This document shows, in pieces, positions 1 to 64,000 of a stretch of DNA of 64,000 nucleotides. Both the position numbers and the translations under genes were made by a program. The notes under the pieces were generated by a model. That model searched no databases. It was given only the letters and a program-made list of their open reading frames with translations, and had not been told where the DNA came from. The stretch comes from Kiritimatiellia bacterium. GTDB lineage: Bacteria > Verrucomicrobiota > Kiritimatiellia > RFP12 > UBA1067. The stretch covers positions 25,087 to 89,086 of the forward strand of contig JAZLJP010000118.1 in the NCBI GenBank assembly GCA_045617985.1. The letters are read 5' to 3'. How positions within the stretch are numbered: the first letter of the stretch is position 1; every line of letters begins with the position of its first letter.

Positions 1-1877
1 CAACTGTTCGGCGCACTCACCTGTTCGATTCCCTCAAAAAGATCGCGCCGCACGAGCGCCGCATGCGCCACGGGAATCACGGAACGATTATGCGCCACCA
101 CAACCGGACGAAGCCCCGTCGATTCCACGAGATGCGCCGCCACGGCGATCGTCTCTTCCGCACGCACGCCGACAAGGGAACGCCCGAGCGTGTAAAGCAT
201 CACCGCCACCTCTTCATCCGCATTCGAATTGCCATAGAACGCATGTTTCAGCGTACCCGTCTCGCCGCCTGCCGCCAGATCGACAAGGGCGATCGCCCGC
301 CCCGCCGCCAAAGCCTCCGCCACCCGGCCGGTGTGGATGGTCCGCGCCCGCGTATCGGTGACGAGGATGAGGCCCGTCGGCGTTCCCGCCGGGAAGAACG
401 TGACAAGCGGTACCGGGAAACCATCCGCGAACGAGAAGATCTCACGTCGCACGCGTACACCATCCGTCAACGCCTGCTCGCCCACCAATCGTACCGTCGC
501 GCCTATTGCGTCGAGATCGCGAATGCCGGCACGCCGAGCCGCGACGCGACCAAGCGCCGTCGTCGAGCGCACAGGGCGCGCCGCCACCGCCGCCGCGAGA
601 TCGTCTTTCAGCAGGTCAAAAACGCTACGGAACCCCGCAAGATCCCTCACCCGCCCATTGGGCGTCACATATCGTATCGTACCCGTGAGGCCACAATCGA
701 CTGCATTGAGCGAAAATCCGTTGTCCAGCGCACGGCAGGCCATGACGTCGATCGGCAACGCCGAAAGGTCGCCCCCGAGCCAGCGCCGCATCCATTGAAC
801 GGACGACGTGCGCGCCGACTCGTACCATCCGTGCGGGCCTGCCACATCCGTCATGCCATAGCGTGTCACGTCGAGTCCACACGCCTGCGCCGCATTCGTC
901 ACCACCGCCATCGTCGAACACGCGCCCGCATAGGGAAAGAAGTCATCGAAATTGCAGTGGATGCGCACCGCGTTTCCGCCGGCGAGCACATGGCCCGCGT
1001 GGTTGAAACCAAACGCAAGTTCGCCGAAAACCTGCTGTTCGGCATCCTGCGGTCCATTCGCCGCATACACATCGCGCAGCGTCGAGATGAAGCATGAGGG
1101 ACATGCCGCCACGATCCGCGGCTCGACCGTTTCCAGCAGCGCCGTCTCCGTGCCGCCCCCCGAGTTGCCCATGCACCCATAGCCGTCGTGGCGGATGTCG
1201 GAACGCGTATCAAGATAGTCGAGTGCGCGGATACCGTCCCAGATCCGCTGGCGCGCGGTACTCTGCCCGAGGAGTTCCGCCAATGCGCCATAGCGATTGT
1301 GCGGCGCACAGCAGAGGCCACCCGGCACCTGCTCGCGCTCCCCCTGCGAAAAGGGGTCGTAGACGAACGCGGCGAACCCGGCGAGAGCGCCCTGCACGCC
1401 GCCACGCTGATAGGCAGCGGCGCCCTTTCCGTCGTTGTCATGTCCGCAAGGGACAATGTAAGCGGGATACGGCGCGGCGAAACGCATCGGATCGGGCAGG
1501 AAAAGGAGTCCCGTCACATACACGCCCGGGCGGCTCTCAAAGAGTACCTTCTCGATCGAATAGCCCTCCCGCTGAACAGTCCCCGTCACCTGCGCGCGGA
1601 GCGGTGTACGCGGCAGGTCGAGTCCGCCGATCGCGTCGATGAACGCCGTGCGAAGCCGGGCGGCATACGTCCTATAGGCGTCTAACGAAGCGAGGCCTCC
1701 CCACGCCGCATCGGCCGCCCGGTCGGCCGCATCGACCGCCGCCATCGCCACATCATACGCGGCACGCATCGTATTGGCCGGCAACACCCGCTGCGCCAGG
1801 GCGTCGCCATAGTCCGCCGCCCTCACCAGCACGGTTGCAACACAGAAAGCCGCGAAAAAACAGGCCCTGCTCATCAT
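1..1877 (-). CDS. secreted alpha/beta-hydrolase-fold esterase (acetylxylan-esterase-like); 3' end cut by window edge
   Basis: Absent from the ORF track because it runs off the window. Reading the reverse strand by hand from ATGATG at 1877, I find it open to position 1 (~625 codons). N-terminus MMSRACFFAAFCVATVLVRA is signal-like. It has the nucleophile-elbow motif GCMGNSGGG. Overlapping track ORFs (63..1097+, 899..1456-) are off-frame or antisense, Arg/Pro-rich. Confidence 0.55.
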   Translation of the reverse strand, partial: MMSRACFFAAFCVATVLVRAADYGDALAQRVLPANTMRAAYDVAMAAVDAADRAADAAWGGLASLDAYRTYAARLRTAFIDAIGGLDLPRTPLRAQVTGTVQREGYSIEKVLFESRPGVYVTGLLFLPDPMRFAAPYPAYIVPCGHDNDGKGAAAYQRGGVQGALAGFAAFVYDPFSQGEREQVPGGLCCAPHNRYGALAELLGQSTARQRIWDGIRALDYLDTRSDIRHDGYGCMGNSGGGTETALLETVEPRIVAACPSCFISTLRDVYAANGPQDAEQQVFGELAFGFNHAGHVLAGGNAVRIHCNFDDFFPYAGACSTMAVVTNAAQACGLDVTRYGMTDVAGPHGWYESARTSSVQWMRRWLGGDLSALPIDVMACRALDNGFSLNAVDCGLTGTIRYVTPNGRVRDLAGFRSVFDLLKDDLAAAVAARPVRSTTALGRVAARRAGIRDLDAIGATVRLVGEQALTDGVRVRREIFSFADGFPVPLVTFFPAGTPTGLILVTDTRARTIHTGRVAEALAAGRAIALVDLAAGGETGTLKHAFYGNSNADEEVAVMLYTLGRSLVGVRAEETIAVAAHLVESTGLRPVVVAHNRSVIPVAHAALVRRDLFEGIEQVSAPNS

Positions 1878-1899
1878 CGCCCGCACACCGCGCTCTCAA

Positions 1900-4800
1900 T
1901 CACCGCAGGATGAACATCAGCCCACGGAGGAGGTAGACGCCACCCGGGCGCCGGACGAGTTCCGCGCGGTCTCCGCCAAGGAGCTTGAACGACAGGTCTT
2001 TCGCATTGACCGGCGGTTCGTCTTTCCACAGGATGACGGGCGTACCCGACTTCACCTGCCGCTCGCCGAGATCCACCTTGTATTCGCCCGAAGCAAAGGC
2101 CACATGCCCCGTCACGTTCGACCGTTCAAAGAAGCACAGGGTATTCCAGGCGTTCGTCTGATTCGAGAGGTCAATCGTCGCCCCGGCAGCAAGCTGCGTG
2201 TTGTGCCATTCCACGCCCGGGCGGAAGTGCCCCGTCACGGCGATCCAGCCGTTCTCGCCATTCATGTCGCAACCGTCCGTGTAGTCGCTGATGTAGTCGA
2301 GGAACGTCACCGGTCCCTTCGTTATCGACCGGTCGCGAATCGCCGCCCCGCGCATTTCAAGGCGCGTTGTGGGGGCATGTACGTAACGCGAGTCGCCGCT
2401 TTCCGAACCGCCCAAAATAAACCACCCGCCCGAATTCCCGAGAATCGTACCTCCCCCCGTCACGGTAAGGTTGCCGAAGTAGAAGTATTTGCTCGAATCC
2501 ACATCGATCTGCAAACGATGCCCGTTCATTTCCAATGTGGACGCAGCGCCACCCAAGCCAACGAACCCAAAGCCCGAACCGCGGATATAGGAATCTGCCG
2601 TCAAGGTGACATCGCTGAACCAGGCATACCCATGCTGGCTACGCGCCGTTGTACTGAGCAGCGTGCCGCCATCCAACACGAGGGGATGGTAATATTGGTT
2701 GCCGTAGCCATCGAAGTCGAGCGTTGCGCCTGTACGAACCGTGCAACGGGATCCTTCGCCACCGAGGCAAAGGCCGTTCGCCCCACATCGGAACGTACCT
2801 GCGCAGATTTCCGTTTCACCCCAATAACCGGGATTGGCGACGCCGGCGATATAGGTACCTGCACCGTCTTTCGCGAAGCCCGCCGCCCCCGTGATCTTCA
2901 CATGGCCATTCAGCGCCGTCACGCTCTCGGGGACGACGAGCCGCAGCGTACCACCCTGCCCGACGGAACTCGTATCCGTGATTGTAACCGCATAGGTGCT
3001 GTTCGCCGCGAATGAAAGCGCAAGGTCATGCCCCTGAAGATCGATGAAACTCCCCGCCGTCACCCGCGAAAGGTCGAGACCCGACCAGTCAGCATCCGCC
3101 GAGAGGCGGACATTGTCGAACGTGATCGACGCACACGCAAGCGGATTCTCCGCCGTACAAGCAAACACGGGCGAACCCGCAATCGTCACATGGGTGGCGA
3201 TCATCGGCAGCTCCCCTGTCTGGACGCCTTCCGAGTTACTACAGGTCCAATTCGCCGGATCCGTCGGATCGCCCGCGCGTCCGAGTCCCGTCCATGCCGC
3301 CTCCAACACGACATTCGCATCGGCAATGTGAAGTTCGAGGTCGTGCGCGCCATTGATGCCGAGCCAGCAGTTCGGTACCGCCGCCCCATCACCATCCACA
3401 ACTGTAAGCGTAATGTTCGCCGCCGCAAGGATCGACGTCAGGTTGCCCGCCGGGCCGATCACGAACGTTTTCGGCGCGGCCGTCGTGCCAGTATAGGTCA
3501 CGTCGATGTTTCGAAGTTCAACGAGGAAATTCTGATTCGTCTGCGCCGAGACATCCACCTTCTCCGTCCAACCCGTATCATCCGCCTTCATTTCCCAGCG
3601 CGTGTTCGCGCCCGAGAAGACGAGACTCGAGCCCAGGATCGTCCCCTTGCCGGACAGCGTACCTGCGAGCTTCATACTCGAATTGGCCAGGCCATTCGTC
3701 GCATCCAACGTACCATCCACATGAAGCGCACCATTGAGAACGGCTGCACCGTTGTATGCTTCCACGCGCGCTGCCGCCCCCTCTGGAACCATAATCGGAA
3801 TCCCCGCCGCAAACGAGGGCCCTGAAAGAAGGCGCACATACGAACCATCGGCAAGGACGAGGCCGTTCGTCACCGTACCTGTGGCGGGGCCTTCAAACTG
3901 AACATACGCTCCCGGTTCGGCAACAAGACCACCCACCGCGCACACAACCGTGTGGAGAGCAAATTGAGCGGGTCCCCTGACCCGAAGCGTGCCCGGCCCC
4001 TCAAGCACCGAGCCGGGAATTCGCGAATTCGGGAGTGGCCGAACCGAGAGATTCCCCGCGCCGCCCACCAGCGCGTCACCCGTGAGAACGAGACGGCCGA
4101 AGGTACACCCCCAAGCAGAATTCGTCCAAGAATTGACGATGGCGCCAAGATTGTCCGGGCCCGTTCCCTCCACATACACCGTCTTTCCGTGTGTCACTTC
4201 CGTTTTCGCCAAGTTCGCGGCGTTCCCCGCATTGAGATTCACGTCAAGACACGCGCCGTTCGCAATGCGGATCTCGCCCGCCGTGCCGGCCGTCGTCGTC
4301 TTGCCCGTGTTGACGAATTTGAGCGTACCGGCCTCCACACGCACCGTCGAAGCCGCCGCGAAGGTGTCGTCGTTGATTGTCAACAGACCCGGCCCCGTCT
4401 TCACGAAGGTCTCCGAAAGCGCCGTCTTCGTTTCGTTCGTAAACGCCAGGTCTCCTTCCGCATGGATCGTAAACGGCAATCCGGCCGTACCGAGCACCAT
4501 CGGCAAACGGAACGTCTGCACCACCGCCGAGGCATTCGTCAGCGTCGTCTGCACCGTCAGCGTTTGAGCGCCCGTAAAAGAAAAGGCACCGGCCGCCGCA
4601 GGGAAGACAAGCGACTGCGCCGCAGAATTCGGCAGATCGTCAACAATCGTACCACCGGCTGCCGTGGGGAACGTAATCGGCGCACCGACCATCGGCAGTA
4701 CCGAACCCACCCAGTTTCCGGTCGTGCTCCACAGACCATCGCCGGCAGCGCCAGACCATTCTGCCGCCGTCGCTTCGAGCGGACGCAGCACGAGGTCGCC

Positions 4801-6603
4801 ACCCACCACGGCAATGGTGGCCGGAAAACCGTCCTGCACTTTGAATTTCGCCGCATCGGCCTCGACGAACGCCCCGCCCGTAATGACGGGCACATCGTCC
4901 GTAAGCCCCACCACGCCCGTCGCCTGCACGGCAATGATCATCGGATTTGCCTCCGTCGCCGAAGCGTCAAGTACTACCGCGGTGACCGCCAGGCAGTCCG
5001 CCCCCTCGGGCGTCACATCCAATTCAACACTCGCGCCGCCCTTCAGCGTCAGCGTCCCCGCGACGGCGACCGTCTTCGCCTCCGTATCCGCAAAGGAGAG
5101 GCGCCCCTGTGTGAGACACAGTGCGGGAAAATTTGTCGCCGCCGCCGCATTGACGAGGAATGGGCCTGTCTTTTCGATCGTCGAATAGAGGCCGAAAATC
5201 CCAACGTCGTCAACTGCACCCTTGCGCAGTTCCAGCGCCGAACAGTCGTCGTTCACCGTGTAGTAGCAGGTCGGCCCCGCCGCATAGCCGAAAGCCGCCC
5301 CCGAACCCGCATTCGCATAGAAATCCTTCGTCACGTGGTCGTAGAGCAGCACCGTGCCATCCGCCTTACGCCACGGTACCATCTTGCGCTGCGGCATACC
5401 GTTTGAAGAGATGATGTCGAAACGGTAGAGCTTGGCCGCCGTCCACCAGTTGTCGTGGATTTTCACGCCGCCCGCCGTGGTCGCGTAGTTCTGATTGAAA
5501 ATCAGCATCGGAATCTGCGAGTCGTGCGAGGCGGACGAGAGCGTACCCGAGCCGCTCGTCGTGCCGTCGTTCCAGGTCGCCGTCTTGCCTTCGCAGGTGA
5601 TGGCGATGCGCTTACCGCGCAGAGCCGTCGAATTGCCGAGAACGACATTCGCACTATCGCGAAAATATTTGAGGTACTGCGTTGTCGCCTTGCCATTCGA
5701 GACCTGGATCGCGTAACCGTCGGTATTGTTGTTCCACATCGCGCCGAAAAGGCATGAAAAGACGTTCTGGTTGCCCGTCGAGATGTTCACATCGCATTCG
5801 ATCTTGTCGCCGCCCTTATGGTTGTAGCGGGTATTGACGTACTGTTTACCGGCCACCCCCGTCGACTCGAGATAGTCAACACGGCCGACCGACATATCAT
5901 CCGCACCATCAGATCCACGGAGGATGCCGGTGCCGCTATTGCCGTAGAACTTGCCCTCGACTTTATCCCAGAGGCCCGCCTCGCCAAGTTCGGTACGACA
6001 CGGCACGAAGTCGCGCTTCGCCACATTGTTCGCATCGAAGATCTGGAAGCCGTACAACTTGGCACTCGTCCACCAGTTGTCGCTGGTGGAAACGGCGTTG
6101 GCCGTCGTCGCCTTGTTCGCATTGAAGATCAACATCGGAATCTGCGAGTTCCCCGTCAATGCCGACGTCGATCCCGTACCGCCGTCCGTACCATCGGTCC
6201 ACGAAGCGGTTTTACCCTGGCAAGTGATCGTAATACGCTTGCCGCGCACCGCCGTCGAATTGGAAAGCACGACCAACTGCGAATTCTGACCGCCGCGCTT
6301 ATAACGCAGATACGGCTTGTCCGCACCGTTGTTGGACACCTCCATCACAAGCCCGTTATCGGCATTGTTCCAGATCGCACCGAAGAGACAAGACCACACC
6401 CTCTGGCCTGTCGCGGCAATGATCGCATCACACACGACCTTGTCGTTCTGCTGGTGGTTGTAACGCGTATTGATGTACTGCGTACCCGTCGACTCGATGT
6501 ATTCGAGCGGCAGATACCCCATCGGCAACGCCACCTCGGCCCACGCGCCCAGACCGCACACGAACGCGATCCCCGCCACAAGCTTCTTCAACTGTCCCGC
6601 CAT
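1900..6603 (-). CDS. giant secreted surface protein: two N-terminal ~190-aa lectin/LamG-like tandem repeats followed by autotransporter-associated beta-strand (PATR-type) repeats
   Basis: ORF 1900..6696 (1598 aa). Probable start is MAGQLKKLVAGIAFVCGLGAWA at 6603 (signal peptide, AAGGAA RBS upstream). Internal repeat LEYIESTG..NTRYNH..WSCLFGA..WNN..IPMLIFN..DNWWT..KLY occurs twice. Gly/Thr/Ala-rich beta-strand repeats ...GTLTLKGGASVELDV..., ...TLTVQTT... are typical of PVC autotransporter-associated repeats. Confidence 0.8.
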   Translation of the reverse strand: MAGQLKKLVAGIAFVCGLGAWAEVALPMGYLPLEYIESTGTQYINTRYNHQQNDKVVCDAIIAATGQRVWSCLFGAIWNNADNGLVMEVSNNGADKPYLRYKRGGQNSQLVVLSNSTAVRGKRITITCQGKTASWTDGTDGGTGSTSALTGNSQIPMLIFNANKATTANAVSTSDNWWTSAKLYGFQIFDANNVAKRDFVPCRTELGEAGLWDKVEGKFYGNSGTGILRGSDGADDMSVGRVDYLESTGVAGKQYVNTRYNHKGGDKIECDVNISTGNQNVFSCLFGAMWNNNTDGYAIQVSNGKATTQYLKYFRDSANVVLGNSTALRGKRIAITCEGKTATWNDGTTSGSGTLSSASHDSQIPMLIFNQNYATTAGGVKIHDNWWTAAKLYRFDIISSNGMPQRKMVPWRKADGTVLLYDHVTKDFYANAGSGAAFGYAAGPTCYYTVNDDCSALELRKGAVDDVGIFGLYSTIEKTGPFLVNAAAATNFPALCLTQGRLSFADTEAKTVAVAGTLTLKGGASVELDVTPEGADCLAVTAVVLDASATEANPMIIAVQATGVVGLTDDVPVITGGAFVEADAAKFKVQDGFPATIAVVGGDLVLRPLEATAAEWSGAAGDGLWSTTGNWVGSVLPMVGAPITFPTAAGGTIVDDLPNSAAQSLVFPAAAGAFSFTGAQTLTVQTTLTNASAVVQTFRLPMVLGTAGLPFTIHAEGDLAFTNETKTALSETFVKTGPGLLTINDDTFAAASTVRVEAGTLKFVNTGKTTTAGTAGEIRIANGACLDVNLNAGNAANLAKTEVTHGKTVYVEGTGPDNLGAIVNSWTNSAWGCTFGRLVLTGDALVGGAGNLSVRPLPNSRIPGSVLEGPGTLRVRGPAQFALHTVVCAVGGLVAEPGAYVQFEGPATGTVTNGLVLADGSYVRLLSGPSFAAGIPIMVPEGAAARVEAYNGAAVLNGALHVDGTLDATNGLANSSMKLAGTLSGKGTILGSSLVFSGANTRWEMKADDTGWTEKVDVSAQTNQNFLVELRNIDVTYTGTTAAPKTFVIGPAGNLTSILAAANITLTVVDGDGAAVPNCWLGINGAHDLELHIADANVVLEAAWTGLGRAGDPTDPANWTCSNSEGVQTGELPMIATHVTIAGSPVFACTAENPLACASITFDNVRLSADADWSGLDLSRVTAGSFIDLQGHDLALSFAANSTYAVTITDTSSVGQGGTLRLVVPESVTALNGHVKITGAAGFAKDGAGTYIAGVANPGYWGETEICAGTFRCGANGLCLGGEGSRCTVRTGATLDFDGYGNQYYHPLVLDGGTLLSTTARSQHGYAWFSDVTLTADSYIRGSGFGFVGLGGAASTLEMNGHRLQIDVDSSKYFYFGNLTVTGGGTILGNSGGWFILGGSESGDSRYVHAPTTRLEMRGAAIRDRSITKGPVTFLDYISDYTDGCDMNGENGWIAVTGHFRPGVEWHNTQLAAGATIDLSNQTNAWNTLCFFERSNVTGHVAFASGEYKVDLGERQVKSGTPVILWKDEPPVNAKDLSFKLLGGDRAELVRRPGGVYLLRGLMFILR

Positions 6604-6719
6604 ACTCGTTTCCTTTCTTTCTTGGAACGGCCCAACTTCGTCTAAAGGCCTACCAGTAGAAAGTCTAGCACATCCACGCTCCCAAGTCCACCGCAAAATC
6701 CGGAGAACATCAAAGGAAA

Positions 6720-7673
6720 TCAGGCAAGGGGCCGCTGGACGTTGGCATGCGTCGCTTCATCATGGAAGGAGACGACGGGATCTTCCGCTGGGCGGCCGAA
6801 GGATTTGAGAAAGCGGCAAACGGCGTAGCGCTCGGAGCGGTCGCCATAATCGGCAACCCAGGCCTCGGCCTCCTGCCGATCGATTTCGTTCGCGTAGGGG
6901 AAGGCGGGGAATCGGCCCAGCTTCTCCGTATGGCGGGCGCGCAGACGGAACGGTTTCGGCGTGAGCCGCGCCCGAAAGCATTTCTGCAGACCGCAGAGCC
7001 AGGCATAACGGGAATCCGCGTGAAAGGCGGCGAACAGCCGGTGCATGCGCTTGCTCCCCGGTTCGAGGGCCTCCCCCGTCACGATCACGCGCATGCCGGC
7101 CGCCGTGCGATAGACGCGGAATCCGAGTTCAGCGTTTTCCGGTTTCGCCGCCAGTTTTTCCGCCGTGGCGAGGGTCTTCTCCACAACGCCGTAGGAACCG
7201 AAGATGTTTCGCAGAATGTCGAGAAACGTCCAGGCGATGGAATCCACGTCAATGAAGCAGACACTCGTTGAATTCAGGACTTCCGCGCCATAGTGATTGC
7301 GGGTAACGACATTGCAGGGATCGAGTTCCCGCAGGATTTCTTCGCAGATGGGCCGTCGATAGTCGTCCCCTTCGGTTTCGTCTCCCCGGATGCGGCGGAT
7401 CTCCGAACGAAAAGCGCGGATGTCTTCGTCCGTCGGGTTCGCCAGAAGGAGGAACCGTTCGGCGGCTCGAAACGATTCTTCCACCTTTTCTTCAGCGGCG
7501 GCCCGGGATTCGTTGGAGCCGACCCGGAAGCGGAAACGGACTTCGGCGCCTTCAGCCGTCCGAAGCGTGCGGGTTTCATCGGCCCAATGACGATACAGTG
7601 GCAGGGGAGGGGTGCGGGGCGCGAGAAGACCGGATTGCTGGGGCTCCGGAAGCCCACCACGCCCCGTCATCAT
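6720..7673 (-). CDS. hypothetical protein, last gene of the VTC/DUF4956/HlyD/TolC operon
   Basis: 317-aa ORF whose start (ATGA) overlaps the TolC-like stop by 4 nt. I recognise no motif. Acidic/Arg-rich and soluble-looking. Confidence 0.5.
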   Translation of the reverse strand: MMTGRGGLPEPQQSGLLAPRTPPLPLYRHWADETRTLRTAEGAEVRFRFRVGSNESRAAAEEKVEESFRAAERFLLLANPTDEDIRAFRSEIRRIRGDETEGDDYRRPICEEILRELDPCNVVTRNHYGAEVLNSTSVCFIDVDSIAWTFLDILRNIFGSYGVVEKTLATAEKLAAKPENAELGFRVYRTAAGMRVIVTGEALEPGSKRMHRLFAAFHADSRYAWLCGLQKCFRARLTPKPFRLRARHTEKLGRFPAFPYANEIDRQEAEAWVADYGDRSERYAVCRFLKSFGRPAEDPVVSFHDEATHANVQRPLA

Positions 7674-9136
7674 GGCGCAACCTTCCCCTCGGCCACGGGC
7701 TTGAGCTCGGCCCCGTAGGGAAGCGGCCCGCCCGATACCGTTTCAAGAAGGAGGATGCGCGACACCCACTCGTATTCGGCTTCGTCCTTGAACTTGCGAT
7801 AGTCGAGCAATTCCAATTGCGCGCGGCAGATGTCGTCCGGCTTCACGGCCGTCGTCGCCGCAAACTCGTCGAGCCTCGCCTGCATGCGCTTCACGAAGGC
7901 GCGCCCCGTATCCGAGAGCCGCACGAATCGACGATCCGCAACGCCGAAATCGTCGAGCGCGCTTTCGATTTCATGCCGCACGGATTCGGCGAGCGACGCT
8001 ACGCGCACGCTATGCGCCTCTTCCAAGCTCCGCGACGCCTTCACGGCATCGCCGAACCAAGTGAAGATCGGCACCGTGATGCCCACGCGAACCTGCCACT
8101 CGTCCTCAAAGCCGCGCTTGCGCCCACGAACCGGCGTCGTCGATCCGCTCCAGATGCGTTCGGAGGAGGCATTGTGCGAATAGGTGCCTTCCACGAAATC
8201 GAACCACGGCAGATGCGCCATCTTCGCCGCGCCCACGTTCGCCTGCGCGGCGACAAGTTCCGCCCGCGCCCCCACGAGATCCGGCCGCCGCGCGAGCGCC
8301 GTCTCGGCGAGTACGGCGGCAAACGCCGCATTCGTTCCCGGCGGTTCCGGCGGCGTGTAGCGGATCTGAAGACCTCGTTCGGAGAGCCCCGTATAGAACG
8401 CAAGCTGCCGCCGCACCTGCCGCCGCGCCAGAAACGCCTCTTCCGCCTGCGCCCGCGCCTTCTCGCGCGCAACCTCGGCCTGGATCACGTCAAGCGGCGA
8501 CTTGACAATGCCTTCGGCCATCCGCCGCTCCAGGCACAGCCGCATGCGTTCCCACAATTCACCCGCCTCTTTCCGCCGCAGCTGTTCGCGCCGCAGGCGC
8601 TCCTCTTCGAGGCAGAGCGATTTCACCTCGCAATAGACCGCATACTGCGCCGTCTTCGCCCGCGCCTCCAGGGCTTCCACCTCCGCGTCTCCCGCCCGGC
8701 GCACGTAACGGTTGATGAAGGGATTGGCCACATAGAAGCGCACGCCGGCCGTGTAGGTGCCGCCGTCGCCGTTCGCCGGCGACTCGCGCGTGGAGCGCTC
8801 GCGGCTATCCTCCCACGCATGCGCAAGGCGCAGCTGCGGATCCTTCCACGCAAGATCGGCATCGACGGCCGAGCGTTTCGCCGCCGCGCGGATGGTGAGG
8901 ATCTTCGCCTCGTCCACACGCGCACCGGCCATCTTCGCGAGCTCATCCCAGCTCCAGCCACCCGCCGGCATCGCCGCGAGCGCTGCGGACTGCGGCGGCC
9001 GAGCGACGCTCTGCGGGGCGTTCGTGGGGGCGCTCGCCGCAGCCAGCAAGGCGACGAGCGGCTCTTCCGCCGTTCTGCCGCCAATCGCCGCAAGCGCCCA
9101 GCCGGCAGCAACCATCATCCGGGAAAGGCCCTTCAT
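7670..9136 (-). CDS. TolC-like outer membrane efflux protein (OMF family)
   Basis: 488 aa with a signal peptide (MKGLSRMMVAAGWALAAIG). Two-repeat coiled-coil-rich architecture with Ala/Glu/Arg heptads typical of OMF. 4-nt overlap with the upstream HlyD-family gene. Confidence 0.7.
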   Translation of the reverse strand: MKGLSRMMVAAGWALAAIGGRTAEEPLVALLAAASAPTNAPQSVARPPQSAALAAMPAGGWSWDELAKMAGARVDEAKILTIRAAAKRSAVDADLAWKDPQLRLAHAWEDSRERSTRESPANGDGGTYTAGVRFYVANPFINRYVRRAGDAEVEALEARAKTAQYAVYCEVKSLCLEEERLRREQLRRKEAGELWERMRLCLERRMAEGIVKSPLDVIQAEVAREKARAQAEEAFLARRQVRRQLAFYTGLSERGLQIRYTPPEPPGTNAAFAAVLAETALARRPDLVGARAELVAAQANVGAAKMAHLPWFDFVEGTYSHNASSERIWSGSTTPVRGRKRGFEDEWQVRVGITVPIFTWFGDAVKASRSLEEAHSVRVASLAESVRHEIESALDDFGVADRRFVRLSDTGRAFVKRMQARLDEFAATTAVKPDDICRAQLELLDYRKFKDEAEYEWVSRILLLETVSGGPLPYGAELKPVAEGKVAP

Positions 9137-10266
9137 GGCGCTGCCGCCTTCTTCTGCGAGATGAACACCGATTCACCCGGAATGAACACCGTTGAATCGC
9201 CGCGCAGGCGAATCTTGATCTTCCGGCCGCGCGCCGGCATGCGCGGCGCAGGATTCATCGGATCGAAAAAGTCGAGCACTTCGGGGTCGATCATCTCCAC
9301 GCGCCCCGTCACCGCCGCAGGCGCACCGCGCCCCGCCACGAGGCGGCTCACGAGAAGTTCGTCGCCCACGCGCACCGCGTCCACGAACTCCGCCGGCAAC
9401 ATGCCCGTGACGAAACGCGCATCGGGCGCAGAGGCGAGGCGCACGATCGCCTCGCCCGCCGGCACGATGTCGCCCGAGCGCCGGAACACCTGCGAGACGA
9501 CGCCATCGGCGAGCGCCTTCAAAACGGACGTATCGGCGCGCTGGATTTCCTCGTAGCGCCGCAGGGCCGCGCTCAGCGTCGCATTCGTCTGCGTGGGCGC
9601 GGCATCATAGGCCGCGAGTTCCGCCGTCACTTCCTTGAAATCGATCTCGGCCTGCTGCAGGCGTTCGGAGAGCGCCTGCAAGAGCGGCTCGTATCCGGCC
9701 ACCGTACGCCGGAGGGCATCCGCCTTCGGCCGGAGCGAGGTGAGCTCGAGTTCGCTCACGAGCTTCTTCTCGACGAGCGGCTTCAGGCGCGCGATTTCCG
9801 CATCGAGCCCCGCGAGTTCCGCCTCTTCGCGCATGCGTTCCATCCGGCGCTCCTCGAGGGCGACAGAGGCCTCGCGCACCATCTGGCGGCTCCGGCGCAC
9901 GGCCTCGCACAGATTCTCCCGCAGGCGCTTCGACGACTCTTCGGCCTCGCGGATCTTCACTTCGTTCATCGCCTCTTCGGCGAGACGCGCCGCCGGGTCG
10001 AACTTGACAAGCACATCGCCTGCCTTCACCCGCTGCCCCGGCACCACCTCCACCGAGACGATGCGCGCCGCCTCCACGGGCCCCACGTTCTCCGCGCCGG
10101 AATCGACGATGCCGCGGAAGCTCACCGCGCTCTCGCGCCCGAAAAGCCACATCAATACGCCTGCCGACGCCGCCAGGATCACGAGCCCGCACACGAAACG
10201 CGCGAAGGCCCGAAACCGTTGGCGCAACGGCCGCTTCAATGCCGGACGATTGTAAGATTTTTCCAT
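9133..10266 (-). CDS. HlyD-family membrane fusion (periplasmic adaptor) protein
   Basis: 377 aa. N-terminal TM anchor (FARFVCGLVILAASAGVLMWLF), then a biotinyl/lipoyl-like hairpin (VKAGDVLVKFD), a long coiled coil, and a C-terminal beta-barrel (GMLPAEFVDAVRVGDELLV). Confidence 0.75.
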   Translation of the reverse strand: MEKSYNRPALKRPLRQRFRAFARFVCGLVILAASAGVLMWLFGRESAVSFRGIVDSGAENVGPVEAARIVSVEVVPGQRVKAGDVLVKFDPAARLAEEAMNEVKIREAEESSKRLRENLCEAVRRSRQMVREASVALEERRMERMREEAELAGLDAEIARLKPLVEKKLVSELELTSLRPKADALRRTVAGYEPLLQALSERLQQAEIDFKEVTAELAAYDAAPTQTNATLSAALRRYEEIQRADTSVLKALADGVVSQVFRRSGDIVPAGEAIVRLASAPDARFVTGMLPAEFVDAVRVGDELLVSRLVAGRGAPAAVTGRVEMIDPEVLDFFDPMNPAPRMPARGRKIKIRLRGDSTVFIPGESVFISQKKAAAP

Positions 10267-10286
10267 CTCTGACCTCTCGCCCCCGC

Positions 10287-10988
10287 TTACAGTTCAACGG
10301 TGCTCCGCTGGAGCAGCAACACCGGCGAGGCGAAATGCCCCGCGTCCTTCAACGCCGCCACGAGATCCTTCCGATAGGACGGATCGAGCAGCCGCACCTG
10401 ATACGAGAATTCCGCCGCTTCGCCCTGCACGGCGTCGCACACGCCCAAAACACAGAACGAACTACAGTATCTGACGAGGATCGACTCGAGCGCCGCCTCG
10501 GCCTCCTTGTCGCCCGTCTTCATCGAGAAGCGCAACATGCCCTCGTAGTCGCGGCGGCTCGCAAACGGCAGAACGTGGAGAAGGAACGCCGTGAGCGCAA
10601 AAAAGAGCGTACCCGCCACGGCCACGAAGAAGGCCCCGGCGCCGCAGGCGATGCCCGCGCCAAGGCAGGCGAAAAGGAACACCGCATCGCGCGGATCGCG
10701 AATGGGCGTACGGAAACGGATGATCGTGAGCGTACCGAGAATGCCGAGCCCGCGCGCGAGGTTGTTCCCCACGGCCATGATGAGCATGCAGGTGACGATC
10801 GAGCCGAGCACCATCGACTGGATGAACGAACGCGAATAGGTGAACCCGCGGAACGTGAACTGGTAGAGCACCGCCGAGACGAGCGAAAGGAGGAGCGCAA
10901 GCCCCATCGAGACGAGAATCATCTCGGGCGAGAGCGCCTGGCCGCCACCGAGGAACATCGAAAGGTAATCATTGGAATTCGGATTCAC
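10287..10988 (-). CDS. DUF4956-family membrane protein (usual partner of bacterial VTC/polyphosphate-polymerase-domain proteins)
   Basis: 233 aa. N-terminal half has 3-4 TM helices; C-terminal soluble domain. Size, topology and its position immediately downstream of the VTC-domain gene fit the DUF4956 family. Confidence 0.55.
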   Translation of the reverse strand: MNPNSNDYLSMFLGGGQALSPEMILVSMGLALLLSLVSAVLYQFTFRGFTYSRSFIQSMVLGSIVTCMLIMAVGNNLARGLGILGTLTIIRFRTPIRDPRDAVFLFACLGAGIACGAGAFFVAVAGTLFFALTAFLLHVLPFASRRDYEGMLRFSMKTGDKEAEAALESILVRYCSSFCVLGVCDAVQGEAAEFSYQVRLLDPSYRKDLVAALKDAGHFASPVLLLQRSTVEL

Positions 10989-11009
10989 GATTTCATCTCC
11001 CCGTTCACA

Positions 11010-11816
11010 TCAAATGGCCGAAAGGACCGCCTGCTGGGCGGCATTCGTAGATGGGTAGCCCAGGAAAGCCCCCTCCCGCCAGATGGCCGTTGAATACTTG
11101 CAGTTGCCGCTGCGCTTCAAATCGAAGCGCTTCACGAGTTCAATCACCCAGGTGGGCACGGTGTTGTAGGTTTTCACCTCCAGCACCACCCCCGAGTACG
11201 GCAGGCCGAACCCCTGCGCCGTGCAGGAATCCATGCTCCGCCAAATGCCGCTGCGGCCAAAATCCGTCCAGGAATCCGTGCGCTGGTACTCGAGCTTGCG
11301 GTCGAAGGTGATGCGCACGTAGTCATCCACCACGCCGATGTAGGATTCGCGGATATAACGCACGAGCGTCTCCGGGCGGGCCCCCGTTTCCCACACCACG
11401 CGGCGGAACTTGAGAAAGTCGATTTCCTGCTTCTTGTTCTTGAAGATCGGCGGCACGCGCGTGCCGTAGACCAAAGCCTCGTTCCATTCCCTGAACGGAA
11501 CCGAGGCGCGGGCCTTCACGATCGTCCGCTCGAACTTCGCCTTGATTTCGGCGAAGATCGGCGCCGAACCGATTTCACCGTAGGTCCGCACCCGCATCTT
11601 GAAACGCGCATCAAGCTCGTCTTCCTTCGCGTAGTGGAGCGCGTAGTTCGGCGTTTCAAGCTGGAGCGTGGTGATCATGTATTCGGGCGGATCGCCGCGC
11701 GTGTTGGGGTCGGGCTCGCAGAACGGGCGTACGAACTCGCGAATCCCCGCGACCTGCGATCGCGGGATGATGTATTTCGACTCGTAACGCGAAACAATGT
11801 CCGCCGCCGCCGCCAT
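11010..11816 (-). CDS. VTC/CYTH-like (triphosphate tunnel) polyphosphate-polymerase-domain protein
   Basis: 268 aa, soluble. N-terminal RYESKYIIP matches the ExK(Y/F) opening strand of CYTH/VTC tunnel enzymes. Basic residues are spread along predicted beta strands. Paired with a DUF4956 gene as in other bacteria. Confidence 0.6.
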   Translation of the reverse strand: MAAAADIVSRYESKYIIPRSQVAGIREFVRPFCEPDPNTRGDPPEYMITTLQLETPNYALHYAKEDELDARFKMRVRTYGEIGSAPIFAEIKAKFERTIVKARASVPFREWNEALVYGTRVPPIFKNKKQEIDFLKFRRVVWETGARPETLVRYIRESYIGVVDDYVRITFDRKLEYQRTDSWTDFGRSGIWRSMDSCTAQGFGLPYSGVVLEVKTYNTVPTWVIELVKRFDLKRSGNCKYSTAIWREGAFLGYPSTNAAQQAVLSAI

Positions 11817-11818
11817 CG

Positions 11819-13666
11819 TCAGTCGCTCACCCTCACTTTGAAAAACGCCTTGTTCCCGGCCCGCGGCGCCACGAGCGCCTTCGCCTTGCCGTCGCCGTCC
11901 GCCACGGCCCCAACCGCCGGCCAGGGGCTGGGAGTGGCGAGATCGGTCGCCGAAAGGAGCTGATACTTGAGGCCCGCGCGCGTGCGCACGCCTACGTTCA
12001 CCATGTCCGCCAGGCAGGAAATCGTTTCAATGCCGTCCGTCGCAAGATCGGCGTACTCCGGCGCCGCGAGCGCATTCAGCGTGAGCGTTACCGTCTTCGT
12101 CTTCCCTTCCGCAGGGTCGACATCGTAGTAGGCCGGGATCTCCAGTTCGTCCCCCTCCTTCGTGACGATCGTGTGGTCAGTCACCTTCGCCTTCTTCTCG
12201 AAGACGAGCGGCGTGCGGCTGTTCGCATCCGCATAGGCTTCCGCCACGCTCTTCGGCTCCGGCACGGACGCCGTGCGCCCGGGGATGCTCACGAGGAGGT
12301 TGAACTCCGTCCCCGCCGGGAACGTGGGCAGGCGCGGCTTCACCGTGAACGCCACGTTGTTCGTCACACCCTCGAGGAGGAGATACTTTCCGCTATAGCC
12401 TGCAATCGGCAGCGTGCCGTAGTAGGTGGGCTGGAAGAAGGTGGTTTTCCCCACTTCCGTAGAGCCGGAGCCGATGCGCTCGGCGCCCACGCCGTCCGTC
12501 GCCACCACGATGCCGCCGCTGATCGTGAGCCTCTTCGCCTTGTTCACATCGAGGCCATGCGCGAGCGGCGCGGTCGCGTAGGCGCGCAGGCTGCCGCCGC
12601 TGATCGTCATGTCGGCGTTCGCGTCCAACACGTCGTCGAACACCGAAACGCCGCGGAACGTGCCGCCGCGCACGAAGATGTTGCCGTTCGCGCTCACGCA
12701 GTCGTCGCCCGCCACGAGGTCGAACGTGCCGCCCGTGATGGTGATGTCGGTTCCCGCCGTGGAATCGTTCGTGAAGATCTCGCTCCCTTCAAGCGGCAGC
12801 TCCGCTTCGAAGTCGCCGCCGTTGATGGTGATCGACGACTCCGCCTTCACCGCGCTCAGGGTCGTTGGATAGTAGGCCGCGGTCATCTTCGAAGTGATGT
12901 TCGTCATGAACGTGTACGAGCCGCCATTGAAGACGATCTTGCCGCCGCTCACGAAACGCCCCTCGGGGCCTTCGAATTCGGCCTTCACTTCGCCGTCCGT
13001 AAAGGTGGCCGTGCAGGATCCCTTGAGGTCGATCGCGCGCGACTTCGTGCCGGCGATTTCGGCATTGAACTTGCCGCCTTCGAGCCGAAACGTGGTGCTC
13101 TTCGAATCGAAGGTCACGCCGTGGAACTCGTTCGTGCAGTTCTTCTTGTTCATGTCCACCTTCATCTTGCCGCCCGTCTGAAGGTAGTTGCCCTTGAGGA
13201 AGATGCAGGAGGTGTCGCTCTTGTCGTTGTCGAAGGTCACCGTGGTGTCGCCGCCCTCGACCGTGAGGTTATTGCACACCAAAACGCCCGAACGCGTGCC
13301 GGAATCCGTAATGCGCTTCTCGCTGAGGAGTTCGAGCGAGCCTGAGCCGGTGATGACGAGGTTCGTCTTTTTCGTCGCCTTGATGCACTCCTTGTTGTCG
13401 TCGAGCATCTGGAACACGTTCTGCGTTCCGTCCACGAGTTCGATCGTATAGGTAACAGGCGAGGCCTCGTTCGCGCTGCGCAACTTGAGCGAGCAGTTGG
13501 TGAACGTGACGCCGTTCAAGATGATCTTCGTATTGGTACGACAGCTCTTGTCGACGTCCGTCGTATAGGGGCCGGAAAGAGTGATATCGGCATCGCCCAG
13601 GCAACTGCAGGCCCACAAGAGGCCGATGCCCGCAACGGAACGGATCATCGTCGTCGTGTTCTTCAT
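11819..13666 (-). CDS. secreted right-handed beta-helix repeat protein (carbohydrate-binding-like)
   Basis: ORF 11819..13807, but the true start is probably MKNTTTMIRSVAGIGLLWACS at 13666 (signal peptide). That removes the apparent overlap with the nucleoside hydrolase gene. Repeated GG(T/S)F..., ITI(S/T)GG, N/D/T-rich beta-helix coils throughout. Confidence 0.65.
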   Translation of the reverse strand: MKNTTTMIRSVAGIGLLWACSCLGDADITLSGPYTTDVDKSCRTNTKIILNGVTFTNCSLKLRSANEASPVTYTIELVDGTQNVFQMLDDNKECIKATKKTNLVITGSGSLELLSEKRITDSGTRSGVLVCNNLTVEGGDTTVTFDNDKSDTSCIFLKGNYLQTGGKMKVDMNKKNCTNEFHGVTFDSKSTTFRLEGGKFNAEIAGTKSRAIDLKGSCTATFTDGEVKAEFEGPEGRFVSGGKIVFNGGSYTFMTNITSKMTAAYYPTTLSAVKAESSITINGGDFEAELPLEGSEIFTNDSTAGTDITITGGTFDLVAGDDCVSANGNIFVRGGTFRGVSVFDDVLDANADMTISGGSLRAYATAPLAHGLDVNKAKRLTISGGIVVATDGVGAERIGSGSTEVGKTTFFQPTYYGTLPIAGYSGKYLLLEGVTNNVAFTVKPRLPTFPAGTEFNLLVSIPGRTASVPEPKSVAEAYADANSRTPLVFEKKAKVTDHTIVTKEGDELEIPAYYDVDPAEGKTKTVTLTLNALAAPEYADLATDGIETISCLADMVNVGVRTRAGLKYQLLSATDLATPSPWPAVGAVADGDGKAKALVAPRAGNKAFFKVRVSD

Positions 13667-13676
13667 GGCAGACTCC

Positions 13677-14699
13677 TTATTTGCCCTTGGCGCGCGGGCC
13701 GCGGGCGATGAGTTCGTCAACGATCTTGCCCACTTCGGCCTTCGGGGTCTTGACCGTGAGCACGTAGTGGTTCCCCTTCTCGTCCTTCGTCCAGGTGTTG
13801 TAGCCACGCCCCTTCTTCATCGTGATGTCGAAGCGGCCGCGTTCCACCCCGAAATAGGCCTCCCGGCCACGCACCGCCGCGAGGGCCGTGATTTCATCCC
13901 ACGCCGCATGGCCGCGGTTCGATTCCCCGTAGTCGTGAAGCGCCCGCTTGAAGGCGTTCCTTACGGGGTTCGCCTCGTCGGCCAGGCGCGCCGCCGGTAC
14001 GCCGCAGTACACGTCGCGGCCATAGACGCAATCCAAGACGTAAATGGGCGTGGGCCATTGGGCAAAGGCGATTTTGGTGGATTCGCCGTCCATCATCGAA
14101 TTGTATTCGAATCCGTTCGGAAAACGACACGCCATCGCGTACCAGGCATTCACCTTTTTCGCGACGAGCGCACGCCCGTCGAGCGGCGAGGCGGCATCGC
14201 CCTTCGTTTCAAGCAGACGGCGCAGATTCGTCGTGAAGCCCACGGAAACGATCGTCACGCTCTTATCCGGCGCCGCGGCGAGAAGCTTGCGGTAGACCTC
14301 GTTCGCATCCGGCACCGGCTCCACGCCCGGATGGTGCCTCACCGCCGAGCTCGCCTTCACCATGTCCGCATAGATGCGATAGGACTTGTTCTTCACCGCC
14401 CCCGGATCGTTCTCCGGCCCCACGCCGATTCCCTTCGGCTCCGCCACGGGCAGATTCGCCCGGCCATAGAAGGCATTGATGATTTCGATCATTCCCACGG
14501 CCTGCGACCCGCGCGTGGAAGCAACCGTGCCAATCAGCTCGCACTCGCCCGCATCGGCAAGCGTATGCAGCACCGCAAGAGCCCCCACATCGTCAAAATC
14601 CGTGTACATATCCGTATCGAAGATGATCTTCGGCACGGCAGAAAACACCGATAAGCCTGCGACAAGCGCGCATGAAATGAAGATAAAAAATTTTTTCAT
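13677..14699 (-). CDS. inosine-uridine-preferring nucleoside hydrolase family protein (secreted/lipoprotein-like)
   Basis: 340 aa with a signal peptide. N-terminal IIFDTDMYTDFDDVGALAVLH carries the IUNH Asp-cluster (DxDxxxDD) signature. Confidence 0.8.
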   Translation of the reverse strand: MKKFFIFISCALVAGLSVFSAVPKIIFDTDMYTDFDDVGALAVLHTLADAGECELIGTVASTRGSQAVGMIEIINAFYGRANLPVAEPKGIGVGPENDPGAVKNKSYRIYADMVKASSAVRHHPGVEPVPDANEVYRKLLAAAPDKSVTIVSVGFTTNLRRLLETKGDAASPLDGRALVAKKVNAWYAMACRFPNGFEYNSMMDGESTKIAFAQWPTPIYVLDCVYGRDVYCGVPAARLADEANPVRNAFKRALHDYGESNRGHAAWDEITALAAVRGREAYFGVERGRFDITMKKGRGYNTWTKDEKGNHYVLTVKTPKAEVGKIVDELIARGPRAKGK

Positions 14700-14706
14700 A
14701 TAGGAA

Positions 14707-14715
14707 ATTATAGCA
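14707..14715 (-). promoter_or_regulatory. extended -10 promoter element TGCTATAAT, 7 nt upstream of the nucleoside-hydrolase ATG
   Basis: Reverse complement of 14707-14715 is TGCTATAAT. The ATG is at 14699. This implies a leaderless or very short-leader transcript. Confidence 0.35.
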
Positions 14716-14770
14716 TAACCCTAAAAAAGACACAACAGGTCATTTCGCCCTTGGGCTATGCGAACGGGGG

Positions 14771-14844
14771 CATCTGAGTCCTTCACCGCGCTTTCCTCTT
14801 GTTCACGCCTAGAGCCTCGCGGGCGCGTGGGAAACGGATGGCGG
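14771..14844. repeat. ~75-nt intergenic repeat element, copy A (paralogous to 32462-32539)
   Basis: CATCTGAGT..TTCACCGCG..CCTCTTGTT..GCC.AG.GCCTCGCGGGCG..GGGAA.CG..GGCGG shares ~80% identity with the second copy. Sits directly 3' of the 14845..17949 gene stop. Confidence 0.5.
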
Positions 14845-17800
14845 TCAGTAGAGGCGTTTGCCGTAGACGAGGAATTTTTCGAGGGCGAACGTGGCACGCT
14901 TGCTGGGGGCGACCGGCTTCACCACGATGAAGCGCGCGCGTTTCGGCGTTTTCGAAAGATCGAGGCGGGCTTCCGTCGCCGTGACCGTCATTGCGCCGAG
15001 GGATTGCCAGGTTTCGCCGTCGTCGGAAATCTCCACGGTGAGGGCGGGCAGCTTCGGCCCCACCACGCGCACGCCCGCAATCTCCGTGTCGCCGCCGAGG
15101 CGCTGGCCGATCCAGAGGTCGCCGTCGTCCATTGCGGCGACGGCCGGTGGCCCCGCCTTCGCAACGCGGAGGGGCGAAGCGTCCAGAAGCTCGCCGTGGC
15201 GCTCGCTCTGATCGTGGCGGCTCGCCTTCGTCATCCGAACGAGCGAACGATCGGAAACGAGCTTGCCGCCGAAATCGGCCTCCGGGTAGGCCGCCGCGCC
15301 CGGGCGCGCCGCCGGGAGCGGGAAGAATTTCGCCATCGCCTCCCTGAGGCGCTGGACGGCGCTTGGATTATCCCGCGCCTCCATCTGCGAAATGAGCGCG
15401 CGCCACGGCTTGACGTCGCGCACGTCCGTACTCCCCAGGGCGGCGGCCACGGCTGCGAAGAAGCGCTCTTCGTACTTCGCGCGCCCGAGGTAGCGTTTCA
15501 CGCCGCGCTGGAGAATCTGGGCAAAATAGTCCTTGCTCGTCTTCTGGGTTTCAAGCGCCTCAAGGTAGATATCGAAAAGTTCCTGGGAGGACGAACGGAA
15601 CGCGGAATCGAAGACGTCGAGCACATAGCCGAAATCCTGCGGCTCGGGATAGCGCCCTTCCTCTTCCTTCGTCGCCTCCAGGAAGCGTTTCACCCACGCG
15701 CGCCGCAACTCGGGCTTTCCCGCCTGTACAAAGACGTCGAACATCTTGTTGAGAAGCTCGATGTTGCCCGGAATCTTGTTCGGCATCGTCTTGAGCACCG
15801 CCTCGCCCAGGGCCGACCATCGTTCGACCGACCGGGGCGCCACCTCTTCGAGATACCACGCCCAGTCCATCGCGGCATGGAGATGCCCCGGCACCGTTTC
15901 CATCGCATGCCGGTAGAGGGCGCCCACCTCGTCGCGGTAGGTTTCCCTTCCGCCCAGGCGCGCCGCCGTACGCCGCGCCCCCGCGAACCACCGCGGAAAT
16001 TCGCGCGCCTCAAGCGGCGTTTCCTCGTAGAGTTCTTCGCCGAGGAGGATGTTATGATAGCCGCCCCACTTCATGAAGATGGACCACTTGCCGCGCGTGT
16101 AGGGCTTGATGTTGTAGTGCTTTTCCCACCGTTTCGGCCCGCCCTTCTGCGGCCGCACGAGGAACGCGCAGTGCGCGGGCTGCCCAGCCGTGACCGCCAT
16201 GAGGCCGTGCGCGTGGCCGAGGGTCACGGCAAAGGACGAAATCATGTTGCACACGCCGCCGATTTCCGTCGCCACCGTATAGCGCGTATCGGTATGCGCC
16301 CAGGGCTGGTAATAGGCGGCCTTGAACACCGATTCGCCGAAACAGTTCCGCAGCCGATACGGCACCTGCCAGCCCTGCTTGAAGAGGCGCGCGTAGGAGC
16401 AGTTCGCAAAGGCGTTGAGCGCGAGGAGGTCTTCGGGTTTCGTACGGTCCCAGGGAAAGAGAAGATAGCGCCAGCCGTAGACGTCAAGGTGCTGCACGCG
16501 GTCGTGAAGGCGGCCCGAGCGCGCGAGGTCGCGGAAGATCGCAAGCGTCTTCACCGTATTGACCTGATTTGACGCCGCCGCCGGGAAGTTCAGCGAAAAG
16601 GCCGTCGCGGCCCGGCGGAGAAGCGGATCTTTTTCCACCTCCGGCAGATTGAAGACGAACGTCTCCAGGTTCTGAAGCGCCGCGCCGCCGCCGAAGTGCA
16701 AATGCCCGGATCCGGCAAACGCCTCCATCCACTCGCGATCGGCGAAGAACCGCTCGAGGAACGCATGGCCGCCCGCGCGATGGCAGATTTGCGCAATCGC
16801 GTTCGTGCTCGTTTCCGAAAGGATGAACGCGCGCACGAGGGAGGTGCGTACCGATAGCGGCAGAGCGGGCGTGAGATCGTGCGCCGAAATCTTGTCCAAG
16901 ACGGCGCAATCCGCCCTGAGGCGCGCCGTCCACGCGGCCGCCGCGCGCGCGCCGTCCACGGCGGAACGGGCTTTCAGCACTGCGGCCTTCGGCGCGGCCT
17001 TCAGATACTTCTTCGCCTCGGGCGCCTCTTCGCGGAGGAGGAACCCCACCGCCGCTTTGCCCCAGAAGGTGTCAGCGCCCATCGCGGCCACTTCGTCGAG
17101 CAGCTTCACGTTCTCGGCCTTCTTCCCCAGATCGAGGCGGTAGAGCGCGTAGGCGAGGAGTTTCACGCCCTGCTTCTGGTTGAGCGTGAGGTGGGCCGCC
17201 GGCTTTGCCGTTTCGCGCGCGAGGAAGGCCTTCGCCTCGTCGAAGCGCTCCGCCTCCCGAAGCGCGTTCAACTCCTTGATGAGAGACGTGCAGTTGCCGA
17301 GCGTGAAGCGGCGCTGCCAGCCCGTCTGATCAAGCGGATCGACTTTCTTGAGTTTCGCGAAAACAGCGCCAAGGCACGTCGCTTCGATCACGCGCGCATC
17401 GCCCACGCCCTGCGCGAAAAGGTGGAGCGCCTCGCCATAGAATTCCGCCTCTCTGAGAGGGTTTGCACAGACGCCCGCCTGCGCGCACAAATAAAGGGCG
17501 CGCGCGTGGACGGCCTCCGCCGCCTGAATCCGGCGCTTCAGATCGGCGGCCGTCGTCGTGATCGGCAGGTTCTCGAGAGCGAGAAAGCCGCGGCCCTCGG
17601 CATCGCTCGCGAAGAGCGCCGGCAGGCGCACACTCCCGAGGTCGCCCCGTTTCGCCCATGCGTTCGCCCGCTTGATCGCGTCCGTCACCCGGTCGGCATC
17701 ATCGAGAACGCCGAACACGTAGCGGTTGGTGAGAGCCTGCACGAACGCGGGCGAACGGAACACCTTCAAAACCTCCCGCCCGCTCGCGCTCCAGTCGCTC

Positions 17801-17949
17801 CCGTAGGCGTAGACAAGCATCCCCTTCCCCGCCGCTTTCGCCTCGGAAAAGATGTCCGCAGAGGCGGCAAGCCCCCATCCGCCGCACAATCCAACCAAGA
17901 CAATCGCGATTCCCCAACGCTTCAACCAGGTTTGTTTAAAATTTTTCAT
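14845..17949 (-). CDS. large secreted protein with a transglutaminase-like cysteine-protease core and C-terminal discoidin (F5/8 type C)-like domain
   Basis: ORF 14845..18051. The signal peptide starts at MKNFKQTWLKRWGIAIVLVGLCGGWGLAASA (17949). GGVCNMISSFAVTLGHAHGL...HCAFLV resembles the TGase-like GVC...H motif. The C-terminal beta-sandwich segment ...ARFIVVKPVAPSKRATFALEKFLVYG is discoidin-like. Confidence 0.55.
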   Translation of the reverse strand: MKNFKQTWLKRWGIAIVLVGLCGGWGLAASADIFSEAKAAGKGMLVYAYGSDWSASGREVLKVFRSPAFVQALTNRYVFGVLDDADRVTDAIKRANAWAKRGDLGSVRLPALFASDAEGRGFLALENLPITTTAADLKRRIQAAEAVHARALYLCAQAGVCANPLREAEFYGEALHLFAQGVGDARVIEATCLGAVFAKLKKVDPLDQTGWQRRFTLGNCTSLIKELNALREAERFDEAKAFLARETAKPAAHLTLNQKQGVKLLAYALYRLDLGKKAENVKLLDEVAAMGADTFWGKAAVGFLLREEAPEAKKYLKAAPKAAVLKARSAVDGARAAAAWTARLRADCAVLDKISAHDLTPALPLSVRTSLVRAFILSETSTNAIAQICHRAGGHAFLERFFADREWMEAFAGSGHLHFGGGAALQNLETFVFNLPEVEKDPLLRRAATAFSLNFPAAASNQVNTVKTLAIFRDLARSGRLHDRVQHLDVYGWRYLLFPWDRTKPEDLLALNAFANCSYARLFKQGWQVPYRLRNCFGESVFKAAYYQPWAHTDTRYTVATEIGGVCNMISSFAVTLGHAHGLMAVTAGQPAHCAFLVRPQKGGPKRWEKHYNIKPYTRGKWSIFMKWGGYHNILLGEELYEETPLEAREFPRWFAGARRTAARLGGRETYRDEVGALYRHAMETVPGHLHAAMDWAWYLEEVAPRSVERWSALGEAVLKTMPNKIPGNIELLNKMFDVFVQAGKPELRRAWVKRFLEATKEEEGRYPEPQDFGYVLDVFDSAFRSSSQELFDIYLEALETQKTSKDYFAQILQRGVKRYLGRAKYEERFFAAVAAALGSTDVRDVKPWRALISQMEARDNPSAVQRLREAMAKFFPLPAARPGAAAYPEADFGGKLVSDRSLVRMTKASRHDQSERHGELLDASPLRVAKAGPPAVAAMDDGDLWIGQRLGGDTEIAGVRVVGPKLPALTVEISDDGETWQSLGAMTVTATEARLDLSKTPKRARFIVVKPVAPSKRATFALEKFLVYGKRLY

Positions 17950-17955
17950 TCCTCC

Positions 17956-17964
17956 ATTATACCA
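17956..17964 (-). promoter_or_regulatory. extended -10 element TGGTATAAT immediately (6 nt, GGAGGA) upstream of ATG 17949
   Basis: Reverse complement of 17956-17964 is TGGTATAAT. The same 9-mer recurs upstream of at least four other genes in the window. Confidence 0.35.
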
Positions 17965-18058
17965 TAAAATCCCCTCGCCATGAACAGAGCGAAAAAATCG
18001 GTCCTTGGCGCCTGGTGTGGCCCCCCGAGTTTCACCCTTTGACTTTTTCACCTCCCCT

Positions 18059-18184
18059 TCATGCTTCCTGTTTTTCCTTCGCTTCGTTTTCCGGCGTGGC
18101 CTTGCCCAGGCAATGCCCCATCAGGAAGAGGCCGAGGACGGAACCGAGGGAGACGGCGACGATGACGATGACTTTTGTCAGCAT
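18059..18184 (-). CDS. small hydrophobic membrane peptide (41 aa) between the anti-sigma gene and the TGase-like protein
   Basis: I translated this by hand: MLTKVIVIVAVSLGSVLGLFLMGHCLGKATPENEAKEKQEA. Below the 60-aa ORF-track cutoff. Weak RBS. Confidence 0.3.
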   Translation of the reverse strand: MLTKVIVIVAVSLGSVLGLFLMGHCLGKATPENEAKEKQEA

Positions 18185-18223
18185 GGATTTGATCTTTCTT
18201 TTTTGTTGTTTGTGGTTAAAAAA

Positions 18224-18577
18224 TCAGGGGGTGGGCTCGTCCTCGTCCTTCCGCCGGCCGGACTTGGTGCGGCGGAAACACTCCCGCAGACAGCCGAGGA
18301 ACATCCAGCCGGTAACCTGCGACGGCGCGCCTCCCGTCGTGCCCGCCGTCAAAACGGCCTCGCAGGCCGAGGCCGCCTTCGGGCGCGGCATGACCCCCAA
18401 TGCGAACCCCACCGCCGCGAGAATCACGCCCACGAGAACCACCCACCGCCGGCGAACGTGTTGCTTTCGCCGAACTTCCGCTAGCAAGCGGCTTGAAAAA
18501 TCGTCCGGCAGATGTTTCGCCGCCGTACAGCGTTTCAGCCGATCGCCGAAAATCAAATCGAATTCCTCATCGGTCAT
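18224..18577 (-). CDS. anti-sigma factor (single-pass membrane, cognate to the adjacent ECF sigma)
   Basis: Start MTDEEFDLIFGD overlaps the sigma gene end by 11 nt. Cytoplasmic N-domain, one TM helix (WVVLVGVILAAVGFALGV), short periplasmic tail. Confidence 0.6.
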   Translation of the reverse strand: MTDEEFDLIFGDRLKRCTAAKHLPDDFSSRLLAEVRRKQHVRRRWVVLVGVILAAVGFALGVMPRPKAASACEAVLTAGTTGGAPSQVTGWMFLGCLRECFRRTKSGRRKDEDEPTP

Positions 18578-19112
18578 CTTCTCTCTCCTTTCTTGCCTTG
18601 CCAATCGATGCCGCAAGCAGTTTTCGCGCCGTAAAGAGCCGTGACTTCACCGTTCCAGCGGGCACCGCCAGCGTTGCGGCAATGCCCTCAACGGACATCT
18701 CGCGATAGTATTTCATCACCACCACATCTCTGATGCCGGGCGGCAGCGCGAAAACCGCCTGACGAAGGACTTCGTCCGAAACGCGGCGCACGTCGTCAGG
18801 GGCGATCTCCACCTCCATCGTCGGCAGATCCTCGGGCGTACCCACATAGACGATGTCCAAATGCTTCCGCCGCAGTTCCATCCGCCAGAAATTGAGGAGA
18901 ATGGTATAGAGCCAGCCAAAGAAATCCCCCGAGGGCCGGTAGAGCGCAATTTTCTCGATGGCGTGCGCAAAAGTGCGAAAAACGAGGTCTTCCGCCCCAT
19001 GATCGTTATGGCAAAGCAAAAAGGCGGCAGCAAACAGCCGGTCGCCGAACTCGGCCACCAGCTGCTTCGCCCCATTTTCCTTGTTTGATCGAATCGTCTG
19101 CCAAACGTCCAT
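18567..19112 (-). CDS. RNA polymerase ECF (sigma-70 family group 4) sigma factor
   Basis: 181 aa. Region-2-like FRTFAHAIEKIALYRPSGDFFGWLYTILLNFWRMELRRK and region-4 HTH (EMSVEGIAATLAVPAGTVKSRLFTARKLL). Confidence 0.85.
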   Translation of the reverse strand: MDVWQTIRSNKENGAKQLVAEFGDRLFAAAFLLCHNDHGAEDLVFRTFAHAIEKIALYRPSGDFFGWLYTILLNFWRMELRRKHLDIVYVGTPEDLPTMEVEIAPDDVRRVSDEVLRQAVFALPPGIRDVVVMKYYREMSVEGIAATLAVPAGTVKSRLFTARKLLAASIGKARKEREDDR

Positions 19113-19186
19113 AACCGTGCGCTTGCAAATTGCCTCCGTAACAGTTAATGCCGAAAGTTCGCCAATGGTTCAAAAAAAATTAAACC

Positions 19187-19215
19187 TTGCTTCTTTATTT
19201 GGTCTATGTTATAAT
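19187..19215 (+). promoter_or_regulatory. sigma-70-like promoter for the histidine kinase gene (TTGCTT-17nt-TATAAT)
   Basis: -35 TTGCTT at 19187-19192 and -10 TATAAT at 19210-19215 with a 17-nt spacer. ATG is 27 nt downstream at 19243. Confidence 0.45.
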
Positions 19216-19242
19216 TGTGCCAATTCGTTTCAATGAGACTAA

Positions 19243-20394
19243 ATGGCGCACATGAAGAAGTTTTTCAAGAAAGTCGCGGACCGCATCGACAAGCTCGATG
19301 CGGCTGATCGCCGCCACCAATTCGAAGCCCTCGCCAATGAGATCGGCTTTCTTGAGTCGGTCTTCAATGCGCTTTCCGAGGGCGTGCTCGTCATCAGTGC
19401 CGAGGGAACGTTGCTTTATTCCAACAGCCGAGCCGAACAGCTCGTTGCGTGCCCTTTTTCGCAAGGGCGCGGCAAGCCGATTGCGTCCCTGTTGCCGGAC
19501 TGGGACTGGCCCCATCTCCTCAACCCCTCTTCCGAAGGCGACGGCTGGTCGCGCAAGGCCTCCTGCGAAATCGCGCTCGCCTATCCCGAGCCGCGCATTC
19601 TCGAGCTCGGTTCGCTCCCGACGGACAATTCGGTTGTCGTCATCATCCGCGATGTCACGCGCGAACACGCGCAGGCGGAGGACGCGCGCGAGAGCGAGCG
19701 GACGAGCGCCATCCAGGATCTCGCCTCCGGCCTCGCCCACGAAATCGGCAACCCCCTCAACGCCCTCTCCCTCACCCTTCAACTGATGGGGCGCGAGTTC
19801 CGCCGCGAGAGCGAGGGCGAGCGCCGCACGCGGCTCTTGAACGACATCGCCACCGCGCAAAACGAAATCAAGCGCATCATCGACATCAACCGCGGTTTTC
19901 TGGAGGCGATGCGCCCCGTGCGGCCGAACCTTGTGCCGGGGTCGCTTGCCGATCCCCTGCGCGACACGCTCGCCACGCTCAAGAACCAGATCGAGGACCG
20001 CCGAATCCGCGTGACGCTCGACCTGCCGAACGCCCTTCCGCCCGTCGCGCTCGACCGTGCCCAGATGGAACAGGTGTTCTTCAACCTCGCGAAAAACGCC
20101 CTTGAGGCGATGAAGGACGGCGGAGCGCTCGCCATCGTCCTTGATGCCGACGACGAAACCGTGACCGTTTCCTTCCGCGACACGGGCGGCGGCATGGCCC
20201 CTTCGGCGCTCGCCGCCCTTTTCGAACCCTACCGCACGACGAAGCAGAAAGGAACGGGCCTCGGGCTCATGCTCTCGCGCCGGATCGTGCGGGCCCACGG
20301 CGGCGAAATCGACGTGGAATCGAAGGAAGGCGCCGGAACGAAATTCAGCGTGCGCATTCCGCGCCTCGAAAAGCGCGTGCGCCGCCTCACTTGA
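19243..20394 (+). CDS. PAS-domain sensor histidine kinase (NtrB-like, cytoplasmic)
   Basis: PAS-like N-terminus. H-box HEIGNPLNALSL. HATPase N/G boxes (NLAKNALEAM..., FRDTGGGM, GTGLGLMLS). Confidence 0.85.
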   Translation: MAHMKKFFKKVADRIDKLDAADRRHQFEALANEIGFLESVFNALSEGVLVISAEGTLLYSNSRAEQLVACPFSQGRGKPIASLLPDWDWPHLLNPSSEGDGWSRKASCEIALAYPEPRILELGSLPTDNSVVVIIRDVTREHAQAEDARESERTSAIQDLASGLAHEIGNPLNALSLTLQLMGREFRRESEGERRTRLLNDIATAQNEIKRIIDINRGFLEAMRPVRPNLVPGSLADPLRDTLATLKNQIEDRRIRVTLDLPNALPPVALDRAQMEQVFFNLAKNALEAMKDGGALAIVLDADDETVTVSFRDTGGGMAPSALAALFEPYRTTKQKGTGLGLMLSRRIVRAHGGEIDVESKEGAGTKFSVRIPRLEKRVRRLT

Positions 20395-20438
20395 CCCTTT
20401 CAAACATAAACCACGAACAGAAAGAAAACCTCCTGCCT

Positions 20439-21788
20439 ATGACGCATATCCTCATTGTCGATGACGAACGAGACACCCGCGAGCTCATGGCCCGCGCGCT
20501 TTCGATCGACTATCAGGTGACCACCGCCGCCGATGCCGAACAGGCCATGAAGGCGCTCGACGCCGATCCCTCGATCGCCCTCATGCTTTCCGACATCCGC
20601 ATGCCAGAGGTCGACGGCCTTCAGCTCTTGAAGGCCGCGAAGCAGAAATATCCGAAACTCATCTGCATCCTTCTCACGGCCTTCGGCACGATCGACCAGG
20701 CCGTCGCCGCCATGAAGGACGGCGCCGAAGACTTCATCACGAAACCCGTCGACCTCGACCAGCTCGAACTCCGCGTTCAAAAGGCGCTCAAGACAACCGC
20801 CCTCGAACATGAAGTTGCCGCGCTCCGGAGCCAGCTGGACGAAAAGTTCGGCATGGAAAACATGGTGGGCTCCTCGCCCGCGATGCAGACCGTCTTCACC
20901 CTCATCCGCCGCGTCGCGCCGGCCGCGAGTACGGTTCTCCTCCTCGGCCCCAACGGCACTGGCAAGGACCTCGTGGCCCATGCCATCCACAATCTTTCGG
21001 CCCGCGCGAAGGGTCCGTTCGTGGCCGTCAACTGCGGTGCCATTCCCGAGTCGCTCGTGGAAAGCGAACTCTTCGGCCACGAGCAGGGTGCCTTCACCGG
21101 CGCAACCGCGCAGCATATCGGATCTTTCGAAAACGCAGACCACGGCACGCTCTTCCTCGACGAAATCGGCGATCTGCCGCTCGCCATGCAGGTGAAGCTT
21201 CTGCGCGTTCTCGAAAACCGCACGCTCACGCGCGTAGGGGGCACCGAGGCGATCAACGTCGACATCCGCGTGATCGCCGCCACGAACCGCGATCTGGAAG
21301 CCCTCGTCGAACAGGGCAAGTTCCGCCAAGATCTCTTCTTCCGCCTGAACGTGGTGGATATCCGCCTCCCGGCGCTCAGGGATCGCGCGGGCGACATTCC
21401 CCTCCTCGTCGCGCGTTTCCTCAAGGAGCTCGCAAAGAAGAACAACGTGCCGGAGCCCACGATCACTCCGGCGGCCATGCGCCTTCTGGAAAACTACGCC
21501 TGGCCGGGGAATGTACGCGAGCTGCGCAACGTCATCGAGCGCATGACCATCTTCGCCGCGAACGGCACGATCGACGTCGAGGACGTGCCCGAGAAGCTCC
21601 GCACCTCCACTGCGGCCGCGCCGCTTTCCGCCACCGTGACGCTCGGCGAAAACGAGAAGGCGCAGATCCTCGCCGTCCTCAAGGAATGCCACGGGAACCG
21701 TTCCGAAGCCGCCCGCAAGCTCGGCATCTCCCGCCGCACCATTTACCGCAAACTCGATGAATACGAACAGGAAGGAATCCCCCTATGA
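20439..21788 (+). CDS. sigma-54-dependent response regulator (NtrC family transcriptional activator)
   Basis: I prefer the MTHILIVDDERDTRELMARAL start (the ORF-track TTG start at 20391 overlaps the kinase stop). Receiver domain, AAA+ domain with Walker A GPNGTGKD, GAFTGA motif (EQGAFTGA), ESELFGHE, and a C-terminal Fis-type HTH (AARKLGISRRTIYRKL). Confidence 0.9.
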   Translation: MTHILIVDDERDTRELMARALSIDYQVTTAADAEQAMKALDADPSIALMLSDIRMPEVDGLQLLKAAKQKYPKLICILLTAFGTIDQAVAAMKDGAEDFITKPVDLDQLELRVQKALKTTALEHEVAALRSQLDEKFGMENMVGSSPAMQTVFTLIRRVAPAASTVLLLGPNGTGKDLVAHAIHNLSARAKGPFVAVNCGAIPESLVESELFGHEQGAFTGATAQHIGSFENADHGTLFLDEIGDLPLAMQVKLLRVLENRTLTRVGGTEAINVDIRVIAATNRDLEALVEQGKFRQDLFFRLNVVDIRLPALRDRAGDIPLLVARFLKELAKKNNVPEPTITPAAMRLLENYAWPGNVRELRNVIERMTIFAANGTIDVEDVPEKLRTSTAAAPLSATVTLGENEKAQILAVLKECHGNRSEAARKLGISRRTIYRKLDEYEQEGIPL

Positions 21789-22399
21789 CCACCCTCAAAT
21801 CGCTCGCCGCCGTTTTCATTTTCGCCCTCGGCCTCGTAACGGCGGGGGCGGAGCCCGTGACGCAGTATTCGCTCTGCCCGGCTTGCCACGGGAAGCGTTC
21901 GCTCTCGCTCACGCCGCCGAACCTCGGCCAGTATGACGGCGAAATCGGCGTGATGCCGGGGCGCCCCTTCACCTCCCATCGCTTCGACGTGAAGTACAAG
22001 GTGTGCCCGCTCTGCGAAGGCCGCGGCCGCTTCGAAAGCTACCGCCTCACCGTGAAGGCCCCGGCGGAGCCCGGCAACCTTGCCCCGTGCCCCGACTGCC
22101 GTTGGGCCTGCGTGCAGGCGTGCCGCAAATGCAAAGGCGCCTGTTTCATCCCCTGCGAAAAATGCGGCCGCTCGAGCAGTTACGGCAACAAGGGCGGGAA
22201 GCCCGGTTGGATCGTGGAACAGAAAGCGACATCGAACGGCATGCGTTCGTCGATGAAACACGCGAAGACGCTCGTCACCCCCTGCGGCACCTGTTCCGGC
22301 ATCGGCCGCGTCGTGTGCCCGGAATGCCAAGGCAAGGGGGGGGCCATCTGCCGGCGCTGCAAAGGCGAAGGCGGCCTTCCGAAACGGGAGAAGCGGTAA
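21785..22399 (+). CDS. secreted cysteine-rich protein with six CxxCxGxG (DnaJ-type zinc-finger-like) motifs
   Basis: 204 aa with a signal peptide. CPACHGKR, CPLCEGRG, CEKCGRSS, CGTCSGIG, CPECQGKG, CRRCKGEG plus further CxxC pairs. Start overlaps the regulator stop (ATGA). Its stop overlaps the kinase start (TAATG). Confidence 0.7.
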   Translation: MTTLKSLAAVFIFALGLVTAGAEPVTQYSLCPACHGKRSLSLTPPNLGQYDGEIGVMPGRPFTSHRFDVKYKVCPLCEGRGRFESYRLTVKAPAEPGNLAPCPDCRWACVQACRKCKGACFIPCEKCGRSSSYGNKGGKPGWIVEQKATSNGMRSSMKHAKTLVTPCGTCSGIGRVVCPECQGKGGAICRRCKGEGGLPKREKR

Positions 22400-23475
22400 T
22401 GGGTACACCGCTTGACGAACAAGGTGCCGTGCCGCAACGGCGTTATCGCTTCGCGAAGCGCACGCATATCGTCCTAAGGCCCGTCTCCCCGGAGGCGGGA
22501 ACAGGCGGCGAACACGCAAAACCCGTCGCCCCGCAGGACGTACAGCAAACGCGCGTCATGAAGAAGATCGCGCCGCTTTCGCTCGACACGCCCCCCAACC
22601 TGCCCTTTCTCCGCTTCGACGCCATCGTCGGCCGCGGCGGCATGGCCGTGGTGTGGCGCGCCTGGCACAAGGAGCTCAAGCGGTTCGTGGCCGTGAAAGT
22701 ACTCGACGAACGCTTCACCGCCACAGGCCAGGACATTCGCCAGTTCATGGCAGAAGTGCGCACGATGACGGACCTCCACCACCAGGGCATCGTGCAGGGC
22801 TATGGCGCCGACTGCGTGGACGGCCGCTACTATCTGATCATGGACTACGTCGACGGCTACACCTTCGGCGCCTTGATGAATCGCAAGTCGCGCATTTCGG
22901 AATCGGACGCCGTCATCATCTGCGAATCGGTGGCCGATGCGATGAAATACGCCTGGGATCTTTTCAATACGGTCCACTGCGACCTCAAGCCGGAAAACAT
23001 CATGGTCGATCGCGACGGCACCGTGAAGGTGATGGATCTCGGCCTCTGCCAGTCCACCGCCGCCATCCGCACCACCGAATCGCCCGACGAAGTGATCGGC
23101 ACGCCCGCCTACATCAGCCCCGAACAGATCTACGGCGACCAGGAACTCGACTGCCGGGCCGACATCTATTGCCTCGGCGCGACGCTCTACCATCTCACGA
23201 CGGGCCGCATGCTCTTCCCGTTCGACAACAACAACGACATTCTGCGGGCCCATGTGAACCCCAAAATCCAGGCCCTCGATCCGCGCGTCAACTCGCCCGA
23301 CCTCTCGCTCGGGTTCGTGCGCCTCATCGCCGGCATGGTCGTGAAAGACCGCGAGTGGCGCTACCAGACGTGGGACGACGTGTACAGCGACGCCAAAGTC
23401 ATCGAAGACGGCGGCCTTCTCGCGCCCCTTCCGCCCGAGGCCTTCTCATCGATTCACATCGATGAAGAACTCTAG
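22399..23475 (+). CDS. serine/threonine protein kinase (Hanks-type, soluble)
   Basis: ORF 22003..23475 holds an upstream out-of-context extension. The kinase starts at MGTPLDEQ (22399). Gly-loop VGRGGMAVVW, VAVK, catalytic HCDLKPENIM, DLGL, APE-like GTPAYISPE. Confidence 0.85.
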   Translation: MGTPLDEQGAVPQRRYRFAKRTHIVLRPVSPEAGTGGEHAKPVAPQDVQQTRVMKKIAPLSLDTPPNLPFLRFDAIVGRGGMAVVWRAWHKELKRFVAVKVLDERFTATGQDIRQFMAEVRTMTDLHHQGIVQGYGADCVDGRYYLIMDYVDGYTFGALMNRKSRISESDAVIICESVADAMKYAWDLFNTVHCDLKPENIMVDRDGTVKVMDLGLCQSTAAIRTTESPDEVIGTPAYISPEQIYGDQELDCRADIYCLGATLYHLTTGRMLFPFDNNNDILRAHVNPKIQALDPRVNSPDLSLGFVRLIAGMVVKDREWRYQTWDDVYSDAKVIEDGGLLAPLPPEAFSSIHIDEEL

Positions 23476-23481
23476 CGCGCC

Positions 23482-24606
23482 TCACGTGCGCGCCGAGCGC
23501 AAGTTGAACTTGAAGAAGAGCGGGCGGTAGATGCCTTCCATCGTCGCAACGGGTGCAAACGCGCCCTTCGCGGCGTCGTAGGCGTAGCTCACCACGCGCC
23601 AGCTCTCCTTCAGGCCCACGAGGCAGAAGCGGCCGCCGGGCATGAATTCGAAGTCGCGCGGGAACTTGCCGTCAAGCGGCGCATTGTTGAGAAACGCCAT
23701 CTTGCCCGTTTCGGGGTCGAGATTGAACACCGTGATCGAATCCTGCCCGCGATTCGAACAGAAGAGCTGCCTACCGTCCTCGGAGATCTTGATGGCGGCC
23801 GCCTTGCTGAAATTCGTACGATCGGGCGAGAGCAGCTCCTTGATCTCGATGAAGGAGAAGCCTTCGCCCGTGTAGCGGAAGCTCGCGACCTTGTTGAGGA
23901 GTTCGAAGATGACGAACGCGAAGCGTCCGTTCGGATGGAAAACGATGTGGCGCGGGCCCGCCCCCGGCGCGATCCTGCGCGTATCGATCGACGCGGCGGG
24001 CACCTCCTTGAGGCCTTCCGCACGATGCACGAAATCGTAGGCGACGATCTTATCGAGCGACAGATCCACGACGAGCTGGTATTTGCCGTCGGGCGTGACG
24101 ATCGCGCAGTGCGCATGCGCGCGGTCCTGCCGCGGCTTGTTGGGGCCATCGCCCGCATGCTGCACCTGCGCAAGGGGATTGAGCTTCCCCGGCGCACCCG
24201 CACAACGCTCCTCCAAGGCGCCGCGCCACGACAGGTCGGCATAACCCGCCGTACCGCAGCTGTACTCGGCATAGACGAGCGTGCGTTCGTCCGGCGCGAG
24301 CGACACGTGGCACGCGCCCGTACGGCCCGTCGGGATCGTATTGATGAGCGAGAGCTTCTCGCCATCGCCGCCCACCTTGAACGCGGCAAGGCCGCCGTTC
24401 GCCCCGGCAGGACCGAAGGAGGGGCCATTCAGCGCCACATAGAGGCGGCTACAATCGCGCGTGAGCGCCATGTAGGTGGGATTCTGGAACGTATCGATCA
24501 CCCGCATCGTGTGGAAATCGCCCGTTTCATTGTTGCACGCGAAGATATGGATGCCGTCATTTCGCGATTCGCCCGTGTAGCTGCCGACATAAGCGGTGTA
24601 GATCAT
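23482..24606 (-). CDS. pgl: 6-phosphogluconolactonase (7-bladed beta-propeller lactonase, Pgl/YbhE family)
   Basis: 374 aa. MIYTAYVGSYT... N-terminus and repeated propeller blades are characteristic of the 3-carboxymuconate-cycloisomerase-type lactonase family. Confidence 0.7.
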   Translation of the reverse strand: MIYTAYVGSYTGESRNDGIHIFACNNETGDFHTMRVIDTFQNPTYMALTRDCSRLYVALNGPSFGPAGANGGLAAFKVGGDGEKLSLINTIPTGRTGACHVSLAPDERTLVYAEYSCGTAGYADLSWRGALEERCAGAPGKLNPLAQVQHAGDGPNKPRQDRAHAHCAIVTPDGKYQLVVDLSLDKIVAYDFVHRAEGLKEVPAASIDTRRIAPGAGPRHIVFHPNGRFAFVIFELLNKVASFRYTGEGFSFIEIKELLSPDRTNFSKAAAIKISEDGRQLFCSNRGQDSITVFNLDPETGKMAFLNNAPLDGKFPRDFEFMPGGRFCLVGLKESWRVVSYAYDAAKGAFAPVATMEGIYRPLFFKFNLRSART

Positions 24607-24631
24607 GGTCGTTCCTCCTTGAAATGAATGA

Positions 24632-26101
24632 CTAGGCCATCGCCCGGTATTCGGTGCGGATCACTTCGTCCGCCCGCGAGAGCACTTCGTTGAGCGTGCC
24701 CGTTTTCACGCGATGCCACAATTTGAGATCGTCGAGATCGGCCACCGTCACGCCGTGGCCGAAGTCGTCGTAGAACGGATCGATGTTGCGCGGCACGCCA
24801 AGGTCGATGAAAAGGACATTGCGATCCGTCACCGCTGCGGCCATGTCGCGCGTGACGACGGGCTTCGACGAATCGACGGCCGAAAGGACGATATCCGCCC
24901 CTGCAAGCGCACGCGGAATCGCCGTGAGCGGAATGAGCGCCGGCTCCACGGCCGCAGTGGCGAACATCGCATCGGCAAGGTTCGGCCGATGCACATGATA
25001 CGCCCAGGTGATTCGGCAGCCCACTTTCAAAAGCGCTTCAACAACGCCGCGGCCCACCATGCCCGTGCCGATCATGAGCACGTTCGTGCGCGCATCCACG
25101 TCGCCATGCACGCCTAGATAGCGCACCGCCACCTGGTCGATTTCCGCAACACGCAACAGCCCTTCCACCGCATGCCGCACGAGCTTCGAAACGCGCATCA
25201 CCTCGGCGCCCGTAAAGCGGATCGCGCCCGCGCTCCACTTGTTCGCTTCGGCCTCCTGAAGCGCGTCCTTCATCTGCGAGACGATGTGGAATTCGCCGAG
25301 GAGCGACGATTCAAGCCCGCTCGCAACCCGTGTGAGATGGCGGAACGCCTCGAAGCCGCGCAATTCGAATCGTTCGGCCGGTTCGAGATGGTCAAGCCCC
25401 GTGAGGCGCAGGAGAATGCCCGCCACGCGCGGGTCGCGCGCGGCGACCACCACGAGTTCCACGCGGTTACAGGTATTGAGAATGAAAAATTCGCGCACGC
25501 CCTTCACCTGCGTGAGGAGCTCGCCCAAAACGGCCCGTTCTTCCGCCGGCAGATGGTACTGCGCGCGTTTGCGGCTCGCGAGGAGCGCGTCGCTCGTTCC
25601 GATGACGAGCAGTTCCAAATCGCGGCGTGCACGGAGAAGCGCCACGATTTCGTTCTTCGCGTCGCGGGCCGAGGCGCAGCTCTGGCCGTTCGTCGAAACG
25701 GCCACCGTAAGGTCGCCGAGGCGGGCCGTGGCGGGCGTCGTAAAGTCGCCGTCGCTCCAGTTCATGTCCGCACAACAGCACGGCACGCGCGCGAGGCGCG
25801 CTTCGTCGAGAATGGCGCGGTTGACGTGTTTATCGTCCGTGCAGGCGAAGGCGACGAGATGCCCCGCCACGTCGCCCGGCGCGAACGCCCGTTGCGTCCA
25901 GGCGATCCGCCCCGCCTCGGCGAGTTCCTTCAAGCCCGCAACGGCCTCGGGGCAGATGAGCTCCACCGTGGCGCCGCACTCGAGGAGCCCGCGCGTTTTG
26001 CGCAGCCCCACCTGCCCGCCGCCCACCACGAGCGCCGCACGGCCGTCGACAATCAAATTGAGCGGGATCGTTTTCCGCTGGGGTCGTCCTTCTCTATACA
26101 T
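24632..26101 (-). CDS. hemA: fusion of siroheme-synthase-like NAD-binding (precorrin-2 dehydrogenase, Met8/CysG-N type) domain with glutamyl-tRNA reductase
   Basis: N-terminal Rossmann LIVDGRAALVVGGGQVGLRKTRGLLECGA. Then the GluTR catalytic domain (FILNTCNRVELVVV, ...HIVSQMK...) and its NADPH domain (VLMIGTGMVGRGVVEAL). Confidence 0.75.
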   Translation of the reverse strand: MYREGRPQRKTIPLNLIVDGRAALVVGGGQVGLRKTRGLLECGATVELICPEAVAGLKELAEAGRIAWTQRAFAPGDVAGHLVAFACTDDKHVNRAILDEARLARVPCCCADMNWSDGDFTTPATARLGDLTVAVSTNGQSCASARDAKNEIVALLRARRDLELLVIGTSDALLASRKRAQYHLPAEERAVLGELLTQVKGVREFFILNTCNRVELVVVAARDPRVAGILLRLTGLDHLEPAERFELRGFEAFRHLTRVASGLESSLLGEFHIVSQMKDALQEAEANKWSAGAIRFTGAEVMRVSKLVRHAVEGLLRVAEIDQVAVRYLGVHGDVDARTNVLMIGTGMVGRGVVEALLKVGCRITWAYHVHRPNLADAMFATAAVEPALIPLTAIPRALAGADIVLSAVDSSKPVVTRDMAAAVTDRNVLFIDLGVPRNIDPFYDDFGHGVTVADLDDLKLWHRVKTGTLNEVLSRADEVIRTEYRAMA

Positions 26102-26134
26102 CTCTTCGCCTTCTCATTTCCCCCCGAAGCCAAC

Positions 26135-26599
26135 CTAATCCCGCACGCCGTTCCACATGTTGAACCGCGCTGCGGCGAGCGCCCTGTACTTCGCGCCCGT
26201 GCCGCCGTTCACGAACGGATCGATCGCGATGCCGCCGCGGGATGCGAACTTGCCATACACTTCCATGTACTTCGGCTTGAGCAACTTCACGAGATCGTCG
26301 TAGATCACATTCACCACGTCTTCATGGAAGTCGCCATGATTGCGGAAGCCGAAGAGATAGAGTTTCAACGATTTCGATTCGACGAGCTTCTTCGAGGGGA
26401 TGTAGCGAATCGTGAGGGTGGCGAAATCGGGCTGGCCGGTTTTCGGGCAGAGCGTCGTGAATTCCGGCGCCGTGAACGTCACCCAGTAGTCGCGCTCGGA
26501 GTGGCGGTTGGCAAAGGCGTCCAGAAGGGACGGATCGTACCCCCCTTCCGGACGCACCGTGCGCCCGAGAGCCTTGAGTCCTTCGAGGTCGTCTCTCAT
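26135..26599 (-). CDS. queF: NADPH-dependent 7-cyano-7-deazaguanine (preQ0) reductase, unimodular type
   Basis: 154 aa. EFTTLCPKTGQPDFATL (catalytic Cys) and C-terminal YHEDVVN-like segment conserved in QueF. Confidence 0.85.
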   Translation of the reverse strand: MRDDLEGLKALGRTVRPEGGYDPSLLDAFANRHSERDYWVTFTAPEFTTLCPKTGQPDFATLTIRYIPSKKLVESKSLKLYLFGFRNHGDFHEDVVNVIYDDLVKLLKPKYMEVYGKFASRGGIAIDPFVNGGTGAKYRALAAARFNMWNGVRD

Positions 26600-26608
26600 C
26601 GCCCCACC

Positions 26609-28030
26609 TTACACGCGGTAGAATTCTTCCCAGCCCTTGCGCGGCGTGCCCTTCGAGCCCTTCAGGAGCGCGTTCGCCTCCGCGTCGCCCACGATCTGCT
26701 TCGTTACGGGGTCGAACTTGAAGCCGCGGTTGAGGCGCTGCGCGATGCAGCCGAGGCAGAAGACCTCGCTGAGCGGCCCCGTCACGGAGAACGGGCTGCG
26801 CGTCTTCTCCCTGCCCATCACGGAGAGGAGGAAGTTCGCGTAGTGGTTGGAGCCGTTCTTCCGCCACTTCGGCAGATCCTTGCGCTCGACGCCCGCCTTG
26901 TCGAGCTGCGCCGAATGCGAACCGCCGAACCACACGTCGCCGTTGGAGAGCTCGAAGAACTTGCCCGGGTTGAGCGCCTTCGACTTGGCCGACCCCGACG
27001 ACCCGCCGGACTGCGGAATCGAAGCATCCCAGGCCGCGCTCTTGTGCCCCTTCGGCAGCCGCGGCAGGTTCTTCACGCCTTCATACCATTCGAGCAGACA
27101 CGCCGGGCGCTTCCCCTTCGCGGCGAACTTGAAGTTGAGCGTATCCTGCATCGGGAACACGAAGGGATTCCAGCCCGTGACATCCTTGATGATGACTTCC
27201 GTGGGCAGGCCGAGCTCGAAAAAGCGGTGCATCGTATCCATCGTGTGCGCGCCCCAGTCGCCGAGCGCACCATTGCCGAAATCGAACCAGCTGCGCCATT
27301 CGCCCTGAACGTAGTCCTTGGAATAGGCGTGCGGCGTCGCCGTGCCCGTCCAGGTATCCCAGTCGAGTCCAGGCGTCATCTTCGAGATCTCGCCCTTGAC
27401 CGTGCGCTCGAAGGCCGGGAACGCGGTCACGTTGCCGTTCCACTTGTGCCAGCGGCGGGCGCTGTTCATGTGGGCGCAGAGGCGCGTGAGCTTCGAAATG
27501 TCGATGATGCCCTTCTCGACGTATTCCTTGAACTGGTAGTAGTTCTCGCCGGAGTGGCCCTGGTTGCCCATCTGGGTGACGACATTGTACTTCTTCTCGG
27601 CGGCCATCAAAAGCTCGCACTCCTCGAAGGTGTGGGCGAGCGGCTTTTCGGAGAACACGCCGAGCCCGCGCTTCATCGCGGCCATGAGCGCCGGGAAGTG
27701 CGAGAAGTCGGGGTTCATCACCGCAACGGCGTCGACCTTGCCGTCCATCGCATCGAGCATCTTGCGGAAGTCGGAGAAACGCGGCACCTTCGGGAACTTC
27801 TTCTTCGCGCCGTTGCACTGCTTGCCGTTGGCGATATCCGTATCGCAGAGAGCCACCACTTCGCAGAAGCCCGTCTTGCTGAACTGCTGGATGTCGTGCC
27901 ACGCCTGCTGGCCCACACCCACACATGCGAGGCGCACCTTGTCGCGCCCAAACGCGCCATGCACGGGAAGAAGCGGGAACGCGCCGGCGGCAAGCGCCGC
28001 CTGCAGGAACGAACGACGAGAAGTTTTCAT
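26609..28030 (-). CDS. Gfo/Idh/MocA-family oxidoreductase with twin-arginine signal
   Basis: TAT motif SRRSFLQAALAAGA. N-terminal NAD(P)-binding Rossmann (RLACVGVGQQA...). Glycoside-hydrolase-109-like C-terminal domain. Confidence 0.75.
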   Translation of the reverse strand: MKTSRRSFLQAALAAGAFPLLPVHGAFGRDKVRLACVGVGQQAWHDIQQFSKTGFCEVVALCDTDIANGKQCNGAKKKFPKVPRFSDFRKMLDAMDGKVDAVAVMNPDFSHFPALMAAMKRGLGVFSEKPLAHTFEECELLMAAEKKYNVVTQMGNQGHSGENYYQFKEYVEKGIIDISKLTRLCAHMNSARRWHKWNGNVTAFPAFERTVKGEISKMTPGLDWDTWTGTATPHAYSKDYVQGEWRSWFDFGNGALGDWGAHTMDTMHRFFELGLPTEVIIKDVTGWNPFVFPMQDTLNFKFAAKGKRPACLLEWYEGVKNLPRLPKGHKSAAWDASIPQSGGSSGSAKSKALNPGKFFELSNGDVWFGGSHSAQLDKAGVERKDLPKWRKNGSNHYANFLLSVMGREKTRSPFSVTGPLSEVFCLGCIAQRLNRGFKFDPVTKQIVGDAEANALLKGSKGTPRKGWEEFYRV

Positions 28031-28097
28031 CTGACAATCCTCTTTTGTTGTTTAGAAATGACACAAAGCCGAACGAATGCACATCGGCCACAACGAA

Positions 28098-28106
28098 TAT
28101 TCTACC
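28098..28106 (-). promoter_or_regulatory. extended -10-like element TGGTAGAAT upstream of the Gfo/Idh/MocA gene
   Basis: Reverse complement of 28098-28106 is TGGTAGAAT. ~65-nt leader, then AAAAGAGGA RBS before ATG 28030. Confidence 0.3.
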
Positions 28107-28131
28107 ATAATCCCCGCCGCCACGCAAACCA

Positions 28132-29325
28132 TCAAATTCCGTTGTCCTCAAGCCAGGCTTCGAATCTTTTCACACGGTTCGCCCAATCCCATTGGCTGCG
28201 GAGCGCCTGCACCTGGGCGGGAGACGGAGATGCACCCGCGCGTGCGGCGTCGTTCGAGAGGAGGCGCACCACTTCTTTCGCGAAAGCCGCCTGGTCGCCG
28301 AACGGTACTTTCACGCATCCCGTCGTGTAGACTTCGCGGAGCGCCGGCAAATCGTACATCACCACGGGGAGAGCGCAGCAAAGCGCCTCGGCCGCCACCA
28401 TGCCGTTATTATCGAACACCGTGGGGTGCACCATCACGCGGGCGCTGCGGTAGATTTCATATTTCGCCTCGTGGTTGACATAGCCGAGCCACGAGATCGA
28501 ATCGGCGATTCCAAGCCGCACGGCCTTCTCCTTCAAGGCCCGTTCATAATCGGCATCTCCGTTTCCGATCACCGTCAGCTGCGCAGCAGGGCGCGCCGCG
28601 CGCACACGCGCCCACACGTCAAGGAAACCATCGATCCCCTTCTGCGGATGAAGGCGACTGCAGAAAACGACATCGCGCGTTTTCGGCACCTCCGCCACGG
28701 GGATCTGGTCCACATTCACGCCCCCGTAGAACGGGAAGACGCGCCCCTGAAACGCCGGCGGAAAATGCCCGCGGTCGCTGTCGTTCGTAATGACGAACGC
28801 CGCCGCACGCCGCCGCGCGGCCTGGAAGAGGATATTCGAATAGAGCCACACGAGCACGTATTTCGCCGCCGGGAACCTATACCCGCGCAGGAGGTTCTCG
28901 AAGAGGAACGGTACGAAGAGGAACTGAACGGCAATCCACGTGAATCCGAAAACCGGCTGGAGCCGACGGCACGGCAACGTATCGATGTGAAAGTCGCTAC
29001 AGGAATAGACGACATCGTTTTCGCCGACCTCAAGCGCCGCAAGTTCCTTTCGCAACACGTCCGTATAGTGGCGCGCGCTCGCCACGGGATGGCGCAGGTC
29101 GCCACCCGTAAAACCGGCGACTTCGTGGACGACGAGTCCATCCGGCGCGCTGATCGCATCCGCAATCGTACGCGCCTTCGACGACGGCACGATAAAATGC
29201 ACCTCCCGCACGGCAGCAAGATGACGTGCGATCTCAAGGGCGATCTTCGAATTCCCCCCCATCGTGCCTGGCTCGCTCAGCGCAAACCCAACGATAATGA
29301 AGCGTGGTTTCATGGATGGATTCAT
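28132..29325 (-). CDS. glycosyltransferase family 4 (GT-B, group 1)
   Basis: 397 aa. C-terminal nucleotide-sugar binding motif region ...VMVHPTVFDNNGMVAAEALCCALPVV... (E-x7-E type). Confidence 0.8.
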   Translation of the reverse strand: MNPSMKPRFIIVGFALSEPGTMGGNSKIALEIARHLAAVREVHFIVPSSKARTIADAISAPDGLVVHEVAGFTGGDLRHPVASARHYTDVLRKELAALEVGENDVVYSCSDFHIDTLPCRRLQPVFGFTWIAVQFLFVPFLFENLLRGYRFPAAKYVLVWLYSNILFQAARRRAAAFVITNDSDRGHFPPAFQGRVFPFYGGVNVDQIPVAEVPKTRDVVFCSRLHPQKGIDGFLDVWARVRAARPAAQLTVIGNGDADYERALKEKAVRLGIADSISWLGYVNHEAKYEIYRSARVMVHPTVFDNNGMVAAEALCCALPVVMYDLPALREVYTTGCVKVPFGDQAAFAKEVVRLLSNDAARAGASPSPAQVQALRSQWDWANRVKRFEAWLEDNGI

Positions 29326-29361
29326 GATAGCAAACTTTAGGCGAATTGTGTGAAATCGGTT

Positions 29362-31263
29362 TCAGGTTTCGGCGACGATGGCGAGGATGTCTTCGCCGTA
29401 GTCGTCGCGGATCTGCTGGTAGAGGCCGTAGATGTGCGACAGCGCGGCGAGGGTGCGCGGGCGCTCGGCCACTATCGCATCGAGCGTTTTGTTCGTCATG
29501 ATGCGGAAAGCGGGAAGCCCGCGTTCGTTTGAAAGATTCTTCCGCCAGGTGCGCAGCTCGGAGGCGAGCGCCACGTCCTCGGGACGCGTCGGCGCAGGGA
29601 TGGCCCGCCTCTCACGCGCCGGCACGGGTTCCTTGCGCGCCGCGGCCTTGCGTTCGTTCGCAATCTGCTGGGCAAAGGAAAGCGGAGAGGCCACCACCCG
29701 GCGCGGCCAGAGCAGCATGAAATTGTTTTCCTCCTTCTTTGCAACGCGCAGCCCCTTCGCCGTAAGGGAAATCATGTCTTCGCCATCATCCGAAAGCGCG
29801 GCGCACCCGGCCCGCACGAGCGCCTTCAAGAGGAGCGTGAGCAGTTCGGGGTCTTCATTCGGGAGAAGCCCGTAGGTGGAGAGCTTGTCGAGCGCGTTCT
29901 CCGTGATGTAGCGCGTCTTCGCGCCGAGAAGAACTTCCACCACGCGCGCAAGAGCATGCTCGCCCTTCATGCGGCCAACGCAGGAGAGGACCTTCTGAAG
30001 GATGAGCCATTGCGTTTCCGAAAGCGGATCGGGGAGTTTGCGCGGGCCGCACCGATCGCATCCGCCGCACACGTCGCCCTTCACCGTTTCGCCGAAATAG
30101 TCGAGGATGAACGCATGGCGGCACCGTGCCGTATCGCAGTAGGCCACCATCTGGCGGAGGAGCCGCCGAGCGCGCATCGGGCTCTCGCTATCCTTGAAAA
30201 AGAATTCCTGCGTGTGGACGTCGGCATAATTGAAGAGGAGTCCGCACCAGGCGGGGAGTCCGTCGCGCCCCGCACGCCCCACCTCCTGATAGTAGGCCTC
30301 CACGCTGCCGGGAATATCCCAATGGGCGACGAAACGCACGTCGGCGCGATCGACGCCCATGCCGAAGGCGTTCGTCGCAACGACCACGGGATACTTCGCC
30401 TCGATAAAACGCTTCTGCACGCGCGTACGCTCGGCGGTGTCGAGCCCGGCATGGTAGAGAAGCGCTTCCGATTCGCCGAGGTTGGCCGCCCGAAGCTTGT
30501 CGTACGCTTCCTGGGCGTGCTTGCGCGTGGCGACATAGACGATCCCCGTATGGTGCGCGTGTACGAGCGCAAGAACGTGCGCGAGCTTTTCGTCGTGCGT
30601 GCGCACGCGGCACACGGCGAGATTGAGGTTGAGGCGCGAGAAGCCCTGCACCTGCACGAAAAGCGGGCCTGCGGCCGAAGGACGGCCCTCGAGCTTCAGC
30701 TGGGCGATGATATCGCGCCGCACGTCGGGCGTGGCCGTTGCGGTCACGGCCATCACGCGCATCGCGGGATGGGCCTCGACGAGCGAGCCGAGGGTGAGAT
30801 AGTCGGGGCGGAAATCATGCCCCCACTGGCTGATGCAGTGCGCCTCGTCGACGGCCAGAAAGGAAATGTCGAGCTGTTCGAGGAAGGTGCGGAAACGCGC
30901 AAGAGCCAGACGTTCCGGCGCGATGTAGACGAGCTTGAAGCGTCCTGCGGCAAGTTCCCGAAGGCGATAGGCCTGTTCGGCGGGGTCAAGCGTCGAATTC
31001 AAATACGTAGCAGGAATATGGCGCCGCGCCAAGGCCGCCACCTGGTCGTGCATGAGCGCGATGAGCGGCGAAACCACCACGGTCACCCCCGGCATCAAAA
31101 GAGCCGTCAACTGGAAACAGAGCGACTTCCCCGCCCCCGTGGGCATCACCACCACGGCATCACGTCCATTCACCACGGCCTCGATCGGCGCATACTGCCC
31201 CGCGCGAAAGTCGTCGTGCCCGAACCAACGGTCAAGCCCTTCTCGAATCTCTTCACTCTCCAT
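29362..31263 (-). CDS. recQ: ATP-dependent DNA helicase RecQ
   Basis: 633 aa. FGHDDFRAGQ, Walker A PTGAGKSLCFQ, DEAHCISQWGHDFRPDY, RecQ-Ct zinc region and C-terminal HRDC-like tail. Confidence 0.9.
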   Translation of the reverse strand: MESEEIREGLDRWFGHDDFRAGQYAPIEAVVNGRDAVVVMPTGAGKSLCFQLTALLMPGVTVVVSPLIALMHDQVAALARRHIPATYLNSTLDPAEQAYRLRELAAGRFKLVYIAPERLALARFRTFLEQLDISFLAVDEAHCISQWGHDFRPDYLTLGSLVEAHPAMRVMAVTATATPDVRRDIIAQLKLEGRPSAAGPLFVQVQGFSRLNLNLAVCRVRTHDEKLAHVLALVHAHHTGIVYVATRKHAQEAYDKLRAANLGESEALLYHAGLDTAERTRVQKRFIEAKYPVVVATNAFGMGVDRADVRFVAHWDIPGSVEAYYQEVGRAGRDGLPAWCGLLFNYADVHTQEFFFKDSESPMRARRLLRQMVAYCDTARCRHAFILDYFGETVKGDVCGGCDRCGPRKLPDPLSETQWLILQKVLSCVGRMKGEHALARVVEVLLGAKTRYITENALDKLSTYGLLPNEDPELLTLLLKALVRAGCAALSDDGEDMISLTAKGLRVAKKEENNFMLLWPRRVVASPLSFAQQIANERKAAARKEPVPARERRAIPAPTRPEDVALASELRTWRKNLSNERGLPAFRIMTNKTLDAIVAERPRTLAALSHIYGLYQQIRDDYGEDILAIVAET

Positions 31264-31787
31264 GCGCGTATTGTAGCATATTGACGGGGCACGCGCAATT
31301 CCTTTGCGCCGAAATCAAAGTCGTCAATCCTGCGATGGTCTTCGGCATGTATCCGGCAGATCGGTTTCGGGAAGCGAAACGTATGAATATGAGTGATCCG
31401 GGAACCGGCAAAGACATCGCATTCCTTTCCATCTGCATCTTCCAATTTGAAAAAGAGCACCGGCCACGTCAGTTCTTCATGGCCACGCTGCGGCCTCCGC
31501 CCGATCTCACAGAGCGACCAAACATCTTTGGGCATGCACCTGTGGGCGTTTCCGATTCGAAGCACACGCATTCCGCCGCAAAACCGTTTTAGAACCTGGT
31601 AGGCCGTATCTTCTCCTGCCCATTCCAACAATTCATCGTCAACACGAATCTGAGTCCGCGAGATGAAATCAATCACCGTCTCGGCAGACTCGTATTCTTT
31701 CTCCTTACCATCATTACGTTCACGGGTAAACACGAGAAAAGCGACAACAGCAAGTACAACAACGACCGCACTGATCATGTATTTCAT
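31170..31787 (-). CDS. hypothetical N-terminally anchored membrane protein (low-GC island gene 1)
   Basis: ORF 31170..31835. Preferred start MKYMISAVVVVLAVVAFLVF (31787). Local GC ~48-50%. Its 3' end overlaps the recQ start by ~94 nt. No motif recognised. Confidence 0.45.
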   Translation of the reverse strand: MKYMISAVVVVLAVVAFLVFTRERNDGKEKEYESAETVIDFISRTQIRVDDELLEWAGEDTAYQVLKRFCGGMRVLRIGNAHRCMPKDVWSLCEIGRRPQRGHEELTWPVLFFKLEDADGKECDVFAGSRITHIHTFRFPKPICRIHAEDHRRIDDFDFGAKELRVPRQYATIRAWRVKRFEKGLTVGSGTTTFARGSMRRSRPW

Positions 31788-31886
31788 AACTTCTCCATTT
31801 GATAATGCGTAACTTTTGTCGGCAACGCCCACCAATCAAGTACATAGTCCGTTCCAGCAGTTTCGTCGTCTGCTTGATTGATGATT

Positions 31887-32264
31887 TCACCTTTTTTCAA
31901 TCCACAGATCACTCCCCACATCGGGATGTCTATAATAATTCCCATCAGGGCAAGGCAAATCTGCCTTCGCGGTGTAATTACGCAGCAAATCCTTGTCTAG
32001 AAGAAGTTTCAACGGTATCAGAATCGTGTTGCCGATCAGGACATGCGACTCTCCGTAGTTCGTGAGTACTCCATCCACCGACGAGAGTGCGTCTTTACCT
32101 TTCGGCATGTCCATATAACGCAATTCCTGATCATGGTGATACCGTTGTATGTAATATACTGCTCTAAACGGAAATATCGGCGTAATGTAGACCGCGCTTC
32201 CCGATACTGCCAATATGACAACCGCACACGCAATCTTCAGCACGATCTTTCCAGATTTTTTCAT
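31887..32264 (-). CDS. hypothetical signal-anchored protein (low-GC island gene 2)
   Basis: ORF 31887..32393 begins with a TTG. I prefer MKKSGKIVLKIACAVVILAVSGSA (32264), which has a GGGAGG RBS 7 nt upstream. ~125 aa. Confidence 0.45.
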   Translation of the reverse strand: MKKSGKIVLKIACAVVILAVSGSAVYITPIFPFRAVYYIQRYHHDQELRYMDMPKGKDALSSVDGVLTNYGESHVLIGNTILIPLKLLLDKDLLRNYTAKADLPCPDGNYYRHPDVGSDLWIEKR

Positions 32265-32400
32265 CGTCTGCCTCCCAATCGAGTTCCATTCACGATCATC
32301 CCATTCGTGACTTGAGAGATACAGTTCAGTGTTGCTTTTCGGGAAGGTTTCGGGTAACCTACCCGATTGTGAAAAAGGCCAACCCGAAGGCAATGAAGAC

Positions 32401-32430
32401 AGTATACACCATTATCTGTCAGATAGTCAA
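32401..32430 (-). promoter_or_regulatory. sigma-70-like promoter (TTGACT-18nt-TATACT) reading toward island gene 2
   Basis: On the reverse strand, TTGACT (32425-32430) and TATACT (32401-32406) with an 18-nt spacer. AT-rich island context. Confidence 0.4.
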
Positions 32431-32457
32431 CATCATTCCGCACAATTTGTCACTGTG

Positions 32458-32658
32458 GGCGCATCTGAGTAATTCACCGCGATCACCTCTTGTTTGAGCC
32501 GAGGGCCTCGCGGGCGCTAACGTAGGGAACGCAAGGCGGGGCACGCCCCCTCTCCCAACAGCCATCACCACCTTTTGGCCCCCCCATGCGACCTCTCGTG
32601 TCAGCTGCCGCAGGCTGGAGACCCCAAGAGTGGGCTTGGTGAAAAACTCAGATGCGCC
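32458..32658. repeat. non-coding element bounded by a perfect 13-bp inverted repeat (GGCGCATCTGAGT / ACTCAGATGCGCC); its left ~75 nt is copy B of the 14771-14844 repeat
   Basis: IR arms at 32458-32470 and 32646-32658. Imperfect IR extends ~45 nt outward. No ORF over 60 aa with coding character. Copy B shares ~80% identity with 14771-14844. Confidence 0.5.
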
Positions 32659-32978
32659 CTGTCGCTGTCCTTGTGCCTATCTGTGAGACAATATTGCGAA
32701 AATCAACATCGCCAAAGAGTACAATCCACCCAAACACAACAAAGCATTTCGGAATAAAGCCAAACAAGCACATTGTTCAATCTTCGCCACTTCTTGCGAC
32801 TCGTTAGTGTAACCAGCATCGCAAGCCGCCTGACCGCCACCATTTCCCATTCCGTCATCGCATACGCAGAATAGACGGATTACTTCGATTCCCCGCCGTT
32901 GACACGGCTGTCAACATCCTTTACAACTTCTTTTCTGGTCATGGGATCCTCTTCTCGGTTGTTTGTAATCGTGCAAGG

Positions 32979-33755
32979 CTATAGACTGGTTGTTTCATGC
33001 AATTCCTCATTCCCCATCTTCATTCGTTTCTGCGAGCCACCCATCTGGCAATTTAACGCCCACACAACAATCGCTATAAAAATTACTCCGATCAAGATCA
33101 AGCGTGTTCGCGCTGACCCACGCTTGTTATAATCTGGGAGCTGATCAACGTTAAATCCGGGCACCAAAGGCGGTTCTTCCTGTTCTTCCCCCGCAGAAGA
33201 TTCAAATTTAAGTACAGATCGAAAATTCGCATCTCCCAATGTGTACGCCCACAGCTTTCTTATGCTTGTCCTGAAAAAGATCCTGTTGACTATTAACAGT
33301 CCATCCGCAAATATGAAAAGCCATGCCACAATTTGCCCCATCGCCCATGAAGATGCCTGAATCGCATTATAAAGATGGCGACACGGAGATATCAATGACA
33401 TAAAATACAACAAGACAATTAGAGCATAAAAGACATTTCTCGTTGTGGCAGATTTGGGATTGGCAGAAAACCGGCTGGCACAATCCTTGTCGAAAATTGG
33501 GCCATACAATCTACGTCCAATTGATACCGACGATGTTAAACCTTGATCTTTAATCGGAACACATATAGCCTTGTCGACATTATATGCAAACAGATAACCC
33601 TTTGTTGTAATCATCATGCATGCCTCTATCATCGAGGTATAGGCCAACAACAAGAACACCATGATTGCATCCATAGAGACACTGCCCTCTCGCAATGAAG
33701 CGCATTGTCCTGAAAACAAGTCAGGGATTGTCATCCCCAGCATCCCAGCAGCCAA
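32979..33755 (-). CDS. hypothetical 4-TM membrane protein (low-GC island gene 3)
   Basis: 258 aa. Four predicted TM helices and an acidic cytoplasmic loop (SSAGEEQEEPP). AT-rich codon usage. The start may be the internal MDAIMVFLLLAY. Confidence 0.45.
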   Translation of the reverse strand: MAAGMLGMTIPDLFSGQCASLREGSVSMDAIMVFLLLAYTSMIEACMMITTKGYLFAYNVDKAICVPIKDQGLTSSVSIGRRLYGPIFDKDCASRFSANPKSATTRNVFYALIVLLYFMSLISPCRHLYNAIQASSWAMGQIVAWLFIFADGLLIVNRIFFRTSIRKLWAYTLGDANFRSVLKFESSAGEEQEEPPLVPGFNVDQLPDYNKRGSARTRLILIGVIFIAIVVWALNCQMGGSQKRMKMGNEELHETTSL

Positions 33756-34111
33756 AAGGCAACCCAGAAAATGGGATGCTCCCGAAGGGAAGTTGTTAGA
33801 ATTTGCCCATAAGATGTTTGTACCTCCGAGTCGGCAGGTGTCATCATATCAGAAAGCGAATTAATTCCCTCGTTTGCCCAGCCGGTAACACTCGGCTGTA
33901 CCGCACCATAAGCAGAACCATATTCTGTAGCAGTTCCCACAAAAGCCCTAACGGTTGTCATGGTTGAAACCCGTGTTATTAATCCATTTATGAATTGCTT
34001 GTTCATTTTCCTTGCTATTGCAAGATATGCCCCTGCACCCTTGTTTACACCCTTTATTCCAGGGAAGGGAATCATGGAGAAAGTTGCACTATAATACGGA
34101 CTGTCAGCCAT
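33731..34111 (-). CDS. hypothetical small Gly/Ala/Thr-rich protein with C-terminal hydrophobic tail (low-GC island gene 4)
   Basis: 126 aa. MADSPYYSATFSMIPFPGIKGVNKGAGAYLAIA... then C-terminal IFWVAFWLLGCWG. The island's GC boundary lies just upstream at ~34112-34150. Confidence 0.4.
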   Translation of the reverse strand: MADSPYYSATFSMIPFPGIKGVNKGAGAYLAIARKMNKQFINGLITRVSTMTTVRAFVGTATEYGSAYGAVQPSVTGWANEGINSLSDMMTPADSEVQTSYGQILTTSLREHPIFWVAFWLLGCWG

Positions 34112-34159
34112 TTTGACGGCGTTCGGGTAATCGGCCCGTGCGTGGGGCGGGGGGATCGG

Positions 34160-35748
34160 TTATCGGGTCAGTTCTACCCAGATGAAATCTAGCGGACGCG
34201 GCACCTCGACCACAAGCCGACAACCGGCAACTGTTCCCGTACCGCGGCCTCCGAGCACCTTCACCGACTTCACCTGCGGCAGCAGCGTACGCAGATCGAG
34301 CGTGTAGGACGAATCGCCGGCAAGTTCGCGGAAGAGCAGCGCATAGCCCTTCGTGCCGTCTTTCGCCGCCGCGACGAAACCTGTCCATGACAAGCCGTCG
34401 GGCCGCGCCCCCACGGGATAGATGTAGCCCGCATGCATCGCATCGCGATGCTGCTTCCAAGTGGCAATGAGCGGACGCCACGCCTTCGCCGTTTCGGGCG
34501 AAAGGTTCTGTATCTCGAACCAGCCCAGCGGCGAGGCGAGCATCGAAATCGCGAAGATGGCGTCGTCCGGCCAGTTGGCCGGCGCCAGCGGATCGCGGGC
34601 GGGATAGAGCTTCGGCAGCCGCCGGGGATTCAGCACTTCCATGCGCAGACGCGCAGGGTCCACGTAATGCGCGAGCGACCAGAAGTTGCGCAGCGTATGG
34701 TGCGGCCACCAGAGCCGACGTTCGTTCGCGCGAATGTAGCGGTTCTCGACAAATACGGGGCCGATCTCAGGAAAACCATAGTAGCCGGGACGCACGCCCG
34801 CCGTCACATCGAGATCGATGGTGATGCGCGCATCCGAATCCTGAATGAGCTTGCGCATGAGCTGTTGCTGACGCGACAGCGCGAGCGGCGTTGCGGACTT
34901 CAGCGAATCGAGCTTGAAGTAGTCAATGCCGAGGCGGCGATGGAGGCCGACGAGGAAATCCGCGTCCTTCTGCCAGAACTGCGCATCGTTCGAGCTGTCC
35001 GGGCCGAACCACAGGCCGAACTTCATTCCCTTCGCCTTCGCGGCGGCGACGAGCGGTTCGAGTCCATGCGGGAAACGTACGCGATCGACATCCCAGAAAT
35101 GCGGATCGTGCCAGAACGAAGCCCAGCTGCCGGTTTCGCCCTTCCGGCGGGCGGACGAATTGACGGAACGCCCCGCCTGCCAGCCGTCGTCGATCTGGAT
35201 GACGTCCACGCCGAGCTCCGCACCGGCGGCGATTTCCCTTTCGAGGAACGCCTCGTTGATGCATTCGTCGCGATGGCCGTCTCCCCAGGTGTTCGTAAGA
35301 AACACGCCGTCGCGGCCCGAAACGTACGGACGCAGCTTCCGCTGGAAGTCCGTCATCGCACGGACGCGTCCCCAGGCTCCGCCCGTGTAGGGCACTTCCA
35401 CGCAAGGCCAGTCGCTCGGCAGTACCGTGATGCCGCGGCGCGCCTCCACGCGGAAATCGGGCTTGCGCACGGGGCGCGCATGCGGAAGCGGCGCCTGCCG
35501 GAAGTAGGCGCGGCCTTCGCCCGTAAGGGAATCCTCCCAGAAAATGGCCGGCGCTTCGACGTCGAACGCCTGTTCGTTCGCCGAGAGGAGATATTCCTTC
35601 TCGAAGACGAGTTCGTCGTGGCTGTCGGTCGAGTCGACGAGTTGAAGAATCGTCAGCCGCGGATGCGCGCACACAGGTACGGAAGCGGCCGTCAGAGGAA
35701 GCACGCTGGACAGGAGCGCCAGCCCGGCAATTTCAAGATTTTTCATAA
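34160..35748 (-). CDS. secreted alpha-galactosidase-like glycoside hydrolase (GH36/GH27 clan, DDGW motif)
   Basis: ORF 34160..36016. Real start MKNLEIAGLALLSSVLPLTAASVP at 35748; the 5' extension merely translates the intergenic repeats. Catalytic-region motifs VIQIDDGWQ, KFGLWFGPD, YFKLDS. Confidence 0.7.
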
Positions 35749-35806
35749 CCCCGAAATTATAGCCCACACCACCGCCCTCTGTCAATCCCGAACGGCCATC
35801 ATTCAA

Positions 35807-35850
35807 ATCTTCACGGGGACAGTCCCTAATCTTCACGGGGACAGTCCCCT
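35807..35850. repeat. two tandem ~22-nt repeats each carrying the palindrome GGGGACAGTCCC(C)
   Basis: ATCTTCACGGGGACAGTCCCT then AATCTTCACGGGGACAGTCCCCT. Confidence 0.8.
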
Positions 35851-35861
35851 TACAAAATCGG

Positions 35862-35892
35862 ATGCGAAAACAGGTCTGACCTGTTTTCGCAT
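35862..35892. repeat. perfect 31-nt palindrome ATGCGAAAACAGGTC-T-GACCTGTTTTCGCAT
   Basis: 15-nt arms, 1-nt centre. Lies midway between the two repeat arrays in a divergent intergenic region. Confidence 0.85.
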
Positions 35893-35907
35893 AAACTTTT
35901 AAGCCTG

Positions 35908-35979
35908 TTTGGGGACTGTCCCCCCCAAATCTTTGGGGACTGTCCCCCCAGATCTTTTGGGGACTGTCCCCCCCCGGAT
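35908..35979. repeat. three tandem 24-nt repeats TTTGGGGACTGTCCCCCC(C)NNATC carrying the same 13-bp palindrome in opposite orientation
   Basis: Copies at 35908-35931, 35932-35955 and 35956-35979. The core GGGGACTGTCCCC is the reverse complement of the core in the 35807-35850 array. Confidence 0.85.
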
Positions 35980-36047
35980 CACGATCACCGGTTTTTGGGT
36001 GTTTGATGCCCAGCACCTAAAACATTCTTCCTCCTTTCTCCTTTCTT

Positions 36048-36056
36048 TGGTATAAT
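36048..36056 (+). promoter_or_regulatory. extended -10 promoter TGGTATAAT for the SGNH hydrolase gene
   Basis: TGGTATAAT at 36048-36056, AGAGGAG RBS at ~36066-36072, ATG at 36082. Confidence 0.45.
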
Positions 36057-36081
36057 CTTAGCACAAGAGGAGAAACTGAAA

Positions 36082-37236
36082 ATGAATAACTTGACTCGTA
36101 GAGAAGCCCTTCAACTCGGTGCGGCGGCGTTTGCCGCGCTTGCGGGCGGCGCGTTTGCCGCTGAAGGGATCGCCACTTGGGACCCCAACATGGCCATTTC
36201 GAAGGCCGTGATCGACAAGAACACCAAATGGATCGACGGCCAGTATCTGCCGATCGAAGGCCGTGCCTTCAACGACACGGAGCACTACTACGACCGCCTG
36301 CCGAAGAACGTCACGACGGCCGTGAACGGCGGTGTGCGTTCGATGAAGCACCACACGGCGGGCATGCAGTTCCGCTTCACTACGACTTCGAAAAGCCTCA
36401 CCTTCAAATGGGTGCCGTACAACGCCAATCTTGCGATGGACCACATGCCCTCCACGGGCGTGAGCGGCATCGACGTGTACCGCCAGGAACCGAACGGCCG
36501 CTGGCGCTATGTGAAAACGGGGCGCATTTCGAGTGCCAAGGGCGCCACCCTCACGATTTCCTGGAAGCCCGGCACCCCGTGCCTCGTGAACCTGCCGCTC
36601 TACAACGGCATTCGTTCCTTCCAGCTCGGCATCGACCGCGACGCCACGATCGCCGCCCTGCCGCCGCGTAAGAGCGGCATCACGAAACCTGTCGTCTTCT
36701 ACGGCACCTCCATCACCCACGGCGGCTGCTGCTCGCGCCCGGGCCTCGCCTTCCCCTCCATCATGGGCCGCGCCATCGACGTGCCGATCGTGAACCTCGG
36801 CTTCTCTGGCTCCGGCAGAGGCGAGTTCGAGATGAGTGAACACATGGCGAAGATCGACGCAAGCTGCTATGTGATGGACAGCGTGTGGAACATGGTGCCG
36901 CAGCACATGGCCGAGCGCTACGAGAAATTCGTTCGCAACCTCCGCGCGAAGCGCCCGAACGTGCCGATCGTGCTCGCCGAAGGCTGCGACGTCTACTGCC
37001 ACACCGAGCAGAGCGCCGGCATCCGCGCCCGCAGTGCCTACGTGCGCCCCGTCTACGACAAGCTCATCAAGGAAGGCTGGAAGGAGCTCTACTTCCTGCC
37101 GGACCTCGGCCAGTTCGCCGACGACTTCGAAGGCACCGTGGACGGCTGCCATCCGAACGACTGGGGCATGATGCACATGGCCAAAGCCTTCGGCAAGGTT
37201 GTGAGCGAAGCCTTGAAACTGCCGACCGCGCGCTGA
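36082..37236 (+). CDS. SGNH/GDSL-family hydrolase (carbohydrate esterase-like) with twin-arginine signal
   Basis: TAT motif TRREALQLGAAAFAA. Block I FYGTSITHGG (Ser nucleophile). Block V DGCHPND (Asp-x-x-His). N-terminal beta-sandwich domain. Confidence 0.75.
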   Translation: MNNLTRREALQLGAAAFAALAGGAFAAEGIATWDPNMAISKAVIDKNTKWIDGQYLPIEGRAFNDTEHYYDRLPKNVTTAVNGGVRSMKHHTAGMQFRFTTTSKSLTFKWVPYNANLAMDHMPSTGVSGIDVYRQEPNGRWRYVKTGRISSAKGATLTISWKPGTPCLVNLPLYNGIRSFQLGIDRDATIAALPPRKSGITKPVVFYGTSITHGGCCSRPGLAFPSIMGRAIDVPIVNLGFSGSGRGEFEMSEHMAKIDASCYVMDSVWNMVPQHMAERYEKFVRNLRAKRPNVPIVLAEGCDVYCHTEQSAGIRARSAYVRPVYDKLIKEGWKELYFLPDLGQFADDFEGTVDGCHPNDWGMMHMAKAFGKVVSEALKLPTAR

Positions 37237-37255
37237 GGGTGCGAAACGCGCCGCC

Positions 37256-37981
37256 ATGGCCGGCGAAATCATCAAAACCCAGGGGATCGTCCTCAACATC
37301 CACCCGTGGTCGCGTACAAGCCACATTGTCGCGTGGCTCACGCCCGACCACGGCGTGGTGACGACGCTCGTCAAGGGCGCGGTGCGCCCGAAGAGCGCCT
37401 TCCTCGGCCAGTACGATCTCTTCTACGCCTGCGATCTGCTCTATTACGTGCGGGCCACAGGCGATCTGCACGCGCTTCGCGAAGTCGCGCCGCGCGAGCG
37501 GCACGACGCCTTGCGCGAACGCTGGCGGGAAACCTCCCTCGCCGGCTACGCGGCCGCGCTTCTGCGCGAACTCACGCCGCCGAGCAGTGAATCGGCCGCG
37601 TGGTACGCGTTTTTCGAGACGTTCCTCGCCGAACTTTCCGCGCCCGTTCCAACGCCCCCCGACCCCGCGCGCCTTTCACGCGCCCTCGTCAAATTGGAAA
37701 TGGCGATTCTTCGGCTCGCCGGCCTCGAACCCGACTTTGCCGGGCTTGACGCCGCAGCGGAATGGACGCCCTTCTCGATCGATCGCGGCCGTTGCGGAAA
37801 CGGCACGCGCACCGTGCGCATCACGCCGTCAACCGTCATCGCGCTGACGCGCCCCGACGCCGCCTCAATCCCCGCCGAGGCCTTCGCCGATGCAGTCCGT
37901 TTCCTCGGCCTCTTCCTCGACTACCACATTGAACTGACACCGGAGATCAGGCGCGCCCTTTTGCACGCAATGGCCAGTTGA
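37256..37981 (+). CDS. recO: DNA repair protein RecO
   Basis: 241 aa. N-terminal OB-fold QGIVLNIHPWSRTSHIVAWLT, typical of RecO. Confidence 0.75.
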   Translation: MAGEIIKTQGIVLNIHPWSRTSHIVAWLTPDHGVVTTLVKGAVRPKSAFLGQYDLFYACDLLYYVRATGDLHALREVAPRERHDALRERWRETSLAGYAAALLRELTPPSSESAAWYAFFETFLAELSAPVPTPPDPARLSRALVKLEMAILRLAGLEPDFAGLDAAAEWTPFSIDRGRCGNGTRTVRITPSTVIALTRPDAASIPAEAFADAVRFLGLFLDYHIELTPEIRRALLHAMAS

Positions 37982-37991
37982 GGAAAGGCAC

Positions 37992-39782
37992 CTATCCCTG
38001 GCTGGGGCGTATAGCGATGATGCGGAGTTCGACGTGTTCGAATTCGCTGCCGAAATCCGACTTCGTGACGGTAAAAAGAACGTCGAAACGCAAGGCGCTC
38101 TTCAGCCGCAACGCTTCAACTTCATTACCGTGGCCCCACCACACAGCGCGTGGAATCGCGCGATTGGTAAAGGAAATGACAACGTGGCGCCCGGCCCCGA
38201 TGGGATCGATTTTGCAGAAACCAACGTTTCGAAGGGCGAATACGGGTTCTGGATTCCCTTCGCCAAACGGCTCCAGGCGCTGGATCTCCGTCACCAAATC
38301 CAAAGTCAGATCCTGGGGTTCCACCCAGACATCGAACGGCATCGCCTCCGCTTCCGGCGTTTGGCGATGTTGTTCGGCACACGCCTTTTTGAAGGCCGCG
38401 CGGAATCCGGCGAACCCCTCTTTCTTAACCGTAAATCCACCGGCCGCCGCGTGCCCGCCAAACCGCTCCAAGTGAGCCTCGGCCGCCTTCAGCGCCTCAT
38501 GCACGTTGTAGCCATCGGGGGCGCGTACACTCCCCGTATCGCCCACCGCCACGGCCACGGGCACATGGTACAGTTCCACGAGGCGCGAGGCCACGATCCC
38601 CGCAACGCCCAAATGCCATTTTCCCGTTTCAGTCGAAAACGCATCGCTCACCACGAACCCGGCAAGCAAGGTTTCCGCCACCTCCGGCGGCGCCGTTTTC
38701 GCCTTCTCACGAACGGCCTCAACCTGTTTTCCCGCATCTTCGATCATGAACATTTCGTTCGTCTTGCGGTTCGCATTATCCCCGCCAACCTTCACGACGA
38801 GCCCGCGCGCCGCTTCACGGTCGAGGCACATGATGAGATCATACGCCGTGCGCGCCGTATCCATGCGCCCGGCGGCGTTGATTCGCGGCCCGAGCGTAAA
38901 GCCGTAATCGCGCGCCATGATCGATTGCGTACTGCGAGCCGCATGGGCATACAGCTCGCGAAGGCCGATGGGGGCGCAGCGTTCGAAATTCACAAGGGAC
39001 TGGGCAACGAGAATGCGGTTTTGTCCGGTCAGGGGCACCAAGTCGGCCACCGTGGCAAAACCGGCCAAAACGAGCAGCGGCCCGCCGAATTTGGGGCCCT
39101 TGTACAAACCTTCGGCCGCCGCCAAACGGGCAAGCGCCATCGCGAGGAAGAACGCGACACCGGCCCCGCAGAGATTCTCACAACCGGGCACCGCCGCAAC
39201 GCGCGGATCCACAAGGGCTTCGGCTTCCGGCAACCGCTCGCCGGGCAGATGGTGATCGGTCACGACGACGGCAATGCCGTCCCGACGCAACCCGGCCACT
39301 TCATTCGGCGAAGTAATGCCATTATCCACCGTCACGACAAGCGCGACATCCGGGTACTCGCGGCGCAGGCGCTCAAGCGACTTCGCCGTCATGCCATACC
39401 CTTCGGCAAGGCGCAGGGGGATGAACGCATCCACCTTCGTTGCGCCGGCCGCATCCAAACGCCGAATCGTCGAAACGAGAATGGACGAGGCACACACGCC
39501 ATCCACATCGTAATCGCCAAAAACGACGATGCGTTTCCGCGCGCGGACGGCAGCGAGAATGACCCGTGCGGCCTCCGGAATGCCGGGAAGCGTAAGCGGA
39601 TCGACAAGCCGCGCCAATGCCGGGTCGAAGAACGCCGCCGCATTTTGAGGCGTCACCCCGCGAAGAGAGAGCAAACGCGCCACGAGCGGCGGGAAACCCG
39701 CCGCCGTCAACGCCGCGACTTGCGCTTCGTCAACCGAGCGCTCGCACCATGTACCAGAATCCCCCATACGAACGCCAACCAA
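37992..39782 (-). CDS. recJ: single-stranded-DNA-specific 5'-3' exonuclease RecJ
   Basis: 596 aa. DHH motifs (VVFGDYDVDG, VVTDHHLPG) and DHHA1 domain. C-terminal OB-like domain. Confidence 0.85.
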   Translation of the reverse strand: MVGVRMGDSGTWCERSVDEAQVAALTAAGFPPLVARLLSLRGVTPQNAAAFFDPALARLVDPLTLPGIPEAARVILAAVRARKRIVVFGDYDVDGVCASSILVSTIRRLDAAGATKVDAFIPLRLAEGYGMTAKSLERLRREYPDVALVVTVDNGITSPNEVAGLRRDGIAVVVTDHHLPGERLPEAEALVDPRVAAVPGCENLCGAGVAFFLAMALARLAAAEGLYKGPKFGGPLLVLAGFATVADLVPLTGQNRILVAQSLVNFERCAPIGLRELYAHAARSTQSIMARDYGFTLGPRINAAGRMDTARTAYDLIMCLDREAARGLVVKVGGDNANRKTNEMFMIEDAGKQVEAVREKAKTAPPEVAETLLAGFVVSDAFSTETGKWHLGVAGIVASRLVELYHVPVAVAVGDTGSVRAPDGYNVHEALKAAEAHLERFGGHAAAGGFTVKKEGFAGFRAAFKKACAEQHRQTPEAEAMPFDVWVEPQDLTLDLVTEIQRLEPFGEGNPEPVFALRNVGFCKIDPIGAGRHVVISFTNRAIPRAVWWGHGNEVEALRLKSALRFDVLFTVTKSDFGSEFEHVELRIIAIRPSQG

Positions 39783-40253
39783 TCAAACGGGAAGCCTGTC
39801 TTGAGTACCGAGCACACACTTGACTTCGGCCTCTGCGGCGAGTTCTTCGCCCACATAGCCCTTGAGCTCGAAAACGCCGAGCTTCGACAAGACCTTCTTG
39901 TTGGCGACGACGGTCGTGAGCCGGTCTCCCGGCCGCACCGGGCGACGGAAGCGCACCTTATCGACACTCCCGAGGATGAACGCCGCCCGCCCTTCCGGCA
40001 ACAGGTTACGCGCCACCACGGCCGCACCGGCCACCTGGCACATCGCCTCCACGAGGATGACCCCGGGCACGATCGGGTAGAACGGGAAATGGCCGCGGAA
40101 GAAATCGTTCCGCTCGTCGGTAAACGTGTAGTGGCCAAGTGCGCCCGTTTCGTCGGCGGAAACCAATTCGTCCACGAAAAGGAACGGTTCGCGATGCGGC
40201 AAAAGCTCAATCCCGGGCTTGTTGAAAACCTGCTTGAAAACAGGAAACTCCAT
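39783..40253 (-). CDS. fabZ: 3-hydroxyacyl-[acyl-carrier-protein] dehydratase FabZ
   Basis: [11 protein letters not shown]...[23 protein letters not shown] hot-dog fold signature. Confidence 0.9.
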   Translation of the reverse strand: [156 protein letters not shown]

Positions 40254-40269
40254 CTCGAACTCCCACCGC

Positions 40270-41553
40270 TCAGTACTTCTTGAACACGAGAACGCCGTTA
40301 TGCCCGCCGAAGCCGAGCGAGGTGGAAACGGCCATACGAACCGCGCGCGTCACGCCCACATTCGGCGTGTAGTTCAAATCAAGCGGCACCTCGCCCTTCT
40401 CCACATCGACTTCAAGATCGGGTTTCTCATAGTTGATCGTGGGCGGGATGAAACTCTCCTGAATCGCGAGCGCGCAAACGGCGGCTTCCAACGCGCCCGT
40501 GGCGCCGAGGAGGTGGCCCGTCATCGACTTCGTGGAGGAGATGTTGATATTCTTCACCGCTTCGCCGAACACGGCCTTGAACGCCTTCGTCTCCATCTGG
40601 TCGTTGAGATGCGTGGACGTACCATGCGCATTGATGTAGTCGATTGTCGAAACATCCGTCACCTCCGCATCCGCAAGCGCCAGGCGAATCGCCTTCACCG
40701 CGCCCTCGCCCGTGGGATCGGGGGCCGTGATGTGGAAGGCGTCGGACGTTGCACCGTAGCCGGCGAGTTCGCAGTAGATGTGCGCCCCGCGGGCCAGAGC
40801 GTGTTCCTCGCTCTCGAGGATGAGAATCGCCGCACCCTCGCCCATCACGAACCCGCAACGGTCGGCATTGAACGGACGCGAAGCCTTTTCAGGCGTCTCG
40901 TTGAACTGGGTCGCGAGGGCCTTCATCTTCATGAAACCGCCCACGGCGAACTCGAAGATCGTCGCTTCAGAACCACCCGCGATCACGACGTCGGCCCGGC
41001 CGGCGCGGATCATGTCGAGCGAAACGCCGAGCGCATCGGTTGAGGACGCACAGGCCGTGGCAATCACCTGGGCCGGCCCCTTCGCGCCGAGCGCCATCGA
41101 AACGTTGCCCGCCGCTTCGTTTGAAATGAGCTCGGGAATGGCGAGAGGTGAAAGCCGATCGGGGCCGCGGTCGTAAAGCGTCTTCCACGCAATGCCGTTC
41201 GTTTCCATTCCCCCGATGCCATTGCCGATGATCGTGGCAACGCGATCCATATCGGGCGAAGATTCCGGCGTGTAGCCGGCATCCTTCCAGGCCTCGGCCG
41301 CCGCGGCAACTGCGTACACGGAGAACGGATCCATGTGGCGCGCGGCCTTCCGATCGACAAACCCCGTCTGTTCGAGATAGGCGTCGAAGTCGTGCAGTTC
41401 ACCCGCCACCTGGCAGGTGCAACGCGAAGGATCGAACTTGGTAATCCGCGTGATGCCGCTCTTGCCAGCCTTGAGATTGGCCCAAGTCGCATCCTTTCCG
41501 TTTCCACACGGGGTGACCATTCCCATTCCGGTAATCACGATTTTCTTCTTCAT
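40270..41553 (-). CDS. fabF: beta-ketoacyl-ACP synthase II
   Basis: ORF 40270..41595. Start MKKKIVITGMGMVTP at 41553. Active-site Cys region ATACASS. C-terminal HGTSTHLND/GHLLGATG His motifs. Confidence 0.9.
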   Translation of the reverse strand: MKKKIVITGMGMVTPCGNGKDATWANLKAGKSGITRITKFDPSRCTCQVAGELHDFDAYLEQTGFVDRKAARHMDPFSVYAVAAAAEAWKDAGYTPESSPDMDRVATIIGNGIGGMETNGIAWKTLYDRGPDRLSPLAIPELISNEAAGNVSMALGAKGPAQVIATACASSTDALGVSLDMIRAGRADVVIAGGSEATIFEFAVGGFMKMKALATQFNETPEKASRPFNADRCGFVMGEGAAILILESEEHALARGAHIYCELAGYGATSDAFHITAPDPTGEGAVKAIRLALADAEVTDVSTIDYINAHGTSTHLNDQMETKAFKAVFGEAVKNINISSTKSMTGHLLGATGALEAAVCALAIQESFIPPTINYEKPDLEVDVEKGEVPLDLNYTPNVGVTRAVRMAVSTSLGFGGHNGVLVFKKY

Positions 41554-41579
41554 CTCTTCTCCTTTTAAATCGTTCGCGC

Positions 41580-42586
41580 CTACACATGCGGCCATTGCAT
41601 CAACGTGCCGCCGTAGGTGAGGCCCGCGCCAAACCCCACGAGGCAGATGCGCATGCCGCGCGTCAGTTCGCCCTTCTTCACCGCCTCATCGAGTGAAATC
41701 GGAATCGACGCCGCCGACGTATTGCCGATCGTGGCGATGTTCATGTAGAACTTCTCGATCGCGAGATCCATGCGCCGCGCCACCGCCTCGATGATGCGGC
41801 CGTTTGCCTGATGGGCAAAAATACGGTCGAGTTCGGTGGGCAGAAGCCCGGCATTCACACAGAGCTTCATCACCACGGCATCCATCGTGCGAACCGCAAA
41901 ATTGAAGACGGGCCGCCCCTGCAGCGTGAGATGGGGGATCGGCACCTGACCCGGCGCGGGAGCGACGCGCGTTCCGCCTTCACGGGCAATGAAATTGTAG
42001 CCGGAACCATCGGCCCCCAACAGCGTTTCGCACCGCACGGCCGGCTTGCCGTCGTCCGGGAACGCGTCGTTCTCGCCATCCTCGCCGATCACCACGGCAC
42101 CTGCGCCGTCGCCGAACAGGATGCATGACGCGCGATCGTTCCAGTCAACGATGCGCGACAGGGTTTCCGCGCCGATGACGAGCACCTTGCGCGCGGGATG
42201 CAGGGCCACCCAGCCACGCCCCTGTTCGAGCGCATACACGAAACCCGCGCAGGCGGCCTGAAGGTCGTAGGCGCCCGCCTCCTTGCACCCGAGCGCGTCC
42301 TGCACGAGGCAGGCCGTCGAGGGGAACGTGCTGTAGTCGGGCGTGGAGGTAGCCACGATGATGAGGCCGATTTCCTCCGGCGAAACGTTGGCGGCCGCGA
42401 GCGCCGAACGGGCCGCCTTTACCGCCATGGTCGCCGTCGTATCGTCCGCCTCCGCCATGTGGCGCGAATGAATGCCCGTATGCGAGTAGATCCATTCGTC
42501 TGACGAATCAAGCGACAGGGCAAGGTCGTCGTTCGTCACGACCTTTTTCGGCAAGTAACTGCCCGTTCCTAGGATTTTAAATGTCA
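41580..42586 (-). CDS. fabH: beta-ketoacyl-ACP synthase III
   Basis: ORF 41580..42827 has a spurious 5' extension. Start MTFKILGTGSYLP at 42586. ACAGFVYAL active-site Cys, AHQANGRI, GNTSAASIP. Confidence 0.9.
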
Positions 42587-42633
42587 TCGTGTAGGGTTCC
42601 TCTGTTCCGAGAATAGCCCGTTCCCAACGCACA

Positions 42634-44457
42634 TCACGTTGCCGTAAAGAACGACTGAATCTCCTCCAGTTGGGGAATCTTCGAAAGGATGAAAACCCGC
42701 GCGGCCGCATAGATTTCCGCTGCGGAATGCTCGGCGCACATGCCGCGCACCAGGTCGGCCAACTCCCGCAGCTCCGCGCTCGTGAGCCTGCGGAGGACCT
42801 TGCGCAGAACGGGGATGTAGCTCGCACTCATAGACAGTTCCGTAACGCCCATCCCCACCCAAAGCGCCCCCAAAATCGGATCGCTCGCCGTTTCACCGCA
42901 CACCGCCACGGGGATGCCCGCCCTGCGGGCGGCGGCGACAGTCATGTCAATGAGATGCAGCACCGCCGGATTCGTTGGCTGGTAGAGATAGGCCACGTTG
43001 GAGTTTCCGCGATCCGCCGCCAAAGTATATTGCACGAGATCGTTCGTGCCGATCGAGAAGAAATCGACCTCGCGCGCGAACTGTTCGGCGCAAAGCGCCG
43101 CAGCGGGAATCTCGATCATGCACCCAACGCTCAGATGCTCGTCGAACGGCACGCCCTCGGCGCGCAACTCGTCCCGCGCCCGATCAAGTTCGCTCCGCGC
43201 CGCGCGGAGTTCCTGGAGCGTTGCCACCATCGGCCAGAGAATGGCCGACGGCCCAACGGCGCTCGCCCGCAGAATCGCCCGCAATTGGGAACGAAAGACG
43301 TCGCGGTTCGACAAGAGCCAACGGATGGAACGATTGCCGAGGAAGGGATTCGGCTCGTGTTCCGCCTGATGGCGCATGAGCTTATCGCCGCCGATGTCAA
43401 GCGCACGGAAAACGACGCGCGCCTCGGCCCCCATCGCCGCGGCCGCCCGCACCGCAGCCGAATAGACCCGAGCCTGCTCTTCTTCCGAAGGCGTGCCATT
43501 GCCGGAAAGCCACAGATACTCGCTGCGATAGAGCCCCACGCCTTGCGCCCCGAACGCGGCAAGGCCCCCCATCGGCACGCCCGGTTGGGCGTTCGCGCAA
43601 AAGCGGACGGGAGCCCCGTCCTTCGTCGCGCCCTCTTTATCGCGATCTTCTTCCCACAAGGCGCCGAGCTCGCGTTCGCGCCGCACAAGGCGGGCGAATT
43701 CGGCACAGGTCTTCACATCGGGGTTGACCGTCACGGCGCCGTTCGTGCCGTCAAGCAAGATGTCGTCGCCGGGTTTGACACGCGCCACGACGTCGCCCAA
43801 GCCCACAACGGCGGGCACGCCGAGCGCACGCGCAAGAAGCGCCACGTGCGACGTTGCCGACCCCCGATCAAGAACGAATCCCAGAACGCGATCACGCGGA
43901 ATGGAAATCGTTTCGGAAGGCGTGAGATCCGTCGCCACCACCACCACGGGATCGCCCAGTTGCGCAAAGGCGTTATCGCCAACGCCCATGAGGTTCCGCA
44001 GCAAACGGCGCTCCACATCGTCAATGTCGCGCACGCGTTCGCGTAGATACGGATCGCACATCCGCCCGAAGGCCGCGCGGAACTCGGCCACGGTGCGCCG
44101 CAACGCCGCTTCCGCATTCAGGCGTTCCTCCCGCACCCGCCGCTCGACGGTCGCCGTTGTGAGCGCATCGTCCAACATCAGGAGGTGGTTCGCGAAGACA
44201 TCGGCGCCCGCGCTCCCGTTTTCCCGCAACTGGGCAATCAGCGCTTCGATCTGCTGGCGCGTACGGGCGCGGGCTTCATGGTAGCGCGCCAATTCGGCAA
44301 TCACGCGATCGGGCGCGATTCCATATTCCGGAACGGCAATCAGGGAATCTGGCCGATGCACATACACCGGCCCGGCGGCAAAACCGCGCGAAGCCGCGAT
44401 GCCGGAGATGGTCACCATCGCCGGCTTCGCCTCATTCTCCTTCGGGAACTCGCTCAC
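42634..44457 (-). CDS. ptsI: phosphoenolpyruvate-protein phosphotransferase (PTS enzyme I)
   Basis: 607 aa. Phospho-His region GSATSHVALLARALGVPAVVG. PEP-utilizer C-terminal TIM barrel (SIGTNDLVQY). The GTG start overlaps the HPr stop; an alternative ATG is at 44418. Confidence 0.9.
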   Translation of the reverse strand: MSEFPKENEAKPAMVTISGIAASRGFAAGPVYVHRPDSLIAVPEYGIAPDRVIAELARYHEARARTRQQIEALIAQLRENGSAGADVFANHLLMLDDALTTATVERRVREERLNAEAALRRTVAEFRAAFGRMCDPYLRERVRDIDDVERRLLRNLMGVGDNAFAQLGDPVVVVATDLTPSETISIPRDRVLGFVLDRGSATSHVALLARALGVPAVVGLGDVVARVKPGDDILLDGTNGAVTVNPDVKTCAEFARLVRRERELGALWEEDRDKEGATKDGAPVRFCANAQPGVPMGGLAAFGAQGVGLYRSEYLWLSGNGTPSEEEQARVYSAAVRAAAAMGAEARVVFRALDIGGDKLMRHQAEHEPNPFLGNRSIRWLLSNRDVFRSQLRAILRASAVGPSAILWPMVATLQELRAARSELDRARDELRAEGVPFDEHLSVGCMIEIPAAALCAEQFAREVDFFSIGTNDLVQYTLAADRGNSNVAYLYQPTNPAVLHLIDMTVAAARRAGIPVAVCGETASDPILGALWVGMGVTELSMSASYIPVLRKVLRRLTSAELRELADLVRGMCAEHSAAEIYAAARVFILSKIPQLEEIQSFFTAT

Positions 44458-44741
44458 TGTTCGTCGGGGATATCGAATTTACGCTGCACGAGCGCTTCCA
44501 GCTCCACGAGTACATCATGGGCCTGCGGGCCTGTCGCCGTGACAACGAGCTTCGTACCGCACACGGCCTCAAGCGTCATGAGCGCCATGATCGACTTGCC
44601 GCTCACCACGTTCCCGTCCTTCTCGACCTCGACATCGGCATCGAAACGAGAGGCGATCTTTGCGAAAAGACCCGCCGGCCGGACATGCAGACCGTACTTG
44701 TTCAGCAGAACGAGTTCCTTGGTTTCCTTTGAATCCGCCAT
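44454..44741 (-). CDS. ptsH: HPr phosphocarrier protein
   Basis: Start MADSKETKELVLLNKYGLHVRPAG (His-15 region) at 44741. Ser-46 region GKSIMALM. Confidence 0.85.
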   Translation of the reverse strand: MADSKETKELVLLNKYGLHVRPAGLFAKIASRFDADVEVEKDGNVVSGKSIMALMTLEAVCGTKLVVTATGPQAHDVLVELEALVQRKFDIPDEQ

Positions 44742-44754
44742 GACTTTTCTCCTT

Positions 44755-45726
44755 TTAAATCTCCTTCCGAACCGCCCGTGCGCAGAGTTGCGCGTCCAAA
44801 GCCTTAACGGCGTCAACACCCGCCGCCAAAAGTTTATACTGCTGAGCCGCCGTCTCCACGAGATTCACGAGATCGCGGCCTGCTGCAACGGGGATGATGA
44901 TCTGGGGGATCGCCACGCCAAGAATCTCGCGCGTTTTCCGCTCTTCCCCCGTTCGATCCAGCTCCCCTTCCGTCTCCGTCATTTTCTTGAACGTGATGAC
45001 AAGATCCAATTTCTTTTCCGAGCGCACCGCCGTCACACCGAAGACGCTCGGCAAATGGATGATCCCGATGCCGCGGATTTCCATGTAGTTCCGCGTCGCC
45101 GGCGAGGCGGAGGCGAAAACCTCATGCCCCGCCATATCCCGGCGAAGGCAGGTCAAATCGTCCGCAACAAGCGCATTTCCGCGCTTCACAAGCCCCAGGG
45201 CCGTTTCACTCTTTCCAAGCCCGGGAGCGCCCTCCAACATCACACCAAGCCCCGCCACTTCAATGGTCGTGCCATACATCTTGATCTTCGGCGCCCGCAA
45301 CTTTTCCAACACGAATGCCGCCTGATGGAAAAAGACACGCGTCAGGAGCTCCGTTCGCAAGACAACCGCCCCCGCTTCTTCGGCAAGCCGGGCGATGGCC
45401 GGCGGCACCGCCATGCCGCAGGCGAAAATGAGGCAAAACGCCCCGCGATCGAAGAGCGCCTTGATTCGCTCAAGCCGCTCTTCAGGAGCGAGGCTATCGA
45501 GATAAGCCTGTTCCGCCTGGCCGATGAGCTGCAGCCGCCGCCAGGCGAAACATCCGTAGAAACCCGTGAGGGCAAGCCCCGGGCGATTGCACATCGGCTC
45601 AGGCACGATGCGCATCAACCCCTCGCCGCCCACCACCACTTCCATGCGTAAACGCACCTTCCCCTCTTCGAAGAAATCGCGGAGGGTGAAAGGCGTTTCA
45701 CGCACGTTCTGGTCTTCAGGTTCCAC
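44755..45726 (-). CDS. hprK: HPr kinase/phosphorylase
   Basis: 323 aa. P-loop GAPGLGKSETALGLV. HprK-specific capping motif. Confidence 0.85.
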   Translation of the reverse strand: MEPEDQNVRETPFTLRDFFEEGKVRLRMEVVVGGEGLMRIVPEPMCNRPGLALTGFYGCFAWRRLQLIGQAEQAYLDSLAPEERLERIKALFDRGAFCLIFACGMAVPPAIARLAEEAGAVVLRTELLTRVFFHQAAFVLEKLRAPKIKMYGTTIEVAGLGVMLEGAPGLGKSETALGLVKRGNALVADDLTCLRRDMAGHEVFASASPATRNYMEIRGIGIIHLPSVFGVTAVRSEKKLDLVITFKKMTETEGELDRTGEERKTREILGVAIPQIIIPVAAGRDLVNLVETAAQQYKLLAAGVDAVKALDAQLCARAVRKEI

Positions 45727-45738
45727 GCGGGTCGCCTT

Positions 45739-46074
45739 TTAGTTGCGAGGTGAACCGGCACGTGCGGCACGCACGTTGCCCTTACGGGCCTTCTGGCGCA
45801 TCTTCAAGAGCTGACGCTCGGCACGCGCGGCGGCGCCGTCGATGACGCTCTTGCCGCTGTCGCTGAATTCCTTGCCGCCCACCGCCACTTCGCCGAGGCG
45901 GTTCGCCACGACTTCAGCCATGTACATGTGCTTCTTCACATCCACATCGATCACGATGGAAATCTTCGTCACCTTCGGGAAAGCAACTTGAAGCTTCTCC
46001 ATGCGCTTCTGGGCGTATTCCTTCAGCGACTCGATCTTAACGTCGCTATGGCGCAGTGTCACTTCGATAGACAT
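45739..46074 (-). CDS. hpf: ribosome hibernation promoting factor (short HPF/RaiA, sigma-54 modulation protein family)
   Basis: ORF 45739..46260. True start MSIEVTLRHSDV at 46074, with an AAGGAGG RBS upstream. 111 aa. Confidence 0.8.
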   Translation of the reverse strand: MSIEVTLRHSDVKIESLKEYAQKRMEKLQVAFPKVTKISIVIDVDVKKHMYMAEVVANRLGEVAVGGKEFSDSGKSVIDGAAARAERQLLKMRQKARKGNVRAARAGSPRN

Positions 46075-46126
46075 ATTTGTACCTCCTTGTGTTTTTGTTT
46101 TGTTCGAGTTGAAAATTCTCTTTTCG

Positions 46127-47029
46127 TCACATGCGGAAATCCTCGCCGAGGTAGAGCCGGCGGGCCTCCTCGTCGTTGACGAGATAGTCGCTCGTTCCTT
46201 CACAGAGCAGCCGCCCGTCATAGACGAGATAGGCACGGTCGACCACATTGAGCGTCTCACGCACGTTATGGTCCGTAATGATGATCCCGAGGCCCTGCCT
46301 CTTCAGGCCGCGCACGATTTCCTGAATGTCATGCACCGCCAGAGGATCGACGCCCGCAAACGGCTCGTCGAGCATCAAGATCGAAGGCCGCCTTACGAGC
46401 GCACGCGCGATTTCAAGCTTGCGCCGTTCGCCGCCCGAAAGCGTGTAGGCGGGCTGCCTGGCCACCTTCACGAGATCGAGCGAAGAGAGCAGCTCCTCAC
46501 ACCGGTTCTTCCGCTCGCTTCGGCTCATCTTGAGCGTTTCCAAGATCGCCATCACGTTGTCCCACACGCTGAGCTTGCGGAAGATGCTCGCCTCCTGGGC
46601 AAGATACCCCAGCCCGCTACGCGCACGCATGAACACCGGAAGATGCGTGAGATCCTTCCCGCGGAACGTCACCGCCCCCTCGTTGGGCTTCACGAGGCCC
46701 ACGATCATATAGAAGGTCGTCGTCTTCCCCGCGCCGTTCGGCCCCAAGAGCCCCACGATCTCGCCGCACCGCACATTCATCGACATGCCGTTCACCACCG
46801 TGCGCTCCCCGTAGACCTTCACAAGGTCTTTCGCAATGAGATCGGGCGGCGTTTCCGCCGAATCAGGCGAAACCGAAGGCGCTACGGGCGCAGGCGAAGA
46901 CGGAACTTCGGCCGGAAACGCGGGCGCCTCGGGCACGGGCGTGGTGACAACAGCCTCCTCTGCGGCCGCTAGGGGACGGTCGTTTTCACGGGCCATTTCG
47001 GCCATGGCTTTCATCACGGGGTCATCCAT
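46127..47029 (-). CDS. lptB: LPS export ABC transporter ATP-binding protein LptB with ~55-aa Pro/Ala-rich N-terminal extension
   Basis: Walker A GLLGPNGAGKTT, signature LSGGERRKLEIARAL, Walker B ILMLDEPFAGVDP. Typical LptB C-terminal tail. Confidence 0.85.
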   Translation of the reverse strand: MDDPVMKAMAEMARENDRPLAAAEEAVVTTPVPEAPAFPAEVPSSPAPVAPSVSPDSAETPPDLIAKDLVKVYGERTVVNGMSMNVRCGEIVGLLGPNGAGKTTTFYMIVGLVKPNEGAVTFRGKDLTHLPVFMRARSGLGYLAQEASIFRKLSVWDNVMAILETLKMSRSERKNRCEELLSSLDLVKVARQPAYTLSGGERRKLEIARALVRRPSILMLDEPFAGVDPLAVHDIQEIVRGLKRQGLGIIITDHNVRETLNVVDRAYLVYDGRLLCEGTSDYLVNDEEARRLYLGEDFRM

Positions 47030-47039
47030 CTCACCGACC

Positions 47040-48050
47040 TCACTTGTCCGTTTTGTCCTTATCGGCCTTTTTGTCCTTGCCGAGCCCCTTCGGATTGAAC
47101 AGGTCCTTGGGATTGGCGCCCCCCTTCATCGCGGGAATCTTCACGCCCACCCCTTCAACCGTCGCAAGGCCCGAATCGATCCAATAGATGATGCGCGTAC
47201 CGCTGATCTCGCTCGCATCGCCCTTCCGCCCGCCGGCATCGCGCAACCAGGCCACATCGCCTTCGCGCTCGCCGCCATACATCACAATCCGCTGCTGCTC
47301 ACGCGAATAGACAGCCTTCGCGCAGGCTGCCGTCTTCGCCTCGTTCGTAATCGACACATTCCCGAGCGCCACGATGCGCTTGAGCTCGTTCGTGCCGTCA
47401 AGGAACACGAAAAGCTGGTCGGCATGCATCTGATACTGCTCGTCGTCAACGAATACGTTACGATCAAACAGGATGATCCCCTCCTTGCGGTCATAATCCG
47501 TCCGCTCCGCCGTAATCACCGCCGGCCGGCCCGTCAGTTTCTTCTTGCCGGCTTTTGCGGCCTCATCGCCCTTGGCCTTCGGCGCGGCCTCGTCAACGAC
47601 ATCCTGCTGCGGCACCGCCACCTCGATCTTCGTCTTCTTGGGAGCCGCCTGCGGGCGCTCGTCAGGATCCGGATTCTCAAGCCGCTCGATCTTCTTCTGC
47701 GCCGCAACCTTGGCCTTCTCGGCCGCCTTAGCGTGCCCGAGCGCAGCATCGGCCGCCTTACGGTCCATCGCCGCCTTCGCTTCGGCCTCTTCGCGCGCCT
47801 TTTTCTGGGCCGCGACTTCCGCCCGCAGACGCTGCAGTTCCTCGGCCTCCGCCTTCGCCTTTGCCGCCGCCTTTTCGGCCACCAAGCGCTGCGCGGCCTG
47901 CTGGGCCGCCAGATTCCCGGCCATCTTCGGCTGCGGCTTACGCAACATGATGTCATCGGGAGTCGCCAAATCGGCAAGACTCTGGGCCGTTGCAACGAAC
48001 GCCAGCATCAACACCGGCAACACCATGAAAAACAATCGATTCTTCTTCAT
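47040..48050 (-). CDS. lptA: LptA/OstA-family periplasmic LPS transport protein with long Ala/Lys/Glu-rich coiled-coil insert
   Basis: Signal peptide. Central ~150-aa low-complexity AKAEAEELQRLRAE... C-terminal beta-jellyroll (ITAERTDYDRKEGIILFDRNVFVDDEQYQMHADQLFVFLD...). Confidence 0.65.
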   Translation of the reverse strand: MKKNRLFFMVLPVLMLAFVATAQSLADLATPDDIMLRKPQPKMAGNLAAQQAAQRLVAEKAAAKAKAEAEELQRLRAEVAAQKKAREEAEAKAAMDRKAADAALGHAKAAEKAKVAAQKKIERLENPDPDERPQAAPKKTKIEVAVPQQDVVDEAAPKAKGDEAAKAGKKKLTGRPAVITAERTDYDRKEGIILFDRNVFVDDEQYQMHADQLFVFLDGTNELKRIVALGNVSITNEAKTAACAKAVYSREQQRIVMYGGEREGDVAWLRDAGGRKGDASEISGTRIIYWIDSGLATVEGVGVKIPAMKGGANPKDLFNPKGLGKDKKADKDKTDK

Positions 48051-48580
48051 TTCACAAGCCCCCCTATATCGAGCCGCTGGTGGCCCGCACGAATTTCAGA
48101 TTGCGAAAAAATCTTGATGAATTCCCGCGCGAGCGAGAAATAGATGCCACGCCCCTTCACGGAGGCGTCGCCATACACCATCTGCGCCGCGCCCGCCACC
48201 CAGCCGCTCTTCGTTTTGCGGTCGACAATGCAGTTCTCGGCCGTCAAGGACGCATACACCGTTCCGTCTTCGCGATACTGCTCCACCCGGATGTTCTCGC
48301 CCCAGATGAACCCCGTATCGGCAAAGACATGCGCCCGCGCCGCCGTCACGCGCGACTTCACCGTGCCGTTCGAAAACGACTCGATCGGCACCGACACATT
48401 CTCGGCCGGCGCCTCGAGCTTCTCGTTGATGCGCTTGGCGCAGGCGCTATAGGCATCGCGCAGGCGCAGAACGTCAGAATCGTCCCCGCGCTCCGCGAGC
48501 CACTTGGCGCTCGAAAACGCCTGCACGCCCAGCACCGCCATGACGGCGAATATGGAAAGGAATTTCTTCAATCGGCTCAC
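48047..48580 (-). CDS. lptC: LptC-like membrane-anchored protein
   Basis: The in-frame GTG at 48580 gives VSRLKKFLSIFAVMAVLGVQAFS (anchor) followed by a beta-jellyroll-like domain. The ORF-track extension 48581-49138 is an off-frame overlap with kdsA. Confidence 0.5.
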   Translation of the reverse strand: MSRLKKFLSIFAVMAVLGVQAFSSAKWLAERGDDSDVLRLRDAYSACAKRINEKLEAPAENVSVPIESFSNGTVKSRVTAARAHVFADTGFIWGENIRVEQYREDGTVYASLTAENCIVDRKTKSGWVAGAAQMVYGDASVKGRGIYFSLAREFIKIFSQSEIRAGHQRLDIGGLVK

Positions 48581-49440
48581 CTGGATTTCACATGACGCTT
48601 TCCGCACGAACACGCCGCGCCGGCCACCACCTCGTGGATCGCCAACAGCTTCTCCCAAAGCGCCTTCACGTCGCGGAAGGCGATGGCGTTCGCCGCATCG
48701 GAAAGCGCCTTCTTCGGATTGACGTGCGTTTCCATGAAAACGCCGTCCACCCCCGTCGCCACGGCCGCCCGCGCCAAGGCAGGCGCATACTTGCCGTCGC
48801 CGCCCGAGCCCGTGCCAAGCCCGCCCGGGCGCTGCACGGAGTGCGTCGCGTCGAAAACGACCGGATAGCCGAGCTCCCGCATGATGAGGAGCGAACGCAT
48901 GTCGGCAACGAGATTCCGATAGCCGAAACTCGCCCCCCGCTCGCAGAGGACGATACGGCGGTTGCCCGTCGATTCGATCTTCTTCACCACGTTCACCATG
49001 TCTTCCGGCGCCATGAACTGGCCCTTCTTGACATTGACGACCGCCCCCGTCTCGCCCGCCGCCACCACAAGATCCGTCTGGCGCACGAGGAACGCGGGAA
49101 TCTGGATGACGTCGCACACCGCCGCCGCCCGCGCACACTGCTCGGGCGCATGCACATCCGTGAGCACCGGCACTTCGAACGTTTCGCGGATTTCCGCAAG
49201 GATGTCGAGCCCTTCATCGATGCCTGGCCCGCGGAAGGAATCGACGCTCGTACGATTCGCCTTGTCGAAGCTCGCCTTGAAGACATAGTTCACCGAGAGG
49301 TCGTTGGCGACCTCCACAAGACGGGCAGCGAGATCGAGCGCCATCCGACGGCTCTCGATCACGCACGGCCCGGCAATGAACGTAAGGGCTCCATCGCCAA
49401 AGGCGACCCCGCGGTCCACATCGATTTTACGAATCTTCAT
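48577..49440 (-). CDS. kdsA: 3-deoxy-8-phosphooctulonate synthase
   Basis: Start MKIRKIDVDRGVAFGD at 49440. GPCVIES, KASFDKANR, DVHAPEQ, CERGASFGY. Confidence 0.9.
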   Translation of the reverse strand: MKIRKIDVDRGVAFGDGALTFIAGPCVIESRRMALDLAARLVEVANDLSVNYVFKASFDKANRTSVDSFRGPGIDEGLDILAEIRETFEVPVLTDVHAPEQCARAAAVCDVIQIPAFLVRQTDLVVAAGETGAVVNVKKGQFMAPEDMVNVVKKIESTGNRRIVLCERGASFGYRNLVADMRSLLIMRELGYPVVFDATHSVQRPGGLGTGSGGDGKYAPALARAAVATGVDGVFMETHVNPKKALSDAANAIAFRDVKALWEKLLAIHEVVAGAACSCGKRHVKSR

Positions 49441-49467
49441 CTTGAACGACTGTTCTCCTTGACCCAT

Positions 49468-49476
49468 ATTATACCA
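49468..49476 (-). promoter_or_regulatory. extended -10 promoter TGGTATAAT for kdsA
   Basis: Reverse complement of 49468-49476. ~27-nt leader with an AAGGAGA RBS. Confidence 0.45.
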
Positions 49477-49505
49477 AAAGAATGCCGTTCGATAAAGATG
49501 AATCG

Positions 49506-50195
49506 TCACTTGACCTGGGAAAGGAAGGCCGTTGCATCGGCCACCGTCTGATCTGTCAAAACGCCCAGGCACCAGTTCTGCATGAAGTTAAAGGTGTTTT
49601 CCTCGTACCCGGCAAGGCCGATGAAGAACAGCGGCGACCAGACGACATCTTCGAACTTCTGCCTGTAGTCCCGCGTAAAGAGCATGCGCCCCGTTTTGGC
49701 ATCGTGGATGCGCAACTTCGCGGTCCAGGTCTGCGTAGCGTATTCGGCCGAAAGGACGGAAAGGAACATCCAGGCGAACTCCACCGCCCGCTCGTCGCTC
49801 TTGACGAAAGGCCCGTCGAACGTCACCTCCACCGTATAATCCACCGACGGCACGCGCAAGAGGAACCCCGCATCTTCAAAGAGCATCCGCGCCCGGCTGA
49901 GATACGCCTCGCTCGCCTGCACCTGCGGCACGAGCGTCTCGGAGGTCGAGGTGGCGTAATGCCCGCCGCCCCAGCCGCGCCGCCCGCGCCCGTAATAGCC
50001 ATGGTCCACATAGGAGGTCTGATAGCCGTAAACCGGGATGTAGGTGGTCACCGTCGCGGCATAGCCCGACACCGCCACCTTCAGATCGCGCCCCTCCGGG
50101 GCATGCGAGAGCTGAACACTCGGCACCTCCGTGCGCTTCAACGTGAAGCAGCCGGCCAAGAGCGCCAACGGAACGAGCAGGATCATCTTTTTCAT
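49506..50195 (-). CDS. hypothetical lipoprotein
   Basis: Start MKKMILLVPLALLAGC (lipobox LAGC) at 50195. No recognised domain. Confidence 0.6.
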   Translation of the reverse strand: MKKMILLVPLALLAGCFTLKRTEVPSVQLSHAPEGRDLKVAVSGYAATVTTYIPVYGYQTSYVDHGYYGRGRRGWGGGHYATSTSETLVPQVQASEAYLSRARMLFEDAGFLLRVPSVDYTVEVTFDGPFVKSDERAVEFAWMFLSVLSAEYATQTWTAKLRIHDAKTGRMLFTRDYRQKFEDVVWSPLFFIGLAGYEENTFNFMQNWCLGVLTDQTVADATAFLSQVK

Positions 50196-52048
50196 TTGTC
50201 GAACCTCATTTCTCTCATTTTTTTCTTTAGACCAAGCCCGAGAAGCGCCCGACCTGAATCGATGTACACGTCGGCAAGGGCCTGCACGTAGGCTCGGTCT
50301 TTCCAATTCGTCAATCTGACAGCTTCTTCGGCCAATTCAATCGCGCGCGTTTCATTCCGCGCCTTGTTCGCCTTCAGGCAGAGGAGCTTCGCCGCACGCA
50401 TCTTGTAGGCGGGATCGGCGGGATGACGCTTCATCAGCACATCGAGCTGACGGCAGGCGATGTCTTCCTTATGGCTCGCCGCACAGCACTCGACAAGTTC
50501 GACGCGATGCTCATCGGTGAGCGGATCCATCGTCACCGCCTTCGCAAAGATGCTCGCCGCAACATCGTGGTGGCCGCTTTTTTTCAGGCACAAGCCGAAG
50601 TTATGGACGGCCGCCACGTCGTTCGGCCAGATGAGCAGACGGTTCTCATAGCACTGGATGGCCCCGTTGACGTTGCCGATGCGCAGGAACCGCCGCCCTT
50701 CGAGATCGAGCGAATCGGCAAGCGACCTGAGGAGCGGATCGCGCGGATTCACCTTCGCCGCCGCCGACCACCGTTCGATCGCATTGCTGGAAACCCCGCG
50801 ATCGGCCTCGTCGAACCCCAAAAGCGCTTCGCGGCGCGCCGCCTGCGCCTTGTTCATGCCGTTCGTCAAGGAAAGGAACACGTCTTTGTCGAGGAGACCC
50901 TGCTTCATCCACGCAAGCGACGGCACGTAGTAGGTCATCACCCCGCCCGGCCTCACGGCCGCCAAATGGTTCGTGGGAGGCGGCGAAAACGCGAGCCGCG
51001 GCGCCGTCCACACCGCCTGGCCATGGCTCTCGGCCGGCACCTCGAAGAAAACGGGGTCGACTTCGAAATCCGTTCCCACGTAGCAGGCGAAAATTTCGGC
51101 GGGCGACACCGCATCGGCCGCTACGAACGCCTCGTACGCCTTCGGCTTTTCAAAAAGGTCGGCCGCTTCATCCGCCAAGACATTCCGCCCTGACGTCAGG
51201 AGGAAGTCCGATCGGCCCGTACACCACAGGTGGTAATGGATGAACGTTGCCCGGAAATCGGCGAGAATCCGCTTGAACCTCGCCTGCGAGAGCAGGCGGG
51301 CGTTGATGTGCAGGGCCGCCACGCCGCCACGCGTCAACCGCCGCTGGAGCTTCTTCCACGTTCCGGCCGTCGGCGTATCAGCCCCCACCTGCCAATCCGG
51401 CCCCGGCACGACGAGAAGCACGTCAACCGGCGTATCCTCTTTGGCCCCGACAAGCTTCAACCCCGCTTCGGCGAGCGGTTTTTCATAGAATCGCGCCTCA
51501 TCGCCAAGCACGCACGCCGATTGCGCCGTCGGCATCTCGAAATAGGGAATGAGCGAAATGAGCAATCGCGAAGACCGGAACCGGAAGCCCGTCTCGATGG
51601 GCCGCCCGTCGTACGTGATTACGCCCCCCGGATAGTCCTCATCCTCATAACGGGCGATCGTATGGCCACGCTCATGCGTTACGGAAACGGGCTTTCCCTT
51701 CGCGAATCCCGAATCGCGCGTGGCCACATGGAGAAGCGCCTGGCGCCCCGTTCCGCCACGCGGCGGCAGAAACGCGGTGGCAAAGGTGAGCGCCACATAC
51801 GTGCCATACGCGCGATGGGCGTTCTCCTGAAGGTAGAGCCACGCGTGGTCAAGCCGTGCGCCGAAGACGCTCCACAGAATCCCCCATGCCATCAGAAGCG
51901 GCACGGGATAGGCCGCCCAAAGGAACTTCTTCCGGCATGCGAGGTAGACGCTTCCCCCCAGAACCAGCAATACGACCGCGAGCGAAACGAAGAAAGCCGT
52001 CCAAGCGATCGCCGTGGGGCCGGCATAGTCGAATATCCCCCAATTCAT
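50192..52048 (-). CDS. polytopic membrane protein with spermidine-synthase-like domain and C-terminal TPR repeats
   Basis: 618 aa. N-terminal TM helices. Central methyltransferase-fold SpeE-like region. C-terminal TPR-like helices. Confidence 0.55.
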   Translation of the reverse strand: MNWGIFDYAGPTAIAWTAFFVSLAVVLLVLGGSVYLACRKKFLWAAYPVPLLMAWGILWSVFGARLDHAWLYLQENAHRAYGTYVALTFATAFLPPRGGTGRQALLHVATRDSGFAKGKPVSVTHERGHTIARYEDEDYPGGVITYDGRPIETGFRFRSSRLLISLIPYFEMPTAQSACVLGDEARFYEKPLAEAGLKLVGAKEDTPVDVLLVVPGPDWQVGADTPTAGTWKKLQRRLTRGGVAALHINARLLSQARFKRILADFRATFIHYHLWCTGRSDFLLTSGRNVLADEAADLFEKPKAYEAFVAADAVSPAEIFACYVGTDFEVDPVFFEVPAESHGQAVWTAPRLAFSPPPTNHLAAVRPGGVMTYYVPSLAWMKQGLLDKDVFLSLTNGMNKAQAARREALLGFDEADRGVSSNAIERWSAAAKVNPRDPLLRSLADSLDLEGRRFLRIGNVNGAIQCYENRLLIWPNDVAAVHNFGLCLKKSGHHDVAASIFAKAVTMDPLTDEHRVELVECCAASHKEDIACRQLDVLMKRHPADPAYKMRAAKLLCLKANKARNETRAIELAEEAVRLTNWKDRAYVQALADVYIDSGRALLGLGLKKKMREMRFDK

Positions 52049-53385
52049 GTTCGCACCTCACCCTTTCCCTTCCAGGCGGCCAACAATTCATCCGCACAAC
52101 GCCCCACCACGCCGCACCGCCGCGTCACGGCCTCCGTTGCACGCGCGCCCTGCGCCGAACAGGCGGCCGGATCATCGAAGAATCGGTCGATCGCGCGCTT
52201 GAGCGCTTCCGCGTCGTCGACCTGCAGGAGCGCCCGAGCCGCCAGGAGATCGCTCATCACAGGACGGAAATTCTCCGTGTACGGCCCCACCACGGTGGGT
52301 TTTCCGCAGAGGCACGGCTCGATCATGTTCTGGCTCCCGTGCGCACAGAGGCTTTTCCCCACGAACACCACCGTCGCAAGGCCAAAAAGCCCCATCATTT
52401 CCCCCGTCGTATCGCAGAGAAACACGGCACGCCGCCCAGTCGGCATCGCCGATGCCGTCTCGCCCCGCGAACGACGCACGCAGGCAAACCCCGCCCGCAC
52501 GATGTTCGCCTCCACGGCATCCCCCTTCTCGAAATGCCGCGGCGCCAAAACGAGCCGCACCGCAGGATGCGTTTTCACGAGATCGGCATAGATGCCGAGG
52601 AGCACTTCGTCTTCCCCCGGCCACGTGCTGCCACCGAGAAGAATCGGCCCCTCTCCTAGCCAAGCCGCCAATTCCCGTTCCTTCGCGGGATTTCGACGGG
52701 CCACGTCAAACTTGAACGATCCCGTCACCACAACCGTCGCGTCATCCGCCCCCGCCTCCAGAAGCCGTTGCCGATCAAGATCGCTTTGCGCGTAGATTTT
52801 CGTGAAACAGCGAAAGACCTCTCCGAAAAACCAGCGAAGCGCCTTGTAACGCGGCGCGCTACGGTCGGAGATGCGCGCATTGACGAGAAAAAGCGGCACA
52901 CCTTTCCGGCGAAGGGCGCGGATGAAATTCGGCCAAATCTCCGTTTCGGTGAGAATCACCGCTTGCGGCCTGATCGCCGCAAGCGCCCGCTTCACGCAAC
53001 CGCTGAAATCAAGCGGGTTGTAGATGAGCACGTCCTCATCGCTCCCCAGCCCGCTCGCCTGAAGGCGCGCGAGTTCCGTCTCGGCCGTTTTCCACCCCGT
53101 TGAGGACGTCGTGGAAAAGACGAACCGTACCGCGCGATCGCGTTCGCGCAAGGCGCGCATGAGCTGCGCGGCCACCTGCACCTCACCAACGGAGACCGCG
53201 TGAATCCAGACCGGGTGCGCCGCCGCCGCACGGTCAAGCGCCGCCTGCACCTCCTCGGGATAACGCCCGAACCGGTCTCCCATCCGCGCCTTGTAGCCGC
53301 CCCGCCGCTTCATGCGCCAGAGGAAGGACGGCAACATCACGAGGTAGGCCACCGCAAAGAGCGCATTGTAGATCAACCACTTCAT
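52045..53385 (-). CDS. waaA: 3-deoxy-D-manno-octulosonic acid (Kdo) transferase
   Basis: 446 aa. N-terminal anchor. WIHAVSVGEV GT-B motif of KdtA/WaaA. Confidence 0.85.
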   Translation of the reverse strand: MKWLIYNALFAVAYLVMLPSFLWRMKRRGGYKARMGDRFGRYPEEVQAALDRAAAAHPVWIHAVSVGEVQVAAQLMRALRERDRAVRFVFSTTSSTGWKTAETELARLQASGLGSDEDVLIYNPLDFSGCVKRALAAIRPQAVILTETEIWPNFIRALRRKGVPLFLVNARISDRSAPRYKALRWFFGEVFRCFTKIYAQSDLDRQRLLEAGADDATVVVTGSFKFDVARRNPAKERELAAWLGEGPILLGGSTWPGEDEVLLGIYADLVKTHPAVRLVLAPRHFEKGDAVEANIVRAGFACVRRSRGETASAMPTGRRAVFLCDTTGEMMGLFGLATVVFVGKSLCAHGSQNMIEPCLCGKPTVVGPYTENFRPVMSDLLAARALLQVDDAEALKRAIDRFFDDPAACSAQGARATEAVTRRCGVVGRCADELLAAWKGKGEVRT

Positions 53386-53419
53386 CTCGTTGGAACTTCC
53401 TTTTACGCGTCGGCACGCC

Positions 53420-55929
<2,510 letters not shown>

Positions 55930-55934
55930 AAACA

Positions 55935-55962
55935 CACGCGCGCGCGCAAGCGCGCACGCGTG
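55935..55962 (-). terminator. GC-rich stem-loop downstream of the GH gene (candidate terminator/insulator upstream of the gyrB promoter)
   Basis: CACGCGCGCGCGC-AAG-CGCGCACGCGTG forms a 12-bp stem with one mismatch. Followed on the reverse strand by a short GTTTT run. Confidence 0.35.
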
Positions 55963-56001
55963 AGGGAAACGGGAATGGGAGGGAAACGGAACGGGCCTTC
56001 G

Positions 56002-58212
56002 CTAACGAGAAGCACGCGCGGACGCGCCGGAGCGCGTCTTTCCCGCGCGGACGGAATAGAGGGCGTAGCCGATCTTGCGAATGCCGGCAATCGTCTCCCA
56101 GTAGGGCGTGTCGCAGACGTCCGTCCAGCCCACCTGCATGTTCTCGCCGTCAAAGCGGCCGGAGGTCGCCTGGTCGCTGAACTGGTGCCAATGTACGCCC
56201 ACGAAGAGGGGATGCTCGAGCGCGGAGCGAACGTAGTCCTCATACACCTTGCCGCGTTCTTCCTGGTCCTTCAGGAGAATGAGCCCCGGGCAGAACGGGC
56301 CGCGGTCGAGCGCGCCGAAATGGAACTCGCCCACCAAGACGGGTTTATCGATCCCCTCCGGCAGTTTGAACGCGCGCAAATGCTTGCGGTAGAGGTTGTA
56401 GCTCAATACGTCGCAGTATTTCGCCGCGGCCTTCACCGTGAACGCCGGCGCGCCGCCCGCCCAACGGCAGCCTAGATAGAGCTTGCCGGGGGCCACCCGC
56501 TTCAACTCCTCGCGGATGATCCGATAGTAGGCCTCGGCGATCTCCATCGTGAACGCCTCGAGATCGGCCTTCGCGGCGGACTCGGAAGCAGGGGAAAGAC
56601 CCTTCGCCACGGCCAGGAACCCCTCCCAGGATTGGTAACGCGTCTTCCAGGCCGCGTTGAGCCTTGCGATGTCACCGTACTTGGCCTGCAGGCGCTTGCG
56701 GAACTCGACCTTGCAGGGCTGGTCGGCCGGCGACTTCAGCGTGGAGAGCGCAAAGGTCGTGGGGCCGCCCCAGGAATGCTCGTTATCCACGAAGAAGCCG
56801 AAGCACCAGGGATCCTCGAACTGCTCGCGGTATTCCACGGCCTTGCGCCGCGCCTCGGCCCGGAAGGACGGGTCGAAGGGATCGCAGAAATCCCACCAAC
56901 CGCCCTGGTGCCCGGCGATCGGACGCGAATGGATCTCGTAGCGGTCGGTGTAGGGCGTGCGGCCCATGAGGCAGATCTGCTTGTCGGACGAATTCGCAAT
57001 CGTGTTGCAGCCCCAGCTGCGCAGGCGGCGATGGGCGAGCGCGCTCCACGTTTCATACCAGCCCGGGCCATATTTGCGGGCGATGTTCTGCGCGGAAAAA
57101 TCGTAGATTTTAGACATTTTCCAGCGCGCATAGTAGGGAAAGAGCAACTGGTCGCGCGTCGAATAGAACGCGGCCTCAGGCTCGTCCTTCGCCGGCAGGC
57201 GCCTAAACCAATTCTCGTGCCCGTCGAGCGCGGTCGTCGCACACGACGGCGTTACGCGCACGGGCCCATGGCTCCACCAGAGGTGGCCATCGGGATCGAC
57301 GATCCACCACTTGCCGTTCCACTTCGTCGTACGGAAGCCGCCCGTCGCCTCCAGCTGCGGCCCGGCCGCCCAACCGCCCCACTTGTCCCAGCCGGCAGGC
57401 CCGGGATGCGCGGCGAGGTCCTTCGCCTCCTTCGCGCGCTGAACGGCGAAGTCGGCATCGGAATGGACCTTGTCCGGCCACGCGCGGTGGATGAACTGCC
57501 CATACGCGTCAATGCACGGAAAGAACTTCTCGGGCGGCAGCTTCGCGAACGCGGGCACCTGCGCAGCACGCGGCGCCCCCTTCGCGACAACGCGCCGTAC
57601 GCTCCACGTGTGAGGCAATTTCGGCGTGTTGATGTAGACGGCGAGCTCGACGACCTTCGCCGGATCAAGCGTTGCGACCTTCACGCCGCCCGTCTGCCAA
57701 ACGGAAACATCCGCGCGGTCCGTATCCCAGATCATGTACGGCAGCGCCCAGGTGCGAACGCGCGTGAGCTGCGAGACGACCGCGCGCCACTCCACGAGAG
57801 CCGGCGGAATCGGCTGAGACGAAATCTTGTGCGTCTCGTTCTTCACGGGCATCTTCGCGATGTAGCAGCCCTTCCCCGCCGGCACGCCGCCCTTGTTGAG
57901 CAGGCGCACCGTGTACTGCCCCCAGATGCCGCCGTTCACGAACTCAACCTCGATCTCGCCGCAGGCGGAAAGATCCCAATTGCCGGAGACGGTGAAGCCG
58001 GGGTAACGGTTGGAAGGCGCCGTGGTGACGGTGATGAGCCCGTTGGCCAGCTTGAACGTGGCGCCGTCCTGAGCGCGCACCGTGCGCGGATCGGCCGAAG
58101 CGGCATCGAACAACACCACCTCGCCCCCACGGGCGGCGAGCGCGCCGAGCGCGACACTGAAAACGAGAGTTCCGATAGCGCGTTTCGCCCACCCGACCAT
58201 AGCATCCTCCAT
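56002..58212 (-). CDS. secreted TIM-barrel glycoside hydrolase (GH42/GH50-like; candidate acid/base FFVDNEHSW and nucleophile LVGEFHFG)
   Basis: 736 aa with a signal peptide (VGWAKRAIGTLVFSVALGALAA). I am not confident of the family assignment. Confidence 0.5.
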   Translation of the reverse strand: MEDAMVGWAKRAIGTLVFSVALGALAARGGEVVLFDAASADPRTVRAQDGATFKLANGLITVTTAPSNRYPGFTVSGNWDLSACGEIEVEFVNGGIWGQYTVRLLNKGGVPAGKGCYIAKMPVKNETHKISSQPIPPALVEWRAVVSQLTRVRTWALPYMIWDTDRADVSVWQTGGVKVATLDPAKVVELAVYINTPKLPHTWSVRRVVAKGAPRAAQVPAFAKLPPEKFFPCIDAYGQFIHRAWPDKVHSDADFAVQRAKEAKDLAAHPGPAGWDKWGGWAAGPQLEATGGFRTTKWNGKWWIVDPDGHLWWSHGPVRVTPSCATTALDGHENWFRRLPAKDEPEAAFYSTRDQLLFPYYARWKMSKIYDFSAQNIARKYGPGWYETWSALAHRRLRSWGCNTIANSSDKQICLMGRTPYTDRYEIHSRPIAGHQGGWWDFCDPFDPSFRAEARRKAVEYREQFEDPWCFGFFVDNEHSWGGPTTFALSTLKSPADQPCKVEFRKRLQAKYGDIARLNAAWKTRYQSWEGFLAVAKGLSPASESAAKADLEAFTMEIAEAYYRIIREELKRVAPGKLYLGCRWAGGAPAFTVKAAAKYCDVLSYNLYRKHLRAFKLPEGIDKPVLVGEFHFGALDRGPFCPGLILLKDQEERGKVYEDYVRSALEHPLFVGVHWHQFSDQATSGRFDGENMQVGWTDVCDTPYWETIAGIRKIGYALYSVRAGKTRSGASARASR

Positions 58213-58222
58213 CGATTGACCG

Positions 58223-59602
58223 TTATGAAATCTCCGCCTCGAAATCGAACCCCTTCACGGTCGTAATCCGCACGGTGACGAAGGTTCCGATCGGCGGCAG
58301 CAGTTGACGCACAGGCTTCTTGAGGAAGACGACGCCATCGACCTCCGGCGCCTGGCTTTCAAGGCGCGCGACACCGGGCGCCACCACGAGCGCGGGGTAC
58401 AAGCCCCCCACAAACGTCTTCGCCTTCGCCGCCCACACGCGGCGCTGGGCGCTCATCACCGCCTTCTCGCGCTCAGCGGCCTCCTTCGCGGTCGGCCGCC
58501 TCGGCAGCTTCTCCGCAGGCGTGCCCTCTTCGGGCGAAAAGGCGAACGCGCCGAGGTGGTCGAACTTCATCGCCTTCACGTCGCCAAGCAGTTTCTCGAA
58601 CGCGGCCTGCGTCTCCCCCGGGAATCCCGTCATCACCGTCGTACGCAAAGTGACGCCCGGCACCGCCGCGCGCAGGCGCTCCGCCGCCGTTTGCGTGGCC
58701 TTCACGGCCGCCCCGCGCGCCATCGCCTTCAGAACCGCCGCATCCGTATGCTGGAGCGGCACGTCGATGTACTTCACCGCATGCCGCGACGTGTTGAGCC
58801 AGTTGAGGTACGCGCTCGTGATCTCGCTCGGATAGGAATAGAGAACGCGAATCCAGAAGTCGCCCGGCAGGCGGTCAAGCGCCTCGAGGAGCGTGACGAG
58901 CGTCACGCGCACGGGCCCCTTCTTCGTTTCCTTCGCGGGCAGATCGACGCCATAGAGCATCGGATCCTGGGCGACGACGTTCAGCTCCCTCACGCCCGTT
59001 GCGAGAAGCGCCTTCGCCTCTTTCACGATCGCCGCGAGCGCGCGCGACCGATACTTGCCGCGAATGCCGGGAATCGCGCAGTAGGCGCAGCGATGCGCAC
59101 ATCCTTCCGCGATCTTGAGATAGGCAAACGCCGCCCCGGTGAAACGCAAGGCCGGTTCGGGGGGATCGAAGACGCGCCGCGGCGTTCCCTTCGGCACTTC
59201 ATAGACGATACCGCCGCTCGCCGCATTCGCGAGCGCCGTCTTCACCACGGCAACGATCGAATCGAGCGCATCGATGCCCACCCAGGCATCCACCTCGGGA
59301 AACGTCTCCGGGAGACGCTTTGCATAGCGCTGGGCGAAGCAGCCCGCCACAACGACGACGCGGCAGGCGCCGGCGGCCTTGAGGTCGCAGGCGCGCAGGA
59401 TTTCCTCCGCCGCCTCTTCACGCGCCGCTTGAATGAAGGCGCAGGTGTTGACGAGCATCACGTCCGCCCGATCCGGATCGCCCGAGAGCGTAAACCCGGC
59501 CTTGAGGAGATGCCCCGTCATCACCTGGAGATCGACCGCGTTCTTCGCACAGCCAAGGGAAACGAGGCCGATCGTAGCAGATGTCGTTTTCTTCGCTTTC
59601 AT
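58223..59602 (-). CDS. rimO: ribosomal protein S12 methylthiotransferase
   Basis: MTTase N-domain Cys (LGCAKN...NTCAF...). Radical-SAM CAHRCAYC. C-terminal TRAM domain. Confidence 0.85.
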   Translation of the reverse strand: MKAKKTTSATIGLVSLGCAKNAVDLQVMTGHLLKAGFTLSGDPDRADVMLVNTCAFIQAAREEAAEEILRACDLKAAGACRVVVVAGCFAQRYAKRLPETFPEVDAWVGIDALDSIVAVVKTALANAASGGIVYEVPKGTPRRVFDPPEPALRFTGAAFAYLKIAEGCAHRCAYCAIPGIRGKYRSRALAAIVKEAKALLATGVRELNVVAQDPMLYGVDLPAKETKKGPVRVTLVTLLEALDRLPGDFWIRVLYSYPSEITSAYLNWLNTSRHAVKYIDVPLQHTDAAVLKAMARGAAVKATQTAAERLRAAVPGVTLRTTVMTGFPGETQAAFEKLLGDVKAMKFDHLGAFAFSPEEGTPAEKLPRRPTAKEAAEREKAVMSAQRRVWAAKAKTFVGGLYPALVVAPGVARLESQAPEVDGVVFLKKPVRQLLPPIGTFVTVRITTVKGFDFEAEIS

Positions 59603-60381
59603 CGTTTCGTCTCCGGCAGCACTTCAGGCGTGTAGGAGCGTAGAATCGACGAGGGATTCACGCGAATCTGGTCGGCGAAATCACGAAGCGAATTCGAGGC
59701 GTCGCGCACGTTCTGCACGATTTCGGAAATGCCGCCCTGCTCGCCCGTGAGCACCGTGTTGAAATTCTCGAGCGTGACATTCGCGCTGCGCGCGATGCTC
59801 AGGAGGTTGCTGTAGGCCGCGCAGAAATCCATCTTGTTCAGCTGGTTGAGAATCTGCTTCGCGGAATCCTCGGCGCTCTGCAGAATCGACGGCGCCGGCG
59901 GAATGAGCGGATGCTCCGGCCGCCAAGACGGCTTCTCCTCCGTAAGCTCGCCCTTCGGGAAGTTGAGCTCGATGCGGGATAGCCCCGTCACGCCCGAGGC
60001 GGCAACCGTGGCATGAAGGCCGTGATGCACCATGTCTTCGATCACCTGGCGCGGCTTGCGCGACGAATTGATGTTGAAAAGCCGCGTATCGAAGGCCATC
60101 TCCACGTAGATCTTCTGCCGGTCGAGCGGATCGGCCCCGTCGCCATACTCGGCGCCGATGAAGGAAATCTTCCGCACGGCCCCCACGCGCACGCCGCGGA
60201 AGTTGACGGAACTGCCCACGTCGAGCCCCGAAACGGGATCGGAGAAGAACGTTTCGCCCAGGAACTCGTGCTGCTTCGAACCCATGCCGCCGAGATAGAC
60301 GAGCGCGCCCACGATGAGGGCGAACCCCACAAGGATGAAAAAACCGATTTTGGCGTAGCTCGCCTGCGAAGAATTGGCCAT
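59599..60381 (-). CDS. mlaD: MlaD/MCE-family substrate-binding protein
   Basis: Start MANSSQASYAKIGFFILVGFALIVGAL (anchor) at 60381. MCE domain (VNFRGVRVGAV). Confidence 0.75.
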   Translation of the reverse strand: MANSSQASYAKIGFFILVGFALIVGALVYLGGMGSKQHEFLGETFFSDPVSGLDVGSSVNFRGVRVGAVRKISFIGAEYGDGADPLDRQKIYVEMAFDTRLFNINSSRKPRQVIEDMVHHGLHATVAASGVTGLSRIELNFPKGELTEEKPSWRPEHPLIPPAPSILQSAEDSAKQILNQLNKMDFCAAYSNLLSIARSANVTLENFNTVLTGEQGGISEIVQNVRDASNSLRDFADQIRVNPSSILRSYTPEVLPETKR

Positions 60382-60382
60382 G

Positions 60383-61129
60383 TCACTCTCTCCCACGATT
60401 GAAGAAACGGCGAACGAACGGGTCCGCCGAGGTATCGCGCAGTTCGGCGGGTTTGCCGAGCGCGACCATCGCGTGCCGCGCGCGATCGAACATCGCACAG
60501 CGGTCGGCGATTTTGAAAATGCTGGGCAGTTCGTGCGTCACCACCACGAACGTCACGCCCCGCGTATCGCGAAGGCGCAGAATCAGATCGTCAAGCGCGG
60601 CGGAGGTGAGCGGATCGAGCCCGGCGCTCGGTTCGTCGAGGAACAGAATCGACGGCTCCAGGGCCATCGCGCGGGCGATCGCCGCGCGCTTCTTCATGCC
60701 GCCGGAGAGGTCGGCCGGCATCTTATCCGCCGCCTCCTTGAGCCCCACGAGATCAAGCTGCATCAACGCGAGCGTACGGCGCATCGGCAGGGGAAGGCGC
60801 GTGAACTCTTCGAGCGGCAGCATCACGTTTTCGAGCACGGTCATCGACCCGAAGAGCGCGCCGCTCTGGTACATTACGCCGATGCGGCGCAGGATCTGCG
60901 GCCGATTGGCCTCGTTCATTTCAAGGCCGTCCACCGTAATCTTGCCGGCGAGGGCGGGGTTGAGCCCGATGAGATGCTTCATCATCGTGGACTTTCCGCA
61001 GCCCGAACCGCCGAGGAGCGCGAACACTTCGCCCGGCGCGATCGAAAGGTTCACGTCCGCCAAAACCCGCACCCCGGGATAGCCGGCGTCGAGATGCTCC
61101 ACTTCGATGATGTTCTTCGTCTCGCTCAT
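60383..61129 (-). CDS. mlaF: Mla-type ABC transporter ATP-binding protein
   Basis: Walker A GGSGCGKST, signature LSGGMKKRAAIARA, Walker B ILFLDEPSAGLDP. Confidence 0.8.
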   Translation of the reverse strand: MSETKNIIEVEHLDAGYPGVRVLADVNLSIAPGEVFALLGGSGCGKSTMMKHLIGLNPALAGKITVDGLEMNEANRPQILRRIGVMYQSGALFGSMTVLENVMLPLEEFTRLPLPMRRTLALMQLDLVGLKEAADKMPADLSGGMKKRAAIARAMALEPSILFLDEPSAGLDPLTSAALDDLILRLRDTRGVTFVVVTHELPSIFKIADRCAMFDRARHAMVALGKPAELRDTSADPFVRRFFNRGRE

Positions 61130-62586
61130 CGGCCGCCCTTGAAGTCGAGAAGATGGCCGAGGATGCTCCTGAGGCCGCGATAGTAGAAGCCGAAATCAAA
61201 AAGCGTACGCAGCGAGAAGAGCCGGCGGAGAAGCGCTTCGGGCTGGAAGAAGCCCGCATAGACGCGCCGCACGGCCGCCTTGATGTCCGCTTCGGTGACG
61301 AGCGGCGTCTTCGTGATCTGGCGGCGCATGTCGTACTCGTCCCAGTCAAGCGTCGTGAGGCCACCCGCCGCCTTCAAGTCGCGGAAGAGGGGCGTACCGG
61401 GGTAGGGAATCGTCATCGTGCACTGGAGGGTCGAGGCCCACCCCTTCGCGAGCATCCGGCGCGCGAGGCACACGGTGCGCTCGATCTCCGCCGGGCCCTC
61501 CCAGGCGTGGCCGAACATGAACGTGAGGTGCACGTCGAGCCCGGCACGGTGCGCCCATGCGGCGCCCTGCACCACGTCCTCGACCTTGAGCGCCTTCACG
61601 AAGCGGTCGAGCGTCGCCTGGTTCGCGGATTCAACGCCGAAGAGAACGAGGCGGAACCCGGCGCGCCGCATCAGCTTGTAGTCTTCAAAGGCGAGGCGCC
61701 CGAAACGCATGTTGCAGTCGATGCGCAGTTTTTTCGGATAGCCGCGCCGGATCATCTCGTTGCAGAACGTGCGCATCCACTCGCCCACGGGGAACGAGCC
61801 CGAGTCGTCCATGATCTCCTTCACGCCGTAGCGTTCGATCAAGTCGCCGATTTCGTTCACCACGTCGATCGGGTCGCGCGTGCGGTAGGTGGGGTAGAGC
61901 GTCGTCCAACTGCAGAACGTGCACTTCGCGTGCCAGCAGTCGCGCCCCGACATGATGTACGTGCCGGGCGTCTTGCGGAAGTTGCCGTTCTTGCAGGCGT
62001 AGAGCTTCCAATGGCAAAGGTCGCGGTCGATCCACGGGGTCGTCTTCAAATCATGGTCGAGCTTGAAGCGGCCCGTATTGCCGCCGCGATACCAGATGCC
62101 GGCTTCGAACGAAGCGGGATCGAAGGCGCTCGCAACGAGGTTCATCAAGAGGAAGTCCCAGTCGCCGCCCGTGAGCACGTAGTCGACCGCGCACCGCTCC
62201 ATCGTTTCGTCGGGGAGCGCCGTTACGTGGTCGCCCACAAGCGCCACTTTCACGTTCGCGCCGTCAAGGCCCGCAAGGCGGTTCGCCTTGAAATCGTCAA
62301 TCCATTTCCAATGGCGTTTGACGACGGGCGTTTTCGTTTCGAGCACCACGAGGTCGGGCCCGAAGGCCGCGAGATGCGCATTGAACTCGGCCGGCGTCCA
62401 CTCTTCCGCAATGCCATCGAGCCACGCCACCTCATGCCCCGCCTTTTTCAGCATCGTCGCCGCAGTTGCCGGCACGACGGGGAAAATATAGGTGGGCCGC
62501 GAGAACCATTGGAACTGGCGGTTTTGCGAGAGGAGCGGCACGCCCTTCTCGCTCGGAAGCGGCGGATAGCAGATGGCGATTTTCAT
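61126..62586 (-). CDS. B12-binding-domain radical SAM protein (HpnJ/BchE-like class B)
   Basis: Start MKIAICYPPLPSEKG (N-terminal B12-binding Rossmann). CWHAKCTFC Cys cluster. Stop overlaps the mlaF start by 4 nt. Confidence 0.7.
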   Translation of the reverse strand: MKIAICYPPLPSEKGVPLLSQNRQFQWFSRPTYIFPVVPATAATMLKKAGHEVAWLDGIAEEWTPAEFNAHLAAFGPDLVVLETKTPVVKRHWKWIDDFKANRLAGLDGANVKVALVGDHVTALPDETMERCAVDYVLTGGDWDFLLMNLVASAFDPASFEAGIWYRGGNTGRFKLDHDLKTTPWIDRDLCHWKLYACKNGNFRKTPGTYIMSGRDCWHAKCTFCSWTTLYPTYRTRDPIDVVNEIGDLIERYGVKEIMDDSGSFPVGEWMRTFCNEMIRRGYPKKLRIDCNMRFGRLAFEDYKLMRRAGFRLVLFGVESANQATLDRFVKALKVEDVVQGAAWAHRAGLDVHLTFMFGHAWEGPAEIERTVCLARRMLAKGWASTLQCTMTIPYPGTPLFRDLKAAGGLTTLDWDEYDMRRQITKTPLVTEADIKAAVRRVYAGFFQPEALLRRLFSLRTLFDFGFYYRGLRSILGHLLDFKGGR

Positions 62587-62649
62587 GGGATCGGGAACTT
62601 GGAGGTCGATGGACGCTGGGGGAATCGACACCCCAAGTATAACAAACGG

Positions 62650-62700
62650 GTGTTAGGCGGGGATGAGACCGACTTGCGTTTTCATCCCGGGGCCTAACAC
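62650..62700 (-). terminator. candidate intrinsic terminator downstream of the DUF481 gene
   Basis: GTGTTAGGC...GCCTAACAC outer stem (9 bp) plus an inner 7-bp stem (GGGATGA/TCATCCC). Followed on the reverse strand by CCGTTTGTT. Confidence 0.35.
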
Positions 62701-62741
62701 CGGTCATTTCCTTACGAGAGGTCGCCCTCCCGAGAGGAAGC

Positions 62742-63761
62742 TTACCACTTGTAGCCGAGGCCGAGGGTATAGCGGAAGTCGCTCTTCTTCGTGTGCTCGC
62801 CCGGATTGGAGTTGTAGTCCCACTCCACCTTGCCGAGAAGCTGCCACGCCTTGGTAAGCTCGTAGGTGAAGCCCGCGTCGGCGTCGATGAGGTACGTTTC
62901 CGCCCAGTCGGCCACATCAGGCAGATATTCGAGGTTGTGGGTGAAGGCCAGCTTGTCGGCCCAGCGCGGCGCCCACGTGAGGTGGTGGGCATAGCGGAAC
63001 GCGCAACGGTCGTCATCCGTCTCGTGTTCGTACTTCTCCTTGATGTAGGTCAAGCCGGCTTCCTGGTTGAAGCTCCACTTGCCGGTGGCGTCATGCGTGT
63101 AGCCGTCGAGCCACTGGTAGCCAAGGCCGGTACCCACGCGGTAACGGTACATCAGGTCGTTGATGCCGTCACGCTCGTACTTGCCGTTCAGGTAGGAGTA
63201 GACCTTCGTCACCCAGAAGTGGTCGTACTGCGCGCCGAGCTCGATGCGGTCGTCCGTCTTCTTCTTGTTGTTGCGGTCCGTACCCGTCTGTTCGAAGTAG
63301 TAGGCGCCGTTGCCCACGAAACGATCCTTATCCCAGCGCCGGTTGATATCGCCGAGCACCGCCACCTTCTCGCTGCGCGTATTGCCGCGCGCCATCGCGC
63401 CGGAGAAGTTGAGCGCGCCATGCCACTCTTCCTTCTCGGGGTTGACCGCCTTGACCTTCTTCATGTCGAGGGGCTTGTTGTCGGCCGTATAGGCGCCATC
63501 CTTCTTCGCGACCTTGCCTTCCTGGATGGAACGATCTTCGAACTGGATCTGGGCGGTTTCCTTCGTTTCCATCGAAACGATGTTCGCTTCCTTGATCTTG
63601 AGTTCGCCCAGTTCTTCGCTCTTGAAGAGGACTTCGCCGCCGGCGATGCGCACGACTTCACCCTCAAGACGGGTGTTGCTCTTCAAAACGAGCGTATCGG
63701 CCGAAGCGGCCAAGGCACACGACGCGGCAACGAGAAACGCCGCAGTTGTTTTCATAGACAT
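62742..63761 (-). CDS. DUF481-family outer-membrane beta-barrel protein (YdiY-like)
   Basis: 339 aa with a signal peptide. Alternating amphipathic beta strands. C-terminal ...YTLGLGYKW aromatic terminus typical of OM barrels. Confidence 0.65.
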   Translation of the reverse strand: MSMKTTAAFLVAASCALAASADTLVLKSNTRLEGEVVRIAGGEVLFKSEELGELKIKEANIVSMETKETAQIQFEDRSIQEGKVAKKDGAYTADNKPLDMKKVKAVNPEKEEWHGALNFSGAMARGNTRSEKVAVLGDINRRWDKDRFVGNGAYYFEQTGTDRNNKKKTDDRIELGAQYDHFWVTKVYSYLNGKYERDGINDLMYRYRVGTGLGYQWLDGYTHDATGKWSFNQEAGLTYIKEKYEHETDDDRCAFRYAHHLTWAPRWADKLAFTHNLEYLPDVADWAETYLIDADAGFTYELTKAWQLLGKVEWDYNSNPGEHTKKSDFRYTLGLGYKW

Positions 63762-63793
63762 GTTGACTAAAACCTTTCTTGGTTGGTAAGTGA

Positions 63794-64000
<207 letters not shown>

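Follow-up and report, generated by a model that had tools for sequence, protein, structure and literature searches.

In eukaryotes, the VTC complex couples polymerisation at a membrane to moving the chain across it. Polyphosphate is known to be exposed or released by bacteria; to our knowledge, no bacterial polyphosphate exporter has been described, and we know of no biochemical activity for any bacterial VTC-domain protein.

The closest bacterial gene sets on record are accessory genes of Gram-positive pel operons, which encode CotH, a polyphosphate polymerase, DUF4956 and, in some cases, DUF4832 (Whitfield et al., 10.1101/768473); SIR_1591-1594 of S. intermedius is such a set (PMC12345266). 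These monoderm CotH-VTC-DUF4956(-DUF4832) sets include neither a periplasmic adaptor nor a TolC-like outer-membrane channel (OEP) (10.1101/768473; PMC12345266), as would be expected if the sole role of both proteins is passage across a second membrane. The triad was not found outside pel in the published Gram-positive study (10.1101/768473; PMC12345266), deletion of the homologues gave no clear phenotype (PMC12345266), and a preprint by the same authors proposes that the polyphosphate may stay cytoplasmic (10.1101/2024.04.20.589940).

In the 64-kb window (the whole stretch of DNA analysed), a VTC-domain gene and a DUF4956 gene are followed directly by genes for an HlyD-type adaptor and an OEP. 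The best reading of this four-gene cassette, to which we give a probability of roughly 0.45, is that it couples polyphosphate synthesis to export. No published description of a VTC-DUF4956-HlyD-OEP assembly was found in the searchable literature, which agrees with an earlier reading of the same DNA from its letters (here the sequence-only reading).

Layout of the locus and conservation of its core

The cassette lies within a run of seven co-directional genes on the minus strand, at positions 6720-14699 of the ORF layout of the window:

13677-14699, minus strand: secreted nucleoside-hydrolase-like protein, 340 aa (IU_nuc_hydro, E 1.2e-10)
11819-13669, minus strand: secreted Cthe_2159-family beta-helix protein, 616 aa from its MKNTTTM start (Cthe_2159, E 1.7e-11)
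11010-11816, minus strand: cytoplasmic VTC-domain protein of the Vtc4-like triphosphate-tunnel type, 268 aa, core gene 1 (VTC, PF09359)
10287-10988, minus strand: DUF4956 inner-membrane protein, 233 aa, core gene 2 (DUF4956, PF16316, E 1.2e-10)
9133-10266, minus strand: HlyD/EmrA-type periplasmic adaptor, 377 aa, core gene 3 (HlyD_3, Biotin_lipoyl_2)
7670-9136, minus strand: TolC-like outer-membrane factor with a signal peptide, 488 aa, core gene 4 (OEP, E 1.4e-19)
6720-7673, minus strand: 317-aa protein with no Pfam family match

The Pfam matches named for six of the seven genes all exceed gathering scores. From the 340-aa gene onwards, successive junctions measure 7 nt, 2 nt, 21 nt and 20 nt, followed by two 4-nt overlaps, and gaps of 145 nt upstream and ~116 nt downstream set the run apart from its surroundings. 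A scan of the locus for promoters and terminators gave signal no better than that of shuffled sequence, and Rfam returned zero family matches anywhere in the 64-kb window. The sequence-only reading had described seven minus-strand genes that overlap by 4 nt or lie no more than 21 nt apart, and had treated them as one operon; the tight run is real, but a functional unit of seven is ruled out, since conservation across the surveyed loci is limited to four genes.

The conserved unit consists of VTC, DUF4956, the HlyD-type adaptor and the TolC-like OEP, in that order. Conservation was surveyed in 64 species-representative PVC loci (42-94% VTC identity) from the relatives of the query; the DUF2490-linked versions of Bacteroidota and other non-PVC diderm versions lie outside this sample. 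The cassette hosts are Kiritimatiellia, Lentisphaerae and Verrucomicrobia, among them the cultured Pontiella sulfatireligans F21, in which the order is CotH-VTC-DUF4956-HlyD-OEP (L054). When only loci whose contig extends far enough are counted, VTC-DUF4956-HlyD is present in 57 of 59 species-representative loci and all four core genes in 48 of 53, and the linkage of VTC and DUF4956 to an adaptor and an outer-membrane channel is found in at least 70 related loci. A metagenome scan with the adaptor only, made with an 8-sequence alignment because one of 18 sequences was too diverse, yielded 13 orthologues, all of which (13/13) have DUF4956 upstream, VTC as well where the contig reaches, and an OEP downstream wherever the contig extends past the adaptor. 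No adaptor orthologue without DUF4956 was found in the survey, and the synteny is obligate; L032 and L033 hold a VTC-DUF4956 pair with neither adaptor nor OEP. Core intergenic gaps across loci are mostly 1-30 nt or overlaps (1-28 nt or an overlap between DUF4956 and the adaptor in most loci), adaptor divergence keeps step with that of VTC and DUF4956, and the genes flanking the core differ completely between loci. The linkage claimed for the window is thus strongly conserved in related genomes while its surroundings change, and the four genes very probably form one functional module.

The Cthe_2159 gene, whose product has a signal-peptide-like N-terminus, precedes VTC by 2 nt in the window and lies directly upstream of VTC in L001, L002, L009-L011, L013, L014 and L076-L078; a CotH gene intervenes in L012 and L015, where the Cthe_2159 gene lies further upstream. 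This gene is a clade-specific accessory. Secreted CotH, Cthe_2159 and DUF4832 proteins with ordinary Sec-type signal peptides flank the core elsewhere as variable accessories, not as core members; CotH is absent from the 64-kb window, and in L007 the core stands with no secreted partner alongside. The nucleoside hydrolase gene is probably co-transcribed with the cassette in the window and is not a conserved member of it, being found beside the cassette only in L009, the closest relative. In L005, PPK1 and PPX lie directly upstream of the cassette, which links that locus to polyphosphate metabolism and means that VTC is not the only polyphosphate synthase of that cell.

The 317-aa gene shares 4 nt at its start with the stop of the OEP gene (ATGA, read directly). 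Its product does not recur in the 72 loci L001-L072 or in L076-L130, its relatives sit in unrelated gene contexts, and fold searches gave weak AEP-primase-like matches only and nothing among viral folds. The suggestion that it is a CotH-like partner or accessory factor did not hold: there is no match to CotH (PF08757) and no kinase-like fold, and a CotH-like identity is ruled out.

The tunnel enzyme and its membrane partner

The 268-aa protein matches Pfam VTC with 95.2 bits against a cut-off of 23 (E 5.9e-27, profile positions 2-231 of 235) and matches no CYTH family in Pfam. It consists of the VTC domain alone, with no SPX domain, no fused C-terminal DUF202 helices, no transmembrane or other hydrophobic segment and no signal peptide. 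The VTC family profile matches the yeast Vtc4 catalytic domain at E 5.9e-07, and in the profile-to-Vtc4 alignment residues K14, R75/R77, K92, K101/R103, Y154/R156, R168 and E213/K215 of the window protein align with Vtc4 K200, R264/R266, K281, K294/R296, Y359/R361, R373 and E426/K428, respectively. These positions are invariant in 22 VTC homologues that share 44-82% identity with the window protein. The Vtc4 residues from K200 to E426 in this list are taken here to be the catalytic residues that line the tunnel, a role reportedly described by Hothorn et al. in 2009. The catalytic lysine of Vtc4 is K458, which the inactive paralogues lack; the HMM alignment ends at Vtc4 residue 446, an invariant K240 (C-K-Y-S; GNCKYS) lies in the expected place, and a search of the C-terminal VTC fragment against the PDB, aimed at placing K458, returned zero matches. 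The ..RYESKYII.. start given in the sequence-only reading was read correctly, and one glutamate of the ExExK strand is kept, as R-Y-E-x-K. Taken by its sequence, the protein is a putative polyphosphate polymerase, the product of which would be polyphosphate.

The 233-aa protein matches DUF4956 (PF16316) with 41.8 bits against a cut-off of 30.6 bits, and both family assignments proposed for the pair are therefore real, each above its gathering score. Four transmembrane helices had been counted from the sequence; the AlphaFold model shows five, followed by a cytoplasmic ACT-like C-terminal domain. Invariant arginines lie on the cytoplasmic loops. No other polytopic membrane protein is encoded in the cassette, the anchor of the adaptor being the one further integral membrane part, and DUF4956 is likely to be the inner-membrane partner of the adaptor; it may also act as the inner-membrane conduit. 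The family comprises ~5300 clusters at 50% identity (5344), and the best 150 representatives are all ~230 aa long and include no VTC-DUF4956 or DUF4956-HlyD fusion, a weak negative. Against PDB sequences, the DUF4956 profile returned only noise, with no detectable likeness to the Vtc1/DUF202 channel helices or to a solved transporter. About five helices and a C-terminal ACT-like domain are shared with the MgtC/SapB/YhiD family, with weak sequence matches (MgtC, PF02308, 23.7 bits for the window protein, below the Pfam gathering threshold of 31.4 bits). MgtC is a regulator for which no transport activity has been shown, and this likeness counts against DUF4956 as a conduit; no pairing of MgtC with a tunnel enzyme or an adaptor is known to us, in contrast to DUF4956.

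An exporter powered by the same tunnel enzyme might carry a different cargo. CYTH/TTM enzymes are mostly hydrolases or cyclases, and a VTC-like enzyme that retains one ExExK glutamate could hydrolyse ATP or triphosphate, or make short oligophosphates, and with DUF4956 energise or gate HlyD/OEP export of a small molecule, a glycan, Cthe_2159 or CotH; the ACT domain that DUF4956 carries hints at gating by a ligand, and the secreted partners vary from locus to locus. This explanation is unlikely, given a VTC match of 95 bits with no CYTH match, the retention of the Vtc4 polymerase tunnel residues, the ordinary Sec-type signal peptides of the secreted proteins, and loci such as L007 that have no such protein beside the core. 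That the exported cargo is polyphosphate has slightly less than an even chance.

Polyphosphate might also stay in the cell or on the inner membrane, with DUF4956 as an MgtC-like regulator of phosphate/ATP homeostasis and the adaptor and OEP handling a by-product or counter-ion, or merely tethering the envelope. The MgtC-like architecture of DUF4956, the cytoplasmic fate suggested in the Gram-positive preprint (10.1101/2024.04.20.589940) and the pairs in L032 and L033 are in its favor, but we consider it rather improbable, as it leaves unexplained both the anchored adaptor and OEP that are joined to the pair in more than 60 transporter-less loci and the secreted CotH, DUF4832 and Cthe_2159 proteins beside the pair in monoderms and diderms (10.1101/768473).

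Adaptor, outer-membrane channel and absence of a pump

The adaptor matches HlyD_3 with 31.2 bits against a cut-off of 22.2 bits (E 4e-7); it also matches TIGR01843 and EmrA-type NCBIfam models, with scores that fall well short of the trusted cut-off of each named subfamily, and the nearest solved chains are HlyD (8dck) and EmrA (4tko). An N-terminal membrane anchor and a basic cytoplasmic tail, FKRPxLR, are conserved in an alignment of 18 orthologues. The OEP gene, which overlaps the adaptor stop by 4 nt, is conserved directly downstream of the adaptor in orthologous loci, and its product matches OEP with 71.1 bits against a cut-off of 22 bits, in two repeats, as well as TIGR01845 and TIGR01844. 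Adaptor and OEP lengths, taken from the hits, are weakly correlated (r = 0.22). Polyphosphate may leave the cell through this HlyD/OEP path; TolC-type channels usually favor cations, which counts against its passage.

No ABC-like ORF and no ORF with six or more transmembrane helices lies in or adjoins the seven-gene run, and the closest ABC-like ones in the window are at ~46 kb and ~60 kb; no conserved ABC, RND, MFS or PET gene was found within ~10 kb on each side of the core in ~85 orthologous loci. Generic HlyD genes served as the positive control: most of those with room were seen by the same detector to have a 10-TM EmrB-like, ABC-like or RND-size ORF alongside. The absence of an inner-membrane pump, already remarked on in the window, extends to the orthologous loci. 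A further rival has the adaptor and OEP serve an ordinary ABC, MFS or RND pump whose gene lies elsewhere, so that only location or regulation would tie them to VTC-DUF4956. In its favor, other bacteria share outer-membrane factors and some adaptors among several systems, and the inspection reached only ~10 kb per side. We consider it very unlikely, as generic HlyD genes mostly adjoin a pump that these loci lack, and the close DUF4956-adaptor spacing, the constant presence of DUF4956 with the adaptor and their divergence in step with VTC all argue against it. The VTC and DUF4956 matches are thus real, their linkage is conserved and no pump has emerged as the true partner, the three points on which the sequence-only reading had made its proposal depend.

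Proposed mechanism and relation to known systems

In the reading preferred here, coupled synthesis and export of polyphosphate, the tunnel enzyme would be docked on a DUF4956 oligomer, on the cytoplasmic side of the inner membrane, and would there build polyphosphate chains from ATP. DUF4956 and the transmembrane anchors of the adaptor would replace the ABC, RND or MFS pump of ordinary tripartite systems, and the adaptor and OEP would conduct the nascent polyanion through the periplasm and outer membrane. Translocation would be driven by polymerisation itself, as in the eukaryotic VTC complex and synthase-dependent exopolysaccharide secretion, and the exported product could serve the variable secreted partners: CotH kinase-like giants, Cthe_2159 beta-helix proteins and DUF4832 glycosidase-like proteins. 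The complete scheme would be a first bacterial synthase-dependent secretion of polyphosphate: the polymerase would thread the chain through an oligomer of DUF4956 and then along an HlyD/TolC duct that has no pump, and at the cell surface secreted CotH-type kinases and carbohydrate-binding proteins would use it as phosphoryl donor or substrate. This scheme is put forward tentatively and is itself somewhat doubtful.

VTC/DUF4956/CotH gene sets are widespread in bacteria. For their function, the PVC cassette provides a specific hypothesis that can be tested, with the cultured P. sulfatireligans F21 as material that carries it. If the hypothesis is true, tripartite envelope systems would have a fifth kind of inner-membrane partner, the new class being formed by DUF4956/MgtC-like proteins; the "polymerise and translocate" logic of VTC would predate eukaryotes; the CotH-VTC-DUF4956 triad of Gram-positive bacteria would be explained; and there would be a possible answer to how secreted CotH kinases obtain an extracellular phosphoryl donor.

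Each of the known systems shares a part of the cassette. The Gram-positive pel set has the VTC, DUF4956, CotH and DUF4832 families in common with the PVC loci, which lie outside pel operons and add an adaptor and OEP; the window has no CotH, and Cthe_2159 lies upstream instead. In HlyBD-TolC, EmrAB-TolC and MacAB-TolC, too, an OEP of the TolC family comes after an anchored HlyD/EmrA-type adaptor, and the genes often overlap. Unlike these tripartite efflux and type I secretion systems, the cassette has no ABC, MFS, RND or PET transporter, and the place of the pump is held by a five-helix MgtC-like protein and a cytoplasmic polymerase. In the alginate (Alg8/Alg44/AlgK-AlgE), cellulose (Bcs) and Pel systems, a polymerase at the cytoplasmic face pushes a growing anionic polymer through the envelope by way of a partner in the inner membrane, an adaptor-like protein in the periplasm and a pore in the outer membrane, and Alg44 has an MFP-like domain. 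The likeness is one of logic only: the cassette has no glycosyltransferase, its polymer would be inorganic, and its outer-membrane part is TolC-like, not a beta-barrel porin with a TPR scaffold. The eukaryotic VTC complex (yeast Vtc4/Vtc3/Vtc1; PDB 3g3q, 7ytj, 8i6v) shares its catalytic tunnel domain with the cassette enzyme, down to the basic and acidic residues of the tunnel, and there too a small membrane protein of several helices accompanies the enzyme. In contrast, the cassette enzyme is free-standing at 268 aa, with neither SPX nor DUF202 helices fused to it, and its membrane partner is DUF4956/MgtC-like, with no detectable relation to Vtc1. The same polymerise-translocate logic is proposed for both, with the chain directed in the cassette not to a vacuole but, through the adaptor and outer-membrane channel, to the cell exterior.

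The gene run and its surroundings

Seven co-directional ORFs fill positions 6720-14699:

13677-14699, minus strand: nucleoside hydrolase, 340 aa (Pfam IU_nuc_hydro)
11819-13669, minus strand: beta-helix protein, 616 aa from an MKNTTTM start (Pfam Cthe_2159)
11010-11816, minus strand: VTC protein, 268 aa (Pfam VTC, E 5.9e-27)
10287-10988, minus strand: DUF4956 protein, 233 aa (Pfam DUF4956, E 1.2e-10)
9133-10266, minus strand: HlyD/EmrA-type periplasmic adaptor, 377 aa (Pfam HlyD_3)
7670-9136, minus strand: TolC-like outer-membrane factor (OEP), 488 aa (Pfam OEP, E 1.4e-19)
6720-7673, minus strand: 317-aa protein, no family match

The junctions are, in order, 7, 2, 21, and 20 nt, then two 4-nt overlaps (the ATGA overlap between OEP and the 317-aa gene was read directly in the sequence), and the run is bounded by gaps of 145 nt upstream and ~116 nt downstream. 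Every Pfam domain call in the run scores above its gathering score, which bears out the families named in the sequence-only reading (IU_nuc_hydro, Cthe_2159, VTC, DUF4956, HlyD, and OEP). Source labels attached to close homologs assign the organism to Kiritimatiellia.

Directly downstream lies a gene for a 1568-aa protein (1900-6603, minus strand) that has no Pfam match and carries two ~250-aa repeats at its N-terminus (Y-x-E-S-T-G ... Q-Y-x-N-T-R-Y-N-H). Directly upstream, three genes on the same strand (14845-19112, minus) encode an ECF sigma factor (18567-19112, minus), a small putative anti-sigma protein (18224-18616, minus), and a 1068-aa protein in which an F5/8 type C domain is weakly matched; this group could regulate the run. 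Elsewhere in the window, a patch at ~31800-34100 with GC ~0.47 (~0.62 in the remainder) contains small hydrophobic ORFs, e.g., 32979-33755 (258 aa), matches no RNA family, and is possibly an island gained by horizontal transfer.

A conserved four-gene core

In all inspected neighborhoods of VTC homologs with 65-82% identity, the order VTC, DUF4956, a ~400-aa protein, and OEP was found among unrelated flanking genes. Scanning a single genome from each species gave 64 loci (VTC identity 42-94%). Their sources are MAGs of Kiritimatiellia, Lentisphaerae, and Verrucomicrobia, three isolates of Pontiellaceae, and Pontiella sulfatireligans F21, which is in culture. In tblastn searches, VTC-DUF4956-HlyD occurs in order in 57 of the 59 loci with room for it, and the OEP follows in 48 of 53, confirming the proposed linkage in related genomes; three loci that seemed to lack the OEP have one by Pfam or an unrecognized 570-680-aa ORF at its position. 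Spacing inside the core is mostly 1-30 nt or an overlap. The F21 order is CotH (1631 aa)-VTC-DUF4956-HlyD (338 aa)-OEP-like (411 aa), and the same 410-aa protein as this OEP-like product comes after the adaptor in 25 Pontiella-type loci. The exceptions are two loci, L032 and L033, in which a VTC-DUF4956 pair (9971-11510) lacks both adaptor and OEP over the surrounding 10 kb, and the next gene is a convergent YchF-like one; a PVC genome can thus carry the pair alone. All loci belong to PVC relatives, so conservation stems partly from common descent; the flanks have turned over completely across loci and the core has not. The seven-gene operon of the sequence-only reading therefore stands as a set of tightly spaced ORFs, but only VTC-DUF4956-HlyD-OEP is kept across loci. 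We assign a probability of roughly 0.9 to the reading that these four genes form one envelope-spanning module.

Two loci have unusual features. A 3.1-kb contig binned as Bifidobacteriaceae (L036) carries VTC-DUF4956 followed by a HlyD-like gene, its VTC ~50% identical to that of the window; it is probably mis-binned, because a monoderm should need no adaptor. Locus L037 has a second OEP gene (14368-15852; E 5e-60) directly after the cassette's own.

Secreted proteins recur around the core. Giant CotH proteins, which bear signal peptides as well as LTD and CHB_HEX_C_1 domains, are encoded just 3′ of OEP or 5′ of VTC in many loci, and a Cthe_2159 beta-helix gene lies upstream of VTC in the window's own clade; one locus (L012) has the single run Cthe_2159-CotH-VTC-DUF4956-HlyD-OEP. 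No CotH gene was found in the window's whole 64 kb. In L005, DUF4832 comes after CotH, and genes for exopolyphosphatase and polyphosphate kinase 1 (5240-8985) lie immediately upstream of the VTC-DUF4956-HlyD-OEP-CotH-DUF4832 run, so the classical polyphosphate enzymes occur alongside VTC. The nucleoside hydrolase was rejected as a cassette member, since among surveyed loci it recurs only in L009. The 317-aa protein, earlier proposed as an accessory or CotH-like partner, was likewise dismissed: it has no match in Pfam or NCBIfam and is absent from every other surveyed locus, even L009 (94% VTC identity), and its homologs form a PVC-wide family of ~280 aa in unrelated contexts (e.g., in Akkermansia, with a fumarase gene on one side and hypothetical genes on the other).

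Properties of the core proteins

A profile of 22 VTC homologs aligns to the catalytic domain of yeast Vtc4 (E 5.9e-07), pairing K14 of the window protein with Vtc4 K200, R75/R77 with R264/R266, K92 with K281, K101/R103 with K294/R296, Y154/R156 with Y359/R361, R168 with R373, and E213/K215 with E426/K428. All of these window residues are invariant in the homolog alignment, and their Vtc4 counterparts line the tunnel and are needed for polymerase activity. K240, part of an invariant GNCKYS motif, lies at the position expected for Vtc4 K458 and is its putative counterpart. The window protein has no SPX domain, transmembrane segment, or signal peptide, which points to a free cytoplasmic tunnel enzyme.

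The DUF4956 protein had been described as having four transmembrane segments; its family assignment holds, but the AlphaFold model (pLDDT 79.8) places five helices within residues 21-139 and, after them, a beta-alpha-beta-beta-alpha-beta domain at the C-terminus. The pattern of charges points to an N-out, C-in topology, with an invariant RFRTPxRDPRD loop and other invariant arginines on the cytoplasmic side. Many orthologs also match Pfam MgtC. Profile comparison with PDB sequences revealed no relationship to Vtc1 or any solved transporter, and the top 150 DUF4956 representatives include no VTC or HlyD fusions. Among solved structures, the adaptor comes closest to HlyD and EmrA; it combines a single membrane anchor and a long helical stretch with lipoyl/HlyD_3 elements, and its cytoplasmic tail is basic and conserved (consensus FKRPxLR). 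Two OEP repeats and a signal peptide make up the recognizable features of the OEP.

The missing pump, possible cargo, and known systems

A search of metagenome contigs with an adaptor-only alignment found 13 full-length orthologs (39-76% identity), all 13 with DUF4956 directly upstream, VTC too where the contig reaches, and OEP downstream wherever the contig continues. The remaining 42 matches are generic HlyD genes, most of which, given room, adjoin a ~506-528-aa 10-TM (EmrB-like), ABC-like, or RND-size 10-12-TM ORF; this validates our simple detector, which calls a pump from Walker A together with the ABC signature or from six or more hydrophobic segments. Applied to the cassette, the same detector found no conserved pump next to the core, either across the orthologous loci or in the window's run, in agreement with the earlier claim that none is present and against a pump as the true partner. 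DUF4956 likely replaces the pump and, as the sole polytopic membrane protein joined to the anchored adaptor, would be the conduit. Polyphosphate made by the VTC enzyme would then leave via adaptor and OEP; on computational evidence, as for all readings given here, such coupling of synthesis to export is the most economical hypothesis for the cargo, held tentatively at somewhat below even odds. Alternatively, the tunnel enzyme may energize an exporter of some other cargo. If the VTC-DUF4956 pair instead acted inside the cell as a regulator in the manner of MgtC, this would suit its solitary occurrence in L032 and L033, but the adaptor and OEP accompany it in nearly all loci with room. Borrowing of a pump from elsewhere in the genome fits poorly with the pump-type ORFs that adjoin most generic HlyD genes and are not conserved beside the cassette.

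The searched open-access literature contains no paper with DUF4956 and VTC together, none with polyphosphate polymerase and HlyD together, and no description of the PVC cassette, in line with the initial impression of novelty. In Gram-positive bacteria, a CotH/polyphosphate-polymerase/DUF4956/DUF4832 set adjoins pel operons (10.1101/768473); its deletion in S. intermedius gave no clear phenotype, and the authors reported no triad outside pel (10.1101/2024.04.20.589940, PMC12345266), the preprint suggesting that polyphosphate may remain cytoplasmic (10.1101/2024.04.20.589940). The PVC cassette is not part of pel and has two further genes, those required to cross a second membrane.

Follow-up and report, generated by a model that had tools for sequence, protein, structure and literature searches.

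What is a low-GC stretch of small reading frames doing between recQ and a GH36/melibiase-like glycosidase gene in a Kiritimatiellia chromosome? The 64-kb stretch of DNA analysed here (the window) contains a single such island: the GC content of positions 31266-34119 is 47.5% (0.462 when an inverted-repeat element is left out) vs 62.6% in the remaining window, and every other 1-kb bin is at 0.57 or above. The sharp drop in base composition described in an earlier reading made from the letters alone (the sequence-only reading) was thus confirmed by windowed GC, and the four minus-strand open reading frames (ORFs) it listed, P1 to P4, are present and tile the island (Table 1). That reading likened the island to a compact toxin/immunity, bacteriocin, or anti-phage module and proposed a recent horizontal origin. 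As argued below, the island is very probably an array, now degenerate, of Rhs/YD-repeat toxin tips and their immunity genes that were displaced and left as orphans. The toxin/immunity category was right in kind, P4 deriving from a toxin domain and P3 being its conserved downstream partner; what was found, however, is no compact intact cassette but a mosaic in which some genes are truncated, one has a nonsense codon, and 86 nt have been deleted.

Table 1. Features of the island and its flanks (window coordinates).
Feature	Coordinates	Strand	Description
recQ	29362..31263	-	Flanking gene of host GC; Pfam DEAD, Helicase_C, RecQ_Zn_bind, RQC, HRDC
P1	31170..31787	-	205 aa; one N-terminal hydrophobic helix, TM-anchored
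P2	31887..32264	-	125 aa; one N-terminal helix; intact small TM-anchored alpha/beta family member
Promoter-like site	32401..32430	-	Sigma-70-like TTGACT-18-TATACT; 137 nt upstream of P2; 10/12 consensus
Inverted-repeat-bounded element	32457..32659		203 bp; GC 0.635, host-like
Gene fragment	32677..32751	-	Last 24 codons and stop of a 119-aa multi-TM immunity-type gene
Pseudogene	32742..32942	-	5' 67 codons of a membrane-protein gene (MTRKEVVKDVD...); TAA at 32882-32880; 3' truncated
P3	32979..33792	-	Presumed immunity gene of the P4-type toxin; ORF 32979-33755, 258 aa from TTG
P4	33731..34111	-	126 aa; remnant of the C-terminal (CT) domain of an Rhs/YD polymorphic toxin
Deletion junction	33790..33800	-	86 nt removed; toxin 3' region fused out of frame to immunity-gene 5' region
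GH36/melibiase-like glycosidase	34160..35746	-	Flanking gene of host GC; Pfam Melibiase E=4e-9; likely true start ATG 35746, where signal-peptide-like MKNLEIAGLALL.. begins

The reading frames of the island exceed chance, since its longest stop-free run (289 codons) was matched in 4 of 2000 Markov shuffles and its summed long-ORF length in 23 of 2000. With all four ORFs, the annotated frame also scored highest for first-position purine bias. Identification of relatives depended strongly on the method used. When the concatenated island ORFs were run through a word-indexed search of 5.8 billion proteins, there were zero matches, which was revealed to be a false negative by an exhaustive HMMER search of 1.84 billion representatives; this gave 35 matches and established families for P2, P3, and P4, a caution for annotation, as only the exhaustive profile search brought these families to light. 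Searches of Pfam, PADLOC, PHROG, and NCBIfam produced nothing for the island ORFs or for ORFs in alternative frames (PADLOC: zero matches at E<=1 for six island ORFs), and PDB sequence searches with P1, a P3 profile, and both toxin types found no relatives. Hence, the earlier description of ORFs devoid of recognizable domains holds for the domain libraries and fails for homology, given the clear homologues of P2, P3, and P4. As for coding signature, dN/dS is 0.2-0.35 wherever measurable in the island, although such values mostly mirror a history predating the lesions.

On its alignments, P4 is an internal fragment, cut at both ends, of the C-terminal toxin domain of an Rhs/YD-repeat protein. 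It aligns with the C-terminal portions of two proteins, P0008 (388 aa; residues 269-371, 63%) and P0015 (610 aa; residues 500-592), in both of which the TIGR03696 Rhs-associated core scores above cut-off (77 bits at residues 80-164 and 66 bits at residues 303-399, respectively), about 105 residues upstream of the P4-matching region; P0015 has YD repeats as well. Every homologue with a complete N-terminus is fused to an Rhs core. In P4 itself no match to TIGR03696 or RHS_repeat was found, the tblastn homology beginning only at residue 269 of P0008 and residue 500 of P0015, and relative to the CT-domain alignment, the first ~100 columns and the conserved last ~24 residues (..VTDKCGNxVxLYYxxE) are gone. 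Toxin homology covers positions ~33797-34087; outside it lie ~8 residues at the N-terminus of the ORF and ~20 at its C-terminus, which do not come from the toxin. The hydrophobic tail previously ascribed to P4 is an out-of-frame read-through of the lost first transmembrane segment (TM1) of P3, and no signal peptide or leader was seen in the hydropathy profile of P4. Of the features expected of an orphan rhs-CT, P4 has homology to the post-core variable region and a conserved partner gene downstream; a retained core piece, core-end motif, or YD repeats, and a complete toxin domain, are absent. The suggestion that P4 is a free-standing secreted peptide toxin thus gives way to a shell-less fragment of an Rhs CT. 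As the N-terminal half of the P4-type toxin is Gly/Ala-rich and hydrophobic and its immunity protein is a polytopic membrane protein, the toxin is most likely membrane-acting, a pore former or depolarizer analogous to that of the Tse5/Tsi5 pair. A structure model of the CT was unusable (pLDDT 35), and so this mode of action is proposed from composition and the membrane immunity partner.

Immediately downstream lies P3, presumed to be the immunity gene because members of its family adjoin P4-type toxin domains in three other contigs (L081, L082, and L083), directly downstream of the CT with an overlap of 8-11 nt. The proposal that the 4-TM protein is the toxin's immunity partner is accordingly kept, as a presumption from this conserved position. 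The family recovered by the exhaustive search has 16 members, the best being P0001 (56% identity, E=6e-80), and over 278 nt the gene is 95% identical to L085; its dN/dS is 0.20-0.32. A comparison with the SpoIISA family (Pfam PF14171) gave 15.1 bits, under the gathering cut-off of 27. The homologues have five hydrophobic/TM segments vs four in the window copy, which has lost its start codon and ~8 codons. Its only usable starts (TTG 33755, ATG 33743, and ATG 33734) each truncate TM1; the body of the gene is stop-free across 254 codons, and the stop of P4 overlaps a P3 ATG (ATGA at ~33731-33734). The distance from GATATGATGAC to the motif CCC(T/A)TC(G/T)GG is 147 nt in L082 vs 61 nt in the window, and upstream of the junction the P3 frame reads ..ANSNNFPSGASHFLG, where the homologues have MNxxKQYLFPSGASHFLG. 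By this comparison, a single 86-nt deletion is what took both the start of P3 and the end of the toxin. Without TM1, P3 may be non-functional.

A ~580-bp stretch of the island had been thought free of ORFs. Instead, it carries two gene fragments that match genes of L086 and L085 (83-90% nt). The pseudogene corresponds to L086 12858-13058 (84% aa, 83% nt), a region of another low-GC island that opens an ORF of at least 177 aa and reads CGT in place of the window's TAA. The second fragment corresponds to L085 1301-1378 (90% nt, 79% aa), where the full 119-aa gene starts 5 nt past the stop of an Rhs protein with a TIGR03696 core. A type I toxin-antitoxin system composed of a 57-aa hydrophobic ORF (32677-32850) and the inverted-repeat element was considered and rejected, the tail of this ORF being the 3' end of the 119-aa gene of L085.

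The structured element bounded by inverted repeats is real; its arms (32457-32478 and 32638-32659) are complementary at 20 of 22 positions (91%) with 159 nt between them, and folding gave a z-score of -4.1 for one strand and -3.6 for the other. It is not specific to the cassette, in view of its host-like GC content and of a second, partial copy that lies 17.6 kb away (14760-14844; 77% identity over 83 nt). The similarity extends at ~76% over ~150 nt to include the downstream promoter-like stretch, and the second copy alone is unstructured (z=+0.8). A repeat, a MITE-like element, and a regulatory segment are candidate identities; of the features of a MITE, it has terminal inverted repeats and one partial extra copy in 64 kb, with no clear end duplication. 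When metagenomes were scanned for the pattern of the conserved arm, the one match was a chance hit within an unrelated gene, and Rfam yielded no match at E<=1 to any part of the island, this element included. The promoter noted earlier is present as a sequence, but such matches are no more frequent in the region than in shuffles (5 observed vs 4.1 expected) and hence it is only suggestive, a possible promoter from which P2 and P1 would be expressed.

P2 aligns over its full length with 14 homologues and retains all family-conserved residues; its AF2 model (pLDDT 95.5) comprises a TM helix (residues 3-27) and an alpha/beta domain. Homologues were found directly downstream of an ORF of the form 'VDHxWWDxYDWHxGLSA...EWTQ' in four contexts (L090-92, L094, L095, and L096/97), two of which include Rhs/YD genes: a YD-repeat gene downstream (L092) and a YD-shell gene upstream (L096/L097). 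P2 is therefore the putative immunity protein for this toxin ORF of Rhs loci. The partner ORF family and an Rhs core were both sought and not found in the 64-kb window, leaving P2 as an immunity-family gene with no cognate toxin nearby. None of the P4, P3, P2, and 'VDH..' families has a relative in Pfam, NCBIfam, or the PDB, and their roles as toxin or immunity protein are presumed from position and architecture.

The last gene of the island, P1, runs into recQ with its last 31 codons (94-nt overlap). Its first 57 codons are common to relatives (89% nt identity over 198 nt in L086-L089; P0013, 70 aa), with a dN/dS of 0.35 over 58 codons, and no homologue of residues 60-205 was found among the 1.84 billion representatives. 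P1 remains unaccounted for in an array of toxin tips, which counts against that reading, as does the lack of any Rhs core fragment with P4.

Wherever the same cassettes were found, their GC content is ~0.40-0.48, including beside Rhs cores of 0.57-0.63 GC (L081 and L096), and in the 0.60-0.65 GC relative L086 a further low-GC island is found elsewhere in the chromosome, accompanied by an IS (DDE transposase). The earlier claim of horizontal acquisition is on these grounds maintained in the form of a plausible foreign, laterally exchanged origin. No recombinase, tRNA, or flanking direct repeats were detected within or beside the island, the search around it for att sites or target duplications giving only short, chance-level matches. 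One 17-nt repeat pair is present at 32349/34122. In the nearest recQ relative that was found (86% identity), uvrB sits directly upstream, there is no island, and the locus is not syntenic; comparison of the recQ junction by genome scan returned just distant Kiritimatiellia (55-62% identity) and no syntenic relative, so that the island may be either an insertion or what a deletion left behind. No Rhs or YD gene was detected elsewhere in the window by tblastn, neither a core nor a full-length gene, and the locus thus differs from a canonical array, which would follow an rhs gene.

The type of locus is already known; the toxin and immunity families and the phylum are new. Displaced ("dissociated" or orphan) Rhs tip arrays were described in the Enterobacteriaceae (Jackson et al., 2009; PMC2935791), and as there, the island has a toxin CT detached from its Rhs shell and followed by a small immunity gene, mosaic arrays of fragments, a composition unlike that of core and host, and inferred lateral exchange. 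However, classical displaced tips usually keep a core fragment (PMC2935791), whereas the island has neither this nor the hyperconserved core-end motif nor a full-length rhs gene upstream in the window; its tip is cut at both ends, its families are unrelated to those described, and it resides in the Kiritimatiellota with no T6SS context seen. Orphan immunity arrays, known as the AID clusters of Bacteroidales (bioRxiv 10.1101/471110), orphan Rhs immunity genes of Serratia (PMC10539506), and a poly-immunity cluster of Stenotrophomonas (bioRxiv 10.64898/2026.07.13.738213), likewise place immunity-type genes of several specificities side by side without a nearby cognate toxin, with evidence of lateral origin and a proposed protection from neighbours' toxins. 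In contrast to these, the island is tiny, most of it is degraded, and just one gene is clearly intact; unlike AID-type arrays, it is accompanied in the window by neither a recombinase nor a mobile-element backbone, although the related L086 island has a DDE transposase. Tse5 (RhsP1) and Tsi5 of Pseudomonas aeruginosa are a pore-forming Rhs toxin and its integral-membrane immunity protein (PMC9637101, PMC10684867). The P4-type CT similarly has hydrophobic stretches, no predicted enzymatic domain, and an integral membrane partner, but no sequence similarity was found and the P3 family has five TM segments vs two in Tsi5, so the analogy would be one of function only.

Taken in minus-strand order, the array would comprise the P4 CT fragment, its start-less cognate immunity gene P3, the nonsense-bearing 5' fragment of a membrane gene, what is left of the 3' end of a third immunity-type gene, the host-type inverted-repeat element and promoter-like site, then P2, an immunity-type gene still intact and belonging with a second toxin family, and P1. 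Toxin tips and immunity genes are proposed to pass laterally between genomes and to be displaced by recombination, which would account for both the low GC content and the mosaic structure. With no Rhs shell or core present, no toxin should be deliverable from the island, and immunity would be what selection could still act on: P2, and possibly the truncated P3, would reside in the cytoplasmic membrane and may still protect against matching Rhs toxins injected by neighbours. An apparently orphan, possibly defence-related island is in this way explained as the leftovers of polymorphic-toxin exchange, and it indicates that antagonism by Rhs toxins, in which low-GC tips turn over, operates in the Kiritimatiellia. 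The stronger proposal, that P2 and P3 are both working orphan immunity proteins, is tentative and on balance doubtful. It would define two previously undescribed pairs, one of a Gly/Ala-rich, probably membrane-depolarizing Rhs CT with a 5-TM immunity protein, the other of the putative 'VDHxWWDxYDWH' toxin with a TM-anchored alpha/beta immunity protein, and would extend Rhs contact warfare and stockpiled-immunity defence to a phylum where they are unstudied. Both pairs, P0008/P0015-type CT with P0001/P3 and P0156-type ORF with the P2 family, are testable and have no Pfam or PDB relatives.

The foremost rival, itself unlikely, is that the entire island, P2 and P1 included, is decaying junk with no present function. 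This might be suggested by the run of P1 into recQ and by no fewer than four lesions within 2.9 kb, namely two fragments cut short, a nonsense codon, and the 86-nt deletion. Set against this are the full length, conserved residues, and confident fold of P2, the P1 and P3 frames that stay open far beyond chance at island GC, and the low dN/dS, though the last reflects mostly pre-lesion history.

Relative to an array of displaced tips, the other explanations fare poorly. That P4-P3 acts as an internally expressed toxin-antitoxin module, for addiction or growth control, has a precedent in the orphan rhs-CT/rhsI pairs of Salmonella, for which internal toxin-antitoxin action was demonstrated (PMC7043789), and the two frames are translationally coupled through the overlapping ATGA, the P3 body remaining open; it is nevertheless improbable, given a toxin fragment cut at both ends with loss of its strongly conserved C-terminal residues, an immunity gene missing TM1, and promoter-like matches no commoner than in shuffles. 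An intact, compact bacteriocin-like module, with P4 as the secreted Gly-rich toxin and P3 serving for immunity or export, would fit the adjacency and overlap of two genes from toxin and partner families, but is yet more improbable: the alignment largely refutes it, P4 having lost both ends of the toxin domain along with everything needed for delivery. Moreover, the tail of P4 is frameshifted P3 TM1, P4 has no leader, and homologues with complete N-termini are all Rhs-core fusions. Very little credence can be given to an abortive-infection or anti-phage cassette functionally tied to recQ; a low-GC island of small membrane proteins has the usual look of a defence island, and this is its sole support, whereas PADLOC and PHROG are empty, blastn against phages and plasmids and IMG/VR scans with P3 and P2 revealed no phage, plasmid, or viral relatives, the homologues occur in Rhs loci rather than defence islands, and the 86% recQ relative has uvrB upstream and lacks an island. 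Least credible of all is a chimeric assembly of foreign low-GC reads mis-joined to a high-GC contig, for despite sharp GC steps at both edges, the P1 ORF and the GC gradient are continuous into recQ, a host-GC repeat lies inside the island, and independent assemblies of relatives show like cassettes both in 0.60-0.65 GC chromosomes (L086-L089) and joined to high-GC Rhs cores (L081 and L096).

The island of low GC content between recQ and a glycosidase gene (31266-34119) was found to be 47.5% GC (46.2% when a GC-rich element embedded in it is left out); the 61 kb of the window outside it are 62.6% GC, with every 1-kb bin there at or above 57%. Windowed GC hence bore out the sharp drop reported by the sequence-only reading, and this is the sole such dip in the window. 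The hydropathy of the four ORFs (P1-P4) agrees with that earlier account, each ORF favours purines at the first codon position of its annotated frame, and the longest stop-free run in the island was equalled in only 4 of 2000 Markov shuffles, indicating that the ORFs exceed chance length. A dN/dS of 0.20-0.35 for P3 and the N-terminus of P1, together with a pN/pS of about 0.25 for P4, lies well below the value near 1 that had been named as an argument against coding, and therefore the island sequences evolved as coding DNA, mostly before their lesions arose. None of the ORFs matched Pfam, PADLOC, PHROGs or NCBIfam, and a word-indexed protein search with them returned no match. Exhaustive HMMER comparison with 1.84 billion cluster representatives yielded 35 matches (16 to P3, 14 to P2, 4 to P4 and 1 to P1), the best for P3 being P0001 (56% identity, E=6e-80); the four proteins are thus unknown with respect to domains but not devoid of homologues.

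Features of the island and its flanks (window positions)
Feature	Position	Strand	Description
recQ	29362-31263		flank
P1	31170-31787	minus	205 aa
P2	31887-32264	minus	125 aa
Inverted-repeat element	32457-32659		22-nt arms, 91% complementary
3' fragment of multi-TM gene	32677-32751		90% nt identity to last 24 codons of 119-aa gene in contig L085
5' fragment of MTRK membrane-protein gene	32742-32942		83% nt, 84% aa identity to contig L086
P3	32979-33755	minus	258 aa, TTG start
P4	33731-34111	minus	126 aa
Melibiase-like glycosidase gene	34160-~35746		flank

The matches to P4 are C-terminal portions of bigger proteins, including P0008 (388 aa) and P0015 (610 aa), both of which contain the TIGR03696 Rhs-associated core (77 and 66 bits, respectively; cut-off, 32.5 bits) and the core-end sequence GRWLNRDPIEEEGGxNLYAFCxNNPxxYYDxNG; YD repeats are also present in P0015. 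The P4-like region lies approximately 105 residues past the core (residues 269-371 of P0008 and 500-592 of P0015), and alignment with these toxin tips revealed that P4 is without both the first ~100 residues of the toxin domain and its conserved final ~24 residues (..VTDKCGNxVxLYYxxE). By these alignments, P4 is a piece of an Rhs toxin tip, from the second half of the variable toxin domain. The gene upstream of P0015 (33-962 of its contig, L081) has a faint match to the immunity family SMI1_KNR4, which suggests that P0015 may itself be a displaced copy within a longer toxin-immunity array.

In polymorphic toxin loci, the toxin gene is usually followed by the immunity gene. In contigs L082 and L083, the end of the P4-type domain overlaps the start of the P3 homologue P0001 by 8 nt; in L081 the last 11 nt of the P0015 gene are shared with the next ORF, which starts MDDNKQFLFTANGSYF, the N-terminus of the P3 family. 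P3 is accordingly the conserved partner of the P4-type tip and its presumed immunity protein. Its homologues possess five hydrophobic segments. Where they have MNxxKQYLFPSGASHFLG, the upstream part of the P3 frame in the window reads ..ANSNNFPSGASHFLG, and no ATG, GTG or TTG occurs in frame before 33755. The distance between landmarks, 147 nt in L082 vs 61 nt in the window, revealed an 86-nt deletion that took the 3' end of the toxin gene and the first ~8 codons of the immunity gene, such that P3 could start only within TM1, leaving four segments. Because this deletion fused the two genes, the hydrophobic tail ascribed to the Gly/Ala-rich P4 is indeed hydrophobic but represents TM1 of P3 read out of frame, not toxin-derived sequence. 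Glycine and alanine account for 38% of the first 80 residues of the P4-type toxin, and hydrophobic helices are present. A Gly/Ala-rich hydrophobic toxin with a polytopic membrane partner recalls Tse5/Tsi5 (PMC9637101), and by this analogy the P4-type toxin probably acts on the membrane; its structure model was unusable (pLDDT 35) and the searches found no known relative of it.

P2, which is intact, represents a second immunity-type family. Directly upstream of its homologues, in four separate contexts (contigs L090-92; L094; L095; L096/L097), is the same unannotated family, with the motif ..VDHxWWDxYDWHxGLSAFxPGFGN..DADAQR..EWTQ... In L096/L097 this ORF (P0156) comes after an Rhs/YD-shell protein with a core-end motif, and L092 has a YD-repeat gene on the downstream side. 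Since P2 homologues follow one ORF family, P2 is best read as a putative immunity protein against a second type of toxin, itself uncharacterised. The Rhs/YD-shell protein (L096 3-2884, L097 657-2251) stops ~70 residues past the core motif, and P0156 is a separate gene overlapping it by 4 nt in two independent assemblies; either the toxin is truly split or both assemblies carry the same frameshift.

The remainder of the island consists largely of remnants. The ~580-bp stretch described earlier as ORF-free was found, by matches to L086 and L085, to hold two gene fragments. The first corresponds to the initial 67 codons of a membrane-protein ORF that in L086 extends over 177 aa or more; in the window, a TAA at 32882-32880 interrupts the frame where L086 has CGT, and the copy ends abruptly further on. 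The second derives from a gene that, in L085, starts 5 nt past the stop of an Rhs gene whose product combines a TIGR03696 core with another tip. ORFs of 57 and 51 aa in this stretch were rejected as real genes, being artefacts of the two fragments. Over its first 57 codons and the 24 nt preceding them, P1 shares 89% identity with P0013, an ORF of 70 aa found in four related contigs, where it adjoins a different housekeeping gene; in the HMMER search, the match to P0013 was confined to residues 1-59 of P1. The last 148 codons (53% GC) have no relative anywhere among the 1.84 billion representatives and run 94 nt into recQ, the final 31 sharing 31170-31263 with the opening 31 codons of recQ, which are read in a different frame; the natural end of P1 may have disappeared where the island meets its flank.

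Taken together, the island is laterally derived and best explained as a degraded array made up of orphan tips of Rhs toxins and of immunity genes; the foreign origin proposed by the sequence-only reading is plausible. Related cassettes are ~0.40-0.48 GC everywhere, even when joined to Rhs cores of 0.57-0.63 GC (L081, L096) or inside chromosomes of 0.60-0.65 GC (L086-L089); low GC therefore goes with the exchangeable tips and immunity genes themselves, in line with the lateral displacement of tips that has been proposed for rhs loci of enterobacteria (PMC2935791). L086, a related Kiritimatiellia contig, carries its own low-GC island at another site (10001-13388; ENA ERZ27247096 k141_1048041), after a FAD-oxidoreductase gene, which opens with a truncated P1-like ORF and also holds a DDE transposase (IS), a 261-aa membrane protein and an intact MTRKEVV.. 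membrane protein; cassettes therefore move between loci. The host belongs to the Kiritimatiellia; RecQ relatives in the genome scan (55-62% identity) were from Kiritimatiellia MAGs, and metagenomic relatives reached 86-87% identity. Flanking sequence was recovered for just one close relative of recQ, which is not syntenic; uvrB lies upstream of it and the island is absent. No Rhs or YD gene was found elsewhere in the 64-kb window, and the island may be an insertion or the remnant of a larger locus.

The island encodes no deliverable toxin, and its present function is plausibly immunity, for which P2 would be the best candidate and the N-terminally shortened P3 a doubtful one; all other island genes appear to be decaying. 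It is possible that everything except probably P2 is pure junk. With a broken toxin, a toxin-antitoxin role of the type described for orphan Rhs pairs of Salmonella (PMC7043789) is improbable, and the suggested anti-phage or abortive-infection module found no support in PADLOC, PHROGs, phage and plasmid blastn, or IMG/VR scans. An intact peptide bacteriocin, with P4 as the secreted toxin and P3 as its immunity or export partner, is contradicted by the truncation of P4 at both ends. A locus of this kind is already known; the main points of note are the two undescribed toxin-immunity families and the phylum.

The inverted-repeat element has genuine arms, and its predicted folding is more stable than that of shuffled sequences for either strand (z -4.1 and -3.6), but it is not part of the cassette as had been thought. 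It is host-like in composition (63.5% GC), an Rfam scan of it returned no match, and a partial second copy (one arm and ~60 nt, 77% identical; ~76% including an apparent extension into the promoter-like stretch) at 14760-14844, intergenic between the stop of a gene for a 1068-aa F5/8-type-C protein and a nucleoside-hydrolase promoter region, has no structure alone (z +0.8). On these grounds, the element would be a genome repeat or regulatory segment. The TTGACT-18-TATACT site is present between it and P2, but such matches are no commoner in the region than in shuffles. Two copies of a 17-nt direct repeat, TTCGGGTAA(C/T)C..CCCG (14/17 matching), occur at 32349-32365, between the promoter-like site and P2, and at 34122-34138, exactly on the right island edge; the repeat may be due to chance. 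Upstream of the glycosidase gene, the palindrome GGGACAGTCCC is found five times (35806-35974, 35756-35785), three of the copies forming a 24-nt tandem array and the other two a 22-nt one, an arrangement that resembles an operator array through which that gene would be regulated. A perfect TTGACA-18-TATAAT follows the arrays, and its -10 box ends 9 nt before the ATG at 35746, implying a near-leaderless glycosidase mRNA.
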